A stretch of DNA of 64,000 nucleotides, from contig JALXFE010000182.1 in NCBI GenBank assembly GCA_027069135.1, positions 67,175 through 131,174 on the forward strand, in the 5' to 3' direction. Every line of letters begins with the position of its first letter. The first letter of the stretch is position 1. This stretch comes from Thermoanaerobaculia bacterium (lineage in GTDB: Bacteria > Acidobacteriota > Thermoanaerobaculia > Multivoradales > JAHZIX01). Both the position numbers and the translations under genes were made by a program. Shown here in pieces: positions 1-64,000 of the stretch. The notes under the pieces are model-generated. The model was not told where the DNA came from and made no database searches. It was given only the letters and a program-made list of their open reading frames with translations.

Positions 1-1186
1 CATCCTGTTGGGCAACTATTTCAAAGCCGAGAACCTCCTCGATCTCAAGACTCGGAATGTCCTGCCGAACGATCTGGACCGGGCGACCAACGGCGGCGGG
101 GTTACGTTCTGGCTCAACGTGGCGAAGGCCGAGGCCCCCGGTGGCCGAGCCTTCGAGGAACGAACCGTCGAGGCTGGATTGGCCCACCACACCGGGTGGA
201 CCCTGGATCTGGGCCACGGCGATCTGGACAACGATGGCGACCAGGATTTCTATCTGGCCGGGGATTACGGGACGGATCGGTTGTTTATGAACCGAGGGGA
301 CGGCCGATTCAAAGATGTGACGGCCACAGCGATCGGTTTTGATACCCGCAAGGGAATGAACGTCGACATGGGGGATTACAACCGGGACGGCTACCTCGAT
401 ATCTACGTGACCAACATCACGGACGAGTACATGAAGGAATGCAACATGCTGTGGCACAACAACGGGGACGGAACCTTCGTGGATCTGTCGAGGGAGACCG
501 GGACCTGCGACACGGATTGGGGGTGGGCCGGAAAGTTCGCGGATTTTGACAACGACGGCTGGGAAGATCTCTTCGTTGTGAACGGCCTTCGTTCCGCCGG
601 GGAGCGCAATTACATCCCGGCCCTCCTGGAAATGATCGTGACCCCGAACGTCGATTTTTCCGATATCGACAGCTATCCGGATATCGGGAATATGACCTGG
701 AGTGGCTATCAGAAGCAGCGGCTCTTTCACAATCTCTCGGACGGCACCTTCAAGGAGGTCGCCGGAGCGGCGGGGGTGGACAATGACCTCGACGGTCGGG
801 GTGTCGGCATCGGCGACTTCGACAACGACGGCCGGCTCGATATATACCAGACCAACGCCAACCAGCCCGCCTTGATGTTCCACAACATCGCCGAAAAAAG
901 CGGGCATTGGCTGCAGGTGCAGCTCCGAGGCACGGTGTCGAATCGCGACGCCATCGGAGCCCGGGTGACCCTACGCTCCGGCGGAGTGTCCCAACTGCGG
1001 GAGGTCAACGGTGGCAACGGGTATGCCAGTCAGGAGACCTCCCGACTGCATTTTGGCCTAGGAGCTGCAACCAAAATCGAGTCGTTGGAGATTCGCTGGC
1101 CTTCCGGGATCCTCCAGACCCTGCGGCCGACCCGGGTGGACACTCTCCTCATCATCGACGAAACGCGAAAGGCGGCGAGCTCCTGA
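1..1186 (+). CDS. FG-GAP/VCBS-repeat protein with C-terminal ASPIC/UnbV domain (CRTAC1-like). 5' end lies outside the window.
   Basis: Open frame from the window edge with no start inside. Repeated Dx[DN]xDGxxD calcium-binding-like motifs (DLDNDGDQD, DFDNDGWEDL, DFDNDGRLD). C-terminal '...RDAIGARVTL...GGNGYASQETSRLHFGLG...IRWPSG' is typical of the ASPIC/UnbV domain. Stop TGA at 1184-1186. Confidence 0.8.
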   Translation, partial: ILLGNYFKAENLLDLKTRNVLPNDLDRATNGGGVTFWLNVAKAEAPGGRAFEERTVEAGLAHHTGWTLDLGHGDLDNDGDQDFYLAGDYGTDRLFMNRGDGRFKDVTATAIGFDTRKGMNVDMGDYNRDGYLDIYVTNITDEYMKECNMLWHNNGDGTFVDLSRETGTCDTDWGWAGKFADFDNDGWEDLFVVNGLRSAGERNYIPALLEMIVTPNVDFSDIDSYPDIGNMTWSGYQKQRLFHNLSDGTFKEVAGAAGVDNDLDGRGVGIGDFDNDGRLDIYQTNANQPALMFHNIAEKSGHWLQVQLRGTVSNRDAIGARVTLRSGGVSQLREVNGGNGYASQETSRLHFGLGAATKIESLEIRWPSGILQTLRPTRVDTLLIIDETRKAASS

Positions 1187-4100
1187 TGGCTATCGATAGG
1201 GCTCGTTCCCAGAGGCTGTTTCTGGCCGTTGCATGCTTGGTCCTCGGGGCGACGGTAGGGCCGGTACTCAGGGTCGGGGCAACGAATTCTGTGGAAGAAA
1301 AGCTGTGGCAGCACCGCAATCTCGGAAAGGCCTTCTACGAGAATCCGGCGACGCAATACGAAGCCGTGAGTGAATTGCGCAAGGCTCTGGAGCTCGCACC
1401 GAGCTCGGCGATAGAGAGGGTCAACTACGGGCTCTCCCTGCTCCGGGCCGGCCAGGAAGCCGAAGGCATCGTGGAGTTGGAGAAAGCCCAGAAGCAGGAC
1501 CCTTCGATCCCCCATACCTGGTTCAACCTGGGGATTGCCTACAAGAAGGCCTCGCGCTATGACGATGCCCGCCGGCAACTCGAGGGGATGATCGCTCGGG
1601 TACCGGACGATGCCATCGCCCACTACAACCTCGGGATCCTCTTCAAGCTCGACGGCAATCTGGAGAAGGCCCTGTTCCACCTGCAGCGCGCCGCCCGCCT
1701 CGACCCGACGTTGGCGGGGCCCCATTTTCAGTTGGCGACGGCCTATCGTCAGGCGAAACGGCCGGAGGATACCCGGCGCGCCATGCAGCGCTTTCGTGAG
1801 ATCAAGGCGAAGAAAGGCGACACTACGGAAGATCTGGAGTGGAGCTTCTACTCGGAGCTGGCGGAGGCTCGGCTGCCGGAGCATGCCAAGGCGGTCGGCA
1901 AGGTGGTGTCCCTGCGCCTCGGGGCGGTGGAGGTCTCGGGCGGCTTCGACCCGGGCAGCTCAGGCCTCGTGATCCTGGACCTCGATGGCGACGGAGGCCG
2001 GGACCTGATCGCCTGGTCGAAGGCGGGTATCAAAGCCTTTCGGGACGCCGCGACGAAGGCCCAAGTCGGGCTCGGGAACCTCGAGGGGATTCTCGATATA
2101 GCACCGGCGGATTTCGACAACGACGGATTGACGGATCTCGCGGTGGTTCAAAAGAGTGGGCCGAAGCTGTGGGTCAATACGGGAGGTCGGTTTCGAGCCA
2201 GCCCGACGGAGATGCCCAAGGGCAGCTTTCGGCGTGTCCTTTGGCTGGATGACGATCACGACTACGATCTCGACCTGTTCCTGCTCGGTAGGAGCTCCGC
2301 CCGCTTACGCAACCGGGGGGCGGCCGGGTTTTCTGACGAGACGTCCGGCTTCCCCTTCGCTGCGGGCAACGCGACCGATGCTGTCGTCTTCGACCTCCTC
2401 GCCGACACCCAGGGCTTCGATCTGGCGGTGGTGTACTCCGACCGGCCGGCGGTTCTTTATCGGGACCGCCTAGGGGGTCGCTACGAACGTCAGGAGTTGG
2501 GAGCCGAGCTCCCGGCGGCACGTCGGATCATCGCCCACGACTACGACCACGACAGCTGGACCGACCTGATCGCCGCGGGGGAGCGGGGCCTGGTGCTGCT
2601 CCACAACCAGCAGGCCGGAGGGCTACACCATCGAAAGCTGGTGGCCGTCGCCGGGCCCGAGGTCACGACCTCGGCCCTGGGCTTCGCGGATCTGGAGAAC
2701 CGCGGCGTCAGCGACCTCCTGACGACCGCCGGAGTGCACCGCAACCAGGGCCTTGGCCGCTTCGCCGCGGTCGGCTCGGACCTGGAAGGGACATCCGCCG
2801 TTGCGAGTGCGGATTTCGACGGGGACGGGCGCATCGACCTTGCGACCATCGACGGACGCGGCTCCCTGAAAGTCTGGCGCAACACCACCGAGGGCGGCGG
2901 CTGGCTTGAGGTACGCCTCGAAGGCGTCAAGAACACCCTCCTGGCACAGGGTGCCGAAATCGAAGTCAAGGCCGGCACGCGGTACCAGAAGAAAAGCTAT
3001 CAGGGCACGGCTGTGCACTTCGGTCTGGGGGACGCGAGCCGTGCGGATACGGTGCGCATCACTTGGCCCAATGGCATGATCCAGAACGAAGCTCGCCAAC
3101 CGGGCAACCGGGCGTTCGTCTACAAGGAAGCCCAACGTCTCTCCGGTTCCTGCCCGATGGTCTTTACCTGGAACGGGAAGGGCTTCGAATTCATCACCGA
3201 CGTCCTGGGTGTCGCGCCCCTGGGGGCTGCGGCGGGGGACGGGGAGTACTTTCCCGTGGACCATGACGAATACATCTGGATTCCGGGCAGCTCCCTGGTT
3301 CCGAGAAATGATCGCTACGAGATCCGAATCACCGAGGAGCTTCGAGAGATCGCCTACCTGGACGAGATCCGGTTGATCCCCGTCGATCATCCCGAAGACG
3401 AGGAAATCTTTCATAACGATAAATTCAAGGGTCCTCCCTTTCCGGACTTCCGCCTCTTCGCCGCAGACGAGCGGATCTACCCGGTCGCCGCGCGGGATCA
3501 ACTGCGCCGGGAGGTCCGAGATCGCCTCCTGGCCGCCGACGGGGCCTACGTTGATGGCTTTCGGCGGAATTATTCCGGAATCGGTGAGATGCATACCTTG
3601 GAGCTGGATTTCGCTCCCACGACGGACGCGGCCTCAGCGGTCCTGATCCTCTCCGGTTGGGTCGACTGGGCCGACGGCAGTACCTTCCTGGGGCTGGCCC
3701 AGGAGCGGGGTGACGGCCTTGTGATGCCCTACCTGCAGGTGCGCACACACGAAGGGGGCTGGCAAACGGTGATCGAGGATATGGGAATCCCCGCCGGCAA
3801 ACCTAAAACGATCGCGGTAGACCTCTCCGAGGCCTGGAGCAAGGGGGGGCGGCAGTTTCGCATCGTGACCAATCTCTGCCTTTATTGGGACGAGGTGTTT
3901 CTGATCGACGCCCTTACCCCGTCGGTTCGTCTCGATCCGCTGCAGGCCCAGGAGGCGAAGCTGCGGTTTCGGGGATTCTCCCGGGCGGTGGTGCATGAGA
4001 AGAGATTGCAGCCGGAGCGCTTCGTCTATGCGGATCTTAGGGCCACTTCGATGTGGAATCCGACCCCCGGCCGCTATACCCGCTACGGGGAGGTTCGTTC

Positions 4101-4437
4101 CCTGCTGTGGGCCACCGACGACCGGATGGTCATCATGGGTTCGGGGGACGAGCTAGCCCTATCCTTCGACGCCACTGCCTTGCCTCCTTTGAAGCCAGGC
4201 TGGCGTCGTGATTTCCTCCTCTTTGTCGACGGCTGGGCCAAGGACGGTGATGCCAATACGGCTCACTCACAAACCGTGGAACCCCTTCCGTACCATCGCA
4301 TGCCCCAATATCCCTACGCCGAGCCCGACTCTTTTCCCGACGGCGAGCCCTACCGGCGATACCGGCGAGATTTTAATTCCCGACCCGCCCTCCGATTGAT
4401 TCGACCGTTGGCCGAAAGGAGAGCCCTCGAGCGATGA
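1186..4437 (+). CDS. Large secreted/membrane-anchored protein: N-terminal signal anchor, TPR repeats, FG-GAP repeats, ASPIC/UnbV domain, ~440-aa uncharacterised C-terminal extension.
   Basis: ATG at 1186 overlaps the upstream stop (TGATG). The ORF-track start at 907 would overlap gene 1 and is rejected. Hydrophobic N-terminus 'RLFLAVACLVLGATVG'. TPR-like helices (NLGIAYKKASRYDDARRQLE...AHYNLGILFKLDGNLEKA). FG-GAP motifs (DLDGDGGRD, DFDNDGLTD, DFDGDGRIDL). UnbV signature '...GAEIEVKAGTRYQKKSYQGTAVHFGLG...ITWPNG'. The stop overlaps the next start (ATGA). Confidence 0.8.
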   Translation: MAIDRARSQRLFLAVACLVLGATVGPVLRVGATNSVEEKLWQHRNLGKAFYENPATQYEAVSELRKALELAPSSAIERVNYGLSLLRAGQEAEGIVELEKAQKQDPSIPHTWFNLGIAYKKASRYDDARRQLEGMIARVPDDAIAHYNLGILFKLDGNLEKALFHLQRAARLDPTLAGPHFQLATAYRQAKRPEDTRRAMQRFREIKAKKGDTTEDLEWSFYSELAEARLPEHAKAVGKVVSLRLGAVEVSGGFDPGSSGLVILDLDGDGGRDLIAWSKAGIKAFRDAATKAQVGLGNLEGILDIAPADFDNDGLTDLAVVQKSGPKLWVNTGGRFRASPTEMPKGSFRRVLWLDDDHDYDLDLFLLGRSSARLRNRGAAGFSDETSGFPFAAGNATDAVVFDLLADTQGFDLAVVYSDRPAVLYRDRLGGRYERQELGAELPAARRIIAHDYDHDSWTDLIAAGERGLVLLHNQQAGGLHHRKLVAVAGPEVTTSALGFADLENRGVSDLLTTAGVHRNQGLGRFAAVGSDLEGTSAVASADFDGDGRIDLATIDGRGSLKVWRNTTEGGGWLEVRLEGVKNTLLAQGAEIEVKAGTRYQKKSYQGTAVHFGLGDASRADTVRITWPNGMIQNEARQPGNRAFVYKEAQRLSGSCPMVFTWNGKGFEFITDVLGVAPLGAAAGDGEYFPVDHDEYIWIPGSSLVPRNDRYEIRITEELREIAYLDEIRLIPVDHPEDEEIFHNDKFKGPPFPDFRLFAADERIYPVAARDQLRREVRDRLLAADGAYVDGFRRNYSGIGEMHTLELDFAPTTDAASAVLILSGWVDWADGSTFLGLAQERGDGLVMPYLQVRTHEGGWQTVIEDMGIPAGKPKTIAVDLSEAWSKGGRQFRIVTNLCLYWDEVFLIDALTPSVRLDPLQAQEAKLRFRGFSRAVVHEKRLQPERFVYADLRATSMWNPTPGRYTRYGEVRSLLWATDDRMVIMGSGDELALSFDATALPPLKPGWRRDFLLFVDGWAKDGDANTAHSQTVEPLPYHRMPQYPYAEPDSFPDGEPYRRYRRDFNSRPALRLIRPLAERRALER

Positions 4438-7391
4438 GCACACCAGAAAGTCCCAAGAGCCGCCCGAAGACCGCCGTCCGGGCCAAGAGGCCCAAGGCTT
4501 TACCGCCGGGCTTCAAGCGCCGCCGGCCCGCCCTGGGACGGCGTTTGACCAAGTTGCTCTCCTTCGTCTTCGCCCTCTTCGCGCTCTTGGCGATCAATTC
4601 CACCTACCTGGTGGGGGTGTCGGTGATGGAATGGTGGAACGGCGAGACCTACCAGAACTGGTTCTATCTGAATATGTTTCTTGTGCACCTGCTCCTGGGT
4701 GCCCTGATCCTGTTTCCCATCCTGGTGTTCGGTGTCTGGCATTTCCGGAACACCTACGAGCGGCCCAATCGGCGAGCCGTCAAGGTCGGCGTCGCTCTAT
4801 TTGGATGCTCCCTCGTCCTGCTCGCCAGCGGCATCGTCTTGACGAGGTTGGAAGGGTTGATCGTCGTCAAAGATCCACAGATTCGTTCCATCGCCTATTG
4901 GGCCCATGTGATCACTCCTATTCTCGTGGCCTGGCTTTTCGTCCTGCACCGTCTCGCGGGGAAACGGATTCGGTGGAAAGTCGGCCGGCGGTGGGCCACC
5001 GTGGCGGCGGTGTTTGCCGCCTCCATGCTGCTCTGGCAGGCCCAGGATCCTCGAAGTTGGAACGTCGAGGGGCCGGCTACCGGGGAACAGTATTTCTTCC
5101 CGTCTCTTTCGCGCACCGCGACAGGTGACTTCATTCCGGAAGAGGTCCTGATGAACGATCAATATTGTCTCGAATGTCACGAGGACAGCCATGAGACCTG
5201 GGCCGTTTCCGCGCATCGCTTCAGCTCATTCAATAACCCCGCCTATCTCTTTTCGGTACGCGAGACGAGACGGGTCGCTTTCGAGCGGGACGGTGATGTT
5301 CACGCTTCCCGATTTTGCGCCGGCTGCCACGACCCGGTGGTGTTTTTCTCAGGCAAGTTTGACGATCCGGAATTCGATGACGAGAGCGATCCGACGGGTC
5401 AAGCGGGGATCACTTGCACTGCCTGTCATGCGATCACCCATGTGAACAGTCCGCGGGGGAATTCCGACTACACGATCGAAGAACCGGTGCACTATCCCTT
5501 TGCCTTTGCGGAGAACAAGAGTCTGCGGTGGATCAACCGGCAGCTGGTCAAGGCCAAGCCGGAGTTCCACAAAAAGACTTTCTTGAAACCGCTGCACAAA
5601 TCGCCGGAGTTCTGCGGTACCTGTCATAAGGTCCATCTTCCCGAGGAGTTGAACAAGTACAAATGGCTGAGGGCTCAGAATCACTACGACTCCTATCATC
5701 TCTCGGGGGTCTCCGGGCACGGCGTCAGCAGCTTTTATTATCCCGAGAAGGCCGAGGAGAGCTGCAACGGCTGCCATATGGAGTTGCAGCCCTCGGAGCA
5801 ATTCGCCGCCGCGAGCTTCGACACCTCCGGGGAACGAACGATCCACGACCATCAATTCCCCAGCGCGAACTCGGCGATTCCTCACTTGCTCGACATGCCA
5901 AGTTGGGTCTTGGAGCGTCACCGCGCATTTAACGTCGGGGCCATGAGGCTCGATATCTTCGGCCTCCGGGAGGAGGGGCGGATCGACGGCGAACAGATGG
6001 CTCCATTACGCCCTGAGGTTCCGACTGTCAAGCCCGGCGAAACGTACCTTCTGGACGTCGTCATCCGGACCCTGAAGCTGGGCCATCATTTCACCCAGGG
6101 GACGACGGATTCAAACGAAATATGGCTTGACGTTCGGGTGACCGGTCAGCGTGCCACCGGCATCGAGACCTTTGGCCGGAGCGGTGGCCTGGGGGCGCGG
6201 AATCAAGTCGATCCCTGGTCTCATTTTGTAAACTCCTATGTTCTCGATCGTCATGGACATCGTATCGATCGGCGCAACGCTCAAGATATTTTCGTCTCCC
6301 TCTACAACCACCAAATTCCGCCGGGAGCTGCATCGACGATCCACTATCGTCTGGAGGTTCCGGAGGATGTCCGCGGACCGATCACCATCGAGGCGGACCT
6401 CTACTACCGCAAATTCGATACCCGGTTCATGGAGCATCTCTCAGACAGCGGCTCAGCCGTCAACGAGCTTCCAGTGTTGAGGCTGGCTTCCGACCGCATC
6501 GTTCTACCCGTCGCGGGAGTCGGAGTCGAGATCGCCGGATCTTCTTCTCCGATTCCCGAGTGGGAGCGCTGGAACGACTACGGGATCGGTCTGTTGCTCA
6601 AGGGGGGGAAGACCAAGGGGGAGCTGCGGCAGGCCGAGGAAGCCTTTCGACGGGTTGAAGCCCTGGGCCGTCCGGAGGGTCCGCTGAATCTCGCTCGGGT
6701 CTACATCGCCCAGGGTACGGTGCGAGACGAGGCCATTGAGGCTCTCGACCGTGCCGCGTCCTTCGATCCTCCAGCGCCACCGTGGACCGTCGCGTGGTTC
6801 ACGGGAATCGTCAACAAACAGAATGGATTCCTCGACAAGGCGATCGCGAACTTCGAATCCATCGTCGCTCTCGACACGGCGGAAACTCGGGATCGCGGGT
6901 TCGATTTTTCCCAGGACTACCGCCTTCTCAACGAGCTGGGGCAGACTCTATTCGAACGAGCCAAGGCGGAGCGGGGGGAGGCTAGAGCCGCCGCCCGGGC
7001 CAGCCTGTTGAACAAGGCGGCGCAACGATTCGAGCAGACGTTGGCGTTGGACCCGGAGAACACCACGGCTCTGTACAACCTCGACCTCGTCTACCGTCAG
7101 CTGGGCCAAGCCGAGGCGGCGGCCCGGTACCGCGATCTCTACCTGGTCTACAAGAGCGACGACAACGCCCGGGATCGGGTGCTGACCATCGCCCGGCGAC
7201 AGGATCCTGCGGCGAATCACAGCGCCGAGGCCATCGTGATTTATGACTTGCACCGCGAGGGTGCTTCGGAGCTGGGGGGGCTCAGTCGTCGGGTGGAGGC
7301 CTTCGTGCTCACGCCTACCGAGTCCCGTCGTACCGAAGAGCCGAAAGTGGCCTCCCTCGGTATCCGAGATCTGGAGGATTCTGAGCGATGA
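4434..7391 (+). CDS. Membrane-anchored multiheme (5x CxxCH) c-type cytochrome with C-terminal TPR repeats.
   Basis: Five predicted TM helices within the first ~200 aa. Five heme-binding motifs: CLECH, CAGCH, CTACH, CGTCH, CNGCH. C-terminal TPR-like region (NLARVYIAQG..., ALYNLDLVYRQLGQAEAA). ATGA overlaps with both neighbouring genes. Confidence 0.8.
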   Translation: MSTPESPKSRPKTAVRAKRPKALPPGFKRRRPALGRRLTKLLSFVFALFALLAINSTYLVGVSVMEWWNGETYQNWFYLNMFLVHLLLGALILFPILVFGVWHFRNTYERPNRRAVKVGVALFGCSLVLLASGIVLTRLEGLIVVKDPQIRSIAYWAHVITPILVAWLFVLHRLAGKRIRWKVGRRWATVAAVFAASMLLWQAQDPRSWNVEGPATGEQYFFPSLSRTATGDFIPEEVLMNDQYCLECHEDSHETWAVSAHRFSSFNNPAYLFSVRETRRVAFERDGDVHASRFCAGCHDPVVFFSGKFDDPEFDDESDPTGQAGITCTACHAITHVNSPRGNSDYTIEEPVHYPFAFAENKSLRWINRQLVKAKPEFHKKTFLKPLHKSPEFCGTCHKVHLPEELNKYKWLRAQNHYDSYHLSGVSGHGVSSFYYPEKAEESCNGCHMELQPSEQFAAASFDTSGERTIHDHQFPSANSAIPHLLDMPSWVLERHRAFNVGAMRLDIFGLREEGRIDGEQMAPLRPEVPTVKPGETYLLDVVIRTLKLGHHFTQGTTDSNEIWLDVRVTGQRATGIETFGRSGGLGARNQVDPWSHFVNSYVLDRHGHRIDRRNAQDIFVSLYNHQIPPGAASTIHYRLEVPEDVRGPITIEADLYYRKFDTRFMEHLSDSGSAVNELPVLRLASDRIVLPVAGVGVEIAGSSSPIPEWERWNDYGIGLLLKGGKTKGELRQAEEAFRRVEALGRPEGPLNLARVYIAQGTVRDEAIEALDRAASFDPPAPPWTVAWFTGIVNKQNGFLDKAIANFESIVALDTAETRDRGFDFSQDYRLLNELGQTLFERAKAERGEARAAARASLLNKAAQRFEQTLALDPENTTALYNLDLVYRQLGQAEAAARYRDLYLVYKSDDNARDRVLTIARRQDPAANHSAEAIVIYDLHREGASELGGLSRRVEAFVLTPTESRRTEEPKVASLGIRDLEDSER

Positions 7392-9286
7392 AACTCTTTG
7401 AGGAAGTCTCCGCCGAAACGTCCACCGACGGTCCACCGCCTGAAGCCTCCCTGCCCGGGGGCGAGGATTGGGAGGTGGTACCTGAGGACGAGGTCCAAGA
7501 TGACGAGATCATCGGCCGCGTCTTCAAGGCTTCTCTGTGGGTCATAGCCGCGGTCATCGTGGGCCTCGGGGCCTTTTTTCTCTTCAGCCAGGACGAGGCC
7601 CTCAGCGAGGAGCGCTCGATCACCGTGGCGGCGCCGGAGGCGATTGGTGAAATCTCGGCGACACCGACGATGCCTTTCAGCGACGTTACCCAAGAGGCTC
7701 GGATCGACTTTGTTCACAACAACGGCGCCTACGGAGACAAGTTGTTGCCGGAGTCTTTGGGCGGCGGCGTCGCCTTTCTGGATTTCGATTCCGACGGTGA
7801 CCAGGATCTCCTTTTTGTCGATAGCGGGGAGTGGGCTCACCAGTCGTCGGTCCTCGAGCCTCCGGTGGCTCTTTATCGCAATGAAGGCGGTTTTCGCTTC
7901 ACCGATGTGACTCGTAGGGCGGGCCTAGAGGATCTGACCTCCACCGGGTCCTATGGCATGGGGGTGGCAGTTGGTGATTACGACGGGGACGGCGATCCCG
8001 ATCTTTTCCTGACGGCCGTCGGATCCAACCGATTGCTGCGCAACGACAGCGGCAGATTTCTCGACGTGACGGACAAGGCCGGGGTTGCCGGCCTCGAGGA
8101 CGATTGGTCCACTTCCGCGGCGTTTCTGGATGTCGATGGCGATCGGGATCTCGACCTGGTGGTCTGTAACTATGTTCGCTGGTCCAAAGAGATCGACTTC
8201 GAACTCGATTTCCGTCTGACGGGAATCGGCCGCGCTTTCGGACCACCCCAGAGCTATGAGGGCTCCTACCCCTACCTTTACCGTAACGACGGGTCCGGGG
8301 TCTTCACGGAGTTCACCGCGGAGTCCGGCTTGAAGGTCGAGAATCCGGCGACGGGAGAGCCGATGGCGAAGTCACTGGCCCTGGCGCCGGCGGATGTCGA
8401 CGGCGACGGTTGGATGGATTTCATCGTCGCCAACGACACGGTGCGCAATTTCTTCTTCCACAACCAGGGTGGGACGTTCGAGGAGATTGGCGAGGTCCTG
8501 GGAGTCGCCTACGACCGCAACGGCAATGCCACCGGCGCTATGGGCGTCGACGTCGGGCACTACCGCAACGATGGCAACCTGGGTTTCCTGATCGGCAACT
8601 TCGCCAACGAGATGAGCACGGTCTATATGAGTCAGGACGACCCGTTGTTTTACGTCGATGAGGCGATCAGCGAAGGGATCGGTGCCCCCAGCCGTAGCGT
8701 CCTGACCTTCGGTCTGTTTCTCTTCGATGCCGATCTCGACGGTCGTCTGGATCTTTTCCAGGCCAACGGCCACCTCGAAAGCGAGATTCAGGCGGTGGAT
8801 CCCAGCCAGACCTACCGGCAGGCGGCACAGATTTTCTGGAATGGCGGCGACGAGGGCTTTCTTCCTCTGGACCCGGGGGCGACAGGGGATCTGAGCCAAC
8901 CGGTCGTCGGACGGGGAGCGGCCTATGCGGACCTCGACGACGATGGCGATCTGGATATCGTACTGACCCAGGTGGCCGGCCCACCGCTGCTGCTGCGCAA
9001 CGACCAGAATTCCGGTCACCATTGGCTGCGCCTACGGCTGGTGAATCCGGGCCCCAATTGGGATGCCATCGGAGCCTGGGTTACGGTGCGCGCTGACGGC
9101 ATCTCGCAGCGGCGCCAGGTAATGCCGACACGAAGCTATCTTTCCCAGGTAGAGTTGGCCCTCACGTTCGGTTTGGGGGACAGTCCAACGGTAGAATCCG
9201 TAACGATTCTCTGGCCCGACGGGCTGGAGGAAGACTTGGGATCCCTGCCGGTGGATCGCCTCCATCGGATAGAGCGGAAACTCTAG
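7388..9286 (+). CDS. FG-GAP/ASPIC-UnbV protein with N-terminal transmembrane anchor (CRTAC1-like).
   Basis: TM segment 'LWVIAAVIVGLGAFFLF' after an acidic cytoplasmic N-terminus. Motifs DFDSDGDQD, DYDGDGDPDL, DVDGDRDLD, DLDDDGDLD. UnbV tail 'NWDAIGAWVTVRADG...LTFGLGDS...ILWPDG'. Start ATGA-coupled to the upstream gene. Confidence 0.8.
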   Translation: MKLFEEVSAETSTDGPPPEASLPGGEDWEVVPEDEVQDDEIIGRVFKASLWVIAAVIVGLGAFFLFSQDEALSEERSITVAAPEAIGEISATPTMPFSDVTQEARIDFVHNNGAYGDKLLPESLGGGVAFLDFDSDGDQDLLFVDSGEWAHQSSVLEPPVALYRNEGGFRFTDVTRRAGLEDLTSTGSYGMGVAVGDYDGDGDPDLFLTAVGSNRLLRNDSGRFLDVTDKAGVAGLEDDWSTSAAFLDVDGDRDLDLVVCNYVRWSKEIDFELDFRLTGIGRAFGPPQSYEGSYPYLYRNDGSGVFTEFTAESGLKVENPATGEPMAKSLALAPADVDGDGWMDFIVANDTVRNFFFHNQGGTFEEIGEVLGVAYDRNGNATGAMGVDVGHYRNDGNLGFLIGNFANEMSTVYMSQDDPLFYVDEAISEGIGAPSRSVLTFGLFLFDADLDGRLDLFQANGHLESEIQAVDPSQTYRQAAQIFWNGGDEGFLPLDPGATGDLSQPVVGRGAAYADLDDDGDLDIVLTQVAGPPLLLRNDQNSGHHWLRLRLVNPGPNWDAIGAWVTVRADGISQRRQVMPTRSYLSQVELALTFGLGDSPTVESVTILWPDGLEEDLGSLPVDRLHRIERKL

Positions 9287-9380
9287 AGGTCTTACCTAGG
9301 GGGCAGGTGCCGGCTTCAGCGCTCAGACCCTCGGGTGGCGGAGTCGGGATCTGCCGGATCGGCATACCTGGAGGACATCG

Positions 9381-11174
9381 ATGAAAGTACCGGCCGCCTT
9401 GATGCTGGCCCTTTTCGCCCTGGGAGGCTGCGGCGCTGAGCCTCCCAGCGCTCCCGAAGCCGCCGACGAGGGCCGGGAGCTCGTCTCGGCCTTCCGTTTC
9501 GAGGAGGTCGGGCGAGAGTCAGGCCTCTCGTTTCACCATTTCTCCGCCGTGCGCGCAGCACTTCTACCGGAGGACAACGGGTCCGGTCTGGCCTTCGGCG
9601 ACTACGACAACGACGGCTACGACGACCTCTATCTCGCCAACCTGGCCGGCCCGGTATTGATGTCCCGCGACGAGCTCCAGGCGACCCGGGAAGGTGGCAA
9701 GCTGTACCGCAATCTGGGTGACGGAACCTTTGAAGATGTCACCGAGACGGCCGGTGTCGAGCATGTCGGGTGGGACGGCGGGGTCCTGTGGGCCGACTTC
9801 AATGGCGACGGTTGGCTCGATCTGCTGCTGACCGGGATCGACGAGATCGCCCTCTTCGAGAATCTGGGCGGCGGAACCTTCGAGGATCGAAGCGCCGCCG
9901 CCGGTCTGGGGGAGACTCCCTGCATGGCCATGGGGGCGACGGCCGGGGATTATGACCGCGATGGCGATCTCGACCTTTACGTACCCTGCTACGTGGAATT
10001 CCCCTGGGAGCGGGCGCGGGATCGCCCGTTGGTAGGGGGGCGCCCGTCCACCATGACGACACCGGCCAACTATCCACCCCAGGCCAATCGGCTTCTGCGC
10101 AACGACGGTGACGGCCGTTTCGAGGACGTTGCAGCTCCCGCCGGGGTCGCCGACCCCCAAGGGCGCGGGCTCCAGGGTACCTTCGTCGATTTCGACGGCG
10201 ACGGCTGGCAGGATCTCTATGTGGCCAACGATCAAAGCTTCGACCGGCTGTTTAGGAACTCCGCCGACGGAACCTTCGAGGACGTCACCATCCCGGCGGG
10301 CACCCGCGACCCGCGGGCGGGTATGGGGATCGGCCTGCACGACTTCGACGACAACGGCCAGGTGGACCTCTTCCTGACCCATTGGGTCGGAGAGCAGAAT
10401 GCCTTGTACCGCAATATGTCGGATGTGGGTGCCTTGCTCTTCGAGGATCGTGTCTACGAGGAGGGCCTAGGCCCCATCGCCGAAGCCCTGGTCGGTTGGG
10501 GAACGGGCTTTGCCGACTTCGATCTGGACGGATTCGAGGATCTCTTCATCGTCCATGGCTCGACGGTCGAAGACGAGTGGACCCTCGATGTTTTGAAGGA
10601 GCCGAAAATGATTCCTCAGGAGCTGATGGTCTTCGCCGGTAGCGACGATGGCTTCGAGGACGTGTCCGCCGCATCCGGAGCGATTTTCAGGGAGAGATTC
10701 GTCGGCCGAGGCATGTCCTTGGCGGATTACGACCGCGACGGGCGGGTGGATGTGGCGGTGCTGGTTCATAACGGGGAGCCCCTACTCTTGCACAACCGCT
10801 CCGAGCCCCGAGGTGGAGCCTGGCTGGGGATCCAACTGGCCAGCGGAGGCAAGAATCGCTGGGCCGTAGGGTCCAAAGTGACCGTTCACTCGACCACGGA
10901 GGACGGTTCCGCCCGCCGTCAGTCCGCCTGGCGGGTGGTGGGGGAGAGCTACGCCGGTACCCATTCGGCGACCTTGCATTTCGGTCTGGGCTCCGCCACC
11001 GCCGCTCGAGTGGAGGTACTATGGCCCGATGGCAAGATCGATCACTTCGGGCCCGTGCCCCTCGACCGAATCTTGGTGCTCCACAAGGGTTCTCCGACCT
11101 GGCATGAGCTACCCGAGGACCCCGTCGATCCCCGCCCCTGGGGGTCGCTTCCTCTCACTGAATTTGGAGACTGA
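9381..11174 (+). CDS. Lipoprotein FG-GAP/ASPIC-UnbV protein (CRTAC1-like).
   Basis: Lipobox signal 'LMLALFALGGC'. SD GGAGGA 5 nt upstream of ATG. Motifs DYDNDGYDDL, DFNGDGWLDL, DYDRDGDLDL, DFDGDGWQDL, DFDDNGQVDL. UnbV tail 'GSKVTVHS...HFGLGSATAARVEVLWPDG'. Confidence 0.8.
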   Translation: MKVPAALMLALFALGGCGAEPPSAPEAADEGRELVSAFRFEEVGRESGLSFHHFSAVRAALLPEDNGSGLAFGDYDNDGYDDLYLANLAGPVLMSRDELQATREGGKLYRNLGDGTFEDVTETAGVEHVGWDGGVLWADFNGDGWLDLLLTGIDEIALFENLGGGTFEDRSAAAGLGETPCMAMGATAGDYDRDGDLDLYVPCYVEFPWERARDRPLVGGRPSTMTTPANYPPQANRLLRNDGDGRFEDVAAPAGVADPQGRGLQGTFVDFDGDGWQDLYVANDQSFDRLFRNSADGTFEDVTIPAGTRDPRAGMGIGLHDFDDNGQVDLFLTHWVGEQNALYRNMSDVGALLFEDRVYEEGLGPIAEALVGWGTGFADFDLDGFEDLFIVHGSTVEDEWTLDVLKEPKMIPQELMVFAGSDDGFEDVSAASGAIFRERFVGRGMSLADYDRDGRVDVAVLVHNGEPLLLHNRSEPRGGAWLGIQLASGGKNRWAVGSKVTVHSTTEDGSARRQSAWRVVGESYAGTHSATLHFGLGSATAARVEVLWPDGKIDHFGPVPLDRILVLHKGSPTWHELPEDPVDPRPWGSLPLTEFGD

Positions 11175-11177
11175 CCT

Positions 11178-11906
11178 ATGAGATTTCCCCAAGTTTTTGT
11201 CCCGGGCGCCGAGGTGGCCCTCGTCGCCTTGAGTCTCGCCGCCTGCACTACCGCGGACAGCACGGCGCCCGGGCCCGGAACCGAGACCGCGGACACATCG
11301 AGCGCCAAGACCGTGACCGGCGGCAAGCCCTATCACGGTCTCTTGGAGTATCGGGCCAAGGACGCCAAACTCGCGTTGGTGCGCCCTACGCTGGTGACGG
11401 CCGCCGAGGCGGCCCTGGCCTCCGGAGTCCGCGTGGTCGGAGTGGCGGCGGACGGTGAGAGCCGTGCCTATCCCCTATATGTCTTGAAGAACCATCAGAT
11501 CGTCAACGATCAGGTAGGGGGAACGCCGATCGCGGCGTCCTGGTGAGCCTCCGAGCAATCGGTCGTGGTTCACGACCGCCGCGTCGGAGAGAAAGAACTG
11601 ACCCTCGGGGTCTCCGGAAAGCTGATCGATGGCAACCTCGTCATGTACGACACGGAGACGGATTCCTTATGGCACCAGGCCTCCGGGGAGGCCAAGGACG
11701 GTGAGTTAGAGGGCCAGCAGCTGGCCGAGCTACCCGCCGAGGAGTGGGGTGTGTATCGCTGGGGAGAGTGGCTCGAGCTCCATCCGGAGACCTTGGTCCT
11801 GACCTGCGCCCACTGCGAGGGTCGTGGGGAAGCCACCGGAACGATCGACGAGTTGCACCGAGAGAAGGCCGAGAGTGAGAAAGGTGATGGACATAAGGAG
11901 GGGTAG
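11178..11906 (+). CDS. DUF3179-family lipoprotein interrupted by a single in-frame TGA (11544-11546). Candidate selenoprotein or recently inactivated gene.
   Basis: Lipobox 'LSLAAC'. The two track ORFs 11178-11546 and 11565-11906 are in the same frame, separated only by the TGA. Sequence around the TGA (...YPLYVLKNHQIVNDQVGGTPIAASW*ASEQSVVVHDRRVGEKELTLGVSGKLIDGNLVMYDTETDSLWHQ...WLELHPETLVLT) matches the DUF3179 core as I recall it (...GGTPvavtYCPLCgtg..fdR.vdg..ltFgvSGlLynsNlvmyDreTeSlWsQ), with the TGA at the position of the first conserved Cys. Confidence 0.5.
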
Positions 11907-12534
11907 CTCCGGGAGGATCCCGGGAGCTCGGAGGCGTCTCGCCGGTCCTGTTCTTCTTCTGGCGGGGTTCCTCTTCGGGGGCCTGGGCTGTGGCGCCCCG
12001 CCGTCCGACGCTCTCCCCGACGCCGCCCAGCCTGCGTCTTCGGCGGCCCAGGTCGCCCGCACGCTGCCAGGCCCTGACTTTGAGCTCCTCGGCCTCGACG
12101 GCGAGCGGCATCGTCTTTCATCCTATCGGGGCCGGATCGTACTGGTGAATTATTGGGCCACCTGGTGCCTCTCCTGCCGTGACGAGATTCCGGTGCTCAA
12201 CCGTCTGCACGAAGAATTTGCCAACCGCGGTGTCGCCATCGTCGGCGTCGCCACCGACGAAGATGCCGAGACCAAAGTCGTGCCCTACGTCGAAAAGATG
12301 GCCATGGCCTATCCCGTCCTTCTGGATCCTCAGGCGGTCAGCGCGTCGATTTTCGGCGGCTTCGCCGGCTATCCCAGTACCTTTATCCTCGATCCCCAGG
12401 GCCTGATCTACTCCTCCTATCTGGGCGCACAGGAAGAGAAGACCTTCGCCGACGACCTTCGCTACCTCCTGCAAGCTGCACCCAGCGAAGGCGCCACCCT
12501 TCCCGCGGGAGCCATTTCACACCCGGTGGAATAG
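11887..12534 (+). CDS. TlpA/ResA-like periplasmic thiol:disulfide oxidoreductase (thioredoxin fold), lipoprotein.
   Basis: WCxxC active site 'YWATWCLSCRDEIP'. Lipobox 'LGCG'. The track ORF starts at 11824, but the internal ATG at 11887 (MDIRR...) gives the signal peptide. Overlaps the 3' end of the DUF3179 gene. Confidence 0.8.
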   Translation: MDIRRGSSGRIPGARRRLAGPVLLLAGFLFGGLGCGAPPSDALPDAAQPASSAAQVARTLPGPDFELLGLDGERHRLSSYRGRIVLVNYWATWCLSCRDEIPVLNRLHEEFANRGVAIVGVATDEDAETKVVPYVEKMAMAYPVLLDPQAVSASIFGGFAGYPSTFILDPQGLIYSSYLGAQEEKTFADDLRYLLQAAPSEGATLPAGAISHPVE

Positions 12535-12542
12535 GCCCTCAC

Positions 12543-12562
12543 CAGCCCGCGAACACGGGCTG
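12543..12562 (+). terminator. GC-rich hairpin about 10 nt after the tlpA-like stop. Possible terminator without a U-tract.
   Basis: cagcccg-cgaaca-cgggctg: 7-bp perfect stem with a 6-nt loop. No T-run follows, so weak. Confidence 0.25.
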
Positions 12563-12640
12563 CTAGACTCCACCCCAGCCCATCTACCTGCGTCCGCAGA
12601 GAAAAATCTGGATGCCGATGACCGGAAGGATAGCGAGAGC

Positions 12641-14794
12641 ATGAGCCGACACGCGTTTCAAATCCAAGGCCTCGATTGTGCCGAGGAGGTGGCGATTCTA
12701 AAGCGTGAGCTGGGGCCCTTGGTCGGCGAGGAGTCCCTGGCCTTCGACGTCCTCCGGGGCAAGTTGACGGTCTCCGACGGTTCCGTGACGGCCCTGGAGA
12801 TTCAGCAGGCGGTGGCCCGGACGGGAATGAAAGCCGAGCCTTGGCGCTCGACGGCGGAGCAGGATGGGGAGCGGACCCGGCACCGGACTCTGCAGGGTTC
12901 CCTCACCCTGGCCAGCGGATTGGCCATGATCACTGGCTTCGGTACCCATGCCTGGTTGGCCGGCAGCGTGGTCGAGGCCCTCGGTCACCACGGAGGGCAT
13001 GTCGACGAGGGCGTGCCATGGCTCGCGCGGTGGATCTACACCCTGGCCATCGTGACCGGCGGCTGGACGATCTTTCCCAAGGCCCTCTTGTCGCTGCGCC
13101 GCCGGCGCCCGGATATGAATCTCCTCATGACCGTCGCAGTCACCGGGGCGGTGGGCATCGGCGAATGGTTCGAAGCAGCGACGGTGGCCTTTCTCTTCGC
13201 CCTTTCCAACGCCCTCGAAGCCTGGAGCGTCGGGCGAGCCCGGCGCGCTGTCGAGTCTCTGATGAATCTCTCGCCGACGACGGCCCGAATTCGCGATGCT
13301 GCCGGTGAAGAGAAGGTGCTGCCGGCGGCGGAGGTCCCGATAGGCACCCTGCTCCTGGTACATCCTGGCGAAAAGATCCCTCTCGATGGGCGGGTGATCA
13401 CCGGCGTCAGTGAAGTGGATCAGGCTCCCATCACGGGCGAGAGCCAGCCGGTGGCCAAAGAGCCCGGCGATGATGTCTTCGCCGGCACGGTCAACGGCAG
13501 CGGCGTCCTGGAAGTCGAGGCGACCCGGACGGCGGAAGATACGACCTTGGCCCACATCGTGCGGCTGGTGGAAGAAGCACGATCTCAGCGAGCGCCGAGC
13601 GAGCGCTGGGTGGAGCGATTCGCCCGCATCTACACGCCGGTCGTCATGGGGCTGGCCTTGGCCGTGGCCCTGCTGCCGCCGTTGCTCCTCGGCGGGGCTT
13701 GGGGTGTTTGGTTTTACCGGGCCCTCGTGTTGTTGGTCATCGGCTGTCCCTGCGCCTTGGTCATCTCGACACCGGTCAGCGTGGTGGCTGCTCTGACCTC
13801 CGCCGCTCGCCACGGGATCCTGGTCAAAGGGGGAGCGTTCATCGAGCTGCCGGCGCGCCTCAAGGCCATTGCCTTCGACAAGACCGGAACCCTGACCCGG
13901 GGGGAGCCGTCGGTGGTGGAAGTCGTGCCCTTAGCAGAGCATGACGAGGCCGAGCTCTTGGCCCGAGCGGTGGCCCTCGAGGCCCGAAGCCCCCATCCCA
14001 TAGCCCGGGCCATCCTGCGCTACGCCCGGGAGAAAGGGGTCTCCGCCCAGCCGGCGGAAGAGGTCCAGGCGATCCCCGGCAAGGGCATCGGAGGACTTTT
14101 CGCAGGCAAACCCTTCTGGCTGGGCTCCCACCGGTATCTGGAGGAGCGGGAGCAGGAGACGGAGGAGATTCACCAGCGCCTGGAAGCCATGTCCGACGCC
14201 GGCCAGACGATCGTCGTGGTCGGCAACGACAGCCACGTCTGCGGTTTCATCGCCGTCGCCGATGGCCTGCGTCCGGAGGCCCGGGAAGTGGTCGCCCAAC
14301 TGCGCCGGCAGGGCATTGGCCAGCTCTTGCTCCTCACCGGCGACAACCGTGGCACGGCGGCCGCCGTCGCCCGGGAAGCAGGCCTGGACGACGTCAAGGC
14401 CGAGCTCTTACCGGCGGATAAGGTCGCTGCCGTCGAGGACCTGGCGAAGGCCTATGGAGAGGTCGCCATGGTCGGGGACGGCGTCAACGACGCCCCCGCC
14501 ATGGCCCGCGCCAGCCTGGGCATCGCCATGGGTTCAGCAGGCAGCGACGCCGCCATCGAGTCGGCGGATATCGCCCTGATGGCCGACGACCTCACCAAGC
14601 TCCCCTGGTTGGTGCGCCACTCCCACCGCACCCTCTCCACCATCCGCCAGAACATCGGCTTCGCCCTCGGCCTCAAGCTCGCCGTCTTCGTCCTCGCCAC
14701 CGTAGGCTACGCCTCCCTCTGGATGGCCATCGCCGCCGACATGGGAGCCTCCCTGATCGTCATCGCCAACGGGCTGCGATTGCTGAGGGGGTGA
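12641..14794 (+). CDS. P1B-type heavy-metal-translocating P-type ATPase (Cd/Zn/Cu family).
   Basis: N-terminal HMA-like domain (FQIQGLDCAEEVAILK). TM CPC motif 'VIGCPCALVISTP'. Phosphorylation site 'DKTGTLT'. 'SPHPIARAI' HP motif. 'GDGVNDAPAL' hinge. Confidence 0.9.
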   Translation: MSRHAFQIQGLDCAEEVAILKRELGPLVGEESLAFDVLRGKLTVSDGSVTALEIQQAVARTGMKAEPWRSTAEQDGERTRHRTLQGSLTLASGLAMITGFGTHAWLAGSVVEALGHHGGHVDEGVPWLARWIYTLAIVTGGWTIFPKALLSLRRRRPDMNLLMTVAVTGAVGIGEWFEAATVAFLFALSNALEAWSVGRARRAVESLMNLSPTTARIRDAAGEEKVLPAAEVPIGTLLLVHPGEKIPLDGRVITGVSEVDQAPITGESQPVAKEPGDDVFAGTVNGSGVLEVEATRTAEDTTLAHIVRLVEEARSQRAPSERWVERFARIYTPVVMGLALAVALLPPLLLGGAWGVWFYRALVLLVIGCPCALVISTPVSVVAALTSAARHGILVKGGAFIELPARLKAIAFDKTGTLTRGEPSVVEVVPLAEHDEAELLARAVALEARSPHPIARAILRYAREKGVSAQPAEEVQAIPGKGIGGLFAGKPFWLGSHRYLEEREQETEEIHQRLEAMSDAGQTIVVVGNDSHVCGFIAVADGLRPEAREVVAQLRRQGIGQLLLLTGDNRGTAAAVAREAGLDDVKAELLPADKVAAVEDLAKAYGEVAMVGDGVNDAPAMARASLGIAMGSAGSDAAIESADIALMADDLTKLPWLVRHSHRTLSTIRQNIGFALGLKLAVFVLATVGYASLWMAIAADMGASLIVIANGLRLLRG

Positions 14795-14878
14795 GGGTCG
14801 CGGTGACCTGGGGCCTCTCCTTGACAGAGGAAGAGCGAGATGTCATACAAGTATGACGACGAGCCAAGGAGGTCTGCC

Positions 14879-15091
14879 ATGCTCTCTATACGCCTAGATT
14901 CCGAAATAGAACATCGACTGGAAGCCCTAGCGTCCAAGACGGGGCGCACGAAGTCCTACTACGCCCGCAAGGCCATCACCGAGTCGCTCGCCGAATGGGA
15001 AGATATCGCGGAAGCCATCGAGCGCCTCGAGACGCCGGGGAAGCGTCTTTCGATGGCGGAAGTAGAGAGCCGGCTTGGCCTGGACGATTGA
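14879..15091 (+). CDS. relB: RelB/DinJ-type antitoxin (ribbon-helix-helix).
   Basis: Strong SD AAGGAGG 6 nt upstream of ATG 14879. The track's earlier start at 14840 is less likely. Small acidic protein 'MLSIRLDSEIEHRLEALASKTGRTKSYYARKAITESL...'. Its 3' end overlaps the downstream RelE-like gene by 17 nt. Confidence 0.7.
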   Translation: MLSIRLDSEIEHRLEALASKTGRTKSYYARKAITESLAEWEDIAEAIERLETPGKRLSMAEVESRLGLDD

Positions 15092-15341
15092 ATGGGATGA
15101 AAGAGCTGCCAAGGAGCTAGGCAAGCTCGACCGAGAAATCCAACGACGAATCCTTCGCTATCTCCGAACGCGAGTCGTCGGTCCGAGAGACCCTCGAAAG
15201 ACTGGCAAGTCCCTCGCGGGAGTCCTCTCCGGGCTCTGGCGTTACCGCGTAGGCGACTATCGGCTGATCTGTCGGCTCGAAGAACACCGGTTGGTCGTGC
15301 TGGTGATCAAAGTTGGGCATCGGCGAGGGGTGTATCGGTAG
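15075..15341 (+). CDS. relE: RelE/ParE-family toxin (mRNA interferase).
   Basis: '...LSGLWRYRVGDYRLICRLEEHRLVVLVIKVGHRRGVY' matches the RelE/ParE C-terminal signature (RvGdYRiiY...v.vl.igHRkdvY). TTG start overlapping the antitoxin. Confidence 0.8.
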   Translation: MAWTIEWDERAAKELGKLDREIQRRILRYLRTRVVGPRDPRKTGKSLAGVLSGLWRYRVGDYRLICRLEEHRLVVLVIKVGHRRGVYR

Positions 15342-15374
15342 GCCGTGTTGGGCGAGCCTGCCGGCGCAGAGCCC

Positions 15375-18300
15375 TTAACCCCTCCCGCCAGTGATTCGTC
15401 TCTCGACCTCTTTCCAGGCCTTGTCAATCTGCAGGTCGACGCCGATGAACTCCAGGCGGGTGGAGGTTTCCAGTCGGTGGTAGGGGTCGTTGGTGTCGCG
15501 GACGGCGCCGAGCCAGTTGAAGGAGCCGTCGATGTACCAGCGGCGGTCGACGGCCAGGAGCTTGGAGTGGATGCGGGGCACTGGGTGGACCTCGGCACCG
15601 CATTGCCTCAAGTCTTCGGCGACTTCGGCGGCGACCTCCGGGCGGCGGTGGAGGTCGACGCAGTAGAGGATTTTTACCTCGACGCCGCGGTGGTGGGCTT
15701 GCCGTAGCGCTGCGTCGATGCCGTCCGCTTCGATGGCCCGGCGGGTCAGGTAGGGGGAGACGATGAGAACCTGCTCCTGGCTTTCGCGGAGGGCCTCCCG
15801 GAGAGCCTCGCGATGATCTTCGAGGGTTAGGAGCTGGCGGGCCGGGAGCTTGCCCGCCTCGGCCTGCCTCCACAGGTCGGGAGAAGGCGCCACATCGCCG
15901 ATCTCATTCTCCGGGACCTCGAAAATATGAGTCGCCAGGACCCCGGAAGGGCCGGGGCTCATGGGGTCGAAGAGCTCCATGTCGCCGAAGACGAGGAAGG
16001 CGTCCTTGGCACGGGAGACGGCGACGTTGAGCATGTTCTTGCCATCGTCGAAGAAGCGTTTCTTCGGTGCGGTTTCGGCGCAGTAGACGGGGGAGAAGAT
16101 CATGATCTCCCGCTCCGCCCCCTGGAAGGTGTGGACGGTACCGATTTCGGCGATGGGGACAGCGTCCTTCTTCCCGGAGCCTCCTCCCTTGCCAGCGCCT
16201 TTCCCCTCCTTCCGCCGACCGGGGGATTTCGGGGTCAGGGCCTTGATGAGCTCCGTGCGCTGGGCGGAAAAGGGGGTCACCACACCGACCAGTTCCTCGA
16301 GGGGCCGGCCGTCGTAGAAGGCTTCGATTTCCTCCCGGCGCCCATGAAGCCAGCGGGCGATGGCCCAGGCCTCCCCGGCATTGGCCCAACTGCCCCGGAC
16401 CCGCTTCGCCTCGGATCGGACGTGGGCCCAGCCGAAAGCCGGCAAGGGGCTCGAGGGCAGCGCTTCCCGATGGGGTTCCAATTGGCCGCCGTAGACCAGC
16501 TGGTTGCAGTAGCTAATGATCTGAGGCACGCATCGTCGGTGCTCGCGCAGAAAGAGCCCGTCGCGGCGCGGAGAAGCGGTCCAGCGGGTGGCCCGTTGGG
16601 CGAGGCGCAAGAGGCTGCTCGAGCTACAGCGGAAGGGATCGAGATCCTGGGAGCCGGCGTCCAGACCTGCGGCGCGGAGATTTGCCGAGTCGACTCGGCG
16701 GTGGATGCCCCAGATGGGTTCGATCTGGTGCTCGTCGCCGATGACGATGGCTCGTTTGGCCAGCGGCAGCACGGCGGCTCCGATCTCCGGCGCCACCTGT
16801 CCCGCCTCATCTACGATCAACAGATCCAGGGCACCGATCAGAGGGAAGGCGCGGCCTTCCTCCCGGTCGTAGTAGTCGAAGACCCGGGGGGAGCGGAAGA
16901 GGGTCGAGACCAGGGCCGGCGTCAGCTTGGCAAGGCGCCGAAAGCGCAGGAGACGGGCCTGGTCGAGGGGCATGGGGGCGTGTTCGCTGGCGGAGAAGAG
17001 CTCTTCCATCTCCTGCAGCCAGCGGCCCTCCCAATAACGGGCGGCGAGCTGAAAGAGCCGGTGCCTCAGGCCCACGTCGAGGAAGAGGGGAACCGCCCGG
17101 ATCGGTGACGCCGTCGACGCCAATGCCTCCGACAACGGCGACTCGGGGTCCTGAGTCGTCAGCTGCATGCGGATCCACCGCAGGAGCTCGGCCTCTTCCT
17201 CCTCGGGGGCGAGGAGAATTCTTACGTGTCGGAGCAGGGTGGTCTCGAAATTCGAGGATCCGAGCTCCGGGGTGGGCAGCTCCCGTTCGATGAGGGGCCA
17301 GCCGAGCCACCGATCCCGGCGGCGGCGAACCGCCGGGAAGAAGTCGAAGAGCTCCAGGTACCAGGGCAGGTTCCGGCAAGCTCCGAGGAGCTCGGCCCGA
17401 AGCTTGCTCCGGTCCTGATGCAGGCCCTCGAGAGCCCCCAGGCGACGATCCAGGGAGCTCGGATCCCAGGCCTTGGTCACGTCCTTGGCGGCCCGGCGGG
17501 CGGTGGACTCCAGGCGCTGTTTCAGATCTGCGGCGGAGTCCCGAAGCTGCCGTCGAAGCTCCGTCACGACTTTGTCGACGGTGAGCCCGGTAGCGCTGAA
17601 CCCCAGGACCCCTTGCGCCCGGTCGAGGTAGTGGGAATGGGCTTCCTTCACGTAGCGGGAGGTCTCCATCTCGCCCAAGGAGCCCCGCAGGGTATTGCCG
17701 GCCAATTCCGCCGTTTGGTATTTCTTCTCCGGCTCGTTGCGGGTCTGGGATGCGGCGGGAAAGAAGAGTCCGTAGGAGCGGATCTCCGGCAGCCATCGGG
17801 TCGCGAGCCCTTCTTTTTCGTTCTCAGCGGCGGCGTCGAAGCTATCCAGGACATTGGTGACCGCCTGGTTGTTGGTGGAGCAGACGTGGATCAAGGGAGG
17901 TTCGCTACCCTCGAGGGCCCGCTGTACCCACAGGGACGCCACGATGCTCTGGACGAGGGTGGTCTTGCCGGTCCCCGGCGGCCCGTTGACCGCCAGGATC
18001 TCTCCGTCGCGAAGCTCGAGAGCGCAGGCCAGACTCTGGCGTTGGGACGGGCCCAGGGGAAAGCGGCCCGTCATCTGTCCCAGGTGGGAGAGCCCCCCGC
18101 CGGCCCCCGGATCGTCCGGCCCCGCGGCGGGCTTGGCCCCCGGCGCTCGAGCTAGGCTCTGAAGGACCGCCGGAGCCGGATCTATTCCGAGGACAAAGTC
18201 CGCCAGGTCGATGAGGGGCTTGCGAAAGCCTTTCTCGATTTGTTGGACCGCAAAGCGAGGCCCCAGAACTTCGAAATCCTCAAGCTGATACTCCGAGGGC

Positions 18301-18989
18301 ATCTCGCCGGAGACGGCTTGAAACAAATCTTGCGCATAGGTGAGGACCGCCGGCCACTCCTCATCGACGGGCGGCTCTTCCCGAGTCAGGAAGCTATCGA
18401 AGGCCTCGAGCATTCCCAGAGTCCAGGCGTCCCCGGTGACCGGCTCGAGGAATTGTCGAGGAATCCACGGCGGGTGCAGGGGATCACCGTACAGCCGGCC
18501 GCTGCGGTCGAGGAGGGCACAGATCCAAAGAGGGTAGAGGAGGGTTTCCTTGCGATCGGAGATCCAGCCGTGGAAAGCCCGGCGGGAAAGGACCAGCGGA
18601 GCGACCAAGAGGGGAGCCCGGCGCAGGGGCGGTAGCTTTTTCTTCGCCTTTGGAGGTAGCTTTCGGCGTCGATCCTCTTCCGCGATTTCGAAGGATCGGT
18701 CGACGAATTCCAAAGGCACGGTACCGGCCAGGAGGTGGCCCCGGGAGAGCTCGAAGACTTCCAGCGAGCGCAGATTGGGGTTGATCAGGTCCGCGTCGGC
18801 CAGGCAAGCCCGGAAATACTTGAGCAGCTTAGGGGGAGTGATGCGAGCTGTCACCGGCGAAGCCTGGGAGGGCGAGGGGTTGGCGGGCGACGGCATGGGC
18901 AGGATCATATCCTCCGCCCGAGTCAGTAGGGGGAGGCCAAGGCTAGCCGAAGTCCCCGTCTTTCCACCGGCCAACGATGTGATCGGCAC
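15375..18989 (-). CDS. Large SF1 (Upf1/DNA2-like, AAA_11/AAA_12) helicase fused to a C-terminal PLD/HKD nuclease domain, with a ~320-aa N-terminal domain of unknown function.
   Basis: Walker A 'VNGPPGTGKTT'. Motif II 'LIVDEAGQV'. 'VIGDEHQIEPI'. 'LREHRRCVPQIISYCNQLVYGGQL' (helicase motif IV of the DNA2/NAM7 type). 'VAVSRAKDAFLVFGD' (motif VI). C-terminal HKD 'RIHSKLLAVDRRWYIDGSFNW'. An alternative start at the internal Met (MILPMPS, ~18911) would remove the 47-nt overlap with the upstream GMC gene. Confidence 0.8.
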   Translation of the reverse strand: MPITSLAGGKTGTSASLGLPLLTRAEDMILPMPSPANPSPSQASPVTARITPPKLLKYFRACLADADLINPNLRSLEVFELSRGHLLAGTVPLEFVDRSFEIAEEDRRRKLPPKAKKKLPPLRRAPLLVAPLVLSRRAFHGWISDRKETLLYPLWICALLDRSGRLYGDPLHPPWIPRQFLEPVTGDAWTLGMLEAFDSFLTREEPPVDEEWPAVLTYAQDLFQAVSGEMPSEYQLEDFEVLGPRFAVQQIEKGFRKPLIDLADFVLGIDPAPAVLQSLARAPGAKPAAGPDDPGAGGGLSHLGQMTGRFPLGPSQRQSLACALELRDGEILAVNGPPGTGKTTLVQSIVASLWVQRALEGSEPPLIHVCSTNNQAVTNVLDSFDAAAENEKEGLATRWLPEIRSYGLFFPAASQTRNEPEKKYQTAELAGNTLRGSLGEMETSRYVKEAHSHYLDRAQGVLGFSATGLTVDKVVTELRRQLRDSAADLKQRLESTARRAAKDVTKAWDPSSLDRRLGALEGLHQDRSKLRAELLGACRNLPWYLELFDFFPAVRRRRDRWLGWPLIERELPTPELGSSNFETTLLRHVRILLAPEEEEAELLRWIRMQLTTQDPESPLSEALASTASPIRAVPLFLDVGLRHRLFQLAARYWEGRWLQEMEELFSASEHAPMPLDQARLLRFRRLAKLTPALVSTLFRSPRVFDYYDREEGRAFPLIGALDLLIVDEAGQVAPEIGAAVLPLAKRAIVIGDEHQIEPIWGIHRRVDSANLRAAGLDAGSQDLDPFRCSSSSLLRLAQRATRWTASPRRDGLFLREHRRCVPQIISYCNQLVYGGQLEPHREALPSSPLPAFGWAHVRSEAKRVRGSWANAGEAWAIARWLHGRREEIEAFYDGRPLEELVGVVTPFSAQRTELIKALTPKSPGRRKEGKGAGKGGGSGKKDAVPIAEIGTVHTFQGAEREIMIFSPVYCAETAPKKRFFDDGKNMLNVAVSRAKDAFLVFGDMELFDPMSPGPSGVLATHIFEVPENEIGDVAPSPDLWRQAEAGKLPARQLLTLEDHREALREALRESQEQVLIVSPYLTRRAIEADGIDAALRQAHHRGVEVKILYCVDLHRRPEVAAEVAEDLRQCGAEVHPVPRIHSKLLAVDRRWYIDGSFNWLGAVRDTNDPYHRLETSTRLEFIGVDLQIDKAWKEVERRITGGRG

Positions 18990-20472
18990 TGCGGAAGCTG
19001 TTGGCCAGGAGGGTCAGGGTCGGCGCGGCTCCGCCGGAAGTCGGCATGAAGCTGCCGTCGACCACGAAGAGATTCGCTACATCGTGGGCTTGGCAATAAC
19101 CGTTGAGCACCGAGGTGGTCGGGTCGTCACCAGCCCGGCAGGTGCCCTGGACAAGATAGGAGGAGGTACCGCCGATGTCGGTGGCGGCGAGATCCACACC
19201 CCCCAGGTCGTCCAAGAGCTCGAAGGCCCGGTCCAGCAGCCACCGTCCAGCCCGCCGGTGGTGTCCCGGAAGATCGAGGTGAATGCGGGCGACCGGTAAG
19301 CCCCGGGCGTCGCGGGTCTCCGGATCCAAGTCCACGAAGGTACGCGAGTTCGGGAGGAAATCGTGGAAGACCTCGCAGTAGAGGGTCAGAGGGTTCTCCT
19401 TGGGGACGATTCCGAAGCGCAGAACCCCACCCTTGGCCAGGTCGGATACGCCTTCGGGAAGAAAATAATGATCCATGACGGACACGCCCAAGAACGGTGC
19501 CGCCGATTCCGGGGCCCCCGCGAGCCGTCCCTGCCCCATCGAGACACCATGGAATTGCAAATGGCGCCCCACCCGGCCGCCGTTGTTGGCCAGGCCGTTC
19601 GGGAAACGCGGTGATTTGGAAAGGAGGAGAAGGCGGGCGGACTCGATGGCGGAGCAGCTGACACACACGATCTTGGCTCGGACCTCGACTTCCTCGCCGC
19701 TGCTGTTGAAGTACACGCAGCCGGAAGCGCGGCCACGGCGGTCGACGGTCACCTCTTTGACTTGCGAGTGAGGTCGGATCTCGCAGCGGCCGGTGGCTTC
19801 AGCGCGGGCCAGGAGAGCCTCCGGGCTGGTGCCTCGGGCGCCGATCGGGCATCCGAGACCAGCGCATTCCTCGCAATACCGACAGGCCGGGCGGCCCTGG
19901 TACGGATGGGAGTTCACGGCCCGAGGCGTCGCAAAGGGGTGGAGGCTGCGAGCTTGGCAAGTCTCTTTGAGAGCGCTGGCGATGGGATGAGCCTCGAGGG
20001 GGGGCAACGGGTAGGGGCGGGAGCGGCGGCCGGCGAAGGGATCCTCACCGGCCTGACCGGCAACCCCGATCTCCCACTCGGCCCGGCTCAGGTAGGGCTC
20101 CAGTTCCTCGTAGGCGTAGGGCCAATCAGCCAATTCTTCATAGTCTCCGAAACGACTCTGCATTCGGAAATCATCCGGGAGAAAGCGGTAGAAATAGCCT
20201 CCCATATGGACCGTACCGCCCCCGACACACACAGCGCCCCAACCCAGCCGGGTTCGGATCGGGGAGAGGGTCTTAGAGGTGACAACGGTGTGGGGATCGT
20301 CGTCTACCGAAGGAAAGAAGTCTTCGGCCAACAGACCGTCCGAGTGTTCGAAATCCCGCCGGGAATAGCGGGGGCCTCTCTCCAATACCAGGACCTGGGC
20401 TCCGGCTCGCGCCAGGGTCAGGGCCAGAGCACCTCCTCCCGCTCCACTTCCGATGATAACGGCATCATGCAT
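18943..20472 (-). CDS. GMC-family FAD-dependent oxidoreductase.
   Basis: N-terminal 'DAVIIGSGAGGGALALTLARAGAQVLVLERG' FAD-binding fold. C-terminal GMC signature '...GTCRAGDDPTTSVLNGYCQAHDVANLFVVDGSFMPTSGGAAPTLTL'. Confidence 0.85.
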   Translation of the reverse strand: MHDAVIIGSGAGGGALALTLARAGAQVLVLERGPRYSRRDFEHSDGLLAEDFFPSVDDDPHTVVTSKTLSPIRTRLGWGAVCVGGGTVHMGGYFYRFLPDDFRMQSRFGDYEELADWPYAYEELEPYLSRAEWEIGVAGQAGEDPFAGRRSRPYPLPPLEAHPIASALKETCQARSLHPFATPRAVNSHPYQGRPACRYCEECAGLGCPIGARGTSPEALLARAEATGRCEIRPHSQVKEVTVDRRGRASGCVYFNSSGEEVEVRAKIVCVSCSAIESARLLLLSKSPRFPNGLANNGGRVGRHLQFHGVSMGQGRLAGAPESAAPFLGVSVMDHYFLPEGVSDLAKGGVLRFGIVPKENPLTLYCEVFHDFLPNSRTFVDLDPETRDARGLPVARIHLDLPGHHRRAGRWLLDRAFELLDDLGGVDLAATDIGGTSSYLVQGTCRAGDDPTTSVLNGYCQAHDVANLFVVDGSFMPTSGGAAPTLTLLANSFRSADHIVGRWKDGDFG

Positions 20473-20518
20473 ATTTATATCTCGCCTAGGTTTTCAAGTC
20501 TAAAGTATACTGTGCGCG

Positions 20519-21541
20519 ATGGAAGCGGACCCGAAAACAATGTCCCCGGATCTCAAGCTCCGGCGACTGGCCAATGCCTATCAACTCTCCCGCGCCGTCC
20601 AGGTGGCCGCCCGCCTGGGCATCGGCCGGTTGTTACGGGATGGACCGATGTCCTGTCCCGACCTGGCCCGGGCGACGGCTACGGACGGTGGAGTGCTGAT
20701 CCGGCTCCTGCGCTTCCTGGCCGAGCTCCAAGTGGTGGAGGAGCTCCCGGGCAACGTCTTTGGTCCCACCCCTGTTTCCAATGTACTGCATCGGGTGGAC
20801 AACATCGGCCAGGGAGAGGAAGCCTGGGCTACCTGGAGCGCCTTGCCGGAGGCCCTCGAGTCAGGCCGTCCGGTCTTCTCCGAGGTCCACGGCCAGTCGT
20901 TCTATGAATATGCCCAGTCCCACCCGCAGCAGGGAGCCAACTGGCGGGAGTCCACCGAGGCCTTTGCCGCTGGCCTCGCCCCGTCCCTGGTCGACGCTCT
21001 GGATCTGTCCGGTGCTGCGTCCGTGGTCGACGTCGGTGGGGGGCAGGGCACTCTCCTGGCCGAGATTCTGCGGCGATATCCGGACTGCCGAGGCATTCTC
21101 TTGGATCTCCCGGAGGTTGTCCGCGGGGCCCCAGCGGTTCTGAAGAAGGCCGGTATTTCCCGGCGCTGCGAGGTCTCGCCGGGAGATGCCCTCGAGGGCG
21201 TACCCGTCGGCGCTGACGTCTATTTATTGAGCCGAGTGCTCTTCAATTGGCAGGACGAGCAGGCCGTCCGCTTGCTCTCTCGTTGCCGCGGCGCTGTTAA
21301 CCCCGGAGGTCGGGTGATGGTGGCCGAAGTGCTGAGCCCTCCGGAGGGGACACCGGAGCGCCGAGCCTTGGCCGGGGCCGACCTGCATCATTTCCTGCTT
21401 TGGGGCAGCAAGTTTCGTACCTTAGCGGAGTACGAGACTCTCTTCGGCCGTGCTGGCCTGGTTCTCGCTGAAGTCCGTGAAGTGGGGGCCGGCGACTGGA
21501 GAATCCTGGAAGGAAGGATCGACCTAGGCTCTCGCCGGTAG
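20519..21541 (+). CDS. Class I SAM-dependent O-methyltransferase (COMT/Methyltransf_2-like, with N-terminal dimerisation domain).
   Basis: SAM motif 'VVDVGGGQGTLLAEILRRYPDCRGILLDLPEVV'. Typical length (340 aa) and layout. Confidence 0.8.
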   Translation: MEADPKTMSPDLKLRRLANAYQLSRAVQVAARLGIGRLLRDGPMSCPDLARATATDGGVLIRLLRFLAELQVVEELPGNVFGPTPVSNVLHRVDNIGQGEEAWATWSALPEALESGRPVFSEVHGQSFYEYAQSHPQQGANWRESTEAFAAGLAPSLVDALDLSGAASVVDVGGGQGTLLAEILRRYPDCRGILLDLPEVVRGAPAVLKKAGISRRCEVSPGDALEGVPVGADVYLLSRVLFNWQDEQAVRLLSRCRGAVNPGGRVMVAEVLSPPEGTPERRALAGADLHHFLLWGSKFRTLAEYETLFGRAGLVLAEVREVGAGDWRILEGRIDLGSRR

Positions 21542-21580
21542 ACGTATTTCCTACAATTTTTTGGAGGTGTTGAGAAGCTC

Positions 21581-24500
21581 ATGACGGACTTTCGGGCGGA
21601 TTCCTGGTATCGAGCCCTCACCTGGAGAGAACGGCGAAGGATCTTGGGCGGTTCGGCTGCTGCTAGAGGGGAGGAGCCCCCGGGGGGAGACCTTCTCGAG
21701 AGATGGCACTCCCAGCCACCCTTCAACCGGGGGGAGTTTTTCGGGGAGAGATGGGTCCAGGAAGGGCTCACGGAGGAGGCTTTCGCCCGCATCCTTAGCG
21801 CTACCCTCGGCGAGCTGCGCAACGGATCTATGGATTCGCTGGCTTGGGTCGAGGAGCTCGAGCGGGCCTTTGAGTCTCCGGACGAACTCCTGCTTTCTGA
21901 TCTGCAGCCGAGCCGCGGGGAGGAGAGCAGCCCGTTCCTCGCCATCGTCCGTCCGTTGCTCGCTTCCGGGTATCGGCGCCTACAACGCAGTTTTGATCGC
22001 AGCCCCGACGAGGTTCCCTGGCAGCCGGAGCGGGTCGGCCGTACCCTTATCTCTCACGTCGCGGGCCGGCTCTCCATGTTTCTGCGCCGGGCTCTGGTCC
22101 TGGAGCTGAATATCGCCGGCCTCGAAGGAGGCCTTGAGGGAGAAAACCCGCAGGAACGTTTCGGAGATTTTGTCCGGCGGCTGGGGGAGGAGGAGTGGGC
22201 TCTCGAAATTCTAGAGAGATATCCCGTCCTGACTCGAAAGGTCATCGAGTGTATCGACCAGGGTGTGTCTTTGGGGGAGGAGTTCTTGGAGCGCTTCGCT
22301 CAAGATTGGCCGAGCCTGGAGCGGAGATTCGGTAAGACCGCTGGACCGTCGTTGGGCTCGAGCTTGGGACAGCTCGTGGAGGCTCGGCCCGGTGCCGGAG
22401 ATTCCCATCGCGATGGCCGTTCGGTGATCCTTCTTAAATTCTCCAGTGGCCGAAGGCTGGTCTACAAACCGCGCTCCCTGGCGGCGGAACGGTGCTTCGC
22501 GGAGCTCTTGGATTGGATCGATGAGAAGGGGGCCGAGCCGGCCTTAAAAACCCTCGGTATTTTGGACCGGGGGGAGTACGGTTGGACCGAATTTGTCGAA
22601 CCCGCCGGCTGCGGGAGCGAATCCGCAGTGCGGAGGTTCTACCGCAGGCAGGGGGGCTATCTGGCGCTCCTCTATCTCCTCGATGCCAACGATATCCACT
22701 TCGAGAATCTCATCGCCGCGGGTGAGCACCCGTTCCTGATCGACCTGGAGACTCTTTTTCACCCCCCCATCGACATCATGGAAGAAAGGTATCCCCTTCT
22801 ACTACCGGGCAACGGTCTCTACCGCAGCGTCCACAATATCGGGCTGCTGCCCCACCGGATCTGGGGCGGTGAGGGGCAAGAGGAAGGGGTGGATCTCAGC
22901 GCCCTGGCGTCGGAGGCTGGGCAGAGGACCGCCCAGCGATTGCTGGATATCGACGGGCCTGGCACCGACGGCATGCGCTTCGTGCGCAGACCCGCCGAGA
23001 TTCCCGAGATGGATCACGCTCCGCGATTGGACGGCCGAACTCTCGTGGCCGCCGACTACGCCGATGCCATCCGATCCGGGTTCGAGGGCATCTATCGGCT
23101 CCTTCTCGCCCATCGTCGGGAGCTCCTGGCCGAGGGCGGACCGCTGGCAGCCTTCGCCGGGGTGGAGGTACGGGTGATCTTCCGGCCGACCTTCTACTAC
23201 ACCAGCGTCCTGGAGGAGAGCTTCCATCCGGATGTTTTGCAGGATGCCCTGGAGCGGGATCTGCTCTTCGAGAGTCTGTGGGTGGAGGTCGAGAGCCGCC
23301 CGCGGTTGGCTGCGCTGATCGCGGAGGAGCAGCGGGATCTGGGCCGGACGGATATCCCGGTCTTCACAACCCGGCCCGACTCCCGGGATCTGTGGACCGG
23401 CTTCGGGAAACGTCTTCCGGACTATTGGCGGGAGACCCCGTTGAGCCGGGCGGAGGCGAAGCTCGAGGCCCTCGATGAAGCGGACCTGGGCCGGCAGACC
23501 TGGTTGATCGAGACGTCCCTCAAGACCGTTCGCCGTCCGGAAGAAACGCCCGAGCGGGAGACATATCCTTTTCAGCAAGCCCCCACGGAGGCCACGGCAG
23601 AAGAGCTCCTGAAAGGTGCCGTGGCCGCGGCGAGACGTTTGGAAGGGCTGGCCTTTCGCGGGCCCCAGGGCGACGCATCCTGGTCGATCGTGGCCCCGGT
23701 GGGCACCGGCCATTGGGTCTACGGCCCCGCGGAACCGGGGCTCTACCAGGGGTTGGCGGGGATCGCCCTTTTTCTCGCCTATCTCGGGGCGACAACGGGG
23801 GAGACGTGGTCCACGGATCTGGCCCGGGCTGCCTGGACCACCCTCCGGCACCAGCTGCGGTCCGGACAGATCGCCTTGCCCGGCGTCGGCGCCTTTACCG
23901 GCTGGGGAGGAATCCTCTACAGCGCGGTCCATCTGGGGGTGCTGTGGGACGACGAAGCACTGATTGAAGAGGCCGAAGAGATGGTGGCGGCTCTGCCCGA
24001 GAGAATCGCCCAGGACTCCTGGCACGATGTGGTCGGAGGAGCTGCTGGCTGCCTGCTGAGCCTGCTGAGCCTGCACCGGGTGCGGCCCTCCGAGGGCACC
24101 CGGCGGGCCGCGATCCTGTGCGGCGAGCGGCTGCTGGCCAACGCCAAGACCCTGGAGGTGGGATGCGGGTGGGTGGTGGAGGCCGCAGGTCCGCAGCCCC
24201 TTTCCGGGCTCTCCCACGGTGCCGCGGGCATCGCCCTGGCACTCTTCGAGCTCTCAGATCTGAGTGGGGAAGAGCGTTTCCGGGATCTGGCGCTGGGAGC
24301 CATCGACTACGAGCGCACCCTTTATTCGCCAGCCGATGAGAATTGGATCGACCTGCGGGAGGGGGAGCGCCCGGAAGGGACCTTTCATGGCTCCGGCCAT
24401 GATTTCGTGGTTGGTTGGTGCCATGGCGCACCGGGTATCGGTCTGGCCCGGTTGGCGGGTCTCCGGCATCTCGACGATGCCGCGGTACGCGAGGAAATCG

Positions 24501-24838
24501 CCATCGCGCTCAAGACCACCCGAGCGCTGGGTTTCGGCGCCAACCATAGCCTGTGTCATGGAGATCTCGGGAATCTGGACCTCCTGCTCATCGCCAGCCA
24601 GGTTCTCAAGGATTCCGATCTTCGGACGGCGACCTACCACCTCGCCGGAGGAACCCTCGCCGGCATAAGTCGGCACGGCTGGCTCTACGGTTATCCATCG
24701 AAAGTCGAGCCTTTGGGTCTGATGGTCGGGCTGGCGGGCATCGGATATCAGCTGCTCCGGCTAGCGGCGCCGTCCCGGGTACCGTCGGTTCTCATCTTGG
24801 AGCCGCCGGTGGGATCCGGAGGGGTTGCCGAGAATTGA
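21581..24838 (+). CDS. lanM: Class II lanthipeptide synthetase LanM (N-terminal dehydratase DUF4135 + C-terminal LanC-like cyclase).
   Basis: 1085 aa. Kinase-like dehydratase motif 'NDIHFENLIAAGEHPFLIDLETLFHPP'. LanC zinc-ligand motifs 'GWCHGAPGIGLA' and 'CHGDLGNLDLLL', plus 'SHGAAGIALALFE'. Confidence 0.9.
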   Translation: MTDFRADSWYRALTWRERRRILGGSAAARGEEPPGGDLLERWHSQPPFNRGEFFGERWVQEGLTEEAFARILSATLGELRNGSMDSLAWVEELERAFESPDELLLSDLQPSRGEESSPFLAIVRPLLASGYRRLQRSFDRSPDEVPWQPERVGRTLISHVAGRLSMFLRRALVLELNIAGLEGGLEGENPQERFGDFVRRLGEEEWALEILERYPVLTRKVIECIDQGVSLGEEFLERFAQDWPSLERRFGKTAGPSLGSSLGQLVEARPGAGDSHRDGRSVILLKFSSGRRLVYKPRSLAAERCFAELLDWIDEKGAEPALKTLGILDRGEYGWTEFVEPAGCGSESAVRRFYRRQGGYLALLYLLDANDIHFENLIAAGEHPFLIDLETLFHPPIDIMEERYPLLLPGNGLYRSVHNIGLLPHRIWGGEGQEEGVDLSALASEAGQRTAQRLLDIDGPGTDGMRFVRRPAEIPEMDHAPRLDGRTLVAADYADAIRSGFEGIYRLLLAHRRELLAEGGPLAAFAGVEVRVIFRPTFYYTSVLEESFHPDVLQDALERDLLFESLWVEVESRPRLAALIAEEQRDLGRTDIPVFTTRPDSRDLWTGFGKRLPDYWRETPLSRAEAKLEALDEADLGRQTWLIETSLKTVRRPEETPERETYPFQQAPTEATAEELLKGAVAAARRLEGLAFRGPQGDASWSIVAPVGTGHWVYGPAEPGLYQGLAGIALFLAYLGATTGETWSTDLARAAWTTLRHQLRSGQIALPGVGAFTGWGGILYSAVHLGVLWDDEALIEEAEEMVAALPERIAQDSWHDVVGGAAGCLLSLLSLHRVRPSEGTRRAAILCGERLLANAKTLEVGCGWVVEAAGPQPLSGLSHGAAGIALALFELSDLSGEERFRDLALGAIDYERTLYSPADENWIDLREGERPEGTFHGSGHDFVVGWCHGAPGIGLARLAGLRHLDDAAVREEIAIALKTTRALGFGANHSLCHGDLGNLDLLLIASQVLKDSDLRTATYHLAGGTLAGISRHGWLYGYPSKVEPLGLMVGLAGIGYQLLRLAAPSRVPSVLILEPPVGSGGVAEN

Positions 24839-24862
24839 CATTGAAAATATCTACGGTATAAA
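24835..24862 (+). promoter_or_regulatory. Sigma70-like promoter (TTGACA-16 nt-TATAAA) immediately after, and overlapping, the lanM stop, positioned to drive the precursor gene.
   Basis: TTGACA at 24835-24840, TATAAA at 24857-24862, 16-nt spacer, in an AT-rich 170-bp intergenic region. Confidence 0.4.
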
Positions 24863-24965
24863 ATTAGCTTATTGTGATCTGTCGACTAATCTGACGCCTG
24901 AATGGTCGCCTGGGCGGGCGATAGGCGGACGATTGGACGACGTGAAGTTTCTGTCGGGAGGAATC

Positions 24966-25005
24966 CCTCCTTCTGGCGAGAACCTTCGCACTATCTAGAA
25001 GGAGG
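24966..25005 (+). promoter_or_regulatory. Hairpin that pairs the lanA Shine-Dalgarno (GAAGGAGG) with an upstream anti-SD (CCTCCTTCTGG).
   Basis: 24966-24976 cctccttctgg pairs with 24995-25005 ctagaaggagg: an 11-bp stem with one G.U pair and an 18-nt loop. ATG of lanA is at 25011. Confidence 0.45.
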
Positions 25006-25010
25006 CTTGG

Positions 25011-25235
25011 ATGAAGAAACAGGAAATCGCTCGTGCGTGGAGAGATCCCAAGTACCGCCGGAGCCTGAGCACCGAGCAGAAGGCTCAGCTACCGACCCAT
25101 CCGGCAGAGTGGATGGTGGGGGTCGAGGACGACGTCCTCGCGAGCGTCACCGGTGGCTGTTGCTACCCGGGGAACAATACCGTCACGTTGTGTACCGGCA
25201 TCTGTTCCCCTTGCCCGCCGGTGCATTGCTACTAG
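25011..25235 (+). CDS. lanA: Lanthipeptide precursor (LanA) with an NHLP-like leader ending in a double-glycine and a Cys-rich 25-aa core.
   Basis: 74 aa: MKKQEIARAWRDPKYRRSLSTEQKAQLPTHPAEWMVGVEDDVLASVTGG | CCYPGNNTVTLCTGICSPCPPVHCY. 'ARAWRDPKYRRSL' resembles the NHLP leader motif (AKAWKDPaFkqeL). GG precedes the core. SD GAAGGAGG sits 5 nt upstream. Located between lanM and a C39-peptidase ABC transporter. Confidence 0.8.
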   Translation: MKKQEIARAWRDPKYRRSLSTEQKAQLPTHPAEWMVGVEDDVLASVTGGCCYPGNNTVTLCTGICSPCPPVHCY

Positions 25236-25265
25236 GCTCTTGAGGCTTTAGCTTTCGGCGGGTAA

Positions 25266-25300
25266 GACCACTGACGGGCCTTACCCGCCGGAGTCGGAGC
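25266..25300. terminator. Hairpin between convergent lanA and lanT. Candidate bidirectional terminator.
   Basis: cggcgggtaag (25266-25276) pairs with cttacccgccg (25290-25300): an 11-bp stem with a 13-nt loop. No clear U-tract. Confidence 0.35.
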
Positions 25301-25313
25301 CACGCCAGGGCCC

Positions 25314-27542
25314 TCAACTTCCAGAGTCCTCCCGCCTGCGCAGCTGCGCATCGACCAGGCGGGCGTAGGCTCCCGGTCTCTCCATCAACTCCTGATGGGT
25401 TCCCCTCTCGACGATCCTCCCTCCCTCCATTACCAGAATCTGATCGGCGGCCATGATGGTGCTGAGCCGATGGGCGATGACGATGCGGGTACAGCGCAGC
25501 TCGGCCAAAGCACTTTGGATCCGTGATTCAGTGAGGGCATCGAGGTTGCTGGTGGCTTCGTCGAGGAGCAGAATGGCGGGGCGATGAAGGAGGGCGCGGG
25601 CGAGGGCGAGGCGCTGGCGCTGGCCGCCGGAAAGGGAAGCGCCGCCGTCCGGCAGCATGGTGTCGAAGCCCATGGGCATGGCCAGGATTTCTTCTTCGAT
25701 CTGGGCCGTTCGGGCGGCTTCCCGGACCCGGTCCAAGGACGCCTCGGGATCTGCCAGGGCGATGTTCTCCCGGATCGATCCACCGAAGAGAAAGGGGTGC
25801 TGGAGGACGACGCCGAGCCGCGAGCGCAACGCCTGCAAATCGAGGCCCGCCAGGTCTTGTCCGTCGTAGAGGATCCGTCCCGAGGTCGGTCGGTAGAGCC
25901 CGACGCAGAGATGGGCGAGGGTTGATTTTCCGGCCCCGGAGGAACCCACCAACGCGACGAAGCTTCCGGGCTCGATGTCGACGGATACTTCCTGCACCAC
26001 CTTCGGCGCCTCGGCGCTATAACGGAAGCTGACGGTCTCCAAGAGGATGCCGCCGCGAAGCTTGGCAACGGCCGCCCCCTTTTGTCCGTCTCGCTCCCTA
26101 GGGGTTTCCATGACGTCCTGGATGCGTTCCAGATAGCTCCCCAGGAGTTGTAGCTGAACGCCGGTCGAGACCAGGGTAGAAAGGGGGCCGAGGAAGCCCA
26201 CCGCCAGGGCGTTGAGAGCCAGCATCGTGCCCAGAGTGAGCTCACCCTCGAGGACCAGGAATCCCCCGAAGACCAGGACGATCAGGGGCGAGGCGGTGGC
26301 CAGGGCGGAGAGCAGGGAGTCAAAGAGGGCGTTCAGGCGGCCCCGGGCCAGGGAGACGTTGAGCTCGTCGGTGAAAAGGCCGGACCAATGCTCCACCGCT
26401 CTGCGCTCTGCCCCTACGGTCTTGAGGGTTTCAATCCCCGTCAACATCTGCACCTGAAAGGCCCGGGACCGGGCCTCGGTGCTGAGAGATTCCGCCATGA
26501 GAGCCCGTTGCCGGCGACGGGTAGCCAGGAACAATCCGACCCGCAGAGCTCCGAGGAAGAGCACCAGGAGCGCGATGGGCACGTGAGTCAGAAACATCAG
26601 GACGAGGTAGAGACCGACGAGCACACCGTCGAGGATCCCCGAGAGGGCGCCGGAGGTGAGAATCTCCCGGATGGTCGAGTTGCTGTTGAGGCGCATCATG
26701 AGATCGCCAGCGGAGCGCTGCTGAAAAAAGGCGTAGGGGAGCTCGACCAGATGATCGAGAAACTCCAACGTCATTCGCCAATCGAGCTGAGTGCGCAGCT
26801 GGAGGAGCAAGTAGGCGCGGACGAGAGAAGAGAGAAAGTCGAAGACGACGATGGCTCCAAGGCCGACGGCAGCCACCGTCAGCAGGCCGTAATCTCCCCG
26901 GGGCACAACCCGGTCCACCAGCAAGGCGGTCCAGAGAGGAAGGGCCAAAGCCAAGAGCTGGAGGAGTACCGACATCACCAGGAGGCGCGAGAGAAGCCCG
27001 GAGTGCTCGAGGATCCGACGCAGGTAGCGCCCGACACCTCGGGAGCGGGGGCCGGAAGTCTCGAAGTCCTCTCCCGGTCGCAGGGTCAATGCGATGCCGG
27101 TGAAGGATCGTTCCAGCTCCCCGCGGGAGACGGTCCGTTTCCCGGCCGTCGGATCGACGATCCGGGCGCCCTTGCCGGTCAGTTTTTCCAGAACCACGAA
27201 ATGATCCATCTGCCAGTGAAGGATCGATCCCGGCTCGAGGAACTCGAGATCTCCGACTTCCTCGATGCGGACCCCCCGGCCCTGCAACCCGAATCGACGG
27301 GCGGTCTCGAGGAGAGTCCGGGCGTCCGCGCCGTCGCGGCCGATGCCGCAGGCATTCCGGACTTCGTCCAGGCCCACCGGCTTTCCGAAGTAGGCCAGGA
27401 CCATGGCCAGGCAGGCGGGCCCACAGTCGGTGGCGGAGGTCTGCAGGATCGGCAGAAGGGTCCGACGGCGCCGAGCACCCAGGCCCATGAGGAGGGGGAA
27501 TCGCCTCGCCAGGGCGTCGAAGAAGCGGGAGCTACTCTTCAT
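25314..27542 (-). CDS. lanT: Bifunctional peptidase-C39/ABC transporter (LanT/SunT-type bacteriocin processing-export protein).
   Basis: N-terminal C39 domain 'QTSATDCGPACLAMVLAYFG' (catalytic Cys) with downstream 'HFVVLE'. Six-TM domain. Walker A 'GSSGAGKST'. Signature 'LSGGQRQRLALARAL'. Walker B 'ILLLDEATS'. Confidence 0.9.
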   Translation of the reverse strand: MKSSSRFFDALARRFPLLMGLGARRRRTLLPILQTSATDCGPACLAMVLAYFGKPVGLDEVRNACGIGRDGADARTLLETARRFGLQGRGVRIEEVGDLEFLEPGSILHWQMDHFVVLEKLTGKGARIVDPTAGKRTVSRGELERSFTGIALTLRPGEDFETSGPRSRGVGRYLRRILEHSGLLSRLLVMSVLLQLLALALPLWTALLVDRVVPRGDYGLLTVAAVGLGAIVVFDFLSSLVRAYLLLQLRTQLDWRMTLEFLDHLVELPYAFFQQRSAGDLMMRLNSNSTIREILTSGALSGILDGVLVGLYLVLMFLTHVPIALLVLFLGALRVGLFLATRRRQRALMAESLSTEARSRAFQVQMLTGIETLKTVGAERRAVEHWSGLFTDELNVSLARGRLNALFDSLLSALATASPLIVLVFGGFLVLEGELTLGTMLALNALAVGFLGPLSTLVSTGVQLQLLGSYLERIQDVMETPRERDGQKGAAVAKLRGGILLETVSFRYSAEAPKVVQEVSVDIEPGSFVALVGSSGAGKSTLAHLCVGLYRPTSGRILYDGQDLAGLDLQALRSRLGVVLQHPFLFGGSIRENIALADPEASLDRVREAARTAQIEEEILAMPMGFDTMLPDGGASLSGGQRQRLALARALLHRPAILLLDEATSNLDALTESRIQSALAELRCTRIVIAHRLSTIMAADQILVMEGGRIVERGTHQELMERPGAYARLVDAQLRRREDSGS

Positions 27543-28176
27543 CGCCGTCCAAGAATTCCGCGAGCGGGGGCAACAGGCGCGACAGGATGCGCTCGGAACG
27601 AATCAGGATCTCGACGGTTCCCTGGAGCCCATGGTGGTACGGGAGAGAATCGTTGCCGATCTCGAAGCTCTCCCCCGGAAGCCGGGCGAAGGCGATAGCC
27701 AAGGGACCTGAAAGGGTCATGGCGTCGGCAAGGTCGGTGTCCAGGAGGCGGTCCAGCTCAAGAGGTCCTAGAATCCGCTCCTCGACCCGGTCTACGGTCA
27801 GTCGCTGGTAGCTGGTGCCGTAGCCTCGCAGGCTCAGATGCAGGGGCATACCAGGGCCGAGGACGGGACGATAGTGGCCGGGAAACACAGCGATGAGGGT
27901 GGGGCTCGAAACCTTGCTCCGGTCCGGCATTAGCACCATAGCGGTGCCCTGGGCATATTCCCCGATTGTCCCCAAGACCCCGAAGAGTATCGCGCTGGCC
28001 ACCACCAGGAGCACAAGCCCTTCGACCCAGCGGATCCAGCGGGGAGAAATCTCCAACGGACCGGTCAAGCGGCGATGCCCGGCAGCATGGGCCGCGACCG
28101 CTTGGCGGCGGAAGAGGCCCTGGCGCGGCTTTTCCGGAGCAGAGCTTGTTGCCGGACGAGATCGCTGTTCCATCAT
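27532..28176 (-). CDS. Short HlyD/CvaA-like secretion accessory protein (membrane fusion protein partner of LanT).
   Basis: 'LFRRQAVAAHAAGHRRLTGPLEISPRWIRW' resembles the CvaA/LcnD N-terminal motif (FRqEAl...). Single TM 'GLVLLVVASAILFGVLG'. Only 214 aa, lacking a long coiled coil. 11-nt overlap with the lanT start. Confidence 0.6.
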   Translation of the reverse strand: MMEQRSRPATSSAPEKPRQGLFRRQAVAAHAAGHRRLTGPLEISPRWIRWVEGLVLLVVASAILFGVLGTIGEYAQGTAMVLMPDRSKVSSPTLIAVFPGHYRPVLGPGMPLHLSLRGYGTSYQRLTVDRVEERILGPLELDRLLDTDLADAMTLSGPLAIAFARLPGESFEIGNDSLPYHHGLQGTVEILIRSERILSRLLPPLAEFLDGDEE

Positions 28177-28484
28177 TGATGAGCTTATCCTAATCTCTCG
28201 AGTAAATAGAGAAGACTTGGCGGTGGGCGGAGCCTTGCGTACCCCATCTTGCTAGAGTACAGTCCTTATCACCCCTCCTTATCTTTGGAAGCCGGGTTTC
28301 GGCTTCGAGAGGCTACCCAGAAGATTGTTTGACCGAAAGCTGAGTGTGCGCTTGCGCACGTCTGTATGTCGCTATACACTCGGCCAACAGATTTCAGAGA
28401 GCTCGTAGAGCCGGAGAAGCGGCGGTGGATTTCTTACGAGCCGCAAGATCATGCCGCAGTCCTTAGCGGCGGGAAGGGGAGGAG

Positions 28485-30203
28485 ATGACGGAACCCACAA
28501 GACGGGTGAAACGTGATCGGCGCAGCCTGTTTTCTGCTGTGACGACCGGCTTGGCTCAGCGCTTGGATTCACGCTCCGCCAACGCGCAGCGTCGCCATTT
28601 CATGCGCACACCGCTCAATCCGGAATGGCCGAACGGGGAAGACCAGCGAGCGGTGCCGGGCCCGCCGTCGGCGGCGGTGATCGCCCTCAACCGGATGGGC
28701 TTCGGGCCGAGACCGGGGGACTTGGATGCCTTCAACGTTTTAGGCGCCGACGACACCCAGCGGATGCAAGCCTACGTCGCCCAGCAATTGGATCCCGACA
28801 GCCTTACGGATACCGATCTCGAGACCCGCCTTGCAGCGGCGAATTACACCACCCTCAACAAGACTCTCCTGGAGCTCTGGACTGATCATGTCGTCGCGGA
28901 TCCACCATACGAGGAACGGATCCGTCCCATGACGGAGACCGAGAGCATGACCTTTCTACGAGGGATCTTCAGCAAGAAGCAGCTCTTCGAAGTCATGGTT
29001 GAGTTCTGGCATAACCACTTCAGTATTTTCGGCCGGGAATTTGAGATCGCCCCTGTGTGGGTGCATTACGATCGGGACGTCATCCGCGCCAACGCGTTGG
29101 GCAACTTTCGTCAGATGCTGGGCGCCGACGCCGCCAGCACGGCCATGTTGCTCTACCTGGACAACTACGCCAACTCCGCCGACGGCCCCAACGAAAACTA
29201 TGCTCGGGAGCTCTTCGAGCTACATACCCTTGGCGCTGAGAATTATTACGGCCTGATCCCGCGCTCCCAGGTACCCACGGACGGCAACGGTGTCCCCGTG
29301 GGGTTCGTGGACGAAGATATCTTCGATGCGACCCGGGCGCTGACCGGTTGGACCGTGCGCAACCGGGATTGGGATCCGGATTTCGGCGACACCGGGGAGT
29401 TCTTTTACTACGCTCCCTGGCATGACGACGGTCCGAAAGCCTTCTTGAATGTCGTGATCGGTGGCGCTCAGCCTCCCATGAAGGACGGCCTGGACCTTTT
29501 GGATGCCCTGGCGGCCCATCCCGGGACCGGCCGATTCATCGCCCGCAAGTTGTGCCGCAGATTGATCGGGGACAGCCCGCCCCAGAGTCTCATCGACCAG
29601 GCGGCGGCGGTGTTCACCGCTCAGAAAGACGCACCGGATCAGATCAAACAGGTGCTGCAGACCATTCTGCTTTCGCCGGACTTTCTTTCTGCCTGGGGGG
29701 ATAAGGTCAAGCGGCCCTTCGAGATCGCCGTCAGCGCCTTGCGCATCGGTGACTCCCAGCTCAATTTCCACCTGGATGACGGAGATTCCGGAACCTTCCA
29801 ATGGCTCTTCCGGCAGACCGGCCATCACCTCTTCGACTGGCATCCTCCGAACGGCTATCCGGATTTCAAAGTGGCCTGGCAGAGCACGACCCCCCGGGTC
29901 ATGAGCTGGCGCTTGGTCAACTGGCTGGTGGACTCCGAGGACGACCTGGCCAATTACTACATGGACCTGGTGGGGGCGACGCCGGTGGGTGTGCGTTCCG
30001 CCAACGCCATAGTCGATTTTTGGGTAGACCGTGTCTTCGGTCGCACCATCGAACCGGTGAATCGTGCTGAGTTCGTCGATTTTATGGCCCAGGGTTTCCT
30101 CCCGAATTTGGATTTGCCCTTGGACACCGACGCCGACACCCAGAGCCGCCTGAGATCTCTCGTCGCTCTCATGTTCATGTCGCCGGAGTTTCTCTGGCGA
30201 TGA
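28485..30203 (+). CDS. DUF1800-family protein.
   Basis: ~570 aa, placed directly upstream of a DUF1501 gene (the canonical DUF1800/DUF1501 pair). Assignment rests on family resemblance and pairing. Confidence 0.7.
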   Translation: MTEPTRRVKRDRRSLFSAVTTGLAQRLDSRSANAQRRHFMRTPLNPEWPNGEDQRAVPGPPSAAVIALNRMGFGPRPGDLDAFNVLGADDTQRMQAYVAQQLDPDSLTDTDLETRLAAANYTTLNKTLLELWTDHVVADPPYEERIRPMTETESMTFLRGIFSKKQLFEVMVEFWHNHFSIFGREFEIAPVWVHYDRDVIRANALGNFRQMLGADAASTAMLLYLDNYANSADGPNENYARELFELHTLGAENYYGLIPRSQVPTDGNGVPVGFVDEDIFDATRALTGWTVRNRDWDPDFGDTGEFFYYAPWHDDGPKAFLNVVIGGAQPPMKDGLDLLDALAAHPGTGRFIARKLCRRLIGDSPPQSLIDQAAAVFTAQKDAPDQIKQVLQTILLSPDFLSAWGDKVKRPFEIAVSALRIGDSQLNFHLDDGDSGTFQWLFRQTGHHLFDWHPPNGYPDFKVAWQSTTPRVMSWRLVNWLVDSEDDLANYYMDLVGATPVGVRSANAIVDFWVDRVFGRTIEPVNRAEFVDFMAQGFLPNLDLPLDTDADTQSRLRSLVALMFMSPEFLWR

Positions 30204-30248
30204 ACCGCCCGACATCCAGATGAAAGAGTTGAGAGGAAGGGGAGAGAA

Positions 30249-31607
30249 ATGACCGAGATCACCCGACGCGGATTCGTCGCCGGCTGTTGCGCAGGGATTG
30301 CAGCCATGTCCGGCTCTCGTTTTAACACCATGGCCTTCGCGGATCCGGCCTTGAATCAGGAAACCCTGGTCGTCCTTTTTCTGCGGGGCGGGGTCGATGG
30401 CCTGAATCTCATCCCCCCCATCGGCGGGGCGGATCGGGGGCATTACGAGACGGCCCGGCCGCAGCTAGCGGTCCCTGATACGGGAGCCGGGGCCGCCCTA
30501 CCCTTGGGCGCGGAGCCCTTCGGCCTGCATCCCTCGGCGGCACCGTTGCACGAGCTCTATCAGGACGGTCGCTTGGCATTGGTGCATGGTGTCGGCCAGG
30601 GAGAACCGAACCGTAGTCATTTTGACGCCATGCAATTTATCGAGCTCGGAACCCCGGGGCAGAAGGGTACGCCGACGGGCTGGCTGGCCCGCTATCTGGC
30701 GACCGCTTCGAACCTCCCGGCGGAGATCATCATGCCGTCTTTGGCCGTCGGCAATCTGCAGACGACCTCGTTGCTGGGCGATTTCGAGACGGTGAACATG
30801 AGTAGTGCTGATCAATTCAACATGAATATCGGTCCGTGGCGGTGGCGCCCGTCCCAGCGTCAATCGCTCCGTCACCTCTACGAGGCGGATACCACTTGGC
30901 TCCATGCTTCCGGTCTCCAATCGCTCAACGCTCTGGACGTCGTGGAGCTCAACGTCAGCGGTGATTACACGCCGTCAAACGGTGCCGTATATCCCACCGG
31001 TCAGTTTGGCGATCATCTCCAGCTGATCGCCCGGATGATCAAGCTCGACCTGGGGTTGACCGTAGGTACTCTGGATCTGGGGGGTTGGGATACCCACAAC
31101 CAGCAGGGCCAGGGATCCGGTGGTTACTTCGCGGGCATCGTTCAAGAGCTGGCGGAGGGCCTGGCAGCCTTCTACGCCGACCTTGACGGCAATGGTGCCG
31201 AGAACTTCACCAGCCGCCTGACGGTGGTGGTGCAGAGTGAATTCGGCCGCCGGGTTGCCCAGAACGCGGACAACGGCACCGACCATGGCTTCGGCAATCC
31301 GATGATGGTCTTGGGCGGCAACGTCAACGGCGGTCTCCACGGAACCTTCCCGGGTCTGGCACCGGGCCAGCTCTACGAAGGGATCGACGTCGCCGTCACC
31401 ACGAATTACCGTCGGATCCTGAGTGAGATTCTCATACGACGCATGTGCAACCCCAACCTCGGCGCCATCTTCCCCGGGTACACCGGGTACGCGCCGCTGG
31501 GAGTGGTCCAGGGTACGGACTTGCCACCGGTCCTCGGCGACACGATCTTTGCCGACGGTTTTGAAAGCGGCGACACTTCCGGCTGGAGCGGGGCCATCGG
31601 CGGCTGA
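30249..31607 (+). CDS. DUF1501-family protein (sulfatase-like fold) with Tat signal.
   Basis: Twin-arginine signal 'TRRGFVAGCCAGIAAMSG'. 'GGWDTHNQQ' motif. C-terminal 'DGFESGDTSGW' tail. Confidence 0.8.
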   Translation: MTEITRRGFVAGCCAGIAAMSGSRFNTMAFADPALNQETLVVLFLRGGVDGLNLIPPIGGADRGHYETARPQLAVPDTGAGAALPLGAEPFGLHPSAAPLHELYQDGRLALVHGVGQGEPNRSHFDAMQFIELGTPGQKGTPTGWLARYLATASNLPAEIIMPSLAVGNLQTTSLLGDFETVNMSSADQFNMNIGPWRWRPSQRQSLRHLYEADTTWLHASGLQSLNALDVVELNVSGDYTPSNGAVYPTGQFGDHLQLIARMIKLDLGLTVGTLDLGGWDTHNQQGQGSGGYFAGIVQELAEGLAAFYADLDGNGAENFTSRLTVVVQSEFGRRVAQNADNGTDHGFGNPMMVLGGNVNGGLHGTFPGLAPGQLYEGIDVAVTTNYRRILSEILIRRMCNPNLGAIFPGYTGYAPLGVVQGTDLPPVLGDTIFADGFESGDTSGWSGAIGG

Positions 31608-31615
31608 GGGCGCCT

Positions 31616-33715
31616 TCAGCTCGGAAGAGTCGACGGTTCTGTCGGCCGCAGGATCCAGGCCAGCACCACCGCCGCCAGGGCCAGGGAGAGGAGGCCCCGG
31701 AGAGGGTGCCCGAGCAGGAGATCTCCAATTCCTGCTAAGGGGGCGAAGACGACGATCACTCCGCCTAAGAAGCGCAGCACCATGGGGCGTACCGGGTCCG
31801 CGGGAGAGTCCAGGTAAGGGCGGAAGCTGGGGCCTGGGGGACGCACTCGCCGAGCGAAGCTTCGGAGCGTGTGTTCCGAATTTCGAGGCCCCGCCAAGGA
31901 GACCGTGACCCAGGTGATCAGACTGGAGCCGGCGACCAGGAGAATCTTGGTCCACGGTTCGATGGCACCGAAAAAGAGCGGGTTGGCGGCGCCCAAGAGG
32001 GTGGGGGCGTCGAGGAGTTCGAGACCTAAAGCGACGGTGGTCGTCATCCCCAGAGCTGCGAATTCCGCCTGGGGCGTGACCCGGGCCCAATACCATCGGG
32101 CCGCGGCGACGCTGCCCAATCCTGCTCCCAAGGTGATGAGGAAACGCCACACGGAAGCGATATTGCCGATGAAAAGGGCGGTGATCCCTGCCAATAGGGC
32201 GATGAGGATGATGGCGATTCGGCTGACGGCGACGTAATGCTCGGCAGAGGCCTGGGGTCGCAAGAACCGGCGGTAGACATCTTGGACGAGGTAGGAAGCC
32301 CCCCAATTGGTGTGGGTGTCGATGGTGCTCATGAAGGCCGCGAGCAGGCTCACCACGACGAGTCCCAACAAACCCGGCGGTAGGGTACGGCCGAGAATCA
32401 GCGGATAGGCCATCTCCCGGTCGACGAGCTCGACTCGGAGGCCTGGGATCGAGAGATCTCCTTCGGCGCAGCGCAGACGAAGGTCGTAGGTGCCGGATTG
32501 ATCGAAGCCCTGGAATCGGAGGGTCGCCGCGGGGCCTGGATGTAGTGAGCCGGCGGCAGCAGGCTCCAGGGGAACCGTCTGGCCACCGGCATCGGCGTCG
32601 GTACAGCCGGGAGGTAGGCCGCGGATCTCTAGTTCGCCCCCGGTCGCCACGTCCAGGCTGGCGGGGGTCACAAAGAGGCTCCTCTCCGAGCTGCCGGGAG
32701 GTGCGAATGTCAGATTCTCCAGAGCTTCCCCGGGGAGGCGTGGGTAGATCACCAAGGCTGCCAGCCCCACCAGGAGCCAGGGCCAGGGCCTCAGGGAATT
32801 GTGCGCGACCGAAAACCAGAGGCTGGCCCCCTGGGCGTGGGCTTCGTTGCGACAGGCGGCGAACCGTTGCACCAGGTAGCCGGTGCCTTCCGCATATCGC
32901 CACCAGCCGGCCATGAGGAGCACGGCGAAGTACAGGGGGGGCAGGGTCGGATGATCCGGGGGCGGTAGGAGGTCCAGGACATCGGCCAAGGTCCGTCCCC
33001 CTTCCGCCTCGACGGCGCTCGCCAAGGAGCCCAGGAGTCCGCTGCCTTCCGTCCCGTCGGCAGGATTCGGGGCTTGGCCGATCCCTCCGAAGCTCTGGAC
33101 GACGAGGACCGCCAACAGAATGGCGCCGCCCATCCCCAAGGCGAATTGCACAAAGTCCGTGACCACGACGGATCGAAACCCACCCAGGAGGGTGTAGGCG
33201 ACGGAGACGATCACACAACCCGCCACCACCCAGGCGGGTTGCACATCGAAGAAGGCGCGGGCGATCTTGATCATGGCGGCGATCACCCAGGCCATGGTCA
33301 GGCAGTTGATGAAGATCCCGAAATAGATCGCCTTGACCCCTCGTAGCACCGCCGCTGGGCGTCCGCTGTAGCGAACCTCCGTGATCTCGGCGTCGGTGAT
33401 CACTCCGGAGCGGCGCCAGAGCCGGGCGAAGAAGAAAGTCGCCGTCAGGTGGGCGATGGCCCAGCTCCACCAGATCCAATTGCCGCTGATTCCGTCCGCC
33501 GCCACGATCCCCGTGACTGCCAGCGGGGTATCCGCGGCGAAGGTCGTGGCCACCATGGAAGTACCCGCCAACCACCAAGGCAGACGTCGGTCGCCGACGA
33601 AAAAGGACTCGAGCCCCTTCTTCGCCGACCGGGCGAAAAAGAACCCGACGGCCAAAGCGAAGACAACATAGCCAGCGATGACCGCGAAATCGACGGGATT
33701 GAGGGTGGGACGCAC
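31616..33715 (-). CDS. Sodium:solute symporter family (SSF) transporter carrying a ~110-aa extramembrane insertion.
   Basis: N-terminus 'NPVDFAVIAGYVVFALAVGFFFARSAKKGLESFFVGDRRLPWWLAGTSMVATTFAADTPLAVTG' is typical of SSF. Multiple TM segments. The insert 'ENLTFAPPGSSERSLFVTPASLDVATGGELEIRGLPPGCTDADAGGQTVPLEP...LRCAEGDLSIPGLRVELVD' lies between TM helices. Confidence 0.8.
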   Translation of the reverse strand: MRPTLNPVDFAVIAGYVVFALAVGFFFARSAKKGLESFFVGDRRLPWWLAGTSMVATTFAADTPLAVTGIVAADGISGNWIWWSWAIAHLTATFFFARLWRRSGVITDAEITEVRYSGRPAAVLRGVKAIYFGIFINCLTMAWVIAAMIKIARAFFDVQPAWVVAGCVIVSVAYTLLGGFRSVVVTDFVQFALGMGGAILLAVLVVQSFGGIGQAPNPADGTEGSGLLGSLASAVEAEGGRTLADVLDLLPPPDHPTLPPLYFAVLLMAGWWRYAEGTGYLVQRFAACRNEAHAQGASLWFSVAHNSLRPWPWLLVGLAALVIYPRLPGEALENLTFAPPGSSERSLFVTPASLDVATGGELEIRGLPPGCTDADAGGQTVPLEPAAAGSLHPGPAATLRFQGFDQSGTYDLRLRCAEGDLSIPGLRVELVDREMAYPLILGRTLPPGLLGLVVVSLLAAFMSTIDTHTNWGASYLVQDVYRRFLRPQASAEHYVAVSRIAIILIALLAGITALFIGNIASVWRFLITLGAGLGSVAAARWYWARVTPQAEFAALGMTTTVALGLELLDAPTLLGAANPLFFGAIEPWTKILLVAGSSLITWVTVSLAGPRNSEHTLRSFARRVRPPGPSFRPYLDSPADPVRPMVLRFLGGVIVVFAPLAGIGDLLLGHPLRGLLSLALAAVVLAWILRPTEPSTLPS

Positions 33716-33911
33716 CGGGGCATTGTATGCGGTGGAGTCTCCGGGGGGAAACCTTGGCGGGCTTTGCGCCGAGGCGGCAACCGTTTGGATTCTGCCCGAG
33801 CCATTTCGATGGCAGGTATTCCTTGATGTATTATCAGGCTGTGTAGAGAAATTCGAAGAGGTGACCGCAAGGGATGAGGGCCTCCGCCGTCTTCATCGGA
33901 GGTGCCGAACA

Positions 33912-36464
33912 ATGGCCTACCGTCGAAGGGCACTCGAGATCCTCGCCGTCGTGATCGTGACGGCTTGCGGCGGTCCCGGGGAAGGAACCGGCGTCGGCGC
34001 GGGAGATCCACTGGCGGACTGCGACCGAAGATACGCCCTTGCGCCCGCAGCTAGAAAGTCGGTCGACTGCTTCTACCAGTACGCCAAGAAGGCTTCCGCC
34101 AACTCGGAGCGAGCCCGGATTCGCCTGGAGAAGCTCATCGGTGAATCTCCCGGTGGCCCATGGCTCCGCTTCTACCTTGGGAATGTGCTCTGGGGCCACA
34201 GTGACTTGGAAGGAGCGGAGCAGCGCTACCGCGAGGCAGCGAAGCTCTTCAAGGAAAAAGGCGATAGAACTGGCGAAGTCGAGGCACGGACAACCTTGAT
34301 CCGACTCCTACAGTCACAGCCGCGACAAGATTGGCAGTGGCTCTGGGAAGAGCTCGAGATTCTCTCAGAGACCGCCCAAACCAGCGGCGACCCTGTCCTC
34401 CGAGCTCGGGCAGATATCAGAGAGGCAAATCAGCTACTGATCGAAGGGCGTGACCTCGAGCGGGCCTACAACCTGCTGCTGGCCGGGGAGACTCGAGTGA
34501 AAACGGCCCGAGATCGAGATCGCTATCTCGGCCGGTGGCTCGAGACCATGGTCAAGACGAGCTACTCCCTGGATCGTCTGCAAATCACGCAAGGGTATCT
34601 CCATGATTGGAAGGAGTTCCTCGCAGCGTCGGGCAGGAATCCCCAGCAATGGGCTACAGCTCTACATCTCGAGTTGGCGGTCTACGTCACCCTGGCCCCA
34701 CCTTCCGCGAAGGCTGGAGAACACGCTTTGGAGCTCGCCTACGAAGCCCTGGAAGCCGCCAGAGAAGCCAGGAGCTTCGAGAACTTCGTCCAGGTTCAGC
34801 GCCTCCTCGGAATGCTCGAGGGAGGGGAACGAGGGCGGAAGGCCCTCGAGGACTCAGTCGAGCGTATCGGCGATTTGCATCCCGAGATCGCGAGGCTCTG
34901 CCGAAGTGCATTGGCGGTCAACCTTGCGGCTCATCAACCGGAGGAAGCTCGGAGTCAAATGGGGGAAGTCCTGACCTCGGCAAGGGCTGCCGAGGACTCA
35001 TGGTCGCTACTCTTTGCCCTCGAGGACTCGGTCAAGATCGACTGGAAGATTCTGGAACGCGACCACGCTCTCGAGCGAACACAGGAGGCTCTCGACGCCA
35101 TAGAGGCCTTGAGAGCACGGCAGAAAGGAGACCTCGGGCGTGGGGGAGTCTTCTCCGCTTGGATGGGCCTCTTCGAGCTACAAGCTGGACGGCTTCTCTC
35201 CGGCACCGGCGGTGTTCCTTCCCGGCTCGATCTGGAGAGGGCTTTCGCGGTGCTGGAAAAGAAACGCGCTCGGGTGCTTCTCGAAACTCTTCAGGCATCC
35301 GGGGCCGAAGATGTCCGGCTCCCTACCTTCCCTTCCCTTGCCGAGGTAGAGGGGAGCCTGAGGGAGAACGAAGCCATGCTCTCGTATCAACTCGCCTACG
35401 ATGAGGACCTCTTTCGGGAGTTTGTAGGTGGGTCATGGATTCTCGTGTCGACCCGGGGAGGAACGCGGGCCTACAGGTTGCCGAACCTCCTCGAACTACA
35501 AGAACCCTTCGAGGGACTCAGGAGGCTCGATGACCCCGGCGATGATCCAGGCCTGCTAGCCTACCTCCATAGGCAACTCCTGGACAAAGCTCTGGAGAAG
35601 CTGCCTCGGGGTATCGCGCGCCTCATTCTCGTCTCCGACGGAGCCCTCCACCAACTTCCCTTCGCCGGCCTTCGGGAATCAGCAAAGGGGCCGCCGCTGA
35701 TCGCCCGATTCGAGCTCTCGACCGTACCGTCGGCGACCCTATGGTGGCAGTGGCGGCAGAGTGAGGACGTCCAGGGCAGCCTCCCGGCTCTGATCCTCGC
35801 CGACCCGGACATGGCTGACCTCGAAGAGGCGGGAAACCACCGGCGGCCGGACGAAAAATCAAAGAAAATTCTGGGCTCCCTGCCCTATGCTCGCGTGGAG
35901 GGGCAGCTGGCCTTTCGCTACCTTCGAGGGGACAATCGACTCCTTCTCGGGGCAGAGGCTTCGGAGCATGGCCTCAAGGAGAAGCTCCTACAAGGGGACT
36001 TCGGGGCGATCCATTTCAGCGCTCACGCCTGGGCTGACGAGAGGTTTCCGGAACGATCCGCGATCTACCTGAGCTCTGGAGACGGCGAGGACGGCTTGTT
36101 GCATCCTGAAGAGATCGCCAACTTGAACCTCCGAGGCTTCCTCGTCGTCCTCGCGGCCTGCGACACCGGAGCGGGCGAGGTGCTTCGAGGAGAAGGAACC
36201 CTAAGCCTCGCGAGGTACTTTCTCAAGGCAGGTGCTGACAGCGTCTTAGCGAGCCACCGGAAACTGCCAGATCGGGAGGCGGCGGAGTTCTTCGCCTCTT
36301 TCTACCGCCTGGTTGGAGAAGGAGATAGCGTTCAGGCAGCCCTGGCAAGCGCACAGCGAGAAGCTCGCGAGAAGGGAGTCTCAGAAGGAGTGTGGGCCAA
36401 TATCGTCCTCTTCGGCGACGGCTCGTTGGTACTTCGCCCTCGGACCGAGGGGCCACGTCTGTAG
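33912..36464 (+). CDS. Lipoprotein with N-terminal TPR region and C-terminal CHAT (caspase-like) protease domain.
   Basis: Lipobox 'AVVIVTACGG' at the internal ATG 33912. The track start at 33678 overlaps the convergent SSF gene and is rejected. CHAT dyad regions 'IHFSAHAWAD' (His) and 'LVVLAACDTGAG' (Cys). Confidence 0.8.
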   Translation: MAYRRRALEILAVVIVTACGGPGEGTGVGAGDPLADCDRRYALAPAARKSVDCFYQYAKKASANSERARIRLEKLIGESPGGPWLRFYLGNVLWGHSDLEGAEQRYREAAKLFKEKGDRTGEVEARTTLIRLLQSQPRQDWQWLWEELEILSETAQTSGDPVLRARADIREANQLLIEGRDLERAYNLLLAGETRVKTARDRDRYLGRWLETMVKTSYSLDRLQITQGYLHDWKEFLAASGRNPQQWATALHLELAVYVTLAPPSAKAGEHALELAYEALEAAREARSFENFVQVQRLLGMLEGGERGRKALEDSVERIGDLHPEIARLCRSALAVNLAAHQPEEARSQMGEVLTSARAAEDSWSLLFALEDSVKIDWKILERDHALERTQEALDAIEALRARQKGDLGRGGVFSAWMGLFELQAGRLLSGTGGVPSRLDLERAFAVLEKKRARVLLETLQASGAEDVRLPTFPSLAEVEGSLRENEAMLSYQLAYDEDLFREFVGGSWILVSTRGGTRAYRLPNLLELQEPFEGLRRLDDPGDDPGLLAYLHRQLLDKALEKLPRGIARLILVSDGALHQLPFAGLRESAKGPPLIARFELSTVPSATLWWQWRQSEDVQGSLPALILADPDMADLEEAGNHRRPDEKSKKILGSLPYARVEGQLAFRYLRGDNRLLLGAEASEHGLKEKLLQGDFGAIHFSAHAWADERFPERSAIYLSSGDGEDGLLHPEEIANLNLRGFLVVLAACDTGAGEVLRGEGTLSLARYFLKAGADSVLASHRKLPDREAAEFFASFYRLVGEGDSVQAALASAQREAREKGVSEGVWANIVLFGDGSLVLRPRTEGPRL

Positions 36465-36557
36465 CCGCCCTCCGACTCTGAAGAATCTTGGGATCGTTCG
36501 GGAAGCTCTACTGGCACCGAGGTCTCGGCCTTAGCCCGGGCAGTCATCGACTACCGG

Positions 36558-37241
36558 TCACTCCAGCTCGACGATTCCACTCTTTGATGAGATCTCCAAG
36601 CCGCGGTGGAAGGCGACTACGGTGTACCGAAGCCTGCTTCCCGTCGAGAGAACCCTCAGCTTCTCTTCGGGCACCAGATATTCGGCAGCGTGCAGATCCT
36701 CCACCTCGTCTACCAGCTCTTGATCTTCCTCGGTGCTCCAGACCACTCTCACTTCGCAACGGACCCCATCGGGAATCTCTCCCCAACGGAGTAGAAAGTT
36801 TCTTCTTGGCAGGGTTTTCGGCGTCGACAACCGCAGCGAGAATCCTTCGACTCCACGCAATGTAGTAATTTCCGTATCCTCGGAAGGAGCCCAGAGGCGA
36901 ACGGCAAACAGGCCGACGGCTACGATCAAGAGAGCTGCTGCAAGGCGGCCGTAGCGCCACCAAAGATGCGTGTCTCGGCGAGGGCTCGGACCTTGTAGGA
37001 CCACGGGAGGGCTCTGCGGCTCTTCTCGAAGCTCCCGAGCGACCTCCCAAAGCTGCCCACAAAGCAAGCAGGATGCCACGTGATCCGTGAGCTCACCGAC
37101 TTCTTTGGGGGAGAGCTCGCCGGCCACCGCCTCCCAGAGTCGAGCCCCGGGCGGACAATCCGCTCTCGGGACCTGCTCCCCAGCGGCGGCCCGTAGTGAA
37201 ACTCGGATTCGCTCAATGGCCTGCTGGGGTTCACGGTTCAA
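36558..37241 (-). CDS. Anti-sigma factor (zf-HC2 type) partner of the upstream ECF sigma.
   Basis: 'LTDHVASCLLCGQLWEV' HxxxCxxC zinc-finger motif followed by a TM segment 'LAAALLIVAVGLFAV'. Proposed TTG start at 37241 overlaps the sigma stop (TTGA). The track start at 37325 would overlap the sigma gene by 88 nt. Confidence 0.55.
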   Translation of the reverse strand: MNREPQQAIERIRVSLRAAAGEQVPRADCPPGARLWEAVAGELSPKEVGELTDHVASCLLCGQLWEVARELREEPQSPPVVLQGPSPRRDTHLWWRYGRLAAALLIVAVGLFAVRLWAPSEDTEITTLRGVEGFSLRLSTPKTLPRRNFLLRWGEIPDGVRCEVRVVWSTEEDQELVDEVEDLHAAEYLVPEEKLRVLSTGSRLRYTVVAFHRGLEISSKSGIVELE

Positions 37242-37759
37242 AACGTGAAGTCCTTCTTCGAGAGGCAGAGGCGAAGATCGGCCAATCCACGGTAGATGCG
37301 GTTCCGCGCCTGTTTCAGACCCCATCCCAAGAGGTCGGCGACCTCCTGAGCATTGTGGCCGAGCCTCCGAAGAGTCAGGGCTCGACAGCGATTCCTGTTC
37401 ATGCTTCCCATACAGTCGACAATCGCACGGCCCATTTCTCGGCTAGCCAAGTGTTGATCCGGCCCGAGAGCCGTTGACGCGCCAGTGGGTGGCTCTCCTT
37501 CAACATCCAGGGGCTCTTCCTTCCTTCGTACAGTCCGTCGAATCTCGTCCACGAGGACGCTATAGGCGACCTTCCTCAGGTAGAACGATGAGAACGTCCG
37601 ATCTTGCTCACTGCGTTGTTGAATCTCCCAAACCCGTAGCACAGCCTCCTGAGCAAGGTCATCCACGCTGCCGCGAAGCCACCCCGGGCATTTTCGCCGC
37701 AAGATCGAGACGAGTTCCCTGCGCAGGACACGATAGCTGATCGGTGGCTCGGCTTCCAA
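37238..37759 (-). CDS. ECF (sigma-70 family group IV) RNA polymerase sigma factor.
   Basis: Region 2 'LAQEAVLRVWE'. Region 4 HTH 'AQEVADLLGWGLKQARNRIYRGLADLR'. Confidence 0.8.
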   Translation of the reverse strand: MEAEPPISYRVLRRELVSILRRKCPGWLRGSVDDLAQEAVLRVWEIQQRSEQDRTFSSFYLRKVAYSVLVDEIRRTVRRKEEPLDVEGEPPTGASTALGPDQHLASREMGRAIVDCMGSMNRNRCRALTLRRLGHNAQEVADLLGWGLKQARNRIYRGLADLRLCLSKKDFTF

Positions 37760-38088
37760 GAGATGCTCCGGATCGGCGGCCGTAGGTCCCCATCGCGAGC
37801 TTCTCCCGATGACCGCCGAATGATCTGATTAGAGACTTCTTCTGCAATCGAAATATTAGCACAGCTCTCCTCATTGGCTGAGAGTGCCGCGACAAGAATG
37901 AAAACCAGAAAAGCTGGCGAGAAAGTGAGCATCCTCTGCGCCGGGGTCGTTATTCACCATGATCGGCAACAAGACCGGGTCGATGCATCGATCGACGAAC
38001 TGCAACGTCCTGCCGGACCTCTATGCCTCCGAATACTTGGTGGCTGGAGAGGTCTTAGTTTTCAAGGGTCACAACGAGGAGAGCCGTC

Positions 38089-39087
38089 ATGACATCTTTT
38101 CAGCGATTGAATCGGGTACTTGGAGTTACCGTTTTCGCAGTACCTATCCTCTCATTTCCTCTCTCGGCGCAGAATTCGTGTAGAGGGAGGTGTGACGAAG
38201 AAAATCCAAGACATCTACCAGATATCTGTATGCACTCCGCATTTGACAACTCTTCCGGTACCACCCATGTGAGTGTAACTTTATCTTGTCCAGCAGGCTC
38301 AAAGACCGGACGGATAGAGATTGGCGAGGGAACAGAACTACAAGGCAAGGTTGGCCCTGTGATCGCGGGGAACGCACTCATGGAGTTCGACATCGTCAAC
38401 GATCCTCCCGTGAAATCGATCCCAGTCCGGGGGACTTGCCTGAATACGAGAGAGGGAAGAGAGGCTTTCATTACGCGGGATTTCTGTGTGGATTACGAAT
38501 CAAGTGGCGAGAACTTAGATCCTGGCGAGAACCTAGGTCCGCAGCCGGTAATCTGGACGGGCTCCGGCCCCGACGGACTCGAAGGGTTCGATTTTCAGGT
38601 TGCTCTCGTCTGGATCGACGGTGCCCCCGATCACGAGACCGCCTATCGCATCGAAGTCATCAAGCGCTTGAGTGATCGGTCCTCCTACCGCATCGGCTTG
38701 ACCCGGGCGGAAAGCGTCGAGCAGATTCTTGTCGCTGGAGGCCAGGCCCAAAGCATAAGGGCATCGAGGGATCACCTCCTCGCCGACTTCTCCTATGACC
38801 TGGATCTCTGGGGATACAGGAGGCTCGAAACATCAGCATTCTTTGGCCCCGGCTGGGCGTTTGTCTCCGGCGATGACCACGTAGCCCAAGGCGGCGGGAG
38901 TCTAACGAACCTTGAGGATAGCGAGGGCCTGACCGCTCACTTCGGTTTGGGACTGAAGGCGAGGCTGAGCGATCGGGTTTATTGGAGTGCCACGGCAAGA
39001 GCCCGGTGGTTCGAGGCCCGTGTCGATGACGAGCTCGACACGGAGATCGCCATCGGAGTCGGCTTCCGCTTCGGTGGACAGCAGTAG
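38089..39087 (+). CDS. Secreted protein with Cys-containing N-terminal domain and C-terminal beta-barrel-like (OMP-like) domain.
   Basis: Signal peptide 'VLGVTVFAVPILSFPLSAQ'. C-terminal alternating-hydrophobic segments ending '...EIAIGVGFRFGGQQ'. SD GAGGAGAG upstream. Lower GC than surrounding genes. Confidence 0.45.
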   Translation: MTSFQRLNRVLGVTVFAVPILSFPLSAQNSCRGRCDEENPRHLPDICMHSAFDNSSGTTHVSVTLSCPAGSKTGRIEIGEGTELQGKVGPVIAGNALMEFDIVNDPPVKSIPVRGTCLNTREGREAFITRDFCVDYESSGENLDPGENLGPQPVIWTGSGPDGLEGFDFQVALVWIDGAPDHETAYRIEVIKRLSDRSSYRIGLTRAESVEQILVAGGQAQSIRASRDHLLADFSYDLDLWGYRRLETSAFFGPGWAFVSGDDHVAQGGGSLTNLEDSEGLTAHFGLGLKARLSDRVYWSATARARWFEARVDDELDTEIAIGVGFRFGGQQ

Positions 39088-39119
39088 ATAGAAACGAATC
39101 AAACAGAAAGGAGACAGCG

Positions 39120-40070
39120 ATGGCTACGAGAGATGCACAGAGCCAGCTTGCCGTGGTCCAGGAGGCCCGGGAGGCGAATGAACGGGAGATCCTTGCTTTA
39201 CCGAATGTGGCCGGAGTGGGGGTCGGATACAAAGTCACCAAGGGAAAGGAGACGAAGGAGCTCTGCGTGGTGACCTATGTGGAGACCCGAGTCGATGCCA
39301 CCGAGCTGAAGAAATCGGACATCGTGCCGAAGACCGTCAAAGCTTCGGAGGCTGCGGTGCGGGTGAAAACCGACGTCGTCGAGGTCGGCAAGATTGAAGC
39401 GCATGCCTTTACGGCACGAATCCGTCCTGCAAAGCCCGGCTACAGTATCGGTCACCCTCTGGTAACGGCAGGTACCTTCGGCTGCCTGGTGCGGGAGAAG
39501 TGCGGCCGGTGCCGGGTCTTGATGTTGAGCAATAACCATGTCATGGCCAACTCGAACTCCGCCTCCATCGGCGATCCCATTTTTCAGCCCGGGCGAGTGG
39601 ACGGGGGCCTGCCGGCGGCAAACCGAATCGCTCGGCTGCGGCGCTTCGTGCCGATCCGATTCAACGATCCGAACAAGCACAACCTGGTAGACGCCGCGAC
39701 GGCCCGGCCCCGAAATCTACGCGATGTCGTCGCGTCCATCACCGGCCTGGGGATTCCGAAGGGAACCGTCGAGGCCACTCTCGGGATGCGGGTGACGAAG
39801 AGTGGGCGAACGACCGAGGTGACGACCGGCCGGGTGATCGGTATCGATGCGACGCTGGCGGTGGGCTATGGCTCCATGGGGGTCGCCTTCTTCCGCAATC
39901 AGATCGTGACTACGGGGATGTCTGCCGGTGGTGATTCCGGCTCCCTTCTGCTCAGTGAGAGTGGCAGGGAAGGCACAGGGCTTCTCTTCGCAGGCTCTTC
40001 CGCCGTGACCCTTCACAACAACCTCAACAATGTCCTGATGGCTCTGGGAGTAGAGCTCATCACCGCCTGA
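39120..40070 (+). CDS. Chymotrypsin-fold (S1 family) serine protease without recognisable signal peptide, with an N-terminal pro-domain-like region.
   Basis: Catalytic motif 'GDSGS' (MSAGGDSGSLLL). Candidate His in 'LSNNHVMAN' and Asp in 'HNLVDAATA'. SD AAAGGAGA upstream. Confidence 0.6.
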   Translation: MATRDAQSQLAVVQEAREANEREILALPNVAGVGVGYKVTKGKETKELCVVTYVETRVDATELKKSDIVPKTVKASEAAVRVKTDVVEVGKIEAHAFTARIRPAKPGYSIGHPLVTAGTFGCLVREKCGRCRVLMLSNNHVMANSNSASIGDPIFQPGRVDGGLPAANRIARLRRFVPIRFNDPNKHNLVDAATARPRNLRDVVASITGLGIPKGTVEATLGMRVTKSGRTTEVTTGRVIGIDATLAVGYGSMGVAFFRNQIVTTGMSAGGDSGSLLLSESGREGTGLLFAGSSAVTLHNNLNNVLMALGVELITA

Positions 40071-40097
40071 ATTCAACCCCTATTGAAAGGAGAAGCC

Positions 40098-41024
40098 ATG
40101 CTTAATTTTTCGAAGCTCCCCGACCGTAACTGGCTGGACGAGGAGGCCGAACGAGAACCCGAGAAAGAGTACGCCGAAGAAGAAAGGGCGATCGCCGCGC
40201 ATAAGGAGGCCCGCAAACGGACGGAGGCTCAGACCTCGGACTTTCTCTCCCGCCTTCGGTTCAAGGCCTCCGACCTCGAGAAGGAGAACCGTGAGGAGAA
40301 CGCCTACGCGGATGAGTCCTTGAAGGTCGCGGAAGAGGACCTCGCCAGCCGTGAAGAGGTGGACGAGACGGAGACTATGGAGCTCCTCAGCCTCGACATG
40401 AACATCGCTCCGCAAACCGTGGCCGGGACGGGTCCGGGCCATTACTATGATTCCAATCCCTACCATTGTTGGTGGCGTAGGTACACTCACAATGAGGGTG
40501 GAGTCACGACCGGCCGGGCCGGCTGCAGCCGTTCCGCCCGAAAGATGTACCTCGATGCCTATGCCCGGGGCGACGGCGCCGGCTTTCGGGACGACAACTA
40601 CACGACCTGTTGGTCGAAGCTCTACTTCGCCTTCTGGCCCCGGCGCAACGGTCACGTTCGGGCGTTTGTACCGTTCACCACCCGCGGCTGGTATCGTATC
40701 TACGCCAACGACAAGTGGTACAACTCGAAGTCCGCGAAGATCGATCTGGACGTTCAGGTACAGCTCTATCAGAACTATTGGGGCGGCTACGTCAAGGACG
40801 ACGTCTTCCGTATCAGTAGGGGCAACGTCAATCGCAGCGGGCGGATCGATAGGTCTCGGAGCCTTTACAGCGGAGGTATCCCAGTGGGGGCCAATAAGTG
40901 GGTCATCGCCGAGGTGACGACCCGGGCCCACGCCTACACCTCCGGCGGCGGCTCGACGGCGAAGCTGGGCTTCTGGCCTCCGGACAATGTTTTCGCGCCC
41001 TACGTCCGTTTCGACTTCTCGTAA
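40098..41024 (+). CDS. Hypothetical protein: acidic coiled-coil N-terminus plus Trp/Tyr-rich C-terminal domain. No signal peptide.
   Basis: ATG at 40098 preceded by SD AAAGGAG. The track TTG start at 40083 is rejected. No motif recognised. C-terminal '...WYRIYANDKWYNSKSAKIDLDVQVQLYQNYWGGYVKDD...'. Confidence 0.45.
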   Translation: MLNFSKLPDRNWLDEEAEREPEKEYAEEERAIAAHKEARKRTEAQTSDFLSRLRFKASDLEKENREENAYADESLKVAEEDLASREEVDETETMELLSLDMNIAPQTVAGTGPGHYYDSNPYHCWWRRYTHNEGGVTTGRAGCSRSARKMYLDAYARGDGAGFRDDNYTTCWSKLYFAFWPRRNGHVRAFVPFTTRGWYRIYANDKWYNSKSAKIDLDVQVQLYQNYWGGYVKDDVFRISRGNVNRSGRIDRSRSLYSGGIPVGANKWVIAEVTTRAHAYTSGGGSTAKLGFWPPDNVFAPYVRFDFS

Positions 41025-41143
41025 TCCAGGTCGGGAGATTCGGCCTCTTCCGGGCCGAGTCTCCCGTTTCCCGGTGATTCTCACGGGGAAGCGGGAGGGA
41101 CCATAAAGATCTCGGTATCATTGTCCGGAGGAGGAAATCGGCT

Positions 41144-41551
41144 GTGAAGAAGTACCAGGGGGTTCTCTGCCATCGGATCCCGATCCCACCGGTTGCGCTG
41201 GCCTCTTTGGGTCCGGTGGCCCTGATGGGTCTGCTGGCCTGTAGCGGCGGCTCGCGGCCGGAGGATCCCAGCCATTCCGAAAGAGCCGCGAAAACTACCC
41301 TCGAGGAGTCGGGAGATCCGATGGGAGAAGAAGAAGTGAGCACGATCGAATCGATACGGGCCGAGTACGAGGCCCTCTTGATGGCCATTCCAGGAGTCGT
41401 GCTGGTCGGCACTGGTCTCGGTGCGGACGAAAAGCCCTGCCTGATGATCGGCACCTCCCGGCCGGTAGACGAGGTCCGTGAGCAGCTGCCGGAGGAGATC
41501 TTCCAGGTCCCCGTTGAGTTGAATTACCTGGGGGACATCGAGGCCCAATAG
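41144..41551 (+). CDS. Small lipoprotein of unknown function.
   Basis: GTG start with GGAGGAGG SD. Lipobox 'LMGLLACSGG'. Confidence 0.45.
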   Translation: MKKYQGVLCHRIPIPPVALASLGPVALMGLLACSGGSRPEDPSHSERAAKTTLEESGDPMGEEEVSTIESIRAEYEALLMAIPGVVLVGTGLGADEKPCLMIGTSRPVDEVREQLPEEIFQVPVELNYLGDIEAQ

Positions 41552-41597
41552 CCGACGCTCAACCCGAGACCCGTCGCTGCGCCGTCACCCCGAACGA

Positions 41598-42647
41598 TCA
41601 GCCTCGTAGCCCAAGTCGCTCCAGGCGTGCGTGGCGGGCTTCTTGGGAGAGGGCCGCGAGCCCTTCTACGGCCCCGTAGAAACAGGGGAGATCCCCGGAA
41701 CAGCTTTCGAGGAGGCGCCGCAGGGCCGGGACCTGGTCATGGTAGGCGCCGACGGATGCGAGGTGAGCGTTGTTGAGGCCGGATTGGAAGAAAGCATCAT
41801 AGCCCCCGTAGCCGCCCCAACTGTCTCGAAGGGCGCGATACTCCCGCGCGAGAGATCGGAAAATCTCCTTTTTCCGCCGTCGCTTGGCGTCGGTCGAAGT
41901 AGCCTCGGAGTACGCTTCCCGGAGCTTGTCACGGCAATTCCTGAGCAGTTGGGCCATCTGCTGCTGACGCCCTCGAGCCTCGAGGTAGCCAGCGAGCAGA
42001 TCGCTTCGGCCTCCCGAGACGAGCCATCGCCGTACTCCTTCTTCCTCGACCACCGTCGCGAAGGATTCGTTGAGGACCGTATCTCCCTTCTGGTAGAAGC
42101 GCTGATGGGCCAGCTCGTGGAAGAGAATGCCCGCGAGAGAGGCGGGGGGGAGGTCGATGAAGGTGGAGAGTACCGGGTCTTTGAAGAAACCGAGGGTGGA
42201 GTAGGTCGTCGCTCCGGAGACCTGGACATCGAGGCCGTCTTTCTCGAGGCGGGCGGCGAAGCGCTTCGCCCGGTCCGGAGCAAAGTACCCCCGGTAGGAA
42301 ACACAGCCGGCGAAAGGGAAGCACCAATGCACCGGCGTGACGGAGAGCTCCGGAGCAGCGACGACATTCCACACGGCGTAGGGCCGATCGAGGTGCGTGT
42401 AGTGTCGGTAGCTACCGTTGTCCGGCAGGCTCAGGTCGTGGATCGCGAATTCCCGAGCCTCGTTGATGAGTCGCAGCCGCCGGACCAGATCTTCGGAAGC
42501 CTCCGGATCCTTGAGGATCTTTTCGATGGGCCGGCGCTCGCGAAGGATCTCCAGACCACCACGGATTCCCTGGGAGTAGAAGCAGCCCGTCGAGCTCAGG
42601 ATCGGCAGCACGAGGCCCAGGATGAGGCAAGGGATGCTTCGGTGCAT
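41598..42647 (-). CDS. Lipoprotein Zn-metallopeptidase (HExxH; predicted aminopeptidase, COG4324-like).
   Basis: 'ILFHELAHQRFY' HExxH motif. Lipobox 'LPILSSTGC' at the internal Met. The track start at 42767 is an extended, unlikely N-terminus. Confidence 0.6.
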   Translation of the reverse strand: MHRSIPCLILGLVLPILSSTGCFYSQGIRGGLEILRERRPIEKILKDPEASEDLVRRLRLINEAREFAIHDLSLPDNGSYRHYTHLDRPYAVWNVVAAPELSVTPVHWCFPFAGCVSYRGYFAPDRAKRFAARLEKDGLDVQVSGATTYSTLGFFKDPVLSTFIDLPPASLAGILFHELAHQRFYQKGDTVLNESFATVVEEEGVRRWLVSGGRSDLLAGYLEARGRQQQMAQLLRNCRDKLREAYSEATSTDAKRRRKKEIFRSLAREYRALRDSWGGYGGYDAFFQSGLNNAHLASVGAYHDQVPALRRLLESCSGDLPCFYGAVEGLAALSQEARHARLERLGLRG

Positions 42648-42798
42648 GGCGGGGATTCTATCGTGGCCCGGAGTCCCGGCGGGACGAGTGGATTCTCGAC
42701 GCGGTCCGGCGGGCGCTTGCGCTGCGTCCGGCGGGCAGGCATGATTTAGCCCTATGTGCGTACTCACCGTCGTGTCTCAGGAACACCAGGCTACCGCT

Positions 42799-44688
42799 AT
42801 GACCCGATGGGGCTTTAGGGTCGCCCAAGCCAAAGAGCAGGACCTCATCATCCTGTGGGTGGAAAAGGGGGATGAAGCGGCTCGGGCCGAGGAGGTGAGC
42901 CTGGAGGACACGGCGGATCCGCAGCGCCAGATCGGTGGCATCCCGGAGATCCTTGCGACCTTGGCCGAACTTCAGGACGCCTTGCCGGCGGGGGTCGAAG
43001 GGCCCTCCCTGGAGCTCAAGGTGCTGGCCCACCCGGAACGGTTGGAGGGGGTCTTACGAGAGGTTGAGCTCTCAGCCGCTCGTTGGTTGGTGGTCGCTCA
43101 GCCCCGGGGCCCGAGAGGCCAGGGCCGGCGATTGGGGCGTCGATTGTTCCGTCGGGTGCGTTGCTCCGCTCTATTGCTTCGCCCGGGGAGTTCCGAAGAA
43201 CAACCCTTTCGCCGAATCCTCGTCCCCGCCGCCGGGGGGCCAAGCTCCCTGCGCGCCCTCGACCTGGGGGCTCGTCTGGCTCGGAAGGACGGTGGGAAGG
43301 TCGTGGCTCTCTACGTCGAACAGGGCTCCGATCAGCTCGCCGAAGCCGTCGGGCAGAAGATTCTGGGAGACGCGCTGCGGGCAGCCGGCCTCGAAAGCTC
43401 AACCGACCTGACGGTAGAGTCTCGGGTCGAGTTGGCGAACTCGGAGGTCGCGGGTATTGAAGGTGTCCTCGAGGATGGCTGGGATCTGGTGATCGTTGGC
43501 GCTTCGGGCCGAGGTCTCCTACGCCGGAAGTTGTTCAGAACCGTTCCGGAGCGCCTCCTCACCGGAAACGAAAGTGCCACGGTTGGGGTCGTTAGAGGAC
43601 CGAGGCCCCCGTCGGCGCGTCTGCGGGAGGGCTTCGAACAGGCTCTCGATCTTTCGGTCCCTCAGCTCGAGCGGGACGACCGGGTCAGCCTGGTGGAGAA
43701 GCTGCAACTCCAATCCCGCTGGAGCTTCGATTTTCTCGCCCTCATCGCCCTCTCGACGACCATCGCGGCCCTGGGTCTCCTGCAGGATAGTGCTGCGGTG
43801 GTCATCGGCGCGATGCTCGTCGCCCCCTTGATGACCCCGTTGTTGGGCGCCGGGCTGGCCCTCGTCCAGGGCAACCTACCGTTGATGAGGACGGCATCCC
43901 AAGCCATCGTCCTCGGTTTCCTGACGGCCGTCGCGATCAGTTTCGGAGCGGGCGCTCTTGTGCCCTTACCGCAGTTGACCTCCCAACTTGCCGCCCGCGG
44001 CCAGCCGACTCTGTTGGATCTCGGCGTTGCCTTCTTCTCGGGAATTGCCGCGGCCTATTGCCTCGGTCGTCCGAACTTGAGCGCAGCCCTTCCCGGGGTG
44101 GCGATCGCCGCAGCTCTGGTTCCTCCCATCGCGACTTTGGGAATTTCTTTGGCCATGGGTGAAAGGGAGGTGGCCCGGGGTGCGGGAATCCTCTTCGGAA
44201 CGAACGTCTTTACGATCATCCTCGGCGCCGCAACGAGTTTTTTCTTTTCTGGAATTCGCCCTAATCGTGGCTTGAATCGTGCCAATCGATGGGCTCGGAC
44301 GATGTTGGTGGTTCTGGTCCTTGCAGTGGCTGGGCTGGCGATTCCCTTGGGGTCCTTCCTGGTATCGCAGCTCCGGGCGGTAAGGCAGCCCGGTGGGGTG
44401 ACTCAGGAGCTGCATAGATCTCTGGAAGAGGGCCTCGCCACTCAAGGCTACGAGCTGACGAGCGCCCTTTGGAACCGTCGAGGGTCGCAGCCGGTGGAGC
44501 TGGTCCTACGGGTCGTCGGGGCAGACCCTCCGAGAGAAGATCTCGTCGAGGAATTAGCGCAGCGTGCGGCAGCCATCCTCAAGGGTCCGGTGGACCTGCG
44601 CCTGCACACCGAGTTGGTTGCGGAATCCCAGGCAGCTCCCACCGCTCCCACCGCGCCCGCCGACGAGCCGAGCCATTTCATCCCTTGA
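42799..44688 (+). CDS. Universal-stress-protein-like N-terminal domain fused to a DUF389-type polytopic membrane domain.
   Basis: USP-like region with 'LVIVGASGRGLLRRKLFRTVPERLL'. Membrane domain with 'VVIGAMLVAPLMTPLLGAGLAL' (DUF389-like AMLIAPLMgP motif). Start uncertain (42754 or 42799). Confidence 0.55.
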   Translation: MTRWGFRVAQAKEQDLIILWVEKGDEAARAEEVSLEDTADPQRQIGGIPEILATLAELQDALPAGVEGPSLELKVLAHPERLEGVLREVELSAARWLVVAQPRGPRGQGRRLGRRLFRRVRCSALLLRPGSSEEQPFRRILVPAAGGPSSLRALDLGARLARKDGGKVVALYVEQGSDQLAEAVGQKILGDALRAAGLESSTDLTVESRVELANSEVAGIEGVLEDGWDLVIVGASGRGLLRRKLFRTVPERLLTGNESATVGVVRGPRPPSARLREGFEQALDLSVPQLERDDRVSLVEKLQLQSRWSFDFLALIALSTTIAALGLLQDSAAVVIGAMLVAPLMTPLLGAGLALVQGNLPLMRTASQAIVLGFLTAVAISFGAGALVPLPQLTSQLAARGQPTLLDLGVAFFSGIAAAYCLGRPNLSAALPGVAIAAALVPPIATLGISLAMGEREVARGAGILFGTNVFTIILGAATSFFFSGIRPNRGLNRANRWARTMLVVLVLAVAGLAIPLGSFLVSQLRAVRQPGGVTQELHRSLEEGLATQGYELTSALWNRRGSQPVELVLRVVGADPPREDLVEELAQRAAAILKGPVDLRLHTELVAESQAAPTAPTAPADEPSHFIP

Positions 44689-45099
44689 CGCTTGCCCTCC
44701 GCCCGACTCGGAAGCCCACGGTGGAGCCGAAGAAATAGATACAGGAAACATTTCAAGATATTGGGTGTGTCAAACTTAATTTTCATGAATGTTTGATGGT
44801 CCCTGGGTTGTGTATTCGATCCCTGCAAAGCTTTCGTTCAAATCGAGGAGGGGGACACGGTTTGGAGCGTTTGCAGAGCATTTCTCTCCCTCGGATCCCG
44901 CCCGTAAAGGGCCCGATCAATAGAAAACTTTTGTTGTTTAGAAGTCTTTGTGCATATTGCCCCGTGTCGATCTTTCGTTCCTTGCTTCAGATTAGAAATA
45001 TATCCATAATCGTGAGGCGATATTTTCTGTTCCTGTGCGTTTCATTCAGCAGCCGGCGAGAGGACTGTTTGGCCCACCTACAAGTTCTGGTGGTGCAAC

Positions 45100-47181
45100 T
45101 TGAAGAACAGGAGGATGAGTATGTCTAAGGAGTTTCTTTGGTTCGGGAGATGTGGTAGTTTCTGTTCGTCCCTTCTAGTGATCTGTCTTCTAGGACTCGG
45201 TCTACTTACGCCAACTCCAGGCGCCGGCCAGGACATTTCTTTTCGGAATCGTTCCGAGGAGGTAGGTGTCGCCGGCTATCAGAGACAGCGGTCGGTTACG
45301 GCCGCCAGGGCGGAAGCTGTGTTTGCACTCGGAACGGTTACCATGAATGATTTCATCGGAAGCTATCCCATCAAGCCCTGGGGGGCCCCCGGCGTTGCGA
45401 TCCTGGACTTCGATGGAGACGGTGACGAGGATATCTACGTTACCAATGGTCCTGGTGCGGCCAACAGCCTCTACTCAAACCAGCTCCTCGAGAGTGGAAC
45501 CCTGAGCTTTCTTGACGTTGCGGCCCTGGCCGGAGTGACGTTGACAGATCAGGACAGCACCGGTGTCTGTCTGGGCGATACCGACAACGATGGCGACCCG
45601 GACCTCTACGTTCTCGGGCGCAGCGAGGCGAACCGTTTCCTCGAAAATTTAGGGAATGGAACGTTCGACGACCGGACGGTGCCGAGTGGCCTCGGTGGGG
45701 GAGATCGTTCCTCTAGCTCATGTGCAATGGGGGATGTCGACGGCGACGGACTGCTGGATATTGCCGTAGCCAATAATTTTGATATGAGGTCCAATTTTGC
45801 GATTTTCGTAGAACCATTTGCTCTCAACCAGATGAATGAACTGTTCCTCAACGAGGGTGGAAACAGTTTCACCGCTTCCGGGGTTGAGTCCGGCTTTGCC
45901 AACGTTCAAGAGATCACTTGGGCCATCGCGATGGTGGACCTGGATCTTGACGGGGATATGGATATTGTCACCGCGAGCGACAACGGCGGTATTCCGTTTG
46001 CCGTTTTCGGCGGCGTCGACCGGGGTTTCCTGCGGTTCTACAGCAATGACGGTGGGGGGCGGTTCACGGACCTTACGGCTCCAGCGGGCCTGTTAAACCC
46101 TGGAGACTGGATGGGTTTGGCCTTCGGAGACTTTGATGGCAACGGCCGCTTGGACATTTTTGGCTCGAATACCGGGGACTACTTCGAACCCTTTTTCGGA
46201 ATACCAGGAGGACTCGGGGACCAGGCGAGCCGTTGGTTTCTTCAAGGGGAGAACGGTGTCTTCAGTGATCCCGGTGTGGGGTCCACCGTCGCTTCACCCT
46301 TCGGCTGGGGTGCCGCCGCCGTGGACTATGACAATGATGGCCGCACAGACCTTATGTATTTCGGCGGCCTGGACGCCGGAGCCATCGTCGATTCATCCAA
46401 CCCCGGCATCGTCCTGCACAATACCGGCGGCGCGGTCTTTGACTATGACAGCCAGGCCCTGGCGGGCTCCGTCGATCACTCCCTGAGGGTCGAACATGGG
46501 GTCGCGGTCGGGGATTTGAATCGGGACGGCTTTCCGGACATCGTTTCTGTCGCCTCGAGTCGTTTGGGCCCGAACCTGCCGCCTGGGTTGATTCCGTATC
46601 CTTTCGAATACGGCTCTCCCTTCGACGGGACCGCGGCTTTCTTTCCTACCTTTCTTCCCGGAGAAAATCCAGGGGAATTGATCTATAGCGGTGCTTCGTT
46701 TCCCCGGGGTGATCTGGCGGTGGAGATCAGCAGTGGCAATGGCAATCGGTGGGTGAGAGCCGAGGCCTTGGGGACGATCGGTCTCACCTCCGCTGGTGTC
46801 ACCAATCGGAGTGGGATCGGTGCCGTGTTCAGCTTTACACCGAGCCGAGGGAATCAGTCCATCCAGCCGGTGGTGGGCGGTGGAAGCTATGCATCCCAAC
46901 ACTCTCTGGCCCAGATCTTCGGCTTGGGGCAGGCCCGGCGGGGAACCCTGGAGGTGCTATGGCCCGGCGGAGTTCGAAACCGACTCTATGGCGTCGGTAG
47001 CCGGGAAGAAATTCTCTTTCCGGAGATCCCTTGCAGTTTCGAGGACAGGTCCCAATCCTTTTTCTCTTATGTCGGCTGCCTTCATCTCTCGCTTCATGAG
47101 CTCAGAGCCGAGGGCGTCTTGAACAACAGACAGAAGGCCCGCTTCTTTCGCAGCGCGCTGTTGGCCTTTTTCTATCCTTGA
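45100..47181 (+). CDS. Secreted FG-GAP/ASPIC-UnbV protein (CRTAC1-like).
   Basis: Signal peptide 'LLVICLLGLGLLTPTPGAGQ'. Motifs DFDGDGDEDIYV, DTDNDGDPDLYV, DVDGDGLLDI, DLDLDGDMDI, DFDGNGRLDI, DYDNDGRTDL. UnbV tail 'GIGAVFSFTPSRGNQSIQPVVGGGSYASQHSLAQIFGLG...VLWPGG'. Alternative start at 45122 (AGGAGG + 6 nt). Confidence 0.8.
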   Translation: MKNRRMSMSKEFLWFGRCGSFCSSLLVICLLGLGLLTPTPGAGQDISFRNRSEEVGVAGYQRQRSVTAARAEAVFALGTVTMNDFIGSYPIKPWGAPGVAILDFDGDGDEDIYVTNGPGAANSLYSNQLLESGTLSFLDVAALAGVTLTDQDSTGVCLGDTDNDGDPDLYVLGRSEANRFLENLGNGTFDDRTVPSGLGGGDRSSSSCAMGDVDGDGLLDIAVANNFDMRSNFAIFVEPFALNQMNELFLNEGGNSFTASGVESGFANVQEITWAIAMVDLDLDGDMDIVTASDNGGIPFAVFGGVDRGFLRFYSNDGGGRFTDLTAPAGLLNPGDWMGLAFGDFDGNGRLDIFGSNTGDYFEPFFGIPGGLGDQASRWFLQGENGVFSDPGVGSTVASPFGWGAAAVDYDNDGRTDLMYFGGLDAGAIVDSSNPGIVLHNTGGAVFDYDSQALAGSVDHSLRVEHGVAVGDLNRDGFPDIVSVASSRLGPNLPPGLIPYPFEYGSPFDGTAAFFPTFLPGENPGELIYSGASFPRGDLAVEISSGNGNRWVRAEALGTIGLTSAGVTNRSGIGAVFSFTPSRGNQSIQPVVGGGSYASQHSLAQIFGLGQARRGTLEVLWPGGVRNRLYGVGSREEILFPEIPCSFEDRSQSFFSYVGCLHLSLHELRAEGVLNNRQKARFFRSALLAFFYP

Positions 47182-47282
47182 GAATTCAAAGCTTCAGATT
47201 TTTCTTCCCCCTAGGCCGGACGAGGCTTAGGGGGATTTTTGTGTTAGTGCTCGTCAATATTATGGTAAGAGAGGGAGGTTCT

Positions 47283-48629
47283 ATGATGTTTCTATTACGA
47301 ACGGGGCACCGGTTTCGCCGGCCTGTTCAAAGGGCGGAGGGGGTGCTCCGAGGAGCCCGGCTGCTCCTGGCTTGGGTGTTCCTTTCAGCGCTACCGGTGG
47401 CCGCCGGCAACGGCCATTTCCTCCATGGTGTGGGAGCTGTGAATAGCTCTCTCGGTGGAGCGGGAGTTGCATTCGCGGCAGACGGCTTAGGGGCCATCAA
47501 TCTGAACCCGGCGTTGCTCACGGCCTTTGAGGGATCCCGGGTAGATTTCGGCGTAGAGTTTCTGACTCAGGATCTCTCGGTGGAGAGCTCGGTGGGTCCG
47601 TTCTCGGGTTCGACGAACGATGACACCGATCTCGCTGCGTTGCCCGCTTTCGCTTGGATTTGGCATCCTAAAGGGAGTCGCCTGGCCTTTGGGTTCGGAT
47701 TCTTGGCTCTGGCAGGATTTCAGACCGACTACCCTCAGGATTCGACGAATCCGGTCCTCCTACCCCAGCCGCTGGGGTTTGGTCGAACCTTGGCGGACTA
47801 CCAATTCGCCCGCATTCCCTTGGCTTTGGCCTATCAGGCCACCGACAAGCTGAGCGTGGGGGCGAGTTTCAGCCTGGGACGGGCTGCCCTGGACTCTTCT
47901 CCTTTTGCCGGGGCCAGTCCCGATTGCACCTCGCCGGTGAGCTGCTTTTACCCGGCCGCGACCCCGCAGGACTCAGCCCTGGGTTTTGCCGTCCAGGTGG
48001 GGCTCTTCTTCGAGCCCTCGGAGAAGCTCTCTTTCGGTGTGTCTTACACGACGGCTCATGATTTCGAGAGTTTCAAATGGAATTCCACCGTCGCCCATCC
48101 GGACCTGCCCAACTTTGGCGAGAACCGTAGCTTCGAATTCACCCTGGATGCCCCTCAACGACTCACCTTGGGGCTCGGCTTTGCGCCCGCCAAGGACTGG
48201 AACCTGGCCTTGGATGTCACCTGGATCAACTATTCCGATACCGAGGGCTTTTCCGGTGGCAACCTCGATCCGCGAACGGGCGCTATCGACGGTCTCGGCT
48301 GGGAAGACATCGTCGTGATCGCCGGGGGTGTGGAGCATCGCAGACCGGGGGGACTCGCCCTGCGGGGCGGATTCAATATCTCCGAATCGGCAGTCCCGGA
48401 GGATCTGGCGTTCTTCAATATTCAGGCTCCCGCGATTCAGGAAAACCACCTGACGGTGGGCTTGGGCATTCCTACGGGGCCTGTGGAAGTGAACCTGGCG
48501 TATTACCACGTCTTCAAGGCCGATATCAGCGGGCCGTTTCTGTCGCCGGCGGGTCCGGTGCCCGGAAGCCGAGTCACGAGCGAGATCAGCATCGATTCTT
48601 TGCTGCTCTCCCTCTCGTTCACCCGATAA
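47283..48629 (+). CDS. FadL/TodX-family outer-membrane hydrophobic-compound transporter (putative).
   Basis: Signal peptide. N-terminal 'GVGAVNSSLGGAGVAFAADGLGAINLNPALLT' resembles the FadL N-terminal hatch motif (G.ga.a.ggA..A.Add.sAi.yNPAgL). ~450 aa with beta-strand-like alternation. Internal ATG 47283 preceded by GGAGG. Confidence 0.6.
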   Translation: MMFLLRTGHRFRRPVQRAEGVLRGARLLLAWVFLSALPVAAGNGHFLHGVGAVNSSLGGAGVAFAADGLGAINLNPALLTAFEGSRVDFGVEFLTQDLSVESSVGPFSGSTNDDTDLAALPAFAWIWHPKGSRLAFGFGFLALAGFQTDYPQDSTNPVLLPQPLGFGRTLADYQFARIPLALAYQATDKLSVGASFSLGRAALDSSPFAGASPDCTSPVSCFYPAATPQDSALGFAVQVGLFFEPSEKLSFGVSYTTAHDFESFKWNSTVAHPDLPNFGENRSFEFTLDAPQRLTLGLGFAPAKDWNLALDVTWINYSDTEGFSGGNLDPRTGAIDGLGWEDIVVIAGGVEHRRPGGLALRGGFNISESAVPEDLAFFNIQAPAIQENHLTVGLGIPTGPVEVNLAYYHVFKADISGPFLSPAGPVPGSRVTSEISIDSLLLSLSFTR

Positions 48630-48695
48630 GGATTCGAGACTCGTCCCGGTGAATCTCGTGCCGGGCGCAATTTGGTCAAGGAGAAAATCAGGAAA

Positions 48696-49088
48696 ATGTA
48701 CACGATTGAAAATAAGGACTATGGACTCTTGGTCACCATCGTCGGAGGCCTAGACCGCTCGGACGCAGAGGGTTGGCTCAAGAGCATGGAGAAAGCTCTC
48801 GAGAAGGTAGAGCGGCCCTTCGGCATCCTGGTCGACGTGCGGGAAGCGAAGCTTTTTCAGCAGGAGGCTCAGGCATCGCTGAAGCAAGGGATGGAGGCCT
48901 GTGCCAAGGCAGGCATGGAACGCGCCGCCGTCGCCCTCAACGGAGCCGTCGCGACCTTGCAGGCCCGGAGGCTTGCCCGGGAGACGGAGATCGATTCTTG
49001 GCAACGCTATGTCGATGCGGCTTCCGATCCCTCTTGGCGTCAGAAAGCCTTGGGCTGGATCATGCATGGGCGAGATCCCGAGACCTAG
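48696..49088 (+). CDS. Hypothetical small cytoplasmic protein (possibly STAS-like).
   Basis: ORF only. Weak resemblance to SpoIIAA/STAS folds. Start uncertain (TTG 48672 or ATG 48696). Confidence 0.35.
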   Translation: MYTIENKDYGLLVTIVGGLDRSDAEGWLKSMEKALEKVERPFGILVDVREAKLFQQEAQASLKQGMEACAKAGMERAAVALNGAVATLQARRLARETEIDSWQRYVDAASDPSWRQKALGWIMHGRDPET

Positions 49089-49363
49089 GATTCGGAGATC
49101 TAAGATCTCAGTCCAAAGATGACCCTAATCCCGCGGTGGGCCGGAGCTCCAAACTTCGGTCCACCCCTTCGAACCCCCGTCTTTTCTCCCCGTCTATCGT
49201 ATACATTCTGCTACTAAAATATCCCCTTAGATAGCTAGCTTTCGCCTCAGCGTATTCCCGGCCGGGAGAGCCTTCCTTCCTCGGCAGGGAGATGCTGTCT
49301 CTAGAAAATCGATCATGCCTGGCGGAGGGCTGCTATGGTCTGCTATGAATTGCTCTAGAGATC

Positions 49364-50608
49364 ATGAAAAAGCTTGGAGAGATACTACGGAGCGTGCTCC
49401 TACCCGAATTAAGCCCTCGCAGTCGCCGCGAGGTCGAACAAGTTATGGGGGAGCTTGAAAGCCTTCGCCGTCGCTATCGGCGGCTGCGACCACGTCTACG
49501 CCGACAACGGGAGGAGGCGGTGATCCTCTGCGAGGACTTGCTCTCTTACGGACCGGACGAACGGTTTCGACGGATCCGACTGACTCGACATCGGCTTCGC
49601 AGCCGGCCCTTGGTGGAAGAGCTTCTCCGTCGAAGCTTCGTCGCTGGCTTCGAAGACCCTTGGGAAGCCCGTCATCTGGCGGAGCTGGCCTCTCAGGTGA
49701 CGATCTCTTTATTCGGAGCCAAAGAGCTCGCCGGGGGTACCCGGGGTTTGAACGATCTCCAGGGCTCGGCGCTGGCCCATCGGGGGCATGCCTGCCGTCG
49801 CGACGGTCGTCCGGCGGAGGCGAAGGACTTTTTCGAAAGGTCATTGCAATTCCTGGGATTGGGGACGGGAAGCCGTCGGAGGTTGGCGGAAGCTCAGTTG
49901 TTCCACGGTCAATTCTTGCGGGATTTGCGGCAGTGGGAGGAGGCGAGGAAGGTCTTGGAGGAGGCCCGGAAAACCTTCGAGGAGCTGGGGGATGACCCTG
50001 CCCAGGGACGAGCTCTCGTCCTGCTGGCCTCGGTTCTCTGTGGCCGCGGAGATGACTCCGGGGCCATAGCGGCGCTCCTGAAGGCCTGTGTCCTGGTCGA
50101 CGAGACTCGGGATCCCCTTCTGACCCGGTCCTGCTGGAACCAGGTCGCCGCGATCTACGCAGAGGTGGGCCATGAAGACGCTGCCAACGGGCTGTTGGAG
50201 GAGTCGGAGGCGTATTTCGAGAACCTCGGCGGGGGTTCTGCCGCCGCTGCCCGTCGATCCTGGGCTGTAGCTCGAATGCGGATCGCTGGGCAGCATTGGG
50301 AGGAGGCGCGGGTCGCCCTCAAGGAAGCTCGGGCCTCTCTACTCGACCGAGGGTTTCGGATCGAAGGGGCCCTTGCGAGCCTGGATCTGGGGGTAGCTCT
50401 CACGGCTTTGGGAAGGAGTCGCGAGCTCAAATCCGTGGCGGAAGAGACCTGTCGCCGGGTAGCGGGGGAGTCCCTCGGGCGGGAGCTGTCTGCGGCCATG
50501 GGGGCCTTCCTCGAAGCCTGCCGAGAAGGTCTGCCAGCTGAGCGGGTGTTGCTTCAGTTGCGAGGCGCGAGTCGGAGATATCGGTATTTGGGAGATTGGG
50601 GAGGGTAA
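49364..50608 (+). CDS. TPR-like helical repeat protein, translationally coupled to the downstream ECF sigma.
   Basis: Repeated helix-turn-helix TPR-like segments (ALAHRGHACRRDGRPAEAKDFFERSLQF..., AQLFHGQFLRDLRQWEEARKVLEEARKTFEELGD...). Stop TAA overlaps the sigma ATG (TAATG). Confidence 0.5.
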   Translation: MKKLGEILRSVLLPELSPRSRREVEQVMGELESLRRRYRRLRPRLRRQREEAVILCEDLLSYGPDERFRRIRLTRHRLRSRPLVEELLRRSFVAGFEDPWEARHLAELASQVTISLFGAKELAGGTRGLNDLQGSALAHRGHACRRDGRPAEAKDFFERSLQFLGLGTGSRRRLAEAQLFHGQFLRDLRQWEEARKVLEEARKTFEELGDDPAQGRALVLLASVLCGRGDDSGAIAALLKACVLVDETRDPLLTRSCWNQVAAIYAEVGHEDAANGLLEESEAYFENLGGGSAAAARRSWAVARMRIAGQHWEEARVALKEARASLLDRGFRIEGALASLDLGVALTALGRSRELKSVAEETCRRVAGESLGRELSAAMGAFLEACREGLPAERVLLQLRGASRRYRYLGDWGG

Positions 50609-51180
50609 TGAAGAGCCCAAAGGAAGAACGACGCAACCCTGTTGATCGGGTCTCTAAGATCCCCGCGCCGGACAAGAGAGCTGTAGCAGCTCTAGGAGAG
50701 GTGGAGCCGCAGCTGCGCCAGATCTTGGCGCGGCATTCCATTCCTACCCAAGATGGGAAGGACTTGATCCAAGATGCCTTCCTCGTTCTTCTTGGCCGAT
50801 TGAGAAGCGCCGATCGACCGGTGGAGCGACCGGCGGGTTTTCTTCTGGGAATCCTGCGGCGCCTCTGTGTCGGTTACTGGCGCCGAAAGCGGGCGCGGCC
50901 GGAAGATCCGCTCGAGGATTTCGAGTTGGGATATCCACCCCATCAATTGCAGGTGGACCACCAGCGTCTCCTGCGGCGGCTGCTCGAAGAGGTCAACGTT
51001 CGCCATCGGCGGCTGGTCTTGCTGAGGCTGGTCGGGGGCTACGAGGCGGTGGAGGTCGCGCAGGGGAGCGGCCTCGCGCCGGGAAGCGTGCGTAAGAGTA
51101 TTCTGCGAGCCTGCCAGAGGATGCAGGCGAAGGCGAGAGAGGACAATGCCGCCCTGCGCCGCATCGTCTCGGGTCGCTGA
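50608..51180 (+). CDS. ECF-type sigma factor.
   Basis: Region 2 'DLIQDAFLVLLGRL'. Region 4 'LVLLRLVGGYEAVEVAQGSGLAPGSVRKSILRACQRMQ'. Confidence 0.7.
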   Translation: MKSPKEERRNPVDRVSKIPAPDKRAVAALGEVEPQLRQILARHSIPTQDGKDLIQDAFLVLLGRLRSADRPVERPAGFLLGILRRLCVGYWRRKRARPEDPLEDFELGYPPHQLQVDHQRLLRRLLEEVNVRHRRLVLLRLVGGYEAVEVAQGSGLAPGSVRKSILRACQRMQAKAREDNAALRRIVSGR

Positions 51181-51238
51181 GGTCTCGGGTTGCTGAAGTC
51201 TCGGGTCGCTGAGGTCTCAGGTTGCTGAGGTCTCAGGG
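51167..51238. repeat. ~4.5 tandem copies of a 16-bp unit TCTC(G/A)GGT(C/T)GCTGA(G/A)G, spanning the sigma-factor stop codon and the convergent intergenic region.
   Basis: tctcgggtcgctgagg / tctcgggttgctgaag / tctcgggtcgctgagg / tctcaggttgctgagg / tctcaggg, read directly from the sequence. Confidence 0.85.
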
Positions 51239-52278
51239 AGAAGGGCGGGGAGAAGGGTGGCGCCAAGACTGCCACGATCATCCCCGAGCTCGGCGGCAAC
51301 GAGGCACTCCTCACGCTTTTTTTCGCCGTCCGGGGTCGGGGGCAGGCGAGCGTGGAAGCCTTGGCGTAACTTCTCGAGGTACCCAGGGGCCTTGAGAGCG
51401 ATCGAGCCACCGACGATGATCCGCCGCAAGGGTCGGCCGTTGCTCGAGGCTTCTACGGCAAGCTGCCCTAAGGAGACGGCGACCAGGTTCGCAGAATGAG
51501 CCAGCCATCGACGGCTGTAGTCATCTCCGGCCGCCGCGGCCCGGCTCAGATCCCGGGCCGCCACGGCTTTTACGCGCTGGGCTACCCTTCGCGGGGAGAG
51601 CTCCGGGGTCGCGAAGAGCCGGGTCCTTTCCTCGAGGGCACTCAAGCCTCCGGTTTCGAGCAGAGCGGTCAATTCCTCGCCCACCCGCCGGGCCAAGGCT
51701 GCCCCGCTGGCCAGGCGGTCCAGGCAGAGGTCCGGCCATCGGGGATCCGGAAAGGTATTCTTGCCGGGTTCGATATTGACCGCTCGGGCGGTCCCGCCGG
51801 CCTGTTCGAGTCGGGCGCCGCCGATGCCGGTACTGACGGTGAGATAGAGGAAGCTCCCACAACCTCGGCCGGCACCCCACCGAGCTTCCGCCAAGGCCGC
51901 GGCACAGGCGTCGTTGCCGAGGGCCACCGTGCCTCTATATCCGAGCCGACGCCGCAGGGCATGGACCAGCAACCGATGAGGATCGAGGCCCACGAAGAGG
52001 GGCAGGTTGGGTGCGGTCAAGACAATGCCCGTCGTGGTCTCGAAATCCGCTGGAAATCCCATCCCGACGGCCTCCAGCCGAGGAAGCTCGGCGCCCACCT
52101 CCGCCAGCAGGGATTCGACGTTCTGCGCCAGCATCGCCATGAGCTCTTCCGGGCGGGCGGGCTTGGGGGTTGCGAAGGTGGAGGAGGCCAATGCCTCTCC
52201 ACCCTCGGTCACCAGGCTGAGGGCGACCTTGGTGCCGCCGACATCGATGCCGCAGCGCATGCCTCTAGCCTTGCCCAT
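51217..52278 (-). CDS. ROK/BadF-type sugar kinase (glucokinase / N-acetylglucosamine-kinase-like ASKHA ATPase).
   Basis: N-terminal 'MRCGIDVGGTKVALSLV' phosphate-1 motif. '...GNDACAAALAE...LTVSTGIGGA'. The track start at 52521 would extend into the divergent malQ gene, so the internal Met is preferred. Confidence 0.6.
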   Translation of the reverse strand: MGKARGMRCGIDVGGTKVALSLVTEGGEALASSTFATPKPARPEELMAMLAQNVESLLAEVGAELPRLEAVGMGFPADFETTTGIVLTAPNLPLFVGLDPHRLLVHALRRRLGYRGTVALGNDACAAALAEARWGAGRGCGSFLYLTVSTGIGGARLEQAGGTARAVNIEPGKNTFPDPRWPDLCLDRLASGAALARRVGEELTALLETGGLSALEERTRLFATPELSPRRVAQRVKAVAARDLSRAAAAGDDYSRRWLAHSANLVAVSLGQLAVEASSNGRPLRRIIVGGSIALKAPGYLEKLRQGFHARLPPTPDGEKKREECLVAAELGDDRGSLGATLLPALLPETSAT

Positions 52279-52369
52279 GATCTGGGATCGTACCCGATCC
52301 CACGCCCTCCGGGATTTCCCGGATCGCCGGATTTCTCGGATTCCGAGGCCTCCGATACCATGCTCGACC

Positions 52370-53875
52370 ATGAGCTCCCGTAGGGCAGGCGTTCTCCTGC
52401 ACCCGACTTCGTTGCCTGGTCCCGGTGGCGCCGGCGACTTGGGCCCGGCGGCGTCGACATTCCTCGGCTGGCTGTCCCGAGCCGGGCAGAGCGTCTGGCA
52501 GGTCTTACCCCTGGGCCCCACGGATTCCCAAGGATCTCCTTATGGTGGCCTCTCGGCTTTTGCCGGCAATCCCCTCCTCATCTCGCCGGATCGGCTCCTG
52601 TCTTCCGGCTTGTTGCGTACCGAAGACTTCGACCTTCTTCCCAGGACCCGAGAGGAAAAGCCGGTCGACTTCACCGCGGTCGGTGCATCGAAGGATCGCC
52701 TGTTGCGCCGGGCTTTTGAGCGTTTCGAGGCGGAGGGGGAGGGGGAGCTTCAAGATCGGTTCCGGATCTTCCGGCAAGCCCCGGAGCAGCGGTTCTGGCT
52801 CGAGGACTGGACTTTGTTTTCGGCCCTTCGAAGGCTCCACCGGGGGAAGGCCTGGTGGGCCTGGCCCCGGTCCCTGGCGGACCGGGATGAGGCGTCTCTC
52901 GGCAAGGCCCTCGAAGAGCACCGCCGGGAGGTCAGGTATCACGGATTCGTACAATTCCTTTTCGAGGCTCAGTGGCAGCAGATCCGCCGTGAAGCGGGGA
53001 AGCGGGGAATCCTTCTGCTGGGGGATGTGCCCATCTATCCTTCCCTGGACAGCGCCGACGTCTGGGCCCATCGCCGCCTCTTTCAGTTGGACGAGCGGGG
53101 GCAGCCCGAAGCAGTGGCCGGGGTACCCCCGGATGATTTTTCCGTCACTGGGCAGCGGTGGGGAAATCCTCTCTACGATTGGCAAGCCTGTCGCAGCGAG
53201 GGGTTTTCCTGGTGGGTGGAGCGCGTTGCGGCAGATCTTCGGCGAGTGGACCGGCTGCGCATCGACCATTTCCGGGGCTTTGCGGCCTATTGGCGGATTC
53301 CCGCCGATGCCGAGACCGCCGAGACGGGGACCTGGGAACCCGGCCCCGGGAGTTCTCTTTTTGACGCCCTCGAGGAACGTCTCGGTTCTTTGCCCCTGCT
53401 GGCGGAGAATCTGGGCGTCATCACCCCGCAGGTGGAGGAGCTGCGTCAACGCTACCACCTGCCGGGAATGGCCGTTCTCCAATTCGCCTTCTCCGGCCAC
53501 GGGATGGCCCCGGAGCACACTCCCCACGAGCTCGCTGCGGATACCGTCGTCTACACCGGCACCCACGACAACCCCACCACCGCCAGCTGGTACCGGGACC
53601 TCTCGGAGGCCACCCGGCGCCAGGTCGAGAGCTATTGTTCAGCCCACGGCCTAGAGATCCCCTGGGCCATGATCCGCCTCGCCCACCACTCGGCTGCCGA
53701 CTTGGCCATCATCCCCGTCCAGGACCTCCTCGCCCTAGGCGACGATGGCCGCATGAACACCCCCGGCACCCTCGGCGGCAACTGGCAGTGGCGCCTAAAA
53801 GAGGGGGCTCTGACCCCGGAGCTCGCAGAGCGTTTGGGCCAGCTGACGGCGGAGTCCGGACGGCGGTCCGGCTGA
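52370..53875 (+). CDS. malQ: 4-alpha-glucanotransferase (amylomaltase, GH77).
   Basis: N-terminus 'MSSRRAGVLLHPTSLPGPGGAGDLG' is the classic MalQ start. 'LGDVPIYPSLDSADVWAHRRLFQLDE' and 'GTHDNPT' motifs. Start at ATG 52370, not the track's 52007. Confidence 0.9.
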   Translation: MSSRRAGVLLHPTSLPGPGGAGDLGPAASTFLGWLSRAGQSVWQVLPLGPTDSQGSPYGGLSAFAGNPLLISPDRLLSSGLLRTEDFDLLPRTREEKPVDFTAVGASKDRLLRRAFERFEAEGEGELQDRFRIFRQAPEQRFWLEDWTLFSALRRLHRGKAWWAWPRSLADRDEASLGKALEEHRREVRYHGFVQFLFEAQWQQIRREAGKRGILLLGDVPIYPSLDSADVWAHRRLFQLDERGQPEAVAGVPPDDFSVTGQRWGNPLYDWQACRSEGFSWWVERVAADLRRVDRLRIDHFRGFAAYWRIPADAETAETGTWEPGPGSSLFDALEERLGSLPLLAENLGVITPQVEELRQRYHLPGMAVLQFAFSGHGMAPEHTPHELAADTVVYTGTHDNPTTASWYRDLSEATRRQVESYCSAHGLEIPWAMIRLAHHSAADLAIIPVQDLLALGDDGRMNTPGTLGGNWQWRLKEGALTPELAERLGQLTAESGRRSG

Positions 53876-54049
53876 GACTGAGCCCGCCATTTCCATTTCG
53901 AAATCAGGGTATTCCTATGTCCGCATCTCACAGCCCCACTGGCTTCAGAGTGGCGGTGCTTCGAGCCGGCAACCCAGATGGGAAGTGGTGTGATAATCTT
54001 CAAGGCACGCTTCTGTTAGAAAAATCGACAAGGTGAGAGCTAGAAACAG

Positions 54050-56350
54050 GTGGCACTGCAGCAGAGCAAGCGTCTGGCGGGAGAGGGGACGGAGGACTCT
54101 CCGAAGAAGGCCCGGCAAATTTCCGGGCGCACAGTCATCGCTCATATTTCGGATCTTCATCTGGACAGCGCAAGCAGGACCGACAAGGGGATTTGGGAAG
54201 CCTTGCGCCAGAGCCTGAAGGAACAGTGCGGCCGTGTCGATCTTCTGGTTGTCAGCGGGGACCTCGTGGAATTGCCGGCCTGGGGTTCGAAAAAGGTCTT
54301 CGAGAGGGCCAAGAAGTATCTGTTGGAGTTGTCCAAAGTGCTGGATATCGATTCCGGAAATCGACTTCTGGTGGTACCGGGGAACCACGACGTCCGGTGG
54401 CTGCGGGGCTCACTACGACATCGGTCTAAGGCCCTGGAGAATTTCAAAGAGGTCTTCAAGGAGCAGATGCCGGCGTATCGGTTCTTCAGGCCTTTGAAGC
54501 TATTCGCTTTTCTCTTCGACTCGAATCCGAAGGGCTTCTGGCCAGATCTCGCTGCCGGTTTCGTCGAAGGGGATGAGTTGGTACGTCTACGGAAGCTGGT
54601 CCAAGAGATTCGTAAAGATTTCCCGCAGGAATGGCAAGAGGCCGCGCGAATCGCTGTCGTCCACCACCATCCCATGCCGATCGCTGCGACCCAGGTCGAA
54701 GCGCGCAAGTTGATCGGCGGTGAGCCCTACATGTTGCTCAAGAATGCCAGTGTTTTCATGACGGAAGTCCTTCGCTCGGACCTCGAGTTGGTCCTCCATG
54801 GGCACCGCCACTACCCGGCGGTATCCCGCGCTCACTTTCAGGAAGGTGGCAGCTTGAATCGTGCTCTTACCGTGGTCGGGGCGGGAAGTGTCGGCAAGGA
54901 AGATGATTGCAAACGCTCTTACGGGGTGTTGACTCTCGAGGATTCCGGTGAGGTGACCCTCCAAGAGTACCGTCTGGAAGCTGCTACCTACAGTGCCCTA
55001 AAGCCCGCTCGTCGGCTGATCACCTATGAAGAATCCCGCCCAGCGCGAATTCGCCGCCTGCTCGAGAAGAAGGCGCCTCCCTTGAGGGTTGGACGGTACT
55101 CCTGCCATTGGTCGATTCAAGCAGGATCCGGAGATGTCGACATTCGCTGGACCGTCGAGCAAGCCCAGGCCTTCGGCGAGATCCCGGTACCCTCTATTCG
55201 TCGGGAGTTCACTTCTCGCTCGGGGTATGTCCAACCACCGGTCTACTCGTGCGAAAGTGCAACGCAGGAGGTAGGCTTCCAGCCTGGAAACTCGCCTTCG
55301 AATGGTCTCGTGGAGTACAAACCGTCGGTGGGGGAGGATCCCATCTCCTATTCCGCCGAGATCCAGGTCTTCAACGCTTTTCATTTCAACCAGCGGGATC
55401 GGCTGGATGCAACGGCGGAAAAGAGTGACCGTGAGTACGTCTCGGCTGGCGCCGCACAGTGTTGCGAGACCCTCGCCCTTTCGGTCGCATTCCCGGAGCG
55501 CCATTTCCCTCGATCCTTTCAAGCCAGGGTGCGGAGACCGAATCCGGCAGGGGGGATGATTCCCGCCGAAACGGAGTCCAAGTACGCTGCGAGATTCCTC
55601 ACTCTAGCTATCCGGAATTGCGTTGCGACCCTCGTGGTGCCCAAGCCGCTGCCAGGTTACCGCTACGAGATTTCCTGGGCCCTACCGAAGAGCGAGTTCG
55701 ATGAGACCGAGCTTGAGGCGAATGTTAAGAAGCACGCGGAGGAAATCCGTCATCGCCTCCGGGAACGCGGGAGTAGGCAAAAGGTGCGGAACGCTCTGAG
55801 CGGACTCAAGGAATCACTTGAGCGAATCGATGAATGTGAGCAGGAGCTCGATGCAGCGGTCTTCGTCTATCGAGCGGGGAGGCTCCACCCGGTAGTGTCC
55901 GTGGGATCCGATTCTTTCTTGAAAGGTTTGGTGGGTCGGTCGGTCGGTGTCGGCCAAACCCACGTTGGACAGGCCCACCGACGCCGTGAGATCCAGACGG
56001 GGGTCCGCCATGAGATGGCGACAGACGCGGAGTTCTATTTCGATGCCGAGAGAGATCCCGGAGTCCTCGTCGAAGGGAAAGAGGCGTGGCTAGCGGTTCC
56101 TCTGATGTACCCCATCTCTAAGCAGCTCTCCGTGGGGTTGCGGGTCGCCGTTGTTTGGTGCGGTACTGATTCCCGCCTGTCAGTCCTCAATTGCCTCGAA
56201 GACAAGGCTACCGGCGGAAAGATTCAGAAAGCCTGGGGCAAGGCCATCTTGTCCTGGTACGGAAATACGCTTCTTCCCGCTCTGGGCCTCGAACCTGCTC
56301 TGGAGCTCGAAGTTGACGGAAAAGAGGGCAAACAGGTAAGATCCGAATGA
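54050..56350 (+). CDS. Calcineurin-like metallophosphoesterase (CpdA / class III phosphodiesterase-like) with a ~450-aa uncharacterised C-terminal extension (possibly GAF-like at the end).
   Basis: Motifs 'IAHISDLHLD', 'LLVVSGDLVE', 'LLVVPGNHD', 'VVHHHP', 'LVLHGHRHY' (D-x-H / GD / GNHD / GHxH). C-terminal '...GKEAWLAVPLMYPISKQLSVGLRVAVVWC' resembles a GAF core. GTG start. Confidence 0.7.
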   Translation: MALQQSKRLAGEGTEDSPKKARQISGRTVIAHISDLHLDSASRTDKGIWEALRQSLKEQCGRVDLLVVSGDLVELPAWGSKKVFERAKKYLLELSKVLDIDSGNRLLVVPGNHDVRWLRGSLRHRSKALENFKEVFKEQMPAYRFFRPLKLFAFLFDSNPKGFWPDLAAGFVEGDELVRLRKLVQEIRKDFPQEWQEAARIAVVHHHPMPIAATQVEARKLIGGEPYMLLKNASVFMTEVLRSDLELVLHGHRHYPAVSRAHFQEGGSLNRALTVVGAGSVGKEDDCKRSYGVLTLEDSGEVTLQEYRLEAATYSALKPARRLITYEESRPARIRRLLEKKAPPLRVGRYSCHWSIQAGSGDVDIRWTVEQAQAFGEIPVPSIRREFTSRSGYVQPPVYSCESATQEVGFQPGNSPSNGLVEYKPSVGEDPISYSAEIQVFNAFHFNQRDRLDATAEKSDREYVSAGAAQCCETLALSVAFPERHFPRSFQARVRRPNPAGGMIPAETESKYAARFLTLAIRNCVATLVVPKPLPGYRYEISWALPKSEFDETELEANVKKHAEEIRHRLRERGSRQKVRNALSGLKESLERIDECEQELDAAVFVYRAGRLHPVVSVGSDSFLKGLVGRSVGVGQTHVGQAHRRREIQTGVRHEMATDAEFYFDAERDPGVLVEGKEAWLAVPLMYPISKQLSVGLRVAVVWCGTDSRLSVLNCLEDKATGGKIQKAWGKAILSWYGNTLLPALGLEPALELEVDGKEGKQVRSE

Positions 56351-56365
56351 GAGGAGAATAACGAC

Positions 56366-56533
56366 GTGGTCCTGAAGAAAACGCGCCTTACACCGTCCAC
56401 TTGTAGCTTCCAGTTGACCCTCGATTCCCTCCCGGACAAAGATCCAGAGCATTATTTCCAGGAGCTCAAGCGGCTGAGCAAGGCCGCTCGCGCTTCTTCT
56501 GAAGAGGTAAGCCGCGGGGACTCTGAGGGCTGA
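56366..56533 (+). CDS. Small ORF (55 aa, GTG start) immediately downstream of the phosphoesterase. Not in the ORF track.
   Basis: SD GAGGAGA 8 nt upstream of GTG. Frame open to TGA 56531-56533. No similarity recognised. Confidence 0.25.
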   Translation: MVLKKTRLTPSTCSFQLTLDSLPDKDPEHYFQELKRLSKAARASSEEVSRGDSEG

Positions 56534-56685
56534 CAACCCGACGATCTGGAATCCTGCCGGCTGCACCATCGAGTGGTCGAGGCTCCTTTTCTGTTTTTTT
56601 CAGTTCTGCGACACTCCTACCTAAGTCCTTGTTAGATTTCTCGGCCTCTCCACCCATACCTACAATTCTCGACTCTTGTCGGCTG

Positions 56686-57735
56686 CTATGGCCCTTCCAG
56701 CCACGCCGTGCGGCCGAGCAGGCTCTTAAGGTCGACCCGCTGTTCGAGCTGTTGCTCCGGGGTGATGGGCGGTAGGTAGCGCAGGGCCGTAAAGCCCGGG
56801 TCTTCGGCGAGGAGAAGCTCGTCGGCGGGCCTCGGGTGGGTGAAGAAGAGGTTGGCCGTTTTCTCGAGGCTGGTGTGGGGCAGGAGGCGGTAGACCGCGG
56901 CGGTGGGTTTGCCGGAAGGATCCCGTTCGAGCTCGAGGCTCAGATGGAGAAGGCCGTGGGGCTCGCCTAAGGTCCGTAGGTCGAGTCGATAGGTATCGAG
57001 GTGCAGATTCCGGAAGATCGTAAGGGCTGTGTCGTAGCAGGGGCTGCCGGTGATTCGAAGATCGTCGCAGACGCGGGCTCGCAGAATGCGCGTCAAGAGC
57101 TCGAAAGTGCGAAGATCTTCCAAGGTAAATCTACAGTGGAGGCCCTGGACCATCCGCCCCAAGCTGGGCCGGTGGGCTGCGGCGCTGGGCGAGGCATGGG
57201 GGCCCACGAGATTGTCGATGCGCAGGGCCGGCGCGTCGGCGACGGCGGGAATGCCCTGGTCGCTGAGCTCCAGGAAAAGGGCGTTGCCCTCCCCATCCGG
57301 TACCAGGTCCGAAGCCAACGGGTCTCGGACCGCCACCACGACATCCCGCAGCATCTCCGAGGGATCGCGGGGTGCTCGGACCCCGGCGCTCAGGGAGAAC
57401 CAGAGTTGCGTCTCCGGCGAGGTTCGGCGGTTGTCTCGGGTGATCTGCCCGAGGACGGCAAGTCCCAGCGGTGAGCCGCAGCGGTCCCGGACGGCGTAGG
57501 TCACCTGGAGCGCTCCCGGCGCGTCACTCGAAATATGAGTTCTGGCGGTCAGACCCGCGAGCCGAAAGGCGTCGTTCTCGCGCTCTCGAGGATGAAGCAC
57601 TCCCGCGGGCCGGCGGGTCGCTAGAAGCAAGAGGTTGGCGACCACCAGGATTGCCGCAAGGAATATCAACGCAGCGACCCCGGGGGAGCGGCCGTCTTTC
57701 CTCTTCGTACTCTTTTTCTTCGTAGCTGTCTTCAT
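56686..57735 (-). CDS. Hypothetical membrane-anchored protein.
   Basis: Internal start 'MKTATKKKSTKRKDGRSPGVAALIFLAAILVVANLLLLA' (signal anchor) is ATGA-coupled to the upstream OpgC-like gene. The track's long N-terminal extension is rejected. Confidence 0.5.
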   Translation of the reverse strand: MKTATKKKSTKRKDGRSPGVAALIFLAAILVVANLLLLATRRPAGVLHPRERENDAFRLAGLTARTHISSDAPGALQVTYAVRDRCGSPLGLAVLGQITRDNRRTSPETQLWFSLSAGVRAPRDPSEMLRDVVVAVRDPLASDLVPDGEGNALFLELSDQGIPAVADAPALRIDNLVGPHASPSAAAHRPSLGRMVQGLHCRFTLEDLRTFELLTRILRARVCDDLRITGSPCYDTALTIFRNLHLDTYRLDLRTLGEPHGLLHLSLELERDPSGKPTAAVYRLLPHTSLEKTANLFFTHPRPADELLLAEDPGFTALRYLPPITPEQQLEQRVDLKSLLGRTAWLEGP

Positions 57736-58865
57736 CTCGGTACCCAACCAAAAAGGATCCGTCGCCGGACCATCCACCACAGGAGTCCGATGAGAAGGAT
57801 ATCTGCTGGCACAAACCACCAGAGGCCGGCAGTGGGCTCGACGCCGAGCCGCGCTATCCCTTCCTTGCTCCACCAGACGACTGGAATATGCATCAGGAAG
57901 ACGTAGAGAGAGCTCTGCCCGAAGGCGAGGAGGAGGTTCCCGGTGGCAGACTTCAAGGGCCGCCAGAAGCGGTCCGTCAGCTCGAAGAGAAGGGCGAACG
58001 TCACGAAGAGGTTGACGAGCCGTAGCGGTCCCAGGTGTTCCCGGCCGAAAGACCAATAAATCCACGGGCTCGGAATCCGGAGGAGATGTAAATCTTGGCC
58101 TCTGCGGAGAAGAACGAAGAACAGCGTCGCCAAGACGAGGGTCACAATCCCGAGGGGGCCTCGAGCGTGCCGCCACCATCGGGCCACTCGCTGCCGGTGG
58201 AATCCGAGTAGCAGGCCGACAAAGAAGAGAAGTTGCCAGGAGGCGATTGGAAAGTCGGAGACCTGTTCGAGAAACGGCACCCGCAGCCGTTGCCCGAGCG
58301 CAAGATTAGCGCCCCAGATTCCGAAGGTCGCCGCCACCAGCCAGAGACTGCGGCCTCGCACCAGGGCCCAGAGAGCCAAAGGGGTCAGGGCCAGGAAGGC
58401 CACATATCGGGGCAGGACGCTCAGGAAATAGGGCTGGTCGAAGCCGAAGAGGGATGGCCAATGGAAATCACCGATCCACAACTCCAGGAACCAGCCGTTA
58501 CTCAGTGCTCCCATGGCCTCGAGGGAGACGAAAAGGAACACCAGCCCCAAGTTGGCAAGGTAGAGCTGCAAGGCTCGGGTCAAGATCTTTCGGCTGGTAG
58601 GTCCGAGGCCCTCTTCCAGGGCTCGCCGGCCATGGACGATGCCGACGACGGCTCCGGAAATGAAGAAGAAAGCTTCCGCCGCGGTGACATACCCCAGCCA
58701 CTGCTGGACGACGTGGAGGGGGGTATGCAAGAGGTGGTTGAAAATCATCTTCAACAGGCATAGACCCCGGAGCAAGTCGAGGCGCAGGTCGCGCCGACTC
58801 TCGGACGGCCGATAGCGTCGGGAAAGGGCGCTATCTTCCTGTGATCGATGGTGCTCCGGCTTCAT
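57732..58865 (-). CDS. OpgC-like / acyltransferase-3-family polytopic membrane protein.
   Basis: 'RLDLLRGLCLLKMIFNHL' N-terminal motif typical of OpgC/acyltransferase_3. About 10 TM helices. Confidence 0.6.
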   Translation of the reverse strand: MKPEHHRSQEDSALSRRYRPSESRRDLRLDLLRGLCLLKMIFNHLLHTPLHVVQQWLGYVTAAEAFFFISGAVVGIVHGRRALEEGLGPTSRKILTRALQLYLANLGLVFLFVSLEAMGALSNGWFLELWIGDFHWPSLFGFDQPYFLSVLPRYVAFLALTPLALWALVRGRSLWLVAATFGIWGANLALGQRLRVPFLEQVSDFPIASWQLLFFVGLLLGFHRQRVARWWRHARGPLGIVTLVLATLFFVLLRRGQDLHLLRIPSPWIYWSFGREHLGPLRLVNLFVTFALLFELTDRFWRPLKSATGNLLLAFGQSSLYVFLMHIPVVWWSKEGIARLGVEPTAGLWWFVPADILLIGLLWWMVRRRILFGWVPR

Positions 58866-59139
58866 GATGGTCCGCTGATCTCGGCGCGAATTCTTGTGTT
58901 GGATTCCCTAAGACCATCTTAGCGAAACGGCAGCCGGTGCTGACTCTTCCCCCGAAAAATCACCGCCGAGGCGACTCTGGCGATGTCCTGCAAGACAAGG
59001 GCATTGCCGGGCCGCGATTTTCTTTCGTGGTAGAATTTGAAACGTGTATCCCCTTTTTCTCGTAGTGCTCGGGGAACGCCTGACATCGGACCGGTAGATT
59101 CGTCTCCGGTATTTGAAGCGGAGGAAAGCTGACATCAGC

Positions 59140-59952
59140 GTGAGCAGTTTTTGGCACACCATCATCTCGTTTCCCACGGTAGTTCTTACCGTACCGCTGG
59201 CATTGGTGGTGGCCTATTGGGGAGCGGTGTTCTCCGGCCTGCTGGATTTTGGTGAGGGCGGTGGGGGAGACCTGGATGGCGCCCTCGAAGGAAGTCTGGA
59301 AGGAGCATTGGAGGTCGCAGATCTGGACTTCGACGTGGACGCCGGCTTGGAAGGGGCACTGGACGGCGACGCCGCCTTGGATGCCGACGGTCTCTTCGAC
59401 GGCCCCTTGAGCGTCCTGCGGGCTCCGTTGGGTTGCATCGGCTCAGTGCTCGGCACTTTCGGCTTGGTGGGGGTTCCCCTCACCATGGTGTTGTCGCTTC
59501 TTCTCTTCTTCGGCTGGCTCCTGAGCTTCGGCGGCACGCGCCTCCTGGCCAAGGTGGGGATCGGAGTGGCCGCCGTCGGGGGGTTGACCCTCCTCGCAAG
59601 CCTCTCGGTCCTGGGGGGGGCCGTCTTCCTGGGGCTGGCCCTGACCTCTGTTGCGGTGCGGCCTCTCAAGCCTCTTTTTAAGATTCATACAGCTCGGTCT
59701 CGCCAGGAGTGGGTCGGCTCTGTCTGTACTATCCGTACCGGCAGTGTCGATAAGGACTTCGGCCAGGGCGAGATCGACGACGGCGGCGCCGGCCTTCTGC
59801 TCGATGTGCGCTGCCTCGAACCCAACACATTGCGGCGCGGCAGCCCGGCTCTGATCTACGATCATGACGCAAAGCGGGATGTCTACCTGGTCAATAGCCG
59901 GGGTGCCGAGATCCAACGAAACCTCGATTCGGAAAATAGGGAGTCAATATGA
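59140..59952 (+). CDS. NfeD/YqiJ-like membrane protein (partner of the flotillin gene), with an acidic D/E/G/L-rich linker.
   Basis: TM helices. Low-complexity acidic segment 'GGGGDLDGALEGSLEGALEVADLDFDVDAGLEGALDGDAALDADGLFDG'. C-terminal OB-fold-like 'GQGEIDDGGAGLLLDVRC'. Stop overlaps the flotillin ATG (ATGA). GTG 59140 with GCGGAGGAAAG SD. Alternative TTG at 59113. Confidence 0.55.
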   Translation: MSSFWHTIISFPTVVLTVPLALVVAYWGAVFSGLLDFGEGGGGDLDGALEGSLEGALEVADLDFDVDAGLEGALDGDAALDADGLFDGPLSVLRAPLGCIGSVLGTFGLVGVPLTMVLSLLLFFGWLLSFGGTRLLAKVGIGVAAVGGLTLLASLSVLGGAVFLGLALTSVAVRPLKPLFKIHTARSRQEWVGSVCTIRTGSVDKDFGQGEIDDGGAGLLLDVRCLEPNTLRRGSPALIYDHDAKRDVYLVNSRGAEIQRNLDSENRESI

Positions 59953-61871
59953 TCGGTAGATACCTCAGGAAAGTAGAGCAAGGCCAAGCGTTGATCGTCA
60001 ACAAAGGCGGAGCTGATCCCGTCGTGACCTTCACGAGGGCCTTCGTACTGCCGGTGGTACATAAAGCCGAGATCATGGATATTTCGGTCAAGACGATCGA
60101 GATCGATCGTCGAGGCTCCGAAGGGCTGATCTGCCGCGACAACATCCGGGCGGATATCAAAGTGACTTTTTTCGTTCGGGTCAACAAGACCCGGGAGGAT
60201 GTCGTCAAGGTCGCCCAGAGCATCGGCTGTATCCGAGCCTCGAGCGTCCAGGCTCTAGAAGAGCTCTTCAGCGCCAAGTTTTCGGAAGCCTTGAAGACCG
60301 TGGGCAAACAGCTCGATTTTGTGGATCTCTACACCCGTCGAGAAGAGTTCCGGGACGCCATCATCAAAGTCATCGGCAGAGACTTGAACGGATTCGTCTT
60401 GGAAGACGCCGCTATCGACTACCTGGAACAGACCCCCCTGGGGGCTCTGGACAACAGCAATATTCTTGACGCTCAGGGCATTCGCAAGATCACCGAGCTC
60501 ACCTCCATAGAGCACGTCCGCACCAACGAGTTTGAGAACAACGAGCAGAAGCTGATCCGCAAGCAGGATGTGGCGCGTCAAGAGACCATCTTCGAGCTCG
60601 ATCGGCAGGAAGCCGACGCACTGGCCAAGCAGCAGCGGGAGATCAATTCCGTCAAGGCCCGGGAGGGAGCGGAGACCCTTCGGATCCAGGCGGAGGAACG
60701 CCTCAAGTCGGAGAACGCTCGCATCAAGGCCGACGAAGAAATCGCCATCAACGAAGAGAATAAGGAACGCCAGGTGGAAGTGGCCCGCAAGAACCGCGAG
60801 AGGGTGGTCGCCGTCGAGACGGAGCGGGTCGAGAAGGATCGCCTGGTGGAGGTCATCGCCCGGGAGCGGGAGGTCGAGCTGCAGCGTATCTCCAAGGATA
60901 AGGCCCTGGAGGTCGAGCGCAAGGAGATCGCGGAGGTCATCCGTGAGCGTATCGCGGTCGAGAAGACCGTGGCCGAAGAAGAAGAGCGCATCAAGCGGCT
61001 GCGGGTGGTGGAGGAAGCCAACCGTACCAAGGAGGCCACCATCATTACCGCGGAGGCGGAGGCCGAGGAGCTTCTGGTCAAGGACATCAAAGCGGCCGAG
61101 GCGGGAGAGAAGGCGGCGGCTTTCAAGGCCCGGGAGAGGCTGGTCTTGGCCGATGCAGAGCTCGATGCCGCAGACCGCGAGGCCAAGGGCATGATTCGCC
61201 GAGCCGAGGGTGTCCAGGCGGAGGCGGCGGCTTCCGGGCTGGCCGAGGCCCGGGTCCGGGAAGCCGATGCCTTGGCTCTCGAGAAGGTCGGCCTGGCGGA
61301 GGTTCGGGTCAAGGAAGCCGATGCCTTGGCTCTCGAGAAGGTCGGTCGTGCGGAGGCCTCCGTCACGAGGGATCGGGGGCTCGCCGATGGGGATGCGACC
61401 CGTGCCCGGTTGGAAGGCGAAGCCGCCGGTTTGACGGAGAAAGCCCAGGCCATGAAGGTCCTGGATGAATCCAGCCGCGGTCACGAGGAGTTCCGTCTGC
61501 GTTTGGAAATGGAGCGTGCCGTCGAGCTCGAAGGCATCGCAGCCCGCAAAGCCGTGGCGCAAGCGCAGGCCGAGGTGCTGGCAGAGGCGCTCAAGGAAGC
61601 CAAGATCGAGATCGTCGGTGGCGAGGGGGTTTTCCTCGATCGATTGGTCAACGCCATCAGCATGGGCAAGTCCGTCGACCGCTTCGTGGGCAACAGCGAG
61701 AGCGCTCAGAAGCTCTTTGCGGGGTATCTCACGGGAGAGGCCAGCCTGCCGGAAGATGTCCGCAAGATCCTCGAGAGCGCTGTCGGCGGCGGTGGCGATG
61801 CCGGCAAGGTCGCCCTCGGCGCCTTGTTGGCCAAGAAAATGGGGGATGGCAGTGAGCGGGAGGAGGAGTAG
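59949..61871 (+). CDS. Flotillin-like SPFH/band-7 protein (YqiK/FloT-type) with a long Ala/Glu/Arg-rich coiled coil.
   Basis: N-terminal SPFH core 'EQGQALIVNKGGADPVVTFTRAFVLPVVHKAEIMDISVKTIEIDRRGSEGLICRDNIRADIKVTFFVRV'. ~250 aa of EA-rich coiled coil. Confidence 0.85.
   Translation: MIGRYLRKVEQGQALIVNKGGADPVVTFTRAFVLPVVHKAEIMDISVKTIEIDRRGSEGLICRDNIRADIKVTFFVRVNKTREDVVKVAQSIGCIRASSVQALEELFSAKFSEALKTVGKQLDFVDLYTRREEFRDAIIKVIGRDLNGFVLEDAAIDYLEQTPLGALDNSNILDAQGIRKITELTSIEHVRTNEFENNEQKLIRKQDVARQETIFELDRQEADALAKQQREINSVKAREGAETLRIQAEERLKSENARIKADEEIAINEENKERQVEVARKNRERVVAVETERVEKDRLVEVIAREREVELQRISKDKALEVERKEIAEVIRERIAVEKTVAEEEERIKRLRVVEEANRTKEATIITAEAEAEELLVKDIKAAEAGEKAAAFKARERLVLADAELDAADREAKGMIRRAEGVQAEAAASGLAEARVREADALALEKVGLAEVRVKEADALALEKVGRAEASVTRDRGLADGDATRARLEGEAAGLTEKAQAMKVLDESSRGHEEFRLRLEMERAVELEGIAARKAVAQAQAEVLAEALKEAKIEIVGGEGVFLDRLVNAISMGKSVDRFVGNSESAQKLFAGYLTGEASLPEDVRKILESAVGGGGDAGKVALGALLAKKMGDGSEREEE
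61251..61358 (+). repeat. Two tandem copies of a 54-nt unit inside the flotillin coiled-coil region, including a 32-nt exact duplicate.
   Basis: gaagccgatgccttggctctcgagaaggtcgg occurs at 61260-61291 and again at 61314-61345. It encodes READALALEKVGLAEVRV / KEADALALEKVGRAEASV. Confidence 0.85.
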
Positions 61872-61992
61872 GCGCAGGCCTTCCCGGGCATGAATGCCCG
61901 GGCTGGTTGCGAGCCCGCCTAAAGGCGGCCGGTTTGCGGGCGTTGGTCTTGTGTGACCGGTGACCGCCCCTGCGACTGGGCGCCTGGAAAAT

Positions 61993-64000
61993 ATGATGTC
62001 CGAAGAGAACCAAGAATCCACCGCCACCGTCGAGCGGGGCACCTACGAGATCATCCGCGACCGCTTGCGGGGGCAGGCGGGGGAGCTGCGGACCCGGGCG
62101 GACACGCTCAACCAAGATCGCCTGGAGCTTTTCGGTAGCTCCGAGCTTTCGGTGATCGGCAACGAGAGGATCCGCACCGAGAACAACTGTCTGCCTCGGG
62201 ACATCATCCAGGTCGCCGGTAAGCTTCTTTTCGGCTACAAAGTTTTCTTGGGGCTCAAGACGGAAACCTCCATCGAAGATGTCCTGAGCCTCCATCGGTT
62301 CGAGAAGACCGCCGACGGGTTCAGCTTCGAGACGGTCCCCCCGGGGCCGGAACGGGACATGCTGGACGATTGTCGCTTTGCCGAGGATTTCCACGAGCTC
62401 TACCGCTACTACAAGAACGCCCGTCTCCTGCAGCTGCGGCATCTCGAAGGGGGCAAGGTTCTCGCCGTCTTTCAGATCGGCGCTTCCGTCGATGATATCC
62501 GGGTCTTTCGCTGGGCGGTGTCTCCTTCGGGGGAGGTGACCTACATCGACAATCGGGGCGAGCGGGACCACACCTTCCCGCCGACCCACGATTTCGAATG
62601 GACTCCGACCCGGCGCGAAGACCATGTGCCGGGGCGCCACCCGCATATCAATATTCTGAACGAGGTCTTTGTCGAGACCGTCGGCGGCGACCTGACGATC
62701 AAGGTGGAAGACAACACCGAGGACGGCCGGGGAATTTACCGGGAGCCGGTGGAGGACGCCGATCAAAGTCTCGACGACGCCGAGTTCCTATTCGCCAAGC
62801 TCGGGATTCTGATCCTGCTGAAGATCCGGCCCTACCGGGAGGACGATTGGCGGTACCTGGTCTTCAACACCCGGACCCAAGCGGTCTCCCGCATCGACGC
62901 CATCGGTCATAGCTGCGTGCAATTGCCGGAAGACCACGGCATCATTTTCCCCGGCGGCTACTACCTCCAGAGCGGGGAGACCAAGAGCTTTGCCGCCGAC
63001 GTGGAGGAGCTCAAATTCAAGCGGCGGATCCGTTCCGCCAACGGTGAGGATGTCCTTTATCTCTTCTACCATTTGGCGCAGGGCCGCTTCATCATGCTGC
63101 CCTACAACATGATCCGCAAGGCCGTCGCCAACCCCATCGAAGGCCACGGCTTCAGCCTCTTCGACGATGGCAAGATGGTGGTTTTCAGAGCCACCTCGGA
63201 GGAGCCCACCCGGGTTCACTCCATGCAGATCTGGCAAACGCCCTTCGGCAGTGAGGAGTTGGTCGCGGCGCCGGCCACCGGTTCCTACCTTGAAAAAATC
63301 GGCAATGCGGAGCTGGTGCGGGGTATCTCCGACGCCTTCTCTCTCTGCGCTGCCATTGAAGATCAGCAGCCGACGGTGCAGATCTATGAAGATCTGATCG
63401 CCGCCGCCATGCGGGTGATGGACAGCTACCACTGGCTGGGTCGAGAGGAAGTGGGGGATCTGCTCTCGACGCTCGAGGAGATCCACTCCACAGCAGAGCT
63501 CATCGTCGATGAATTCGAGAAGGTGGAATCCATTCGGCGGCAGGCGAAGCGAGCCGTCGCGGAGGCGGAGGGGCAGCTTGAGAAGCTATTCTCGAGCCTC
63601 CGTCCCGATAGTTGGAACCGCGTCGATGCCTTTGTCGAGGGACTCGCCCAGCTACGCCGCCAGCAGGGGCATCTGATCACTCTCCGGGAGCTGCGCTACG
63701 TCGATCGGGACCACCTGGCGGTTCTTGAGTCCCGGGTCGTCGATCGCTTCGACGAGCTCAGCCAGGACACGACGGGTTTTCTCGTAGGCGACGGGGCTCT
63801 CGTCCCCTATCGGGAGACGGTGAAGGAGATCGAGGGTCGCCTCGAGGGCATCGGGAAAGTCAGCGACGCCGTGCCGGTGCGCTCGGACCTCGATCAACTG
63901 GGCGAGCAGCTGGACCTACTGGCGGATGTGGTGTCGAGTCTCAAGATCGAGGACGCCACGGTGCGGACCCGAATTCTGGAGGAAATCTCTGAAAGTCTGG
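61993..64000 (+). CDS. Large uncharacterised protein. The 3' end lies beyond the window. Absent from the ORF track because no stop codon occurs in-window.
   Basis: Translated by hand from ATG 61993: MMSEENQESTATVERGTYEIIRDRLRGQAGELRTRADTLNQDRLELFGSSELSVIGNERIRTENNCLPRDIIQVAGKLLFGYKVFLGLK... The frame is uninterrupted for 2008 nt with a GC3-rich codon pattern like the neighbouring genes. Follows the NfeD-flotillin pair on the same strand. Confidence 0.6.
   Translation, partial: MMSEENQESTATVERGTYEIIRDRLRGQAGELRTRADTLNQDRLELFGSSELSVIGNERIRTENNCLPRDIIQVAGKLLFGYKVFLGLKTETSIEDVLSLHRFEKTADGFSFETVPPGPERDMLDDCRFAEDFHELYRYYKNARLLQLRHLEGGKVLAVFQIGASVDDIRVFRWAVSPSGEVTYIDNRGERDHTFPPTHDFEWTPTRREDHVPGRHPHINILNEVFVETVGGDLTIKVEDNTEDGRGIYREPVEDADQSLDDAEFLFAKLGILILLKIRPYREDDWRYLVFNTRTQAVSRIDAIGHSCVQLPEDHGIIFPGGYYLQSGETKSFAADVEELKFKRRIRSANGEDVLYLFYHLAQGRFIMLPYNMIRKAVANPIEGHGFSLFDDGKMVVFRATSEEPTRVHSMQIWQTPFGSEELVAAPATGSYLEKIGNAELVRGISDAFSLCAAIEDQQPTVQIYEDLIAAAMRVMDSYHWLGREEVGDLLSTLEEIHSTAELIVDEFEKVESIRRQAKRAVAEAEGQLEKLFSSLRPDSWNRVDAFVEGLAQLRRQQGHLITLRELRYVDRDHLAVLESRVVDRFDELSQDTTGFLVGDGALVPYRETVKEIEGRLEGIGKVSDAVPVRSDLDQLGEQLDLLADVVSSLKIEDATVRTRILEEISESL

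Follow-up and report, generated by a model that had tools for sequence, protein, structure and literature searches.

A gene pair conserved in hundreds of species from at least six bacterial phyla joins a membrane-bound multihaem cytochrome (g3) to a membrane-tethered FG-GAP beta-propeller protein of the CRTAC1 type (g4), which is encoded directly downstream on the same strand. We give about an even chance to the reading that these two genes are the core of a widespread and conserved membrane redox module, in which g3 would be a quinone-linked cytochrome of the bc type and g4 its CRTAC1-type partner. The pair was found within a run of five genes in the window, as we call the whole 64-kb stretch of DNA analysed here. 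Planctomycetota, Acidobacteriota and Bacteroidota encode many ASPIC/UnbV (CRTAC1-family) proteins, and to our knowledge the bacterial members have no assigned function.

Gene layout and conservation of the pair

Positions 2-11174 of the window are occupied by five genes, all on the plus strand: g1 (2-1186; truncated at the 5′ end, where the window begins), g2 (1186-4437; 1083 amino acids), g3 (4434-7391; 985 amino acids), g4 (7388-9286; 632 amino acids) and g5 (9381-11174; 597 amino acids). Pfam places FG-GAP_3 and UnbV_ASPIC domains above threshold in g1, g2, g4 and g5, and g3 carries five CxxCH motifs, which bears out the preliminary description of four FG-GAP/ASPIC-UnbV proteins around a pentahaem cytochrome. 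The start-stop overlaps that it listed were all present when the junctions were read directly: TGATG at 1184-1188 (g1/g2, 1-nt overlap), and ATGA at 4434-4437 (g2 stop/g3 start) and 7388-7391 (g3 stop/g4 start), each of the latter two a 4-nt overlap with a GGAG-type Shine-Dalgarno sequence upstream. A gap of 94 nt separates g4 from g5. The genes share one strand, their stop and start codons overlap, and terminator-like sites do not exceed the shuffled expectation; a promoter and terminator scan gave counts at that expectation, and tRNA and Rfam scans of the window were both empty. Co-translation of these genes and assembly of their products into a complex would be consistent with this arrangement. 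Such overlaps are widespread in operons and are therefore weak evidence taken alone; unlike them, the adjacency of g3 and g4 kept across genomes is the part that goes beyond chance. A further ASPIC paralogue is found in the window at 45100-47181, coupled to a FadL-type outer-membrane protein.

In 116 of the 128 related loci whose downstream DNA is long enough to be scored, the gene directly after g3, on the same strand, is a g4 orthologue. The 128 loci comprise 69 genome loci, 63 of them with the direct pairing, and 59 divergent or metagenome loci (g3 identity 40-69%), where it is found in 53. Three further loci have g4 one gene away, slightly more distant or on the opposite strand, and about 7% have no adjacent g4, as scored at the locus only. 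At least six phyla are represented, and g3 identity falls as low as 40%; at that level, a marine Planctomycetota clade keeps the order g2-g3-g4. Isosphaera pallida ATCC 43644, a cultured strain, has a g3-g4 pair with a 4-nt overlap (WP_013565916.1 and the next gene), and the ATGA overlap recurs in 27 of 56 orthologous pairs. Pairwise identities of g3 and g4 are correlated (r = 0.90, with none of 999 permutations as high), a co-variation that could reflect shared genome ancestry alone. By the preliminary description's own criterion, cytochromes in other genomes with no ASPIC gene beside them would have spoken against it; with a g4-type gene adjoining it in the great majority of both sets of loci, including Isosphaera pallida, the proposed functional unit of cytochrome and ASPIC protein has survived that check.

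No other neighbour is common to more than about 15 loci; when all open reading frames of 80 loci were clustered, unrelated genes alone emerged (PBP, TraB, CN-hydrolase, sulfatase and ABC transporter genes), each in 10 loci or fewer. The g4 orthologues are 40-67% identical to each other, whereas the paralogues within the window share 26-34% identity, and by this measure they form a distinct orthogroup among ASPIC/UnbV proteins. It could be argued that ASPIC/UnbV genes are so abundant that one next to g3 is a coincidence, and the extra paralogue beside the FadL-type gene does indicate an abundant family in the window's genome. The chance of this is negligible, however: the same orthogroup occupies the same position and strand in 116 of 128 loci, and the pairing persists where g3 identity is as low as 40%, as well as in a cultured isolate, so that coincidence is effectively refuted.

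Domain architecture of the g3 cytochrome

Homologues of g3 are numerous (over 6000 matching clusters at 90% identity, from at least 575 GTDB species) and are named just ‘multiheme c-type cytochrome’ or ‘TPR repeat protein’. A full-length scan found no g3 family in Pfam or NCBIfam, with generic haem and TPR matches only. Between phyla the protein retains 58-74% identity over about 950 residues and, to judge from these values, is under strong constraint. Four parts can be distinguished: an N-terminal transmembrane domain, a haem domain, a beta-sandwich and a C-terminal TPR domain. An AlphaFold2 (AF2) model of full-length g3 from a 20-sequence alignment has a pLDDT of 62, with the beta-sandwich and TPR domain alone confident. 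The possibility of mixed domain layouts within the family was rejected, as the transmembrane histidines, all five haem motifs and the TPR domain are retained in members at 34-44% identity.

The transmembrane domain (4539-5042; residues 36-203) consists of five helices, modelled by AF2 at residues 36-69, 76-106, 113-136, 148-175 and 181-203. It was matched in 539 representative clusters and is N-terminal in all of the best 150 listed, and its mean column identity is 74%. Four histidines, His85 and His103 in TM2 and His158 and His172 in TM4, are each conserved in 80-81 of 81 orthologues and are still there in the members at 34-44% identity. They are spaced H-x17-H and H-x13-H on alternate helices, giving two pairs on two transmembrane helices at two depths, the depths being inferred from topology. 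This is the working principle of di-haem cytochromes b: bis-histidine ligation at two depths on two helices is found in cytochrome b of bc1, in NarI and in FdnI. Because the four conserved histidines fall into two transmembrane pairs, two b haems are predicted in g3.

The membrane domain resembles a new di-haem b module. Residues 31-235 have no Pfam match at E ≤ 10, whether to PF01292 or to another cytochrome b, and a profile search of the PDB returned nothing at E ≤ 10 save chance matches; the same holds for each of the di-haem b families compared (bc1/b6, NarI, FdnI/HydC, b561, FRD/MsrQ and PepSY_TM/FoxB). This lack of detectable homology to haem-b proteins, together with the low AF2 confidence of the region (pLDDT about 50-60), counts against b-haem binding, and would suit a reading in which the transmembrane histidines hold no b haem, the helices serve as an anchor or in haem handling, metal binding or sensing, and the c haems serve periplasmic carriers solely. 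Conserved transmembrane histidines are indeed also carried by the haem-handling proteins of cytochrome c biogenesis. We consider such a role quite unlikely, since one helix would do for an anchor and g3 has five well-conserved ones, and since four histidines at matching depths on two helices, nearly invariant in the orthologues, make the classic bis-histidine di-haem pattern.

The periplasmic haem domain (5139-5873; residues 236-480) has its CxxCH motifs at residues 245, 295, 328, 394 and 444. A motif count gives exactly five in g3, with no CX3CH and no CXXCK; each is kept in 80 of 81 orthologues, and 79 of 81 have exactly five. At least six further histidines of this domain are invariant and would be available as distal ligands. 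By the positive-inside rule, the abundance of K and R in the N-terminus and the even-numbered loops points to an N-in topology, and the CxxCH motifs must be periplasmic; the domain follows an odd number of helices in this topology and qualifies as a predicted multihaem c-type cytochrome. It matches Pfam Cytochrome_C554 above threshold (3.5e-8), and its first three CxxCH motifs align to residues 42-139 of the pentahaem cytochrome c552 5ze8 (E = 5.9e-5). The likeness to this 435-residue chain covers about 100 residues, and the transmembrane, beta-sandwich and TPR parts of g3 find no match in it.

The beta-sandwich (5919-6548; residues 496-705) is modelled as strands at pLDDT 75-93 and contains the conserved histidines His551, His597, His626 and His637; it has no Pfam match, and a profile search gave no PDB sequence match. 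The C-terminal TPR domain (6558-7208; residues 709-925) is recognised by Pfam and modelled as helical repeats at pLDDT 80-95, and a Foldseek search of the PDB with the g3 model returned TPR proteins alone, including TPR and MamA structures. The TPR domain is probably a docking surface for partners. The preliminary view of a polytopic, pentahaem c-type cytochrome was right as to the five c motifs; it overlooked the beta-sandwich, the TPR domain and the four conserved transmembrane histidines, the last of which make a purely c-type protein improbable. Judging from its conserved motifs, g3 is probably a bc-type cytochrome with five c haems and two predicted b haems.

The propeller proteins

The four proteins that accompany the cytochrome share the features of CRTAC1, namely an UnbV_ASPIC domain and FG-GAP_3 repeats in which Dx[DN]xDG calcium loops are predicted. 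FG-GAP_3 (PF13517) is matched at E-values of 4e-18 to 3e-42 and UnbV_ASPIC (PF07593) at 34.8-79.7 bits, against a gathering cut-off of 23.4 bits, and each protein has three to seven matches to the predicted calcium-loop motif. They are differently anchored, as the preliminary description had recognised: g2 is TPR-fused, g4 is held by a transmembrane segment and g5 has a lipobox-like start.

The product of g4 is a type-II membrane protein with a single transmembrane segment at residues 48-66 (7529-7585), followed by the FG-GAP propeller and UnbV_ASPIC. Its sole relative in the PDB is CRTAC1 (9etn_A; E = 1.3e-12 over g4 residues 343-613), which we take to be an extracellular binding protein rather than an enzyme. 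Unlike CRTAC1, for which we know of no redox context, g4 has an N-terminal membrane helix and is genetically locked to a cytochrome. Near-invariant positions in the g4 orthologues are glycine, aspartate, arginine and proline residues, one glutamate and one histidine (His462); their alignment contains no conserved cysteine and nothing like a redox-metal or cofactor site, so g4 may be non-catalytic. Tentatively, and at well under an even chance, we suggest that catalysis or substrate binding in an unrecognised class of periplasmic oxidoreductases falls to the g4-type propeller, and that a new family of seven-haem bc-type cytochromes (two b and five c haems) links these enzymes to the quinone pool.

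It is possible, if rather improbable, that g4 (and g2) instead play a non-redox part in scaffolding or assembly, positioning, stabilising or regulating g3 or tethering it to the envelope, while the electron partner of g3 lies elsewhere, for example in soluble periplasmic cytochromes, peroxide or oxygen species, or dissolved metal. The g4 orthologues, with neither a conserved Cys/His cluster nor a cofactor signature, would fit such a role, as would the presumed binding function of their only solved relative and the TPR domains of g3 and g2, which are typical protein-docking modules. A purely structural partner, however, rarely stays 40-67% identical and in fixed order across at least six phyla, and g3 has a five-helix membrane anchor of its own.

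The g2 protein, secreted or anchored by a signal or anchor segment, comprises N-terminal TPR repeats (about 1336-1860), an FG-GAP propeller with UnbV (about 1978-3111), both recognised by Pfam, and an all-beta C-terminal region of about 430 residues (3136-4434; AF2 pLDDT 81). The last has no Pfam match and no PDB sequence match, and Foldseek with its model found nothing in the PDB at E ≤ 0.001, the best being low-probability jelly-roll or CBM-like folds that offer no substrate hint. With a g2-type gene within 10 kb of g3 in about a quarter of loci (20 of 80 and 17 of 83), g2 is a frequent third member of the module. The two outer genes have a narrower distribution. A g1-like gene (FG-GAP_3 3e-30, UnbV_ASPIC 1.5e-22) precedes g2 in about nine close relatives only; in related loci g4 is not followed by a gene of the g5 type, which is seen in close relatives only. 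The g5 protein is of the lipoprotein type, with an N-terminus (MKVPAALMLALFALGGC; ...LFALGGC) that is a lipobox-like signal. Both g1 and g5 are lineage-specific accessory paralogues. Of the five-gene module first described, what stands is a core of g3 and g4, often with g2; g1 and g5 belong to it only in close relatives. That the module was undescribed seems to hold: neither Pfam nor NCBIfam nor the searchable full-text literature yielded a description of the g3-g4 pair.

Further downstream, the window contains TlpA, DUF3179 and P-type ATPase genes, the ‘DUF3179’ gene being interrupted by an in-frame TGA. They had been thought to fit cytochrome maturation, and were considered as module members (the ATPase as a P1B type) and rejected, as neighbour clustering over the 80 loci did not recover them. 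They are lineage-specific rather than conserved neighbours, so the maturation link lacks comparative support.

Proposed mechanism and relation to known systems

In the mechanism that we favour, g3 would sit in the inner membrane with its N-terminus in the cytoplasm, its five helices holding two b haems between TM2 and TM4. His85 and His158 would ligate the haem near the periplasmic face and His103 and His172 that near the cytoplasmic face, and the domain would link the quinone pool to the periplasmic chain of five c haems, after which come the beta-sandwich and the TPR docking domain. The calcium-binding propeller of g4, tethered to the same membrane by its one helix, would be the partner of g3, made in a fixed ratio to it set by the ATGA overlap, and would act either as the site of electron delivery to or uptake from a periplasmic substrate or as a substrate-binding subunit for g3. 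The product of g2, with its TPR repeats, propeller and three beta-sandwich-like modules, would be a frequent third subunit, and g1 and g5 extra paralogues recruited in the window's lineage.

A functional analogy is provided by MsrQ-MsrP, FoxB-type siderophore reductases and quinohaemoprotein dehydrogenases, in which a periplasmic partner is connected to the quinone pool or respiratory chain through a b-type cytochrome of the membrane or through an attached cytochrome; the partner in quinohaemoproteins is a calcium-containing beta-propeller. None of these is related in sequence to g3-g4, and the quinohaemoprotein propellers are of PQQ or W-motif types, whereas that of g4 is an FG-GAP propeller lacking a cofactor signature. 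Alternative complex III (the pentahaem subunit ActA, encoded with ActB-F) differs in gene content, since neither the cluster nor its conserved neighbours include molybdopterin-like or NrfD-like genes. From NapC, NirT, CymA and NrfH, which combine a single transmembrane helix with a tetrahaem domain, g3 is set apart by its five helices, five haem motifs and absence of a family match.

ImcH is an inner-membrane multihaem quinol oxidase of Geobacter, proposed to pass electrons from the quinone pool to periplasmic acceptors (PMC6295460). Like g3, it is a single polypeptide in which N-terminal transmembrane helices precede a periplasmic domain with multiple c haems, but it is described as a protein of about 500 residues with three helices, one CX3CH and six CX2CH motifs and NapC/NirT-like features (PMC6295460). 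By that description g3 is distinct, with five helices, four conserved transmembrane histidines, five CX2CH motifs, no CX3CH and no NapC/NirT match in Pfam. A beta-sandwich and a TPR domain are additional parts of g3, and its obligate partner gene encodes a propeller. CbcL, MtrH and MtoC share with g3 the fusion of a di-haem b membrane domain, predicted in g3, to a multihaem c domain, and the same logic of electron transfer from membrane to periplasm. CbcL has nine c-haem motifs in its N-terminal part and a HydC/FdnI-like domain of six helices in its C-terminal part (PMC6295460); in g3 the order is reversed, and the transmembrane domain matches neither HydC/FdnI nor any other Pfam family at E ≤ 10.

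The general design that g3 shares with ImcH and CbcL (PMC6295460) raises the unlikely alternative that g3 is an inner-membrane quinol oxidase of that kind feeding metal oxides or humics in extracellular electron transfer, with the propellers binding a mineral or organic surface. Weak matches of g3 to MtrC/MtrF domains (Pfam) and ExtKL (NCBIfam), all below threshold, and the origin of many carriers as sediment or soil MAGs are in keeping with this. However, g3 lacks the features that define ImcH and CbcL, its conserved neighbours include no porin-cytochrome, MtrAB-like or other multihaem genes, and g4 is tethered at the inner membrane, not the cell surface. The pair is moreover present in Isosphaera pallida, which is an obligately aerobic heterotroph.

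A second, independent genetic link of CRTAC1-type propellers with c-type haem proteins is found in hydrazine-synthase-like clusters outside anammox bacteria, where a CRTAC1-family FG-GAP gene lies between haem-containing HZS alpha and beta-gamma homologues (PMC12758564). These haem proteins are not homologous to g3 and have neither a transmembrane cytochrome nor a TPR domain.

The pairing of g3 and g4 provides a first functional context for bacterial relatives of CRTAC1: one ASPIC/UnbV orthogroup is genetically locked to a membrane cytochrome, itself the representative of a large, strongly conserved and essentially unannotated family, and this offers inner-membrane electron transfer as a testable setting. 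Biochemical work on the pair is feasible now, since cultured Isosphaera pallida ATCC 43644 carries it. Should g4 prove to be catalytic or substrate-binding, the ASPIC/UnbV-CRTAC1 superfamily would gain its first redox or enzymatic role, and Planctomycetota, Acidobacteriota and Latescibacterota would be seen to have in common use a new branch of respiration or electron supply. A quinone-linked oxidoreductase, if that is what the module forms, would represent an unrecognised branch of electron transport in environmentally dominant heterotrophs of soil, sediment and ocean.

The conserved cytochrome-propeller gene pair

The window opens with five genes on the (+) strand, mapped by ORF calling and translation, with domains assigned by Pfam. 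The first, g1, begins beyond the window edge and ends at 1186; it is followed by g2 (1186-4437), g3 (4434-7391), g4 (7388-9286) and g5 (9381-11174). FG-GAP_3 and UnbV_ASPIC domains score above threshold in all four propeller genes: in g1, in g2 together with N-terminal TPR repeats and a signal or anchor segment, in g4 with a single hydrophobic anchor (residues 48-66), and in g5, which has a lipobox-like N-terminus (...LFALGGC). The cytochrome, g3, contains exactly five CxxCH motifs. Read directly, the g1/g2 junction is TGATG (1184-1188) and the g2/g3 and g3/g4 junctions are ATGA (4434-4437 and 7388-7391), each of the three overlaps being preceded by a GGAG-type ribosome-binding site; g4 and g5 are 94 nt apart. 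The ORF map and junction sequences confirm the overlapping same-strand genes of the preliminary description, as the Pfam domains and haem motifs do its four propeller proteins around a pentaheme cytochrome.

The link between cytochrome and ASPIC genes proposed there also survived a search for g3 genes lacking such a neighbour. A first set of 80 genome loci was compared by tblastn with the window proteins and by clustering of all ORFs. A g4-type gene (49-67% identity) is adjacent, lying on the same strand and no more than 600 bp away, in 63 of the 69 loci that extend at least 1.5 kb beyond the downstream end of g3; one locus has a single gene between g3 and g4, and five are without an adjacent g4. 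The 4-nt ATGA overlap is seen again in 27 of 56 g3-g4 pairs. In a second set of more divergent loci (L081-L163; g3 identity 40-69%), the two genes are paired in 53/59, with g4 at +1216 bp in one more and on the opposite strand in one. A marine Planctomycetota clade with ~40% g3 identity has the gene order g2-like, g3, g4-like, and in Isosphaera pallida (L164, 8001-13081) g3 is followed, with a 4-nt overlap, by a 629-aa FG-GAP/UnbV gene.

Clustering of all ORFs gave no other gene family common to more than ~15 loci, and the other recurring neighbours (PBP, TraB, CN-hydrolase, sulfatase, ABC transporter) are unrelated. Genes of the g2 type occur in the flanks of 20/80 loci in the first set and 17/83 in the second. 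Of the originally described five-gene unit, the core of g3 and g4 is upheld, with g2 in many loci, but g1- and g5-type genes join the pair in the closest relatives only; the unit should be redefined accordingly. The downstream TlpA, DUF3179 and P1B ATPase genes, previously read as maturation or metal-handling members of the module, are not conserved neighbours in the compared loci and are to be dropped from it.

Because g4 shares 40-67% identity with its orthologues in other phyla, versus 26-34% among the four propeller paralogues of the window, it is, judged by sequence, a distinct orthogroup rather than an arbitrary ASPIC gene. The pairwise identities of the two proteins rise and fall together (r=0.90, reached in 0/999 permutations), which shows that g3 and g4 are co-inherited, although shared genome ancestry alone could also give such a value.

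Domain architecture of g3 and its propeller partners

The g3 protein combines a membrane domain with five helices predicted by AF2 (residues 36-203), a c-haem domain with all five CxxCH motifs (236-480), a beta-sandwich confidently modelled by AF2 (residues ~496-705, window 5919-6548; pLDDT 75-93) and TPR repeats (709-925; Pfam, AF2 and Foldseek). A motif scan of g3 found neither CX3CH nor CXXCK. Cytochrome_C554 is the sole Pfam family above threshold for the c-haem domain (3.5e-8 on the isolated domain), and in a profile search with this domain the first three haem motifs aligned to 'cytochrome c552' (PDB 5ze8, E=5.9e-5). The beta-sandwich has no sequence relative in Pfam or PDB. It carries the motifs GHxFTQGTxDSNExW and LYNHQIPPGAA and four well-conserved histidines (His551, 597, 626 and 637), which could be distal haem ligands or form a separate metal site.

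Four of the five predicted transmembrane (TM) helices pass the Kyte-Doolittle threshold, and the fifth is assumed because the CxxCH motifs must reach the periplasm. Lys and Arg residues number 14 in the N-terminus, four in loop 101-116, six in loop 174-187 and none in loop 63-76, so that the K/R-rich N-terminus and loops 101-116 and 174-187 would lie on the cytoplasmic side. TM2 contains His85 and His103 (H-x17-H) and TM4 contains His158 and His172 (H-x13-H); given this topology, the periplasmic face would be close to His85 and His158, and the cytoplasmic face to His103 and His172. These four histidines and each haem motif are kept in 80-81 of 81 g3 orthologues, and the histidines are retained in family members with just 34-44% identity. 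In cytochrome b of bc1, NarI and FdnI, two b haems are bound by the same two-pair pattern, and from this analogy we predict g3 to be a bc-type cytochrome carrying two b and five c haems. Set beside these histidines, a TM domain acting as an anchor only is unlikely.

The TM domain has no Pfam match at E<=10 and no sequence relative in PDB. Searched alone against 1.84 billion representatives, it matched 539 clusters at E<=0.001; it is N-terminal in all of the best 150 of these, where full-length proteins have 920-1220 aa, and therefore appears exclusive to the g3 family.

Among solved structures, g4 has a single relative, human CRTAC1 (9etn, 1.3e-12). In g4 orthologues, Gly, Asp, Arg and Pro make up most of the positions conserved at >=95%, besides a single Glu and a single His (His462); conservation analysis gave no conserved Cys and no sign of a redox metal or cofactor. 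It is possible, if rather doubtful, that g4 is a scaffold. Many proteins of Acidobacteriota share the C-terminal region of g2 (433 residues) with 58-70% identity, and wherever the matches are long enough it comes after FG-GAP/UnbV domains. AF2 models it as an all-beta multi-sandwich (pLDDT 81) with no significant PDB neighbour in Foldseek, the weak matches being jelly-roll or carbohydrate-binding-like. One more FG-GAP/UnbV_ASPIC gene (45100-47181, +), coding for a 693-aa paralogue, runs into the start of an outer-membrane channel gene of the FadL/TodX type (47178-48629, +); partners of ASPIC paralogues in the source genome are therefore not limited to the cytochrome.

Other features of the window and related loci

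The DUF3179 gene (11178-11906, +) consists of two same-frame ORFs (11178-11546 and 11565-11906) split by an in-frame TGA (11544-11546; …PIAASW-TGA-ASEQS…), with Pfam profile positions 7-63 matched before it and 72-150 after. Prokaryotic selenoprotein families listed in PMC9312934 include DUF3179, with the motif UxxC/T. The TGA is probably read through as selenocysteine, giving a 243-aa product; a pseudogene is also conceivable, given Glu as the +3 residue and matches to only half of the profile. A hairpin following the TGA (dG -27.5 kcal/mol, z -1.4) is not significant.

A class II lanthipeptide cluster (18943-27542) comprises a GMC oxidoreductase (18943-20472, -), an O-methyltransferase (20519-21541), a LanM with DUF4135 and LANC_like domains (21581-24838), a C39-peptidase ABC exporter (25314-27542, -) and a candidate 74-aa precursor (25011-25235) that combines a nitrile-hydratase-like leader with a GG cleavage motif and a Cys/Thr-rich core (…VTGG-CCYPGNNTVTLCTGICSPCPPVHCY). 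At 28485-31607 (+) lies a DUF1800/DUF1501 gene pair of a kind typical for Planctomycetota and Acidobacteriota; the g3-g4 pair of I. pallida has a DUF1501 gene beside it, along with a PSCyt2/PSD1 gene. The window also encodes a 1204-aa protein (15375-18989, -) in which a helicase-like part (AAA_11/AAA_12) is joined to a PLD-type nuclease domain, and a 928-aa CHAT-domain protein (33678-36464, +), architectures that are frequent in defence or conflict systems. In the divergent marine Planctomycetota clade (L081-L083, e.g. the TMED75-type MAG NHEC01000111.1), Fer2 and an IscX-like Fe-S assembly gene precede a CN_hydrolase gene that overlaps the g2-like gene at its start, and a DHOR di-haem peroxidase-like gene and more FG-GAP genes lie just downstream; CN_hydrolase is upstream again in ~9 of the first 80 loci.

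Distribution and proposed function of the g3-g4 module

Homologues of g3 form >6000 clusters at 90% identity and are named, where at all, 'multiheme c-type cytochrome', 'TPR repeat protein' or 'hypothetical'. Scanning one genome per GTDB species found g3 in at least 575 species; carriers among the matches listed, at 58-72% identity, include Acidobacteriota/Thermoanaerobaculia, Vicinamibacteria, Latescibacterota, Planctomycetota (Phycisphaerae, Planctomycetia, Isosphaeraceae), Gammaproteobacteria, Anaerolineales and 'Deltaproteobacteria' MAGs. In metagenomes, scanned with divergent g3 members, at least 569 stretches were confirmed. I. pallida ATCC 43644 is a cultured carrier (ADV63628.1/WP_013565916.1, 1064 aa), whose g3 was first annotated as 'response regulator aspartate phosphatase RapC', a misannotation driven by the TPR repeats.

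The best-supported reading, to which we give about an even chance, is that g3 and g4 constitute a membrane redox module. In this reading g3 would be expressed as a unit with g4 and use its two b haems to tie the quinone pool to the five periplasmic c haems, while its beta-sandwich and TPR platform would dock the membrane-tethered, CRTAC1-type g4 and often the TPR-propeller protein g2 as well. Electrons may flow either way, in quinol oxidation or quinone reduction. A role of g3 in extracellular electron transfer is unlikely: no outer-membrane conduit genes are conserved near g3, and the pair occurs in I. pallida, an obligately aerobic heterotroph, both of which speak against dedicated metal respiration.

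In design, Geobacter ImcH and CbcL (PMC6295460) come nearest to g3. ImcH, as described, has three TM helices, CX3CH and seven haem motifs, whereas g3 has five helices, no CX3CH and five motifs; CbcL has nine haem motifs and a HydC/FdnI-like domain, unlike g3, which has the opposite domain order and no HydC/FdnI homology in Pfam. In principle g3 would work like ImcH and CbcL without belonging to either family. The MsrQ/MsrP and quinohaemoprotein arrangements resemble the g3-g4 module by analogy. In non-anammox bacteria, a CRTAC1-family gene sits between hydrazine-synthase-like haem proteins (PMC12758564), a second hint of CRTAC1-type propellers working with c-type haem proteins. Searches of Pfam, NCBIfam and the literature gave neither a family nor a paper that describes the g3 family or the g3-g4 pairing. 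From its sequence, g3 would be a bc/multihaem cytochrome of the membrane for which both the TM domain and the obligate partner are without precedent.

Follow-up and report, generated by a model that had tools for sequence, protein, structure and literature searches.

A putative b/c-type cytochrome with beta-sandwich and TPR domains and its CRTAC1-like propeller neighbour in a Thermoanaerobaculia bacterium

A 64,000-nt stretch of a Thermoanaerobaculia bacterium contig (JALXFE010000182.1; hereafter the window) encodes a cytochrome in which a putative dihaem b-type membrane domain, a pentahaem c domain, a beta-sandwich and a TPR array are joined in one polypeptide. On balance, and with some reservation, we read this protein as the quinone-pool-linked b2c5 electron-transfer subunit of an inner-membrane two-gene module, in which it would dock a calcium-binding beta-propeller protein. 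Since the cytochrome is almost always encoded beside the propeller gene, we treat it as one half of such a module, and the pair probably constitutes a widespread, so far unstudied redox module in several phyla. The architecture had at first been called unusual, and indeed no description of it or of the gene pair was found in the literature, but it is common in nature: the cytochrome family comprised 655 clusters at 50% identity (E < 1e-30), and species-representative genomes contained 592 loci, with hosts in Planctomycetota, Acidobacteriota, Verrucomicrobiota and some Pseudomonadota.

Architecture of the cytochrome

The polypeptide runs from the five-helix membrane domain through five covalent c-haem sites and the beta-sandwich to the TPR repeats (Table 1; full-length AlphaFold2 model, pLDDT 91, pTM 0.88). 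The five TM helices, five CxxCH motifs (aa 245-448) and C-terminal TPR repeats reported in a first-pass annotation were confirmed by hydropathy, motif scanning and AlphaFold2. That annotation had placed the repeats directly after the haems, overlooking the beta-sandwich at aa ~503-692, and had given the array ~300 aa; the array is present in the AlphaFold2 model with a length of ~225 aa. The start codon of the gene shares 4 bp with the upstream stop, and its own stop shares 4 bp with the downstream ATG.

Table 1. Genes, domains and residues of the cytochrome locus, with positions in the window
Feature	Residues	Position	Strand	Remarks
Fourth FG-GAP/UnbV_ASPIC paralogue		8..1186	+	5' end cut by window edge
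Upstream gene: signal/anchor, TPR, FG-GAP propeller, UnbV_ASPIC		1186..4437	+	start likely ATG 1186, not TTG 907
b/c-type cytochrome gene with beta-sandwich and TPR	985 aa	4434..7391	+	ATG start; ORF real
N-terminal tail, basic, disordered, cytoplasmic	1-35	4434..4538	+	11 K+R
Five-helix membrane domain, putative dihaem cytochrome b	36-203	4539..5042	+	
H85	85	4686-4688	+	TM2, invariant
H103	103	4740-4742	+	cytoplasmic end of TM2, invariant
H158	158	4905-4907	+	TM4, invariant
H172	172	4947-4949	+	TM4, invariant
Periplasmic pentahaem c domain	236-502	5139..5939	+	
Haem 1 motif CLECH	245	5166-5180	+	
H261	261	5214-5216	+	invariant non-motif His
Haem 2 motif CAGCH	295	5316-5330	+	
Haem 3 motif CTACH	328	5415-5429	+	
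H379	379	5568-5570	+	invariant non-motif His
Haem 4 motif CGTCH	394	5613-5627	+	
Haem 5 motif CNGCH	444-448	5763-5777	+	
H473	473	5850-5852	+	invariant non-motif His
Beta-sandwich domain (~190 aa)	503-692	5940..6509	+	AlphaFold2 model; outside any Pfam model
H551	551	6084-6086	+	beta-sandwich, invariant
TPR-like helical array	709-931	6558..7226	+	14 helices, MamA-like fold
C-terminal tail	932-985	7227..7388	+	short conserved strand, disorder from aa 955
Conserved partner: CRTAC1-like FG-GAP beta-propeller with UnbV_ASPIC	632 aa	7388..9286	+	membrane-anchored
Third FG-GAP/UnbV_ASPIC paralogue		9381..11174	+	predicted lipoprotein (signal ends LGGC)

HMM searches of Pfam and NCBIfam assigned the cytochrome to no characterised family, in agreement with the earlier proposal. 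Pfam matched just PF13435 (28 bits, above the gathering score) and TPR models below threshold, no NCBIfam model came near its cut-off, and none of the curated models describes the family. The exclusion of NapC/NirT, NrfB and HAO/OmcA, made earlier from the layout, also stood, with no NapC/NirT, NrfA/NrfB, HAO or MtrC/OmcA model above threshold in either collection. NapC, NirT, CymA, NrfH and TorC presumably do a similar job, from the quinone pool to periplasmic haems, but cross the membrane with one TM helix only, carry four or five haems and contain no haem b; membership of the NapC/NirT/CymA/TorC group was rejected on the five TM helices found here and on the lack of a PF03264 match at E <= 0.01. 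NrfA, HAO and octahaem enzymes were likewise set aside, as there was no Pfam or NCBIfam match and no CxxCK motif in the cytochrome, and only IhOCC (4qo5) matched, at E 2e-4 over haems 1-2.

The TPR array matched MamA and consensus TPR proteins in Foldseek (target-normalised TM-scores up to 0.88) and CTPR proteins in phmmer (E 3e-9), with single Pfam TPR models falling just under their cut-offs. The Foldseek list of the full-length model was swamped by this domain; a second model covered aa 26-500 (AlphaFold2, pLDDT 92.7). The beta-sandwich, an all-beta fold as modelled, carries the invariant motif G-H551-x-F-x-x-G-T-x-D-S-N-E-x-W, and a profile of aa 380-705 (haems 4-5 plus the beta-sandwich) found no sequence relative.

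Membrane and haem domains

AlphaFold2 placed the TM helices at aa 36-69, 76-107, 113-137, 148-175 and 181-203, and hydropathy also gave five. Predicted cytoplasmic segments contain 14, 5 and 7 K+R residues versus 0 and 3 in the periplasmic loops, which argues for an N-in topology with a periplasmic haem domain and so gives a predicted answer to the question of sidedness that the first-pass annotation had raised. The same annotation had described this region as a 5-TM anchor; it is not a plain anchor, as four family-invariant His on TM2 and TM4 had been missed. H85, H103, H158 and H172 were retained in 55 of 56 diverse TM-bearing members (28-54% identity) and in 79-80 of a set of 80 (the query and 79 genome loci), and together with G133 in TM3 were invariant in a 26-sequence alignment of the TM domain; R173 occurred in all 79 genome loci and in 48/57 diverse members. 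Each His pair lies on one helical face (i+18, 0 degrees on TM2; i+14, 320 degrees on TM4), and both pairs reach from the periplasmic to the cytoplasmic helix ends at matched depths.

This pattern resembles that of FdnI, FdoI and HyaC, gamma subunits of formate dehydrogenase-N and hydrogenase-1 (PF01292, prokaryotic cytochrome b561), in that both combine a core of four helices with a His on the periplasmic side of TM2 and two His spaced i/i+14 on TM4. The TM profile aligned with E. coli FdnI/FdoI/HyaC in hhalign over 135 columns covering TM1-TM4 (E 0.001, probability only 21-28%), and H85, H158 and H172 were in register with FdnI H57, H155 and H169. In the FdnI structure, the cytoplasmic-side haem reportedly takes its second ligand from TM1, whereas TM1 has no conserved His here and H103 is found instead at the end of TM2, a placement comparable to that of His in helix B of the bc1 cytochrome b. 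The domain further differs from FdnI in its extra fifth helix and in scoring below the family thresholds: PF01292 was matched below threshold by 4 of the 26 members (best 26.1 bits versus a cut-off of 30.1, E 8e-6) and did not match the window protein, whose TM domain reached no Pfam threshold. No solved structure was found with the TM-domain profile among PDB sequences, and Foldseek against the PDB with the aa 26-500 model returned no match at E <= 0.001; we do not count as evidence NOX, Dcytb and cytochrome b, which surfaced only at E 1-5. In hhalign, neither single FdnI or CybB sequences nor the CybB/YceJ/YodB group nor MsrQ gave a significant alignment. With the four conserved His as its signature, the membrane domain is most likely a dihaem cytochrome b.

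Given this assignment, the nearest layout is the CbcL-type fusion of b and c cytochromes, which was absent from the layouts weighed earlier. CbcL of Geobacter sulfurreducens, an inner-membrane b/c cytochrome and menaquinol oxidase, similarly unites a dihaem b membrane domain and a periplasmic multihaem c domain in one polypeptide (PMC9129911); it differs in having six TM helices and nine bis-His c-haems, and it lacks the beta-sandwich, TPR array and propeller partner. Likened by architecture alone, CbcL is probably the closest analogue of how the cytochrome works.

The cytochrome contains 11 Cys, of which 10 belong to the CxxCH motifs and one (C125) lies in TM3. All five motifs were invariant in 62 relatives (28-54% identity) and 79 genome loci, and are thus not due to chance; haem 1 takes the form CX4CH in seven divergent members. 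Conservation of H388 was confined to the subfamily: 76/80 closer sequences have His at this position (the query and 75/79 genome loci), and others have Met, Leu or Phe. This weakens the reading of an open-coordination haem from the four invariant distal His.

Profile searches gave the haem domain known relatives that the first-pass annotation had missed: over haems 1-3, pentahaem c552 (5ze8, E 5e-8) and MccSep/ExtKL (9wt9, E 5e-5) are distant homologues, and matches extended to IhOCC and c554 (E 0.01). The former two represent the 'PHC family' of pentahaem cytochromes with an Ig-like domain (T. tepidum c552, 5ze8; MccSep/ExtKL, 9wt8 and 9wt9; PMC11976967). As in that family, five CxxCH motifs precede a beta-sandwich; the alignment takes in haems 1-3 together with the His that follows haem 1, and pairs the strongly conserved haem 2 motif with haem 2 at the MccSep active site. 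At haems 4-5 just the C-x-x-C-H-M motif aligned, and the beta-sandwiches are alike in position and fold class, without detectable sequence similarity. The PHC proteins are soluble, about 435-450 aa long, and have neither a membrane domain nor TPR, and the NCBIfam ExtKL model scored 20.6 bits on the cytochrome against a cut-off of 250. MccSep uses a haem-ligating Cys239 (His/Cys haem 2) and a catalytic Sec325 (bioRxiv 10.1101/2025.11.18.688581), which, judged from Cys content, have no counterpart here because no spare Cys is present. A MccSep-type polysulfide reductase was rejected, the sole non-motif Cys lying in TM3 and the gene having no in-frame TGA.

The propeller partner

The propeller gene is an almost obligatory, often translationally coupled neighbour of the cytochrome gene. 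A ~630-aa CRTAC1-like propeller gene lay directly downstream in 62/72 loci, often with a 4-bp overlap, and within 8 kb in 71/74, and no further family recurred in more than five loci. This sole recurrent neighbour supports strongly, if indirectly from gene order, the earlier suggestion that the TPR array may dock neighbouring propellers. Propeller-family genes also lie upstream on the same strand in some loci, though only a minority (20 ORFs of this kind in the 74); in the window, the stop of the truncated paralogue overlaps the next ATG by 1 nt.

The partner has an acidic N-terminal tail, one TM helix and several DxDxDG calcium loops. It shares the FG-GAP propeller and UnbV_ASPIC with CRTAC1 (cartilage acidic protein 1, PDB 9etn; E 1e-12; Pfam), but the bacterial protein has a membrane anchor and no EGF-like part, and its gene is tied to that of a cytochrome. 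With no haem motif, 0-1 Cys and only one conserved His, the propeller gives no sign of a redox cofactor. CRTAC1-family genes also occur within hydrazine-synthase-like haem-protein clusters of non-anammox bacteria (PMC12758564).

Some cytochrome relatives have a signal peptide only and no TM domain, which is thus not essential to periplasmic function. Variants truly without it retain the propeller gene, and in six loci examined signal-peptide cytochromes were paired with signal-peptide propellers and TM-bearing cytochromes with TM-anchored ones. P0234, considered as a TM-less representative, was discarded as a gene-call artefact.

Possible mechanism and competing explanations

We hypothesize that His on TM2 and TM4 hold two b-haems, one above the other in the membrane, in the manner of FdnI/HyaC-type cytochromes b, with H85/H158 binding the haem near the periplasm and H103/H172 the one near the cytoplasm. 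The bundle may exchange electrons with the quinone pool, a candidate role (no quinone site was identified in the cytochrome), and the five c-haems would continue the electron wire into the periplasm, where the invariant H551 could serve a haem or a reaction pocket. The beta-sandwich/TPR platform would hold the membrane-anchored propeller, at which a periplasmic substrate may be bound or converted, and electrons could pass either from a periplasmic donor to quinone or from quinol to a periplasmic acceptor. A bolder and distinctly tentative extension is that the cassette forms the core of a quinone-coupled periplasmic oxidoreductase that has so far escaped recognition and would be common in Planctomycetota, Acidobacteriota and Verrucomicrobiota; its calcium propeller might handle (bind or convert) the substrate where it meets a c-haem and the H551 motif.

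We consider it rather unlikely that the protein works purely as a CbcL/CymA-type quinol dehydrogenase relay, in which b2c5 only feeds soluble periplasmic carriers or extracellular electron-transfer chains, and the TPR array and propeller act as scaffold or stabiliser and have no share in a reaction site. A relay would accord with the CbcL-like fusion of b and multihaem c domains (PMC9129911), with a propeller devoid of cofactor motifs, and with H261, H379, H388, H473 and H551, which could make all five c-haems of this subfamily bis-His. However, the cassette has no recurrent neighbour for a porin-cytochrome, a periplasmic cytochrome or any other electron-transfer protein, some hosts (Rhodopirellula and Stieleria, for instance) are aerobic heterotrophs, a mere scaffold is not expected to remain linked once the b domain is lost, and the polar motif around H551 is invariant.

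It is improbable, in our judgement, that the five helices form a haem-free anchor with structural or metal-binding His, and that soluble cytochromes feed a pentahaem protein in the periplasm, an enzyme or carrier akin to c552/MccSep. The existence of signal-peptide-only relatives and the lack of significant Pfam, PDB-sequence or Foldseek matches to the TM domain would suit such an anchor, but four His, a Gly and an Arg persist at 28% identity, at depths that match between two helices, which a passive anchor would not conserve, and the alignment is in register with the FdnI haem ligands. A redox sensor or assembly factor (a CcmI/CycH-like TPR chaperone) rather than a respiratory component is highly improbable: homologues gave faint TPR_CcmH_CycH matches and TPR domains often bind client peptides, yet there is no output domain and no conserved regulator or cytochrome-maturation gene nearby, and the protein, with five haems and an invariant partner, is a cytochrome in its own right.

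If the cytochrome, read as a quinone-linked subunit, does bind two b-haems, it would represent a new class of site at which periplasmic electrons enter or leave, in organisms with poorly mapped respiratory chains, whose phyla dominate marine and soil communities and include cultured, partly tractable Planctomycetota. The CRTAC1-like partner, being near-obligatory, offers a concrete lead to what its propeller family does, a family with conservation extending from bacteria to humans and without known biochemistry, and the oxidoreductase-core reading, if true, would provide the first biochemical context for the CRTAC1/UnbV_ASPIC family.

Domain layout and spread of the cytochrome family

The open reading frame at 4434-7391 is the only one in the window with more than one CxxCH motif, and the five motifs of its product (aa 245, 295, 328, 394 and 444) account for 10 of 11 cysteines. 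The reading frame, the motif count and a confident AlphaFold2 model (pLDDT 91, pTM 0.88), for which the alignment input was 62 diverse relatives, bear out the layout of five transmembrane (TM) helices, five CxxCH motifs and a TPR array proposed in the first-pass annotation, with two corrections: the TPR part measures about 225 aa in the model rather than about 300, and the haem domain is separated from it by a beta-sandwich domain. Lysine and arginine counts are 14, 5 and 7 in the predicted cytoplasmic segments versus 0 and 3 in the periplasmic loops, which places the N-terminus inside the cell and all parts beyond TM5 in the periplasm; this location of the haem domain agrees with the need for covalent haem attachment.

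Features of the window (nucleotide positions) and of the cytochrome (aa, AlphaFold2 model)
Feature	Location	Strand	Remarks
Propeller paralogue	8-1186	+	N-terminus cut by window
Propeller paralogue	1186-4437	+	signal/anchor + TPR N-terminus
Cytochrome	4434-7391	+	985 aa
Propeller paralogue (partner)	7388-9286	+	632 aa; TM-anchor N-terminus
Propeller paralogue	9381-11174	+	lipoprotein N-terminus
DUF3179 gene	11178-11909	+	in-frame TGA
AhpC/TSA-redoxin (TlpA-like)	11824-12534	+	near cytochrome-propeller cassette
Heavy-metal P1B-type ATPase	12641-14794	+	TIGR01525, 627 bits; few kb downstream of cassette
Large helicase, PLD-like nuclease domain	15375-18989	-	
O-methyltransferase	20519-21541		
Class II lanthipeptide synthetase	21581-24838	+	DUF4135 + LANC_like
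C39-peptidase ABC exporter	25314-27542	-	near synthetase
DUF1800/DUF1501 pair	28485-31607	+	
CHAT-domain protein	33678-36464	+	
Basic disordered tail	aa 1-35		
Five long helices	aa 36-69, 76-107, 113-137, 148-175, 181-203		
Haem domain	aa ~236-502		mainly short helices
All-beta domain	aa ~503-692		
TPR-like helices	aa 709-931		14 helices
Disordered end			C-terminal to TPR-like helices

The family is big and unnamed. A word-indexed search with the cytochrome gave more than 6,000 matches, the best 120 of which are full-length proteins of 66-74% identity from Acidobacteriota (Thermoanaerobaculia, Vicinamibacteria), Latescibacterota and unclassified metagenome-assembled genomes, named in their sources only as "multiheme c-type cytochrome", "tetratricopeptide repeat protein" or "hypothetical". 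With aa 1-720 as query, and thus without the TPR array, exhaustive HMMER searching matched 2,985 representatives of 50%-identity clusters at E<1e-3, of which 655 passed E<1e-30; most are 850-1,000 aa long and match end to end. A scan of one genome per species confirmed at least 592 loci, and the best 80 of these lie chiefly in Planctomycetota, then in Thermoanaerobaculia and other Acidobacteriota, Verrucomicrobiota and a few Pseudomonadota, with Stieleria mannarensis, Pirellulaceae SH467, Rhodopirellula maiorica and R. europaea among the cultured carriers. Each of these four has all five CxxCH motifs and the eight key histidines. The family is common in nature, not rare. In Pfam, only PF13435 (Cytochrome_C554) was matched above its cut-off (28.4 bits), with TPR models below threshold and nothing else, and no NCBIfam model came near any cut-off; the earlier exclusion of NapC/NirT, NrfB and HAO/OmcA holds in that neither database returned such a match. 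A full-text literature search found no paper on the cytochrome architecture or on the cytochrome-propeller gene pair.

A putative dihaem membrane domain and five c-type haems

The five-helix "anchor" looks like a dihaem cytochrome b, judging from its sequence and model. Of 62 relatives (28-54% identity), 56 have the membrane domain, and 55 of these retain four histidines (H85, H103, H158, H172), which are also present in 79-80 of 80 sequences from 79 genome loci plus the query; together with G133 they are the sole invariant columns of a 26-sequence membrane-domain alignment, in which R173 is nearly invariant. In the model, H85 (TM2) and H158 (TM4) lie about 10 residues in from the periplasmic side of their helices, and H103 (TM2) and H172 (TM4) lie 3-4 residues from the cytoplasmic ends. 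With spacings of i+18 and i+14, the two histidines of each helix share one helical face, which is how two haems held between two helices and stacked through the membrane would be expected to be ligated. In one family representative (P0234; L088 7440-8000), the apparent loss of the membrane domain is a gene-call artefact: immediately before the called start, the same frame encodes a five-helix domain with all four histidines.

Profile comparisons suggest a weak but consistent assignment to the PF01292/FdnI type. Four of the 26 members gave sub-threshold PF01292 matches (best E 8e-6) over positions 19-161 of the 179 in that profile, and hhalign matched the membrane-domain profile to an alignment of E. 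coli FdnI/FdoI/HyaC (E 0.001, probability 21%, 135 columns, TM1-TM4) and to six PF01292 proteins (E 6e-4). The first of these pairs H85, H158 and H172 with FdnI H57, H155 and H169, which are haem ligands in the FdnI structure. The fourth FdnI ligand is on TM1, whereas the cytochrome has no TM1 histidine; its role would fall to H103, located where TM2 ends, with a parallel in helix B of cytochrome b. In a rival reading, the helices bind no haem and serve as the anchor of a pentahaem protein of the soluble type.

Over the haem 1-3 region, the profile of the haem domain (aa 232-502) matched the solved structures of pentahaem cytochrome c552 from Thermochromatium tepidum (5ze8, E 5.3e-8), MccSep (9wt8, 9wt9; E 5.4e-5), an Ignicoccus octahaem protein (4qo5, E 1.6e-4) and cytochrome c554 (1bvb, E 0.01); from haem 4 through the beta-sandwich, there was no detectable similarity to any solved protein. 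The cytochrome shares with c552 and MccSep a histidine 12 residues past haem 1 and a C-x-x-C-H-M motif at haem 5. MccSep, the ExtKL of Geobacter, is a polysulfide-reducing enzyme in which a five-haem domain is followed by an Ig-like domain, with four bis-His haems, haem 2 ligated by His122 and Cys239, a catalytic Sec325 and a substrate channel between the two domains (bioRxiv 10.1101/2025.11.18.688581), and a "PHC family" has been proposed for such pentahaem plus Ig-like proteins (PMC11976967). The cytochrome repeats this plan of haem domain then beta-sandwich, and its haem 2 motif, R-F-C-A-G-C-H-D-P, aligns with haem 2 of MccSep; it is the most conserved stretch of the family and the signature chosen by the locus finder. 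MccSep chemistry is excluded because the cytochrome has no spare cysteine and no selenocysteine.

Four non-motif histidines of the periplasmic part are invariant (H261, H379, H473 and H551), the last within the beta-sandwich motif G-H-x-F-x-x-G-T-x-D-S-N-E-x-W, and H388 is histidine in 76 of 80 closer sequences and Met, Leu or Phe in many distant ones. With these five conserved histidines, all five c-haems of the window cytochrome may be bis-His. Haem 1 is attached through CX4CH (e.g., CGQAGCH) in place of CX2CH in divergent members (P0198, P0210, P0216, P0254, P0256, P0263 and P0225).

The propeller partner and neighbouring genes

The cytochrome stop codon overlaps the start of the partner gene (ATGA). 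The partner protein combines an FG-GAP propeller, which has several DxDxDG calcium loops, with a UnbV_ASPIC domain, and also carries an acidic tail and a single TM helix; human CRTAC1 is its only solved relative (E 1e-12). At 62 of the 72 related genome loci that extend 600 nt or more past the cytochrome gene, the specific partner orthologue comes immediately afterwards on the same strand. When all reading frames within 8 kb were clustered, 71 of 74 loci held a member of the propeller family; every other family was confined to five loci or fewer. Relatives truly without the membrane domain keep an adjacent propeller gene, once upstream with the same 4-bp overlap. In a pattern resting on six loci, these cytochromes and their propellers both carry cleavable signal peptides, and cytochromes embedded in the membrane have propellers that are likewise anchored there. 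With neither a haem motif nor a conserved cysteine, and with one conserved histidine, the propeller does not look like a redox enzyme that carries a cofactor.

The cassette lies within a tight run of four CRTAC1-like FG-GAP/UnbV_ASPIC propeller paralogues on one strand with touching reading frames (8-11174); such extra copies occur in a minority of loci only. By mechanical calling, the TPR-propeller gene would begin at TTG 907 and so overlap the gene before it; the true start is likely ATG 1186 (MAIDRARSQRLFLAV...), with a one-base overlap with the previous stop. In one relative (L001 9421-9912), a redoxin gene of this kind immediately precedes the cytochrome gene, and overall it is no recurrent cassette neighbour; no cassette link of the ATPase was seen in other loci. 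In the DUF3179 gene, the TGA (11544-11546) lies where the family's CPLC motif would have its first cysteine. With cysteine at this codon, the Pfam score goes up from 43.6 to 144.5 bits, and the match continues past the stop. No more than ~20 nt downstream lies a stable hairpin (-25 kcal/mol, z -2.7), and no Rfam SECIS model matched; the TGA is possibly a selenocysteine codon or else a recent nonsense mutation. The lanthipeptide synthetase, exporter and O-methyltransferase genes probably belong to a lanthipeptide gene cluster.

Proposed working of the two-subunit module

The best-supported reading is a two-subunit inner-membrane module of cytochrome and propeller, in which a b2c5 subunit (two putative b-haems, five c-haems) would connect the quinone pool, by way of the two transmembrane b-haems and the five-haem periplasmic chain, with a site to which haem domain, beta-sandwich and docked propeller all contribute. 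The TPR array would be the docking surface for the propeller in a physical complex, and any catalysis would take place at that site. Architecture, topology, conservation and gene linkage are established here, whereas binding of haem b, coupling to quinone, formation of the complex and catalysis of any kind are inferred. The sequence is compatible with either direction of flow: in FdnI-type bundles electrons move inward to quinone, whereas CbcL is thought to carry them outward. Rival to this module are a pure relay without a reaction site and, further, a sensor or assembly factor.

The closest functional analogue is CbcL, with its dihaem b domain and nine c-haems (PMC9129911); by sequence, the membrane part is nearest to FdnI/HyaC, and haems 1-3 are nearest to c552/MccSep. 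The TPR array and propeller partner are absent from all of these, and the cytochrome passed no family-level threshold test. CRTAC1-family genes also occur inside hydrazine-synthase-like haem-protein clusters of non-anammox bacteria (PMC12758564), a hint of a general link between CRTAC1-like propellers and c-type cytochromes. The modules of the cassette itself are known ones; their combination and the obligate partner are both undescribed.

Follow-up and report, generated by a model that had tools for sequence, protein, structure and literature searches.

Reviews of 2022 and 2026 (PMC9312934, PMC13188914) include DUF3179 (PF11376), with the motif UxxC/T, among the prokaryotic selenoprotein families, and the entries for the family in both reviews credit the listing to Zhang & Gladyshev 2007 (PMC1976440). 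The first-pass annotation of the locus described here did not count DUF3179 among the selenoprotein families and was wrong on this point. The catalogued forms are ~390 aa in length and contain two repeats; selenocysteine (Sec) takes the place of the first Cys of a CxxC motif to give U-P-L-C, and there is a stem-loop with G/U in its loop just downstream of the UGA. We checked two loci of this full-length type, which read VTW-U-PLCY (L031) and VTW-U-PLCF (L032) and which both have a GGGCAU(A)-GUGU-AUGCCC hairpin after the TGA. In L032 the full-length gene lies beside genes for a 535-aa AhpC-TSA protein and two UGSC-family proteins (L032:4624-6714). UGSC is another catalogued selenoprotein family.

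Two 'proteins' of ~230 aa, P0074 and P0048, are the C-terminal fragments of genes of the full-length, two-repeat type reading VTW-TGA-PLC[Y/F]TG. About half of the best 150 representative matches to the C-terminal fragment of the gene described below are fragments of this kind, which suggests that Sec forms are frequent in metagenomes but that gene callers cut them in two.

The gene that we describe is on the forward strand of a 64-kb stretch of DNA (64,000 nt, the window) from a Thermoanaerobaculia bacterium. It had been proposed that a single reading frame is broken here only by the TGA at 11544-11546, and translation confirms this: 11178-11909 is one frame of 242 codons in which that TGA is the sole internal stop, and the terminal TAG is at 11904-11906. 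The gene (11178-11906) starts with the ATG at 11178, is preceded by a GGAG at 11165-11168 and would encode a short-form DUF3179 selenoprotein precursor of ~242 aa. Around the internal stop the translation reads GGTPIAASW, the TGA and then ASEQSVVVHDRRV. The N-terminus (11178-11246) reads as a signal peptide with the lipobox L-A-A-C (Cys23), and orthologues have LAAC, LGAC or AMAC at this position. As a lipobox at the N-terminus predicts a lipoprotein, the DUF3179 protein of the window is predicted to be exported and lipid-anchored.

With the stop masked, the protein matches the Pfam DUF3179 model with an E-value of 7e-40 and 137.7 bits (gathering cut-off 27), and the match spans profile positions 7-150 of 292 only. 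The protein therefore lacks the two-repeat domain of 292 positions, and it terminates with C-x-H-C where the full-length members run on into repeat 2. In an alignment of 70 sequences that included database homologues, the TGA (codon 123, very probably read as Sec) shares its column with the first Cys of the CPLC/CSRC motif, as the first-pass annotation had placed it and as in L031 and L032. Codons +1 to +6 (11547-11564; A-S-E-Q-S-V) run from the UGA to the GTG at which gene callers start a second gene, and the third of them, Glu126, is in the column of the second Cys. Nearer the C-terminus there is a C-A-H-C (Cys210 to Cys213; 11805-11816). A search of PDB sequences found no relative of the protein and NCBIfam has no model for the short DUF3179 gene.

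The gene and its orthologues (the short clade) are the same as the catalogued DUF3179 selenoproteins in Pfam family, in the column used by Sec and in having a G/U-loop stem-loop just downstream, but they differ in other respects. The short forms are ~240 aa long with one repeat and read U-[P/A]-S-E. The residue at +3 is neither the Cys nor the Thr of UxxC/T but Glu in 26/26 short-clade loci that reach it. They have in addition a lipoprotein signal and a C-terminal C-x-H-C which is invariant in the clade, being present in every member as CAHC, CGHC, CEHC, CHHC, CDHC, CPHC or CSHC. The hairpin also differs in sequence, being CGGUCGUG-GUY-CACGAYCG in the short clade and GGGCAU-(C)GUGU-AUGCCC in the catalogued forms. 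Finally, no Cys-form members of the short clade were found. Because the family is already catalogued, the window gene is a new short subtype, an unannotated subfamily with a divergent active-site motif, and not a new family.

Two more distant relatives were seen. L022 (Ga0256833_1010213, 42% GC) has a distant DUF3179 gene with a TGA at the Cys column (L022:2932-2934) and reads VVY-TGA-P-L-H, a would-be UxxH that is neither UxxC/T nor UxxE; its hairpin is marginal (4-bp stem, -7.3 kcal/mol over 60 nt). P0107, a protein of 1587 aa, matches the C-terminal fragment of the window gene in six separate stretches (E 8e-42) and looks like a multi-repeat DUF3179 protein.

The DUF3179 family is structurally similar to Rieske (ISP) domains in a fold comparison that used the modelled Cys homologue P0001. 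Rieske domains such as the NirD small subunit and the Rieske ferredoxins bind a [2Fe-2S] cluster through a CxH...CxxH ligand set; inspection of the sequence shows that this set is absent from the window protein, where the CxxC (as UxxE) remains. Judged by spacing, the CxxC/UxxE probably corresponds to the first Rieske cluster-binding loop (CxH), with the second ligand box lost.

A protein that spans only half of its Pfam model could at first be taken for the product of a decaying gene, and the TGA could be a sequencing or assembly error or the mark of a recent pseudogene of a Cys-containing DUF3179 gene. Orthologues were collected by a protein search, after which the DNA was fetched and metagenome and genome collections were scanned, to give 27 loci (L001-L021 and L023-L027) from several metagenomes and five MAGs (four labelled Acidobacteria/Acidobacteriota/Vicinamibacterales and one Polyangiaceae). 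The protein search gave several 133-140-aa 'proteins', 59-61% identical to the window protein and all ending in AASW, and their partner 'proteins' in the database begin MVHDRRV. TGA is at the identical codon in 27/27 related loci, down to ~50% amino acid identity, and none of the 27 has TAA, TAG, TGC or TGT at this position. The context is SW-TGA-[P/A] in all 27 and SW-TGA-[P/A]-S-E-Q in all 26 that reach further (L021 ends two codons past the TGA and was left out of the count of +3 residues), and the site and its surroundings occur in 22 distinct versions.

The loci are not close copies of one another, as pairwise dS is greater than 1. On either side of the TGA dN/dS lies at 0.08-0.30, which shows purifying selection on the two halves of the gene in one shared frame. 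The alignment proposed as a check gave Cys in the TGA column of the homologues, TGA in the orthologues from related taxa and no TGC or TGT among these relatives. As 27 loci assembled independently of one another share this TGA and the short architecture at this level of divergence, the sequence comparisons effectively exclude both a sequencing error and a pseudogene.

A second possibility is that the TGA is a true stop, so that the region would encode a 122-aa lipoprotein fragment and a separate C-terminal protein starting at GTG 11565, with the hairpin as a regulatory structure or one for translational coupling. Gene callers do split every orthologue in this way (P0021/29/33/43 and P0093/P0101/P0106) and the GTG is only 18 nt past the stop. 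However, there is no Shine-Dalgarno sequence before GTG 11565, the two parts always share a frame, and the stop between them is always TGA and never TAA or TAG. Pro is written with four codons within codons +1 to +6, Ser switches between TCN and AGC, and Glu is both GAG and GAA. All six codons of this interval thus change in the manner of coding sequence. The split would also cut a single Rieske-like beta-sandwich domain exactly at the conserved Cys loop. Two genes are therefore unlikely, since the codons in between evolve as coding ones, TGA is the sole stop used and no ribosome-binding site precedes the GTG.

TGA is the ordinary stop in 5/10 Pfam-supported neighbouring genes, which points to a standard genetic code. 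Neither a word-indexed search over 5.8 billion clusters nor an exhaustive HMMER search over 1.84 billion representatives gave a Cys form of the short clade, and the close matches in both searches were all fragments that end or begin at the TGA. Taken together, the data strongly support read-through of the UGA and selection on the full-length product. It is conservation that decides this, the hairpin by itself being weak evidence.

The hairpin is at 11560-11578 on the forward strand (cggtcgtg-GUU-cacgaccg; 8 bp, 3-nt loop, -11.6 kcal/mol). It begins 13 nt after the TGA, there are 21 nt from the UGA to the loop, and the perfect 8-bp hairpin that had been reported is exact. The model for bacterial SECIS (bSECIS) elements calls for a loop of 3-9 nt, an upper stem of 4-16 bp, a UGA-to-loop distance of 16-37 nt, a minimum free energy of -7.5 kcal/mol or lower, and a G within the first two nucleotides of the loop with G or U after it (PMC13188914); the hairpin agrees with the model in loop, stem, position of the G, spacing and energy. 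Like the generic bSECIS, as in E. coli fdhF, it is a stable hairpin with an apical loop downstream of the UGA, and its distance of 21 nt, its loop that begins GU and its 8-bp stem are all within the model limits. In comparison with the fdhF SECIS, it has no sequence similarity and no bulged U, and with 3 nt its loop is as short as the model allows. A lower stem is possible (~11549-11590, -24.8 kcal/mol) but is not conserved. No relevant Rfam family was found in the window and six loci at the gathering threshold, or in 11480-11680 at permissive E-values. To our knowledge, bacterial SECIS elements are not modelled as an Rfam family.

Such a hairpin can arise by chance. Among 1419 TGA triplets on both strands of the window (62% GC), 4.6% are followed by an equal hairpin, defined as an uninterrupted stem of at least 8 bp within the same loop and spacing limits, and the z-score of the 86-nt fold is only -1.28. 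The hairpin by itself is therefore not beyond chance and the 86-nt fold is likewise not unusual. Across the 22 distinct sequences the stem is paired in 97.7% of cells. One pair varies as GC (14), GU (5) and AU (3), a compensatory change in which the AU state combines a Val-to-Ile substitution in one arm with a silent change, GAC to GAT, in the opposite arm. In four sequences the closing pair is open, which gives a 5-nt CGUGC loop. The other six pairs are invariant and so uninformative either way; classical covariation is thin and rests on the single varying pair.

Codon usage within the stem is more telling. There is no synonymous variation at Ser +5 (TCG in 22/22, although Ser codons are six-fold degenerate), Val +6 (GTC in 22/22) or His +9 (CAC in 25/25). 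Gln +4 is CAA in 24/25, in contrast with the two other conserved Gln columns of the gene, where CAG has 22/25 and 24/25. At Val +8, in the loop, all four codons occur (1.71 bits), and most other conserved four- and six-fold degenerate codons of the gene have an entropy of 1.1-1.9 bits. Selection on an RNA hairpin of SECIS geometry is strongly supported by these data.

If the UGA is read through, the residue inserted could be something other than Sec: Cys, delivered by a tRNA(Cys) resembling tRNA-Sec; the amino acid of an opal-suppressing allo-tRNA; or Trp, by near-cognate read-through stimulated by the hairpin. A tblastn search with E. coli SelA, SelB and SelD gave no matches in the 64-kb window or in any of the loci, and ARAGORN found no tRNA-Sec in the window or in 15 loci; the area searched was the window and ~200 kb of related flanks, and absence there says little. 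A 96-nt 'tRNA-Pro (agg)' 2.2 kb downstream of the orthologue in L025 (L025:12779-12874) is of unusual length and was checked as a tRNA-Sec, but the Rfam tRNA models do not confirm it and the call is probably false.

Sec users are reported from the Acidobacteria (PMC1794560). Mukai et al. describe suppressor-type allo-tRNAs in Acidobacteria, whereas their selC* tRNA(Cys) is from Firmicutes, Thermodesulfobacteria, Nitrospirae and Proteobacteria and is not reported in Acidobacteria (PMC5389517). Other evidence also speaks against a residue other than Sec. The hairpin fits the SelB-type SECIS model and the gene belongs to a known selenoprotein family that has TGA in the same column. Furthermore, if Cys were equally good at this site, TGY would be expected among 27 loci that are saturated at synonymous sites, and none occurs. 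The suppressor-like tRNAs of Acidobacteria leave recoding to another amino acid a small probability.

We therefore favour Sec. The proposal that this is a Sec-for-Cys selenoprotein with a downstream SECIS is strongly supported by the TGA in 27/27 loci, the dN/dS values, the frozen stem codons and the Cys homologues. On this evidence, which is comparative throughout, the gene very probably encodes selenocysteine. The full reading, in which one functional gene at 11178-11906 encodes a DUF3179 protein with a single repeat that is exported and lipid-anchored and has its codon 123 (UGA) decoded as Sec, has in our estimate a probability of about 85%. The hairpin at 11560-11578 would then be a bacterial SECIS, with SelB carrying Sec-tRNA(Sec) binding to the G/U loop while the ribosome is on the UGA, so that Sec is inserted. 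This role is suggested by the anatomy and conservation of the hairpin and by established knowledge of bacterial Sec decoding. A scan of the window for other same-frame ORF pairs split by a TGA found adjacent-gene coincidences only and no second candidate selenoprotein.

The gene immediately upstream (9381-11174, + strand) encodes an FG-GAP/UnbV_ASPIC (CRTAC1-like) lipoprotein according to Pfam. The gene downstream (11887-12534, + strand), which overlaps the end of the DUF3179 gene, encodes a TlpA/ResA-like extracytoplasmic thioredoxin (WCLSC; Pfam AhpC-TSA and Redoxin), and its matches to the NCBIfam ResA, TlpA and WAxxUGC_long models are below the cut-offs. The first-pass annotation had placed the DUF3179 gene in a redox context between a multihaem cytochrome operon and a TlpA thioredoxin. 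The thioredoxin is indeed directly downstream, but the immediate upstream neighbour is the FG-GAP/UnbV_ASPIC gene and the cytochrome is 3.8 kb off.

The TGA that ends the FG-GAP gene (11172-11174) and the ATG of the DUF3179 gene (11178) are in the same frame with one codon between them, and the pair was considered as another TGA-interrupted frame. The separate signal peptide and the GGAG ribosome-binding site of the DUF3179 gene indicate that they are two ordinary adjacent genes.

Of the 23 loci with more than a few bases on the upstream side, 22 have an orthologue of the FG-GAP/ASPIC gene (45-64% identity) immediately before the DUF3179 gene; the exception is L008, which gave no match. A TlpA/ResA-like orthologue (60-67% identity) is directly downstream in 14 loci, with Pfam run on 9 of the 14. 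L024 and two divergent loci, L019 and L020, have no TlpA at this place, which in L020 is taken by a di-haem DHOR protein. These data show a conserved three-gene cassette of FG-GAP/ASPIC lipoprotein, short DUF3179 and TlpA-like thioredoxin.

In the TlpA/ResA/DsbE relays, too, a membrane-anchored thioredoxin-fold reductase is encoded beside a likely periplasmic client, and in the window the two genes are probably co-transcribed. In contrast with the WAxxUGC ResA-like selenoproteins, the window thioredoxin has Cys (WCLSC) and the selenium would be in the putative client, a role suggested by synteny.

P0025 (L034:7-690) is a predicted protein of 227 aa in which the C-terminal part of a short DUF3179 (through ...CAHCEGRGEATGTIDEL) is fused in frame to a TlpA-like domain that has no signal sequence of its own. 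The single contig behind it, of 1151 nt, starts within the gene, and the fusion could be an assembly artefact. In the distantly related full-length locus L031, the neighbouring gene (L031:4823-6690) encodes a protein of more than 900 aa that combines ArsP_1 with FG-GAP and UnbV_ASPIC, so that DUF3179 adjoins FG-GAP/ASPIC in a second DUF3179 locus.

The wider neighbourhood of the window gene contains further genes of these kinds. There are four consecutive FG-GAP/UnbV_ASPIC (CRTAC1-like) genes between 8 and 11174, with the multihaem cytochrome gene interleaved among them. One of the four (907-4437) also has TPR repeats, and only the last (9381-11174) keeps its place beside the selenoprotein gene elsewhere. 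The cytochrome (4434-7391), 3.8 kb upstream of the DUF3179 gene, is a protein of 985 aa that has a membrane anchor at the N-terminus and five CxxCH haem-binding motifs. Its match to Cytochrome_C554 is weak, and that to the NCBIfam multihaem (seleno)protein ExtKL is far sub-threshold (E 1.4e-4; 20.6 bits against a cut-off of 250). In L024 there is a 31%-identical homologue ~6 kb from the DUF3179 gene.

Downstream of the cassette, 12641-14794 encodes a heavy-metal P1B-type ATPase that scores best against Zn/Cd-type models. Its N-terminal metal-binding motif (~12668-12691) reads G-L-D-C-A-E-E-V, a CxxE where CxxC is usual. The resemblance to UxxE in the DUF3179 protein may be coincidence, as the ATPase is not conserved beside the orthologues, and a direct link to metal efflux was dropped for the same reason.

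How the protein might work is suggested by conservation and synteny. Sec would replace the first Cys of a CxxC motif that is probably in a loop of a Rieske-like beta-sandwich, as judged from the fold of the Cys homologue. The second Cys is Glu in this clade, and the C-x-H-C probably supplies the partner thiols or the metal ligands of a selenol-based redox or metal-handling site. The TlpA-like thioredoxin, if co-transcribed, probably keeps the Sec site reduced. The substrate is probably tied to the FG-GAP/ASPIC lipoprotein, which is encoded directly upstream in nearly all related loci. We infer these roles of the C-x-H-C, Glu126 and TlpA from the patterns described above.

A more specific version can be put forward tentatively. 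Once the protein is exported and lipidated, Sec123 would be the reactive centre, at the tip of a Rieske-like domain, together with Cys210, His212, Cys213 and perhaps Glu126, either as a selenenyl-sulfide relay or as a metal site; TlpA would recycle it, and the module would serve the FG-GAP/ASPIC lipoprotein or a substrate shared with it.

None of this changes the concept of Sec decoding. The finding bears on annotation: all the database copies that we found are two 'hypothetical' fragments, one ending in AASW and one starting from VHDRR, and joined gene models would correct them. With this clade, a catalogued selenoprotein family gains an exported form of half the size, in which the active-site motif differs and for which we found no Cys-form relatives. 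The three-gene cassette and the Rieske-like fold lead to concrete hypotheses on the function of DUF3179. One of these, speculative at present, is that the short clade is a distinct, obligately selenium-dependent, lipid-anchored extracytoplasmic protein of one Rieske-like domain with a Sec123/Glu126/C-x-H-C redox or metal centre unlike that of the UxxC/T forms, recycled by a dedicated TlpA-like thioredoxin and acting with a CRTAC1-like FG-GAP/ASPIC lipoprotein. If true, this would give a first functional handle on both DUF3179 and the bacterial ASPIC proteins.
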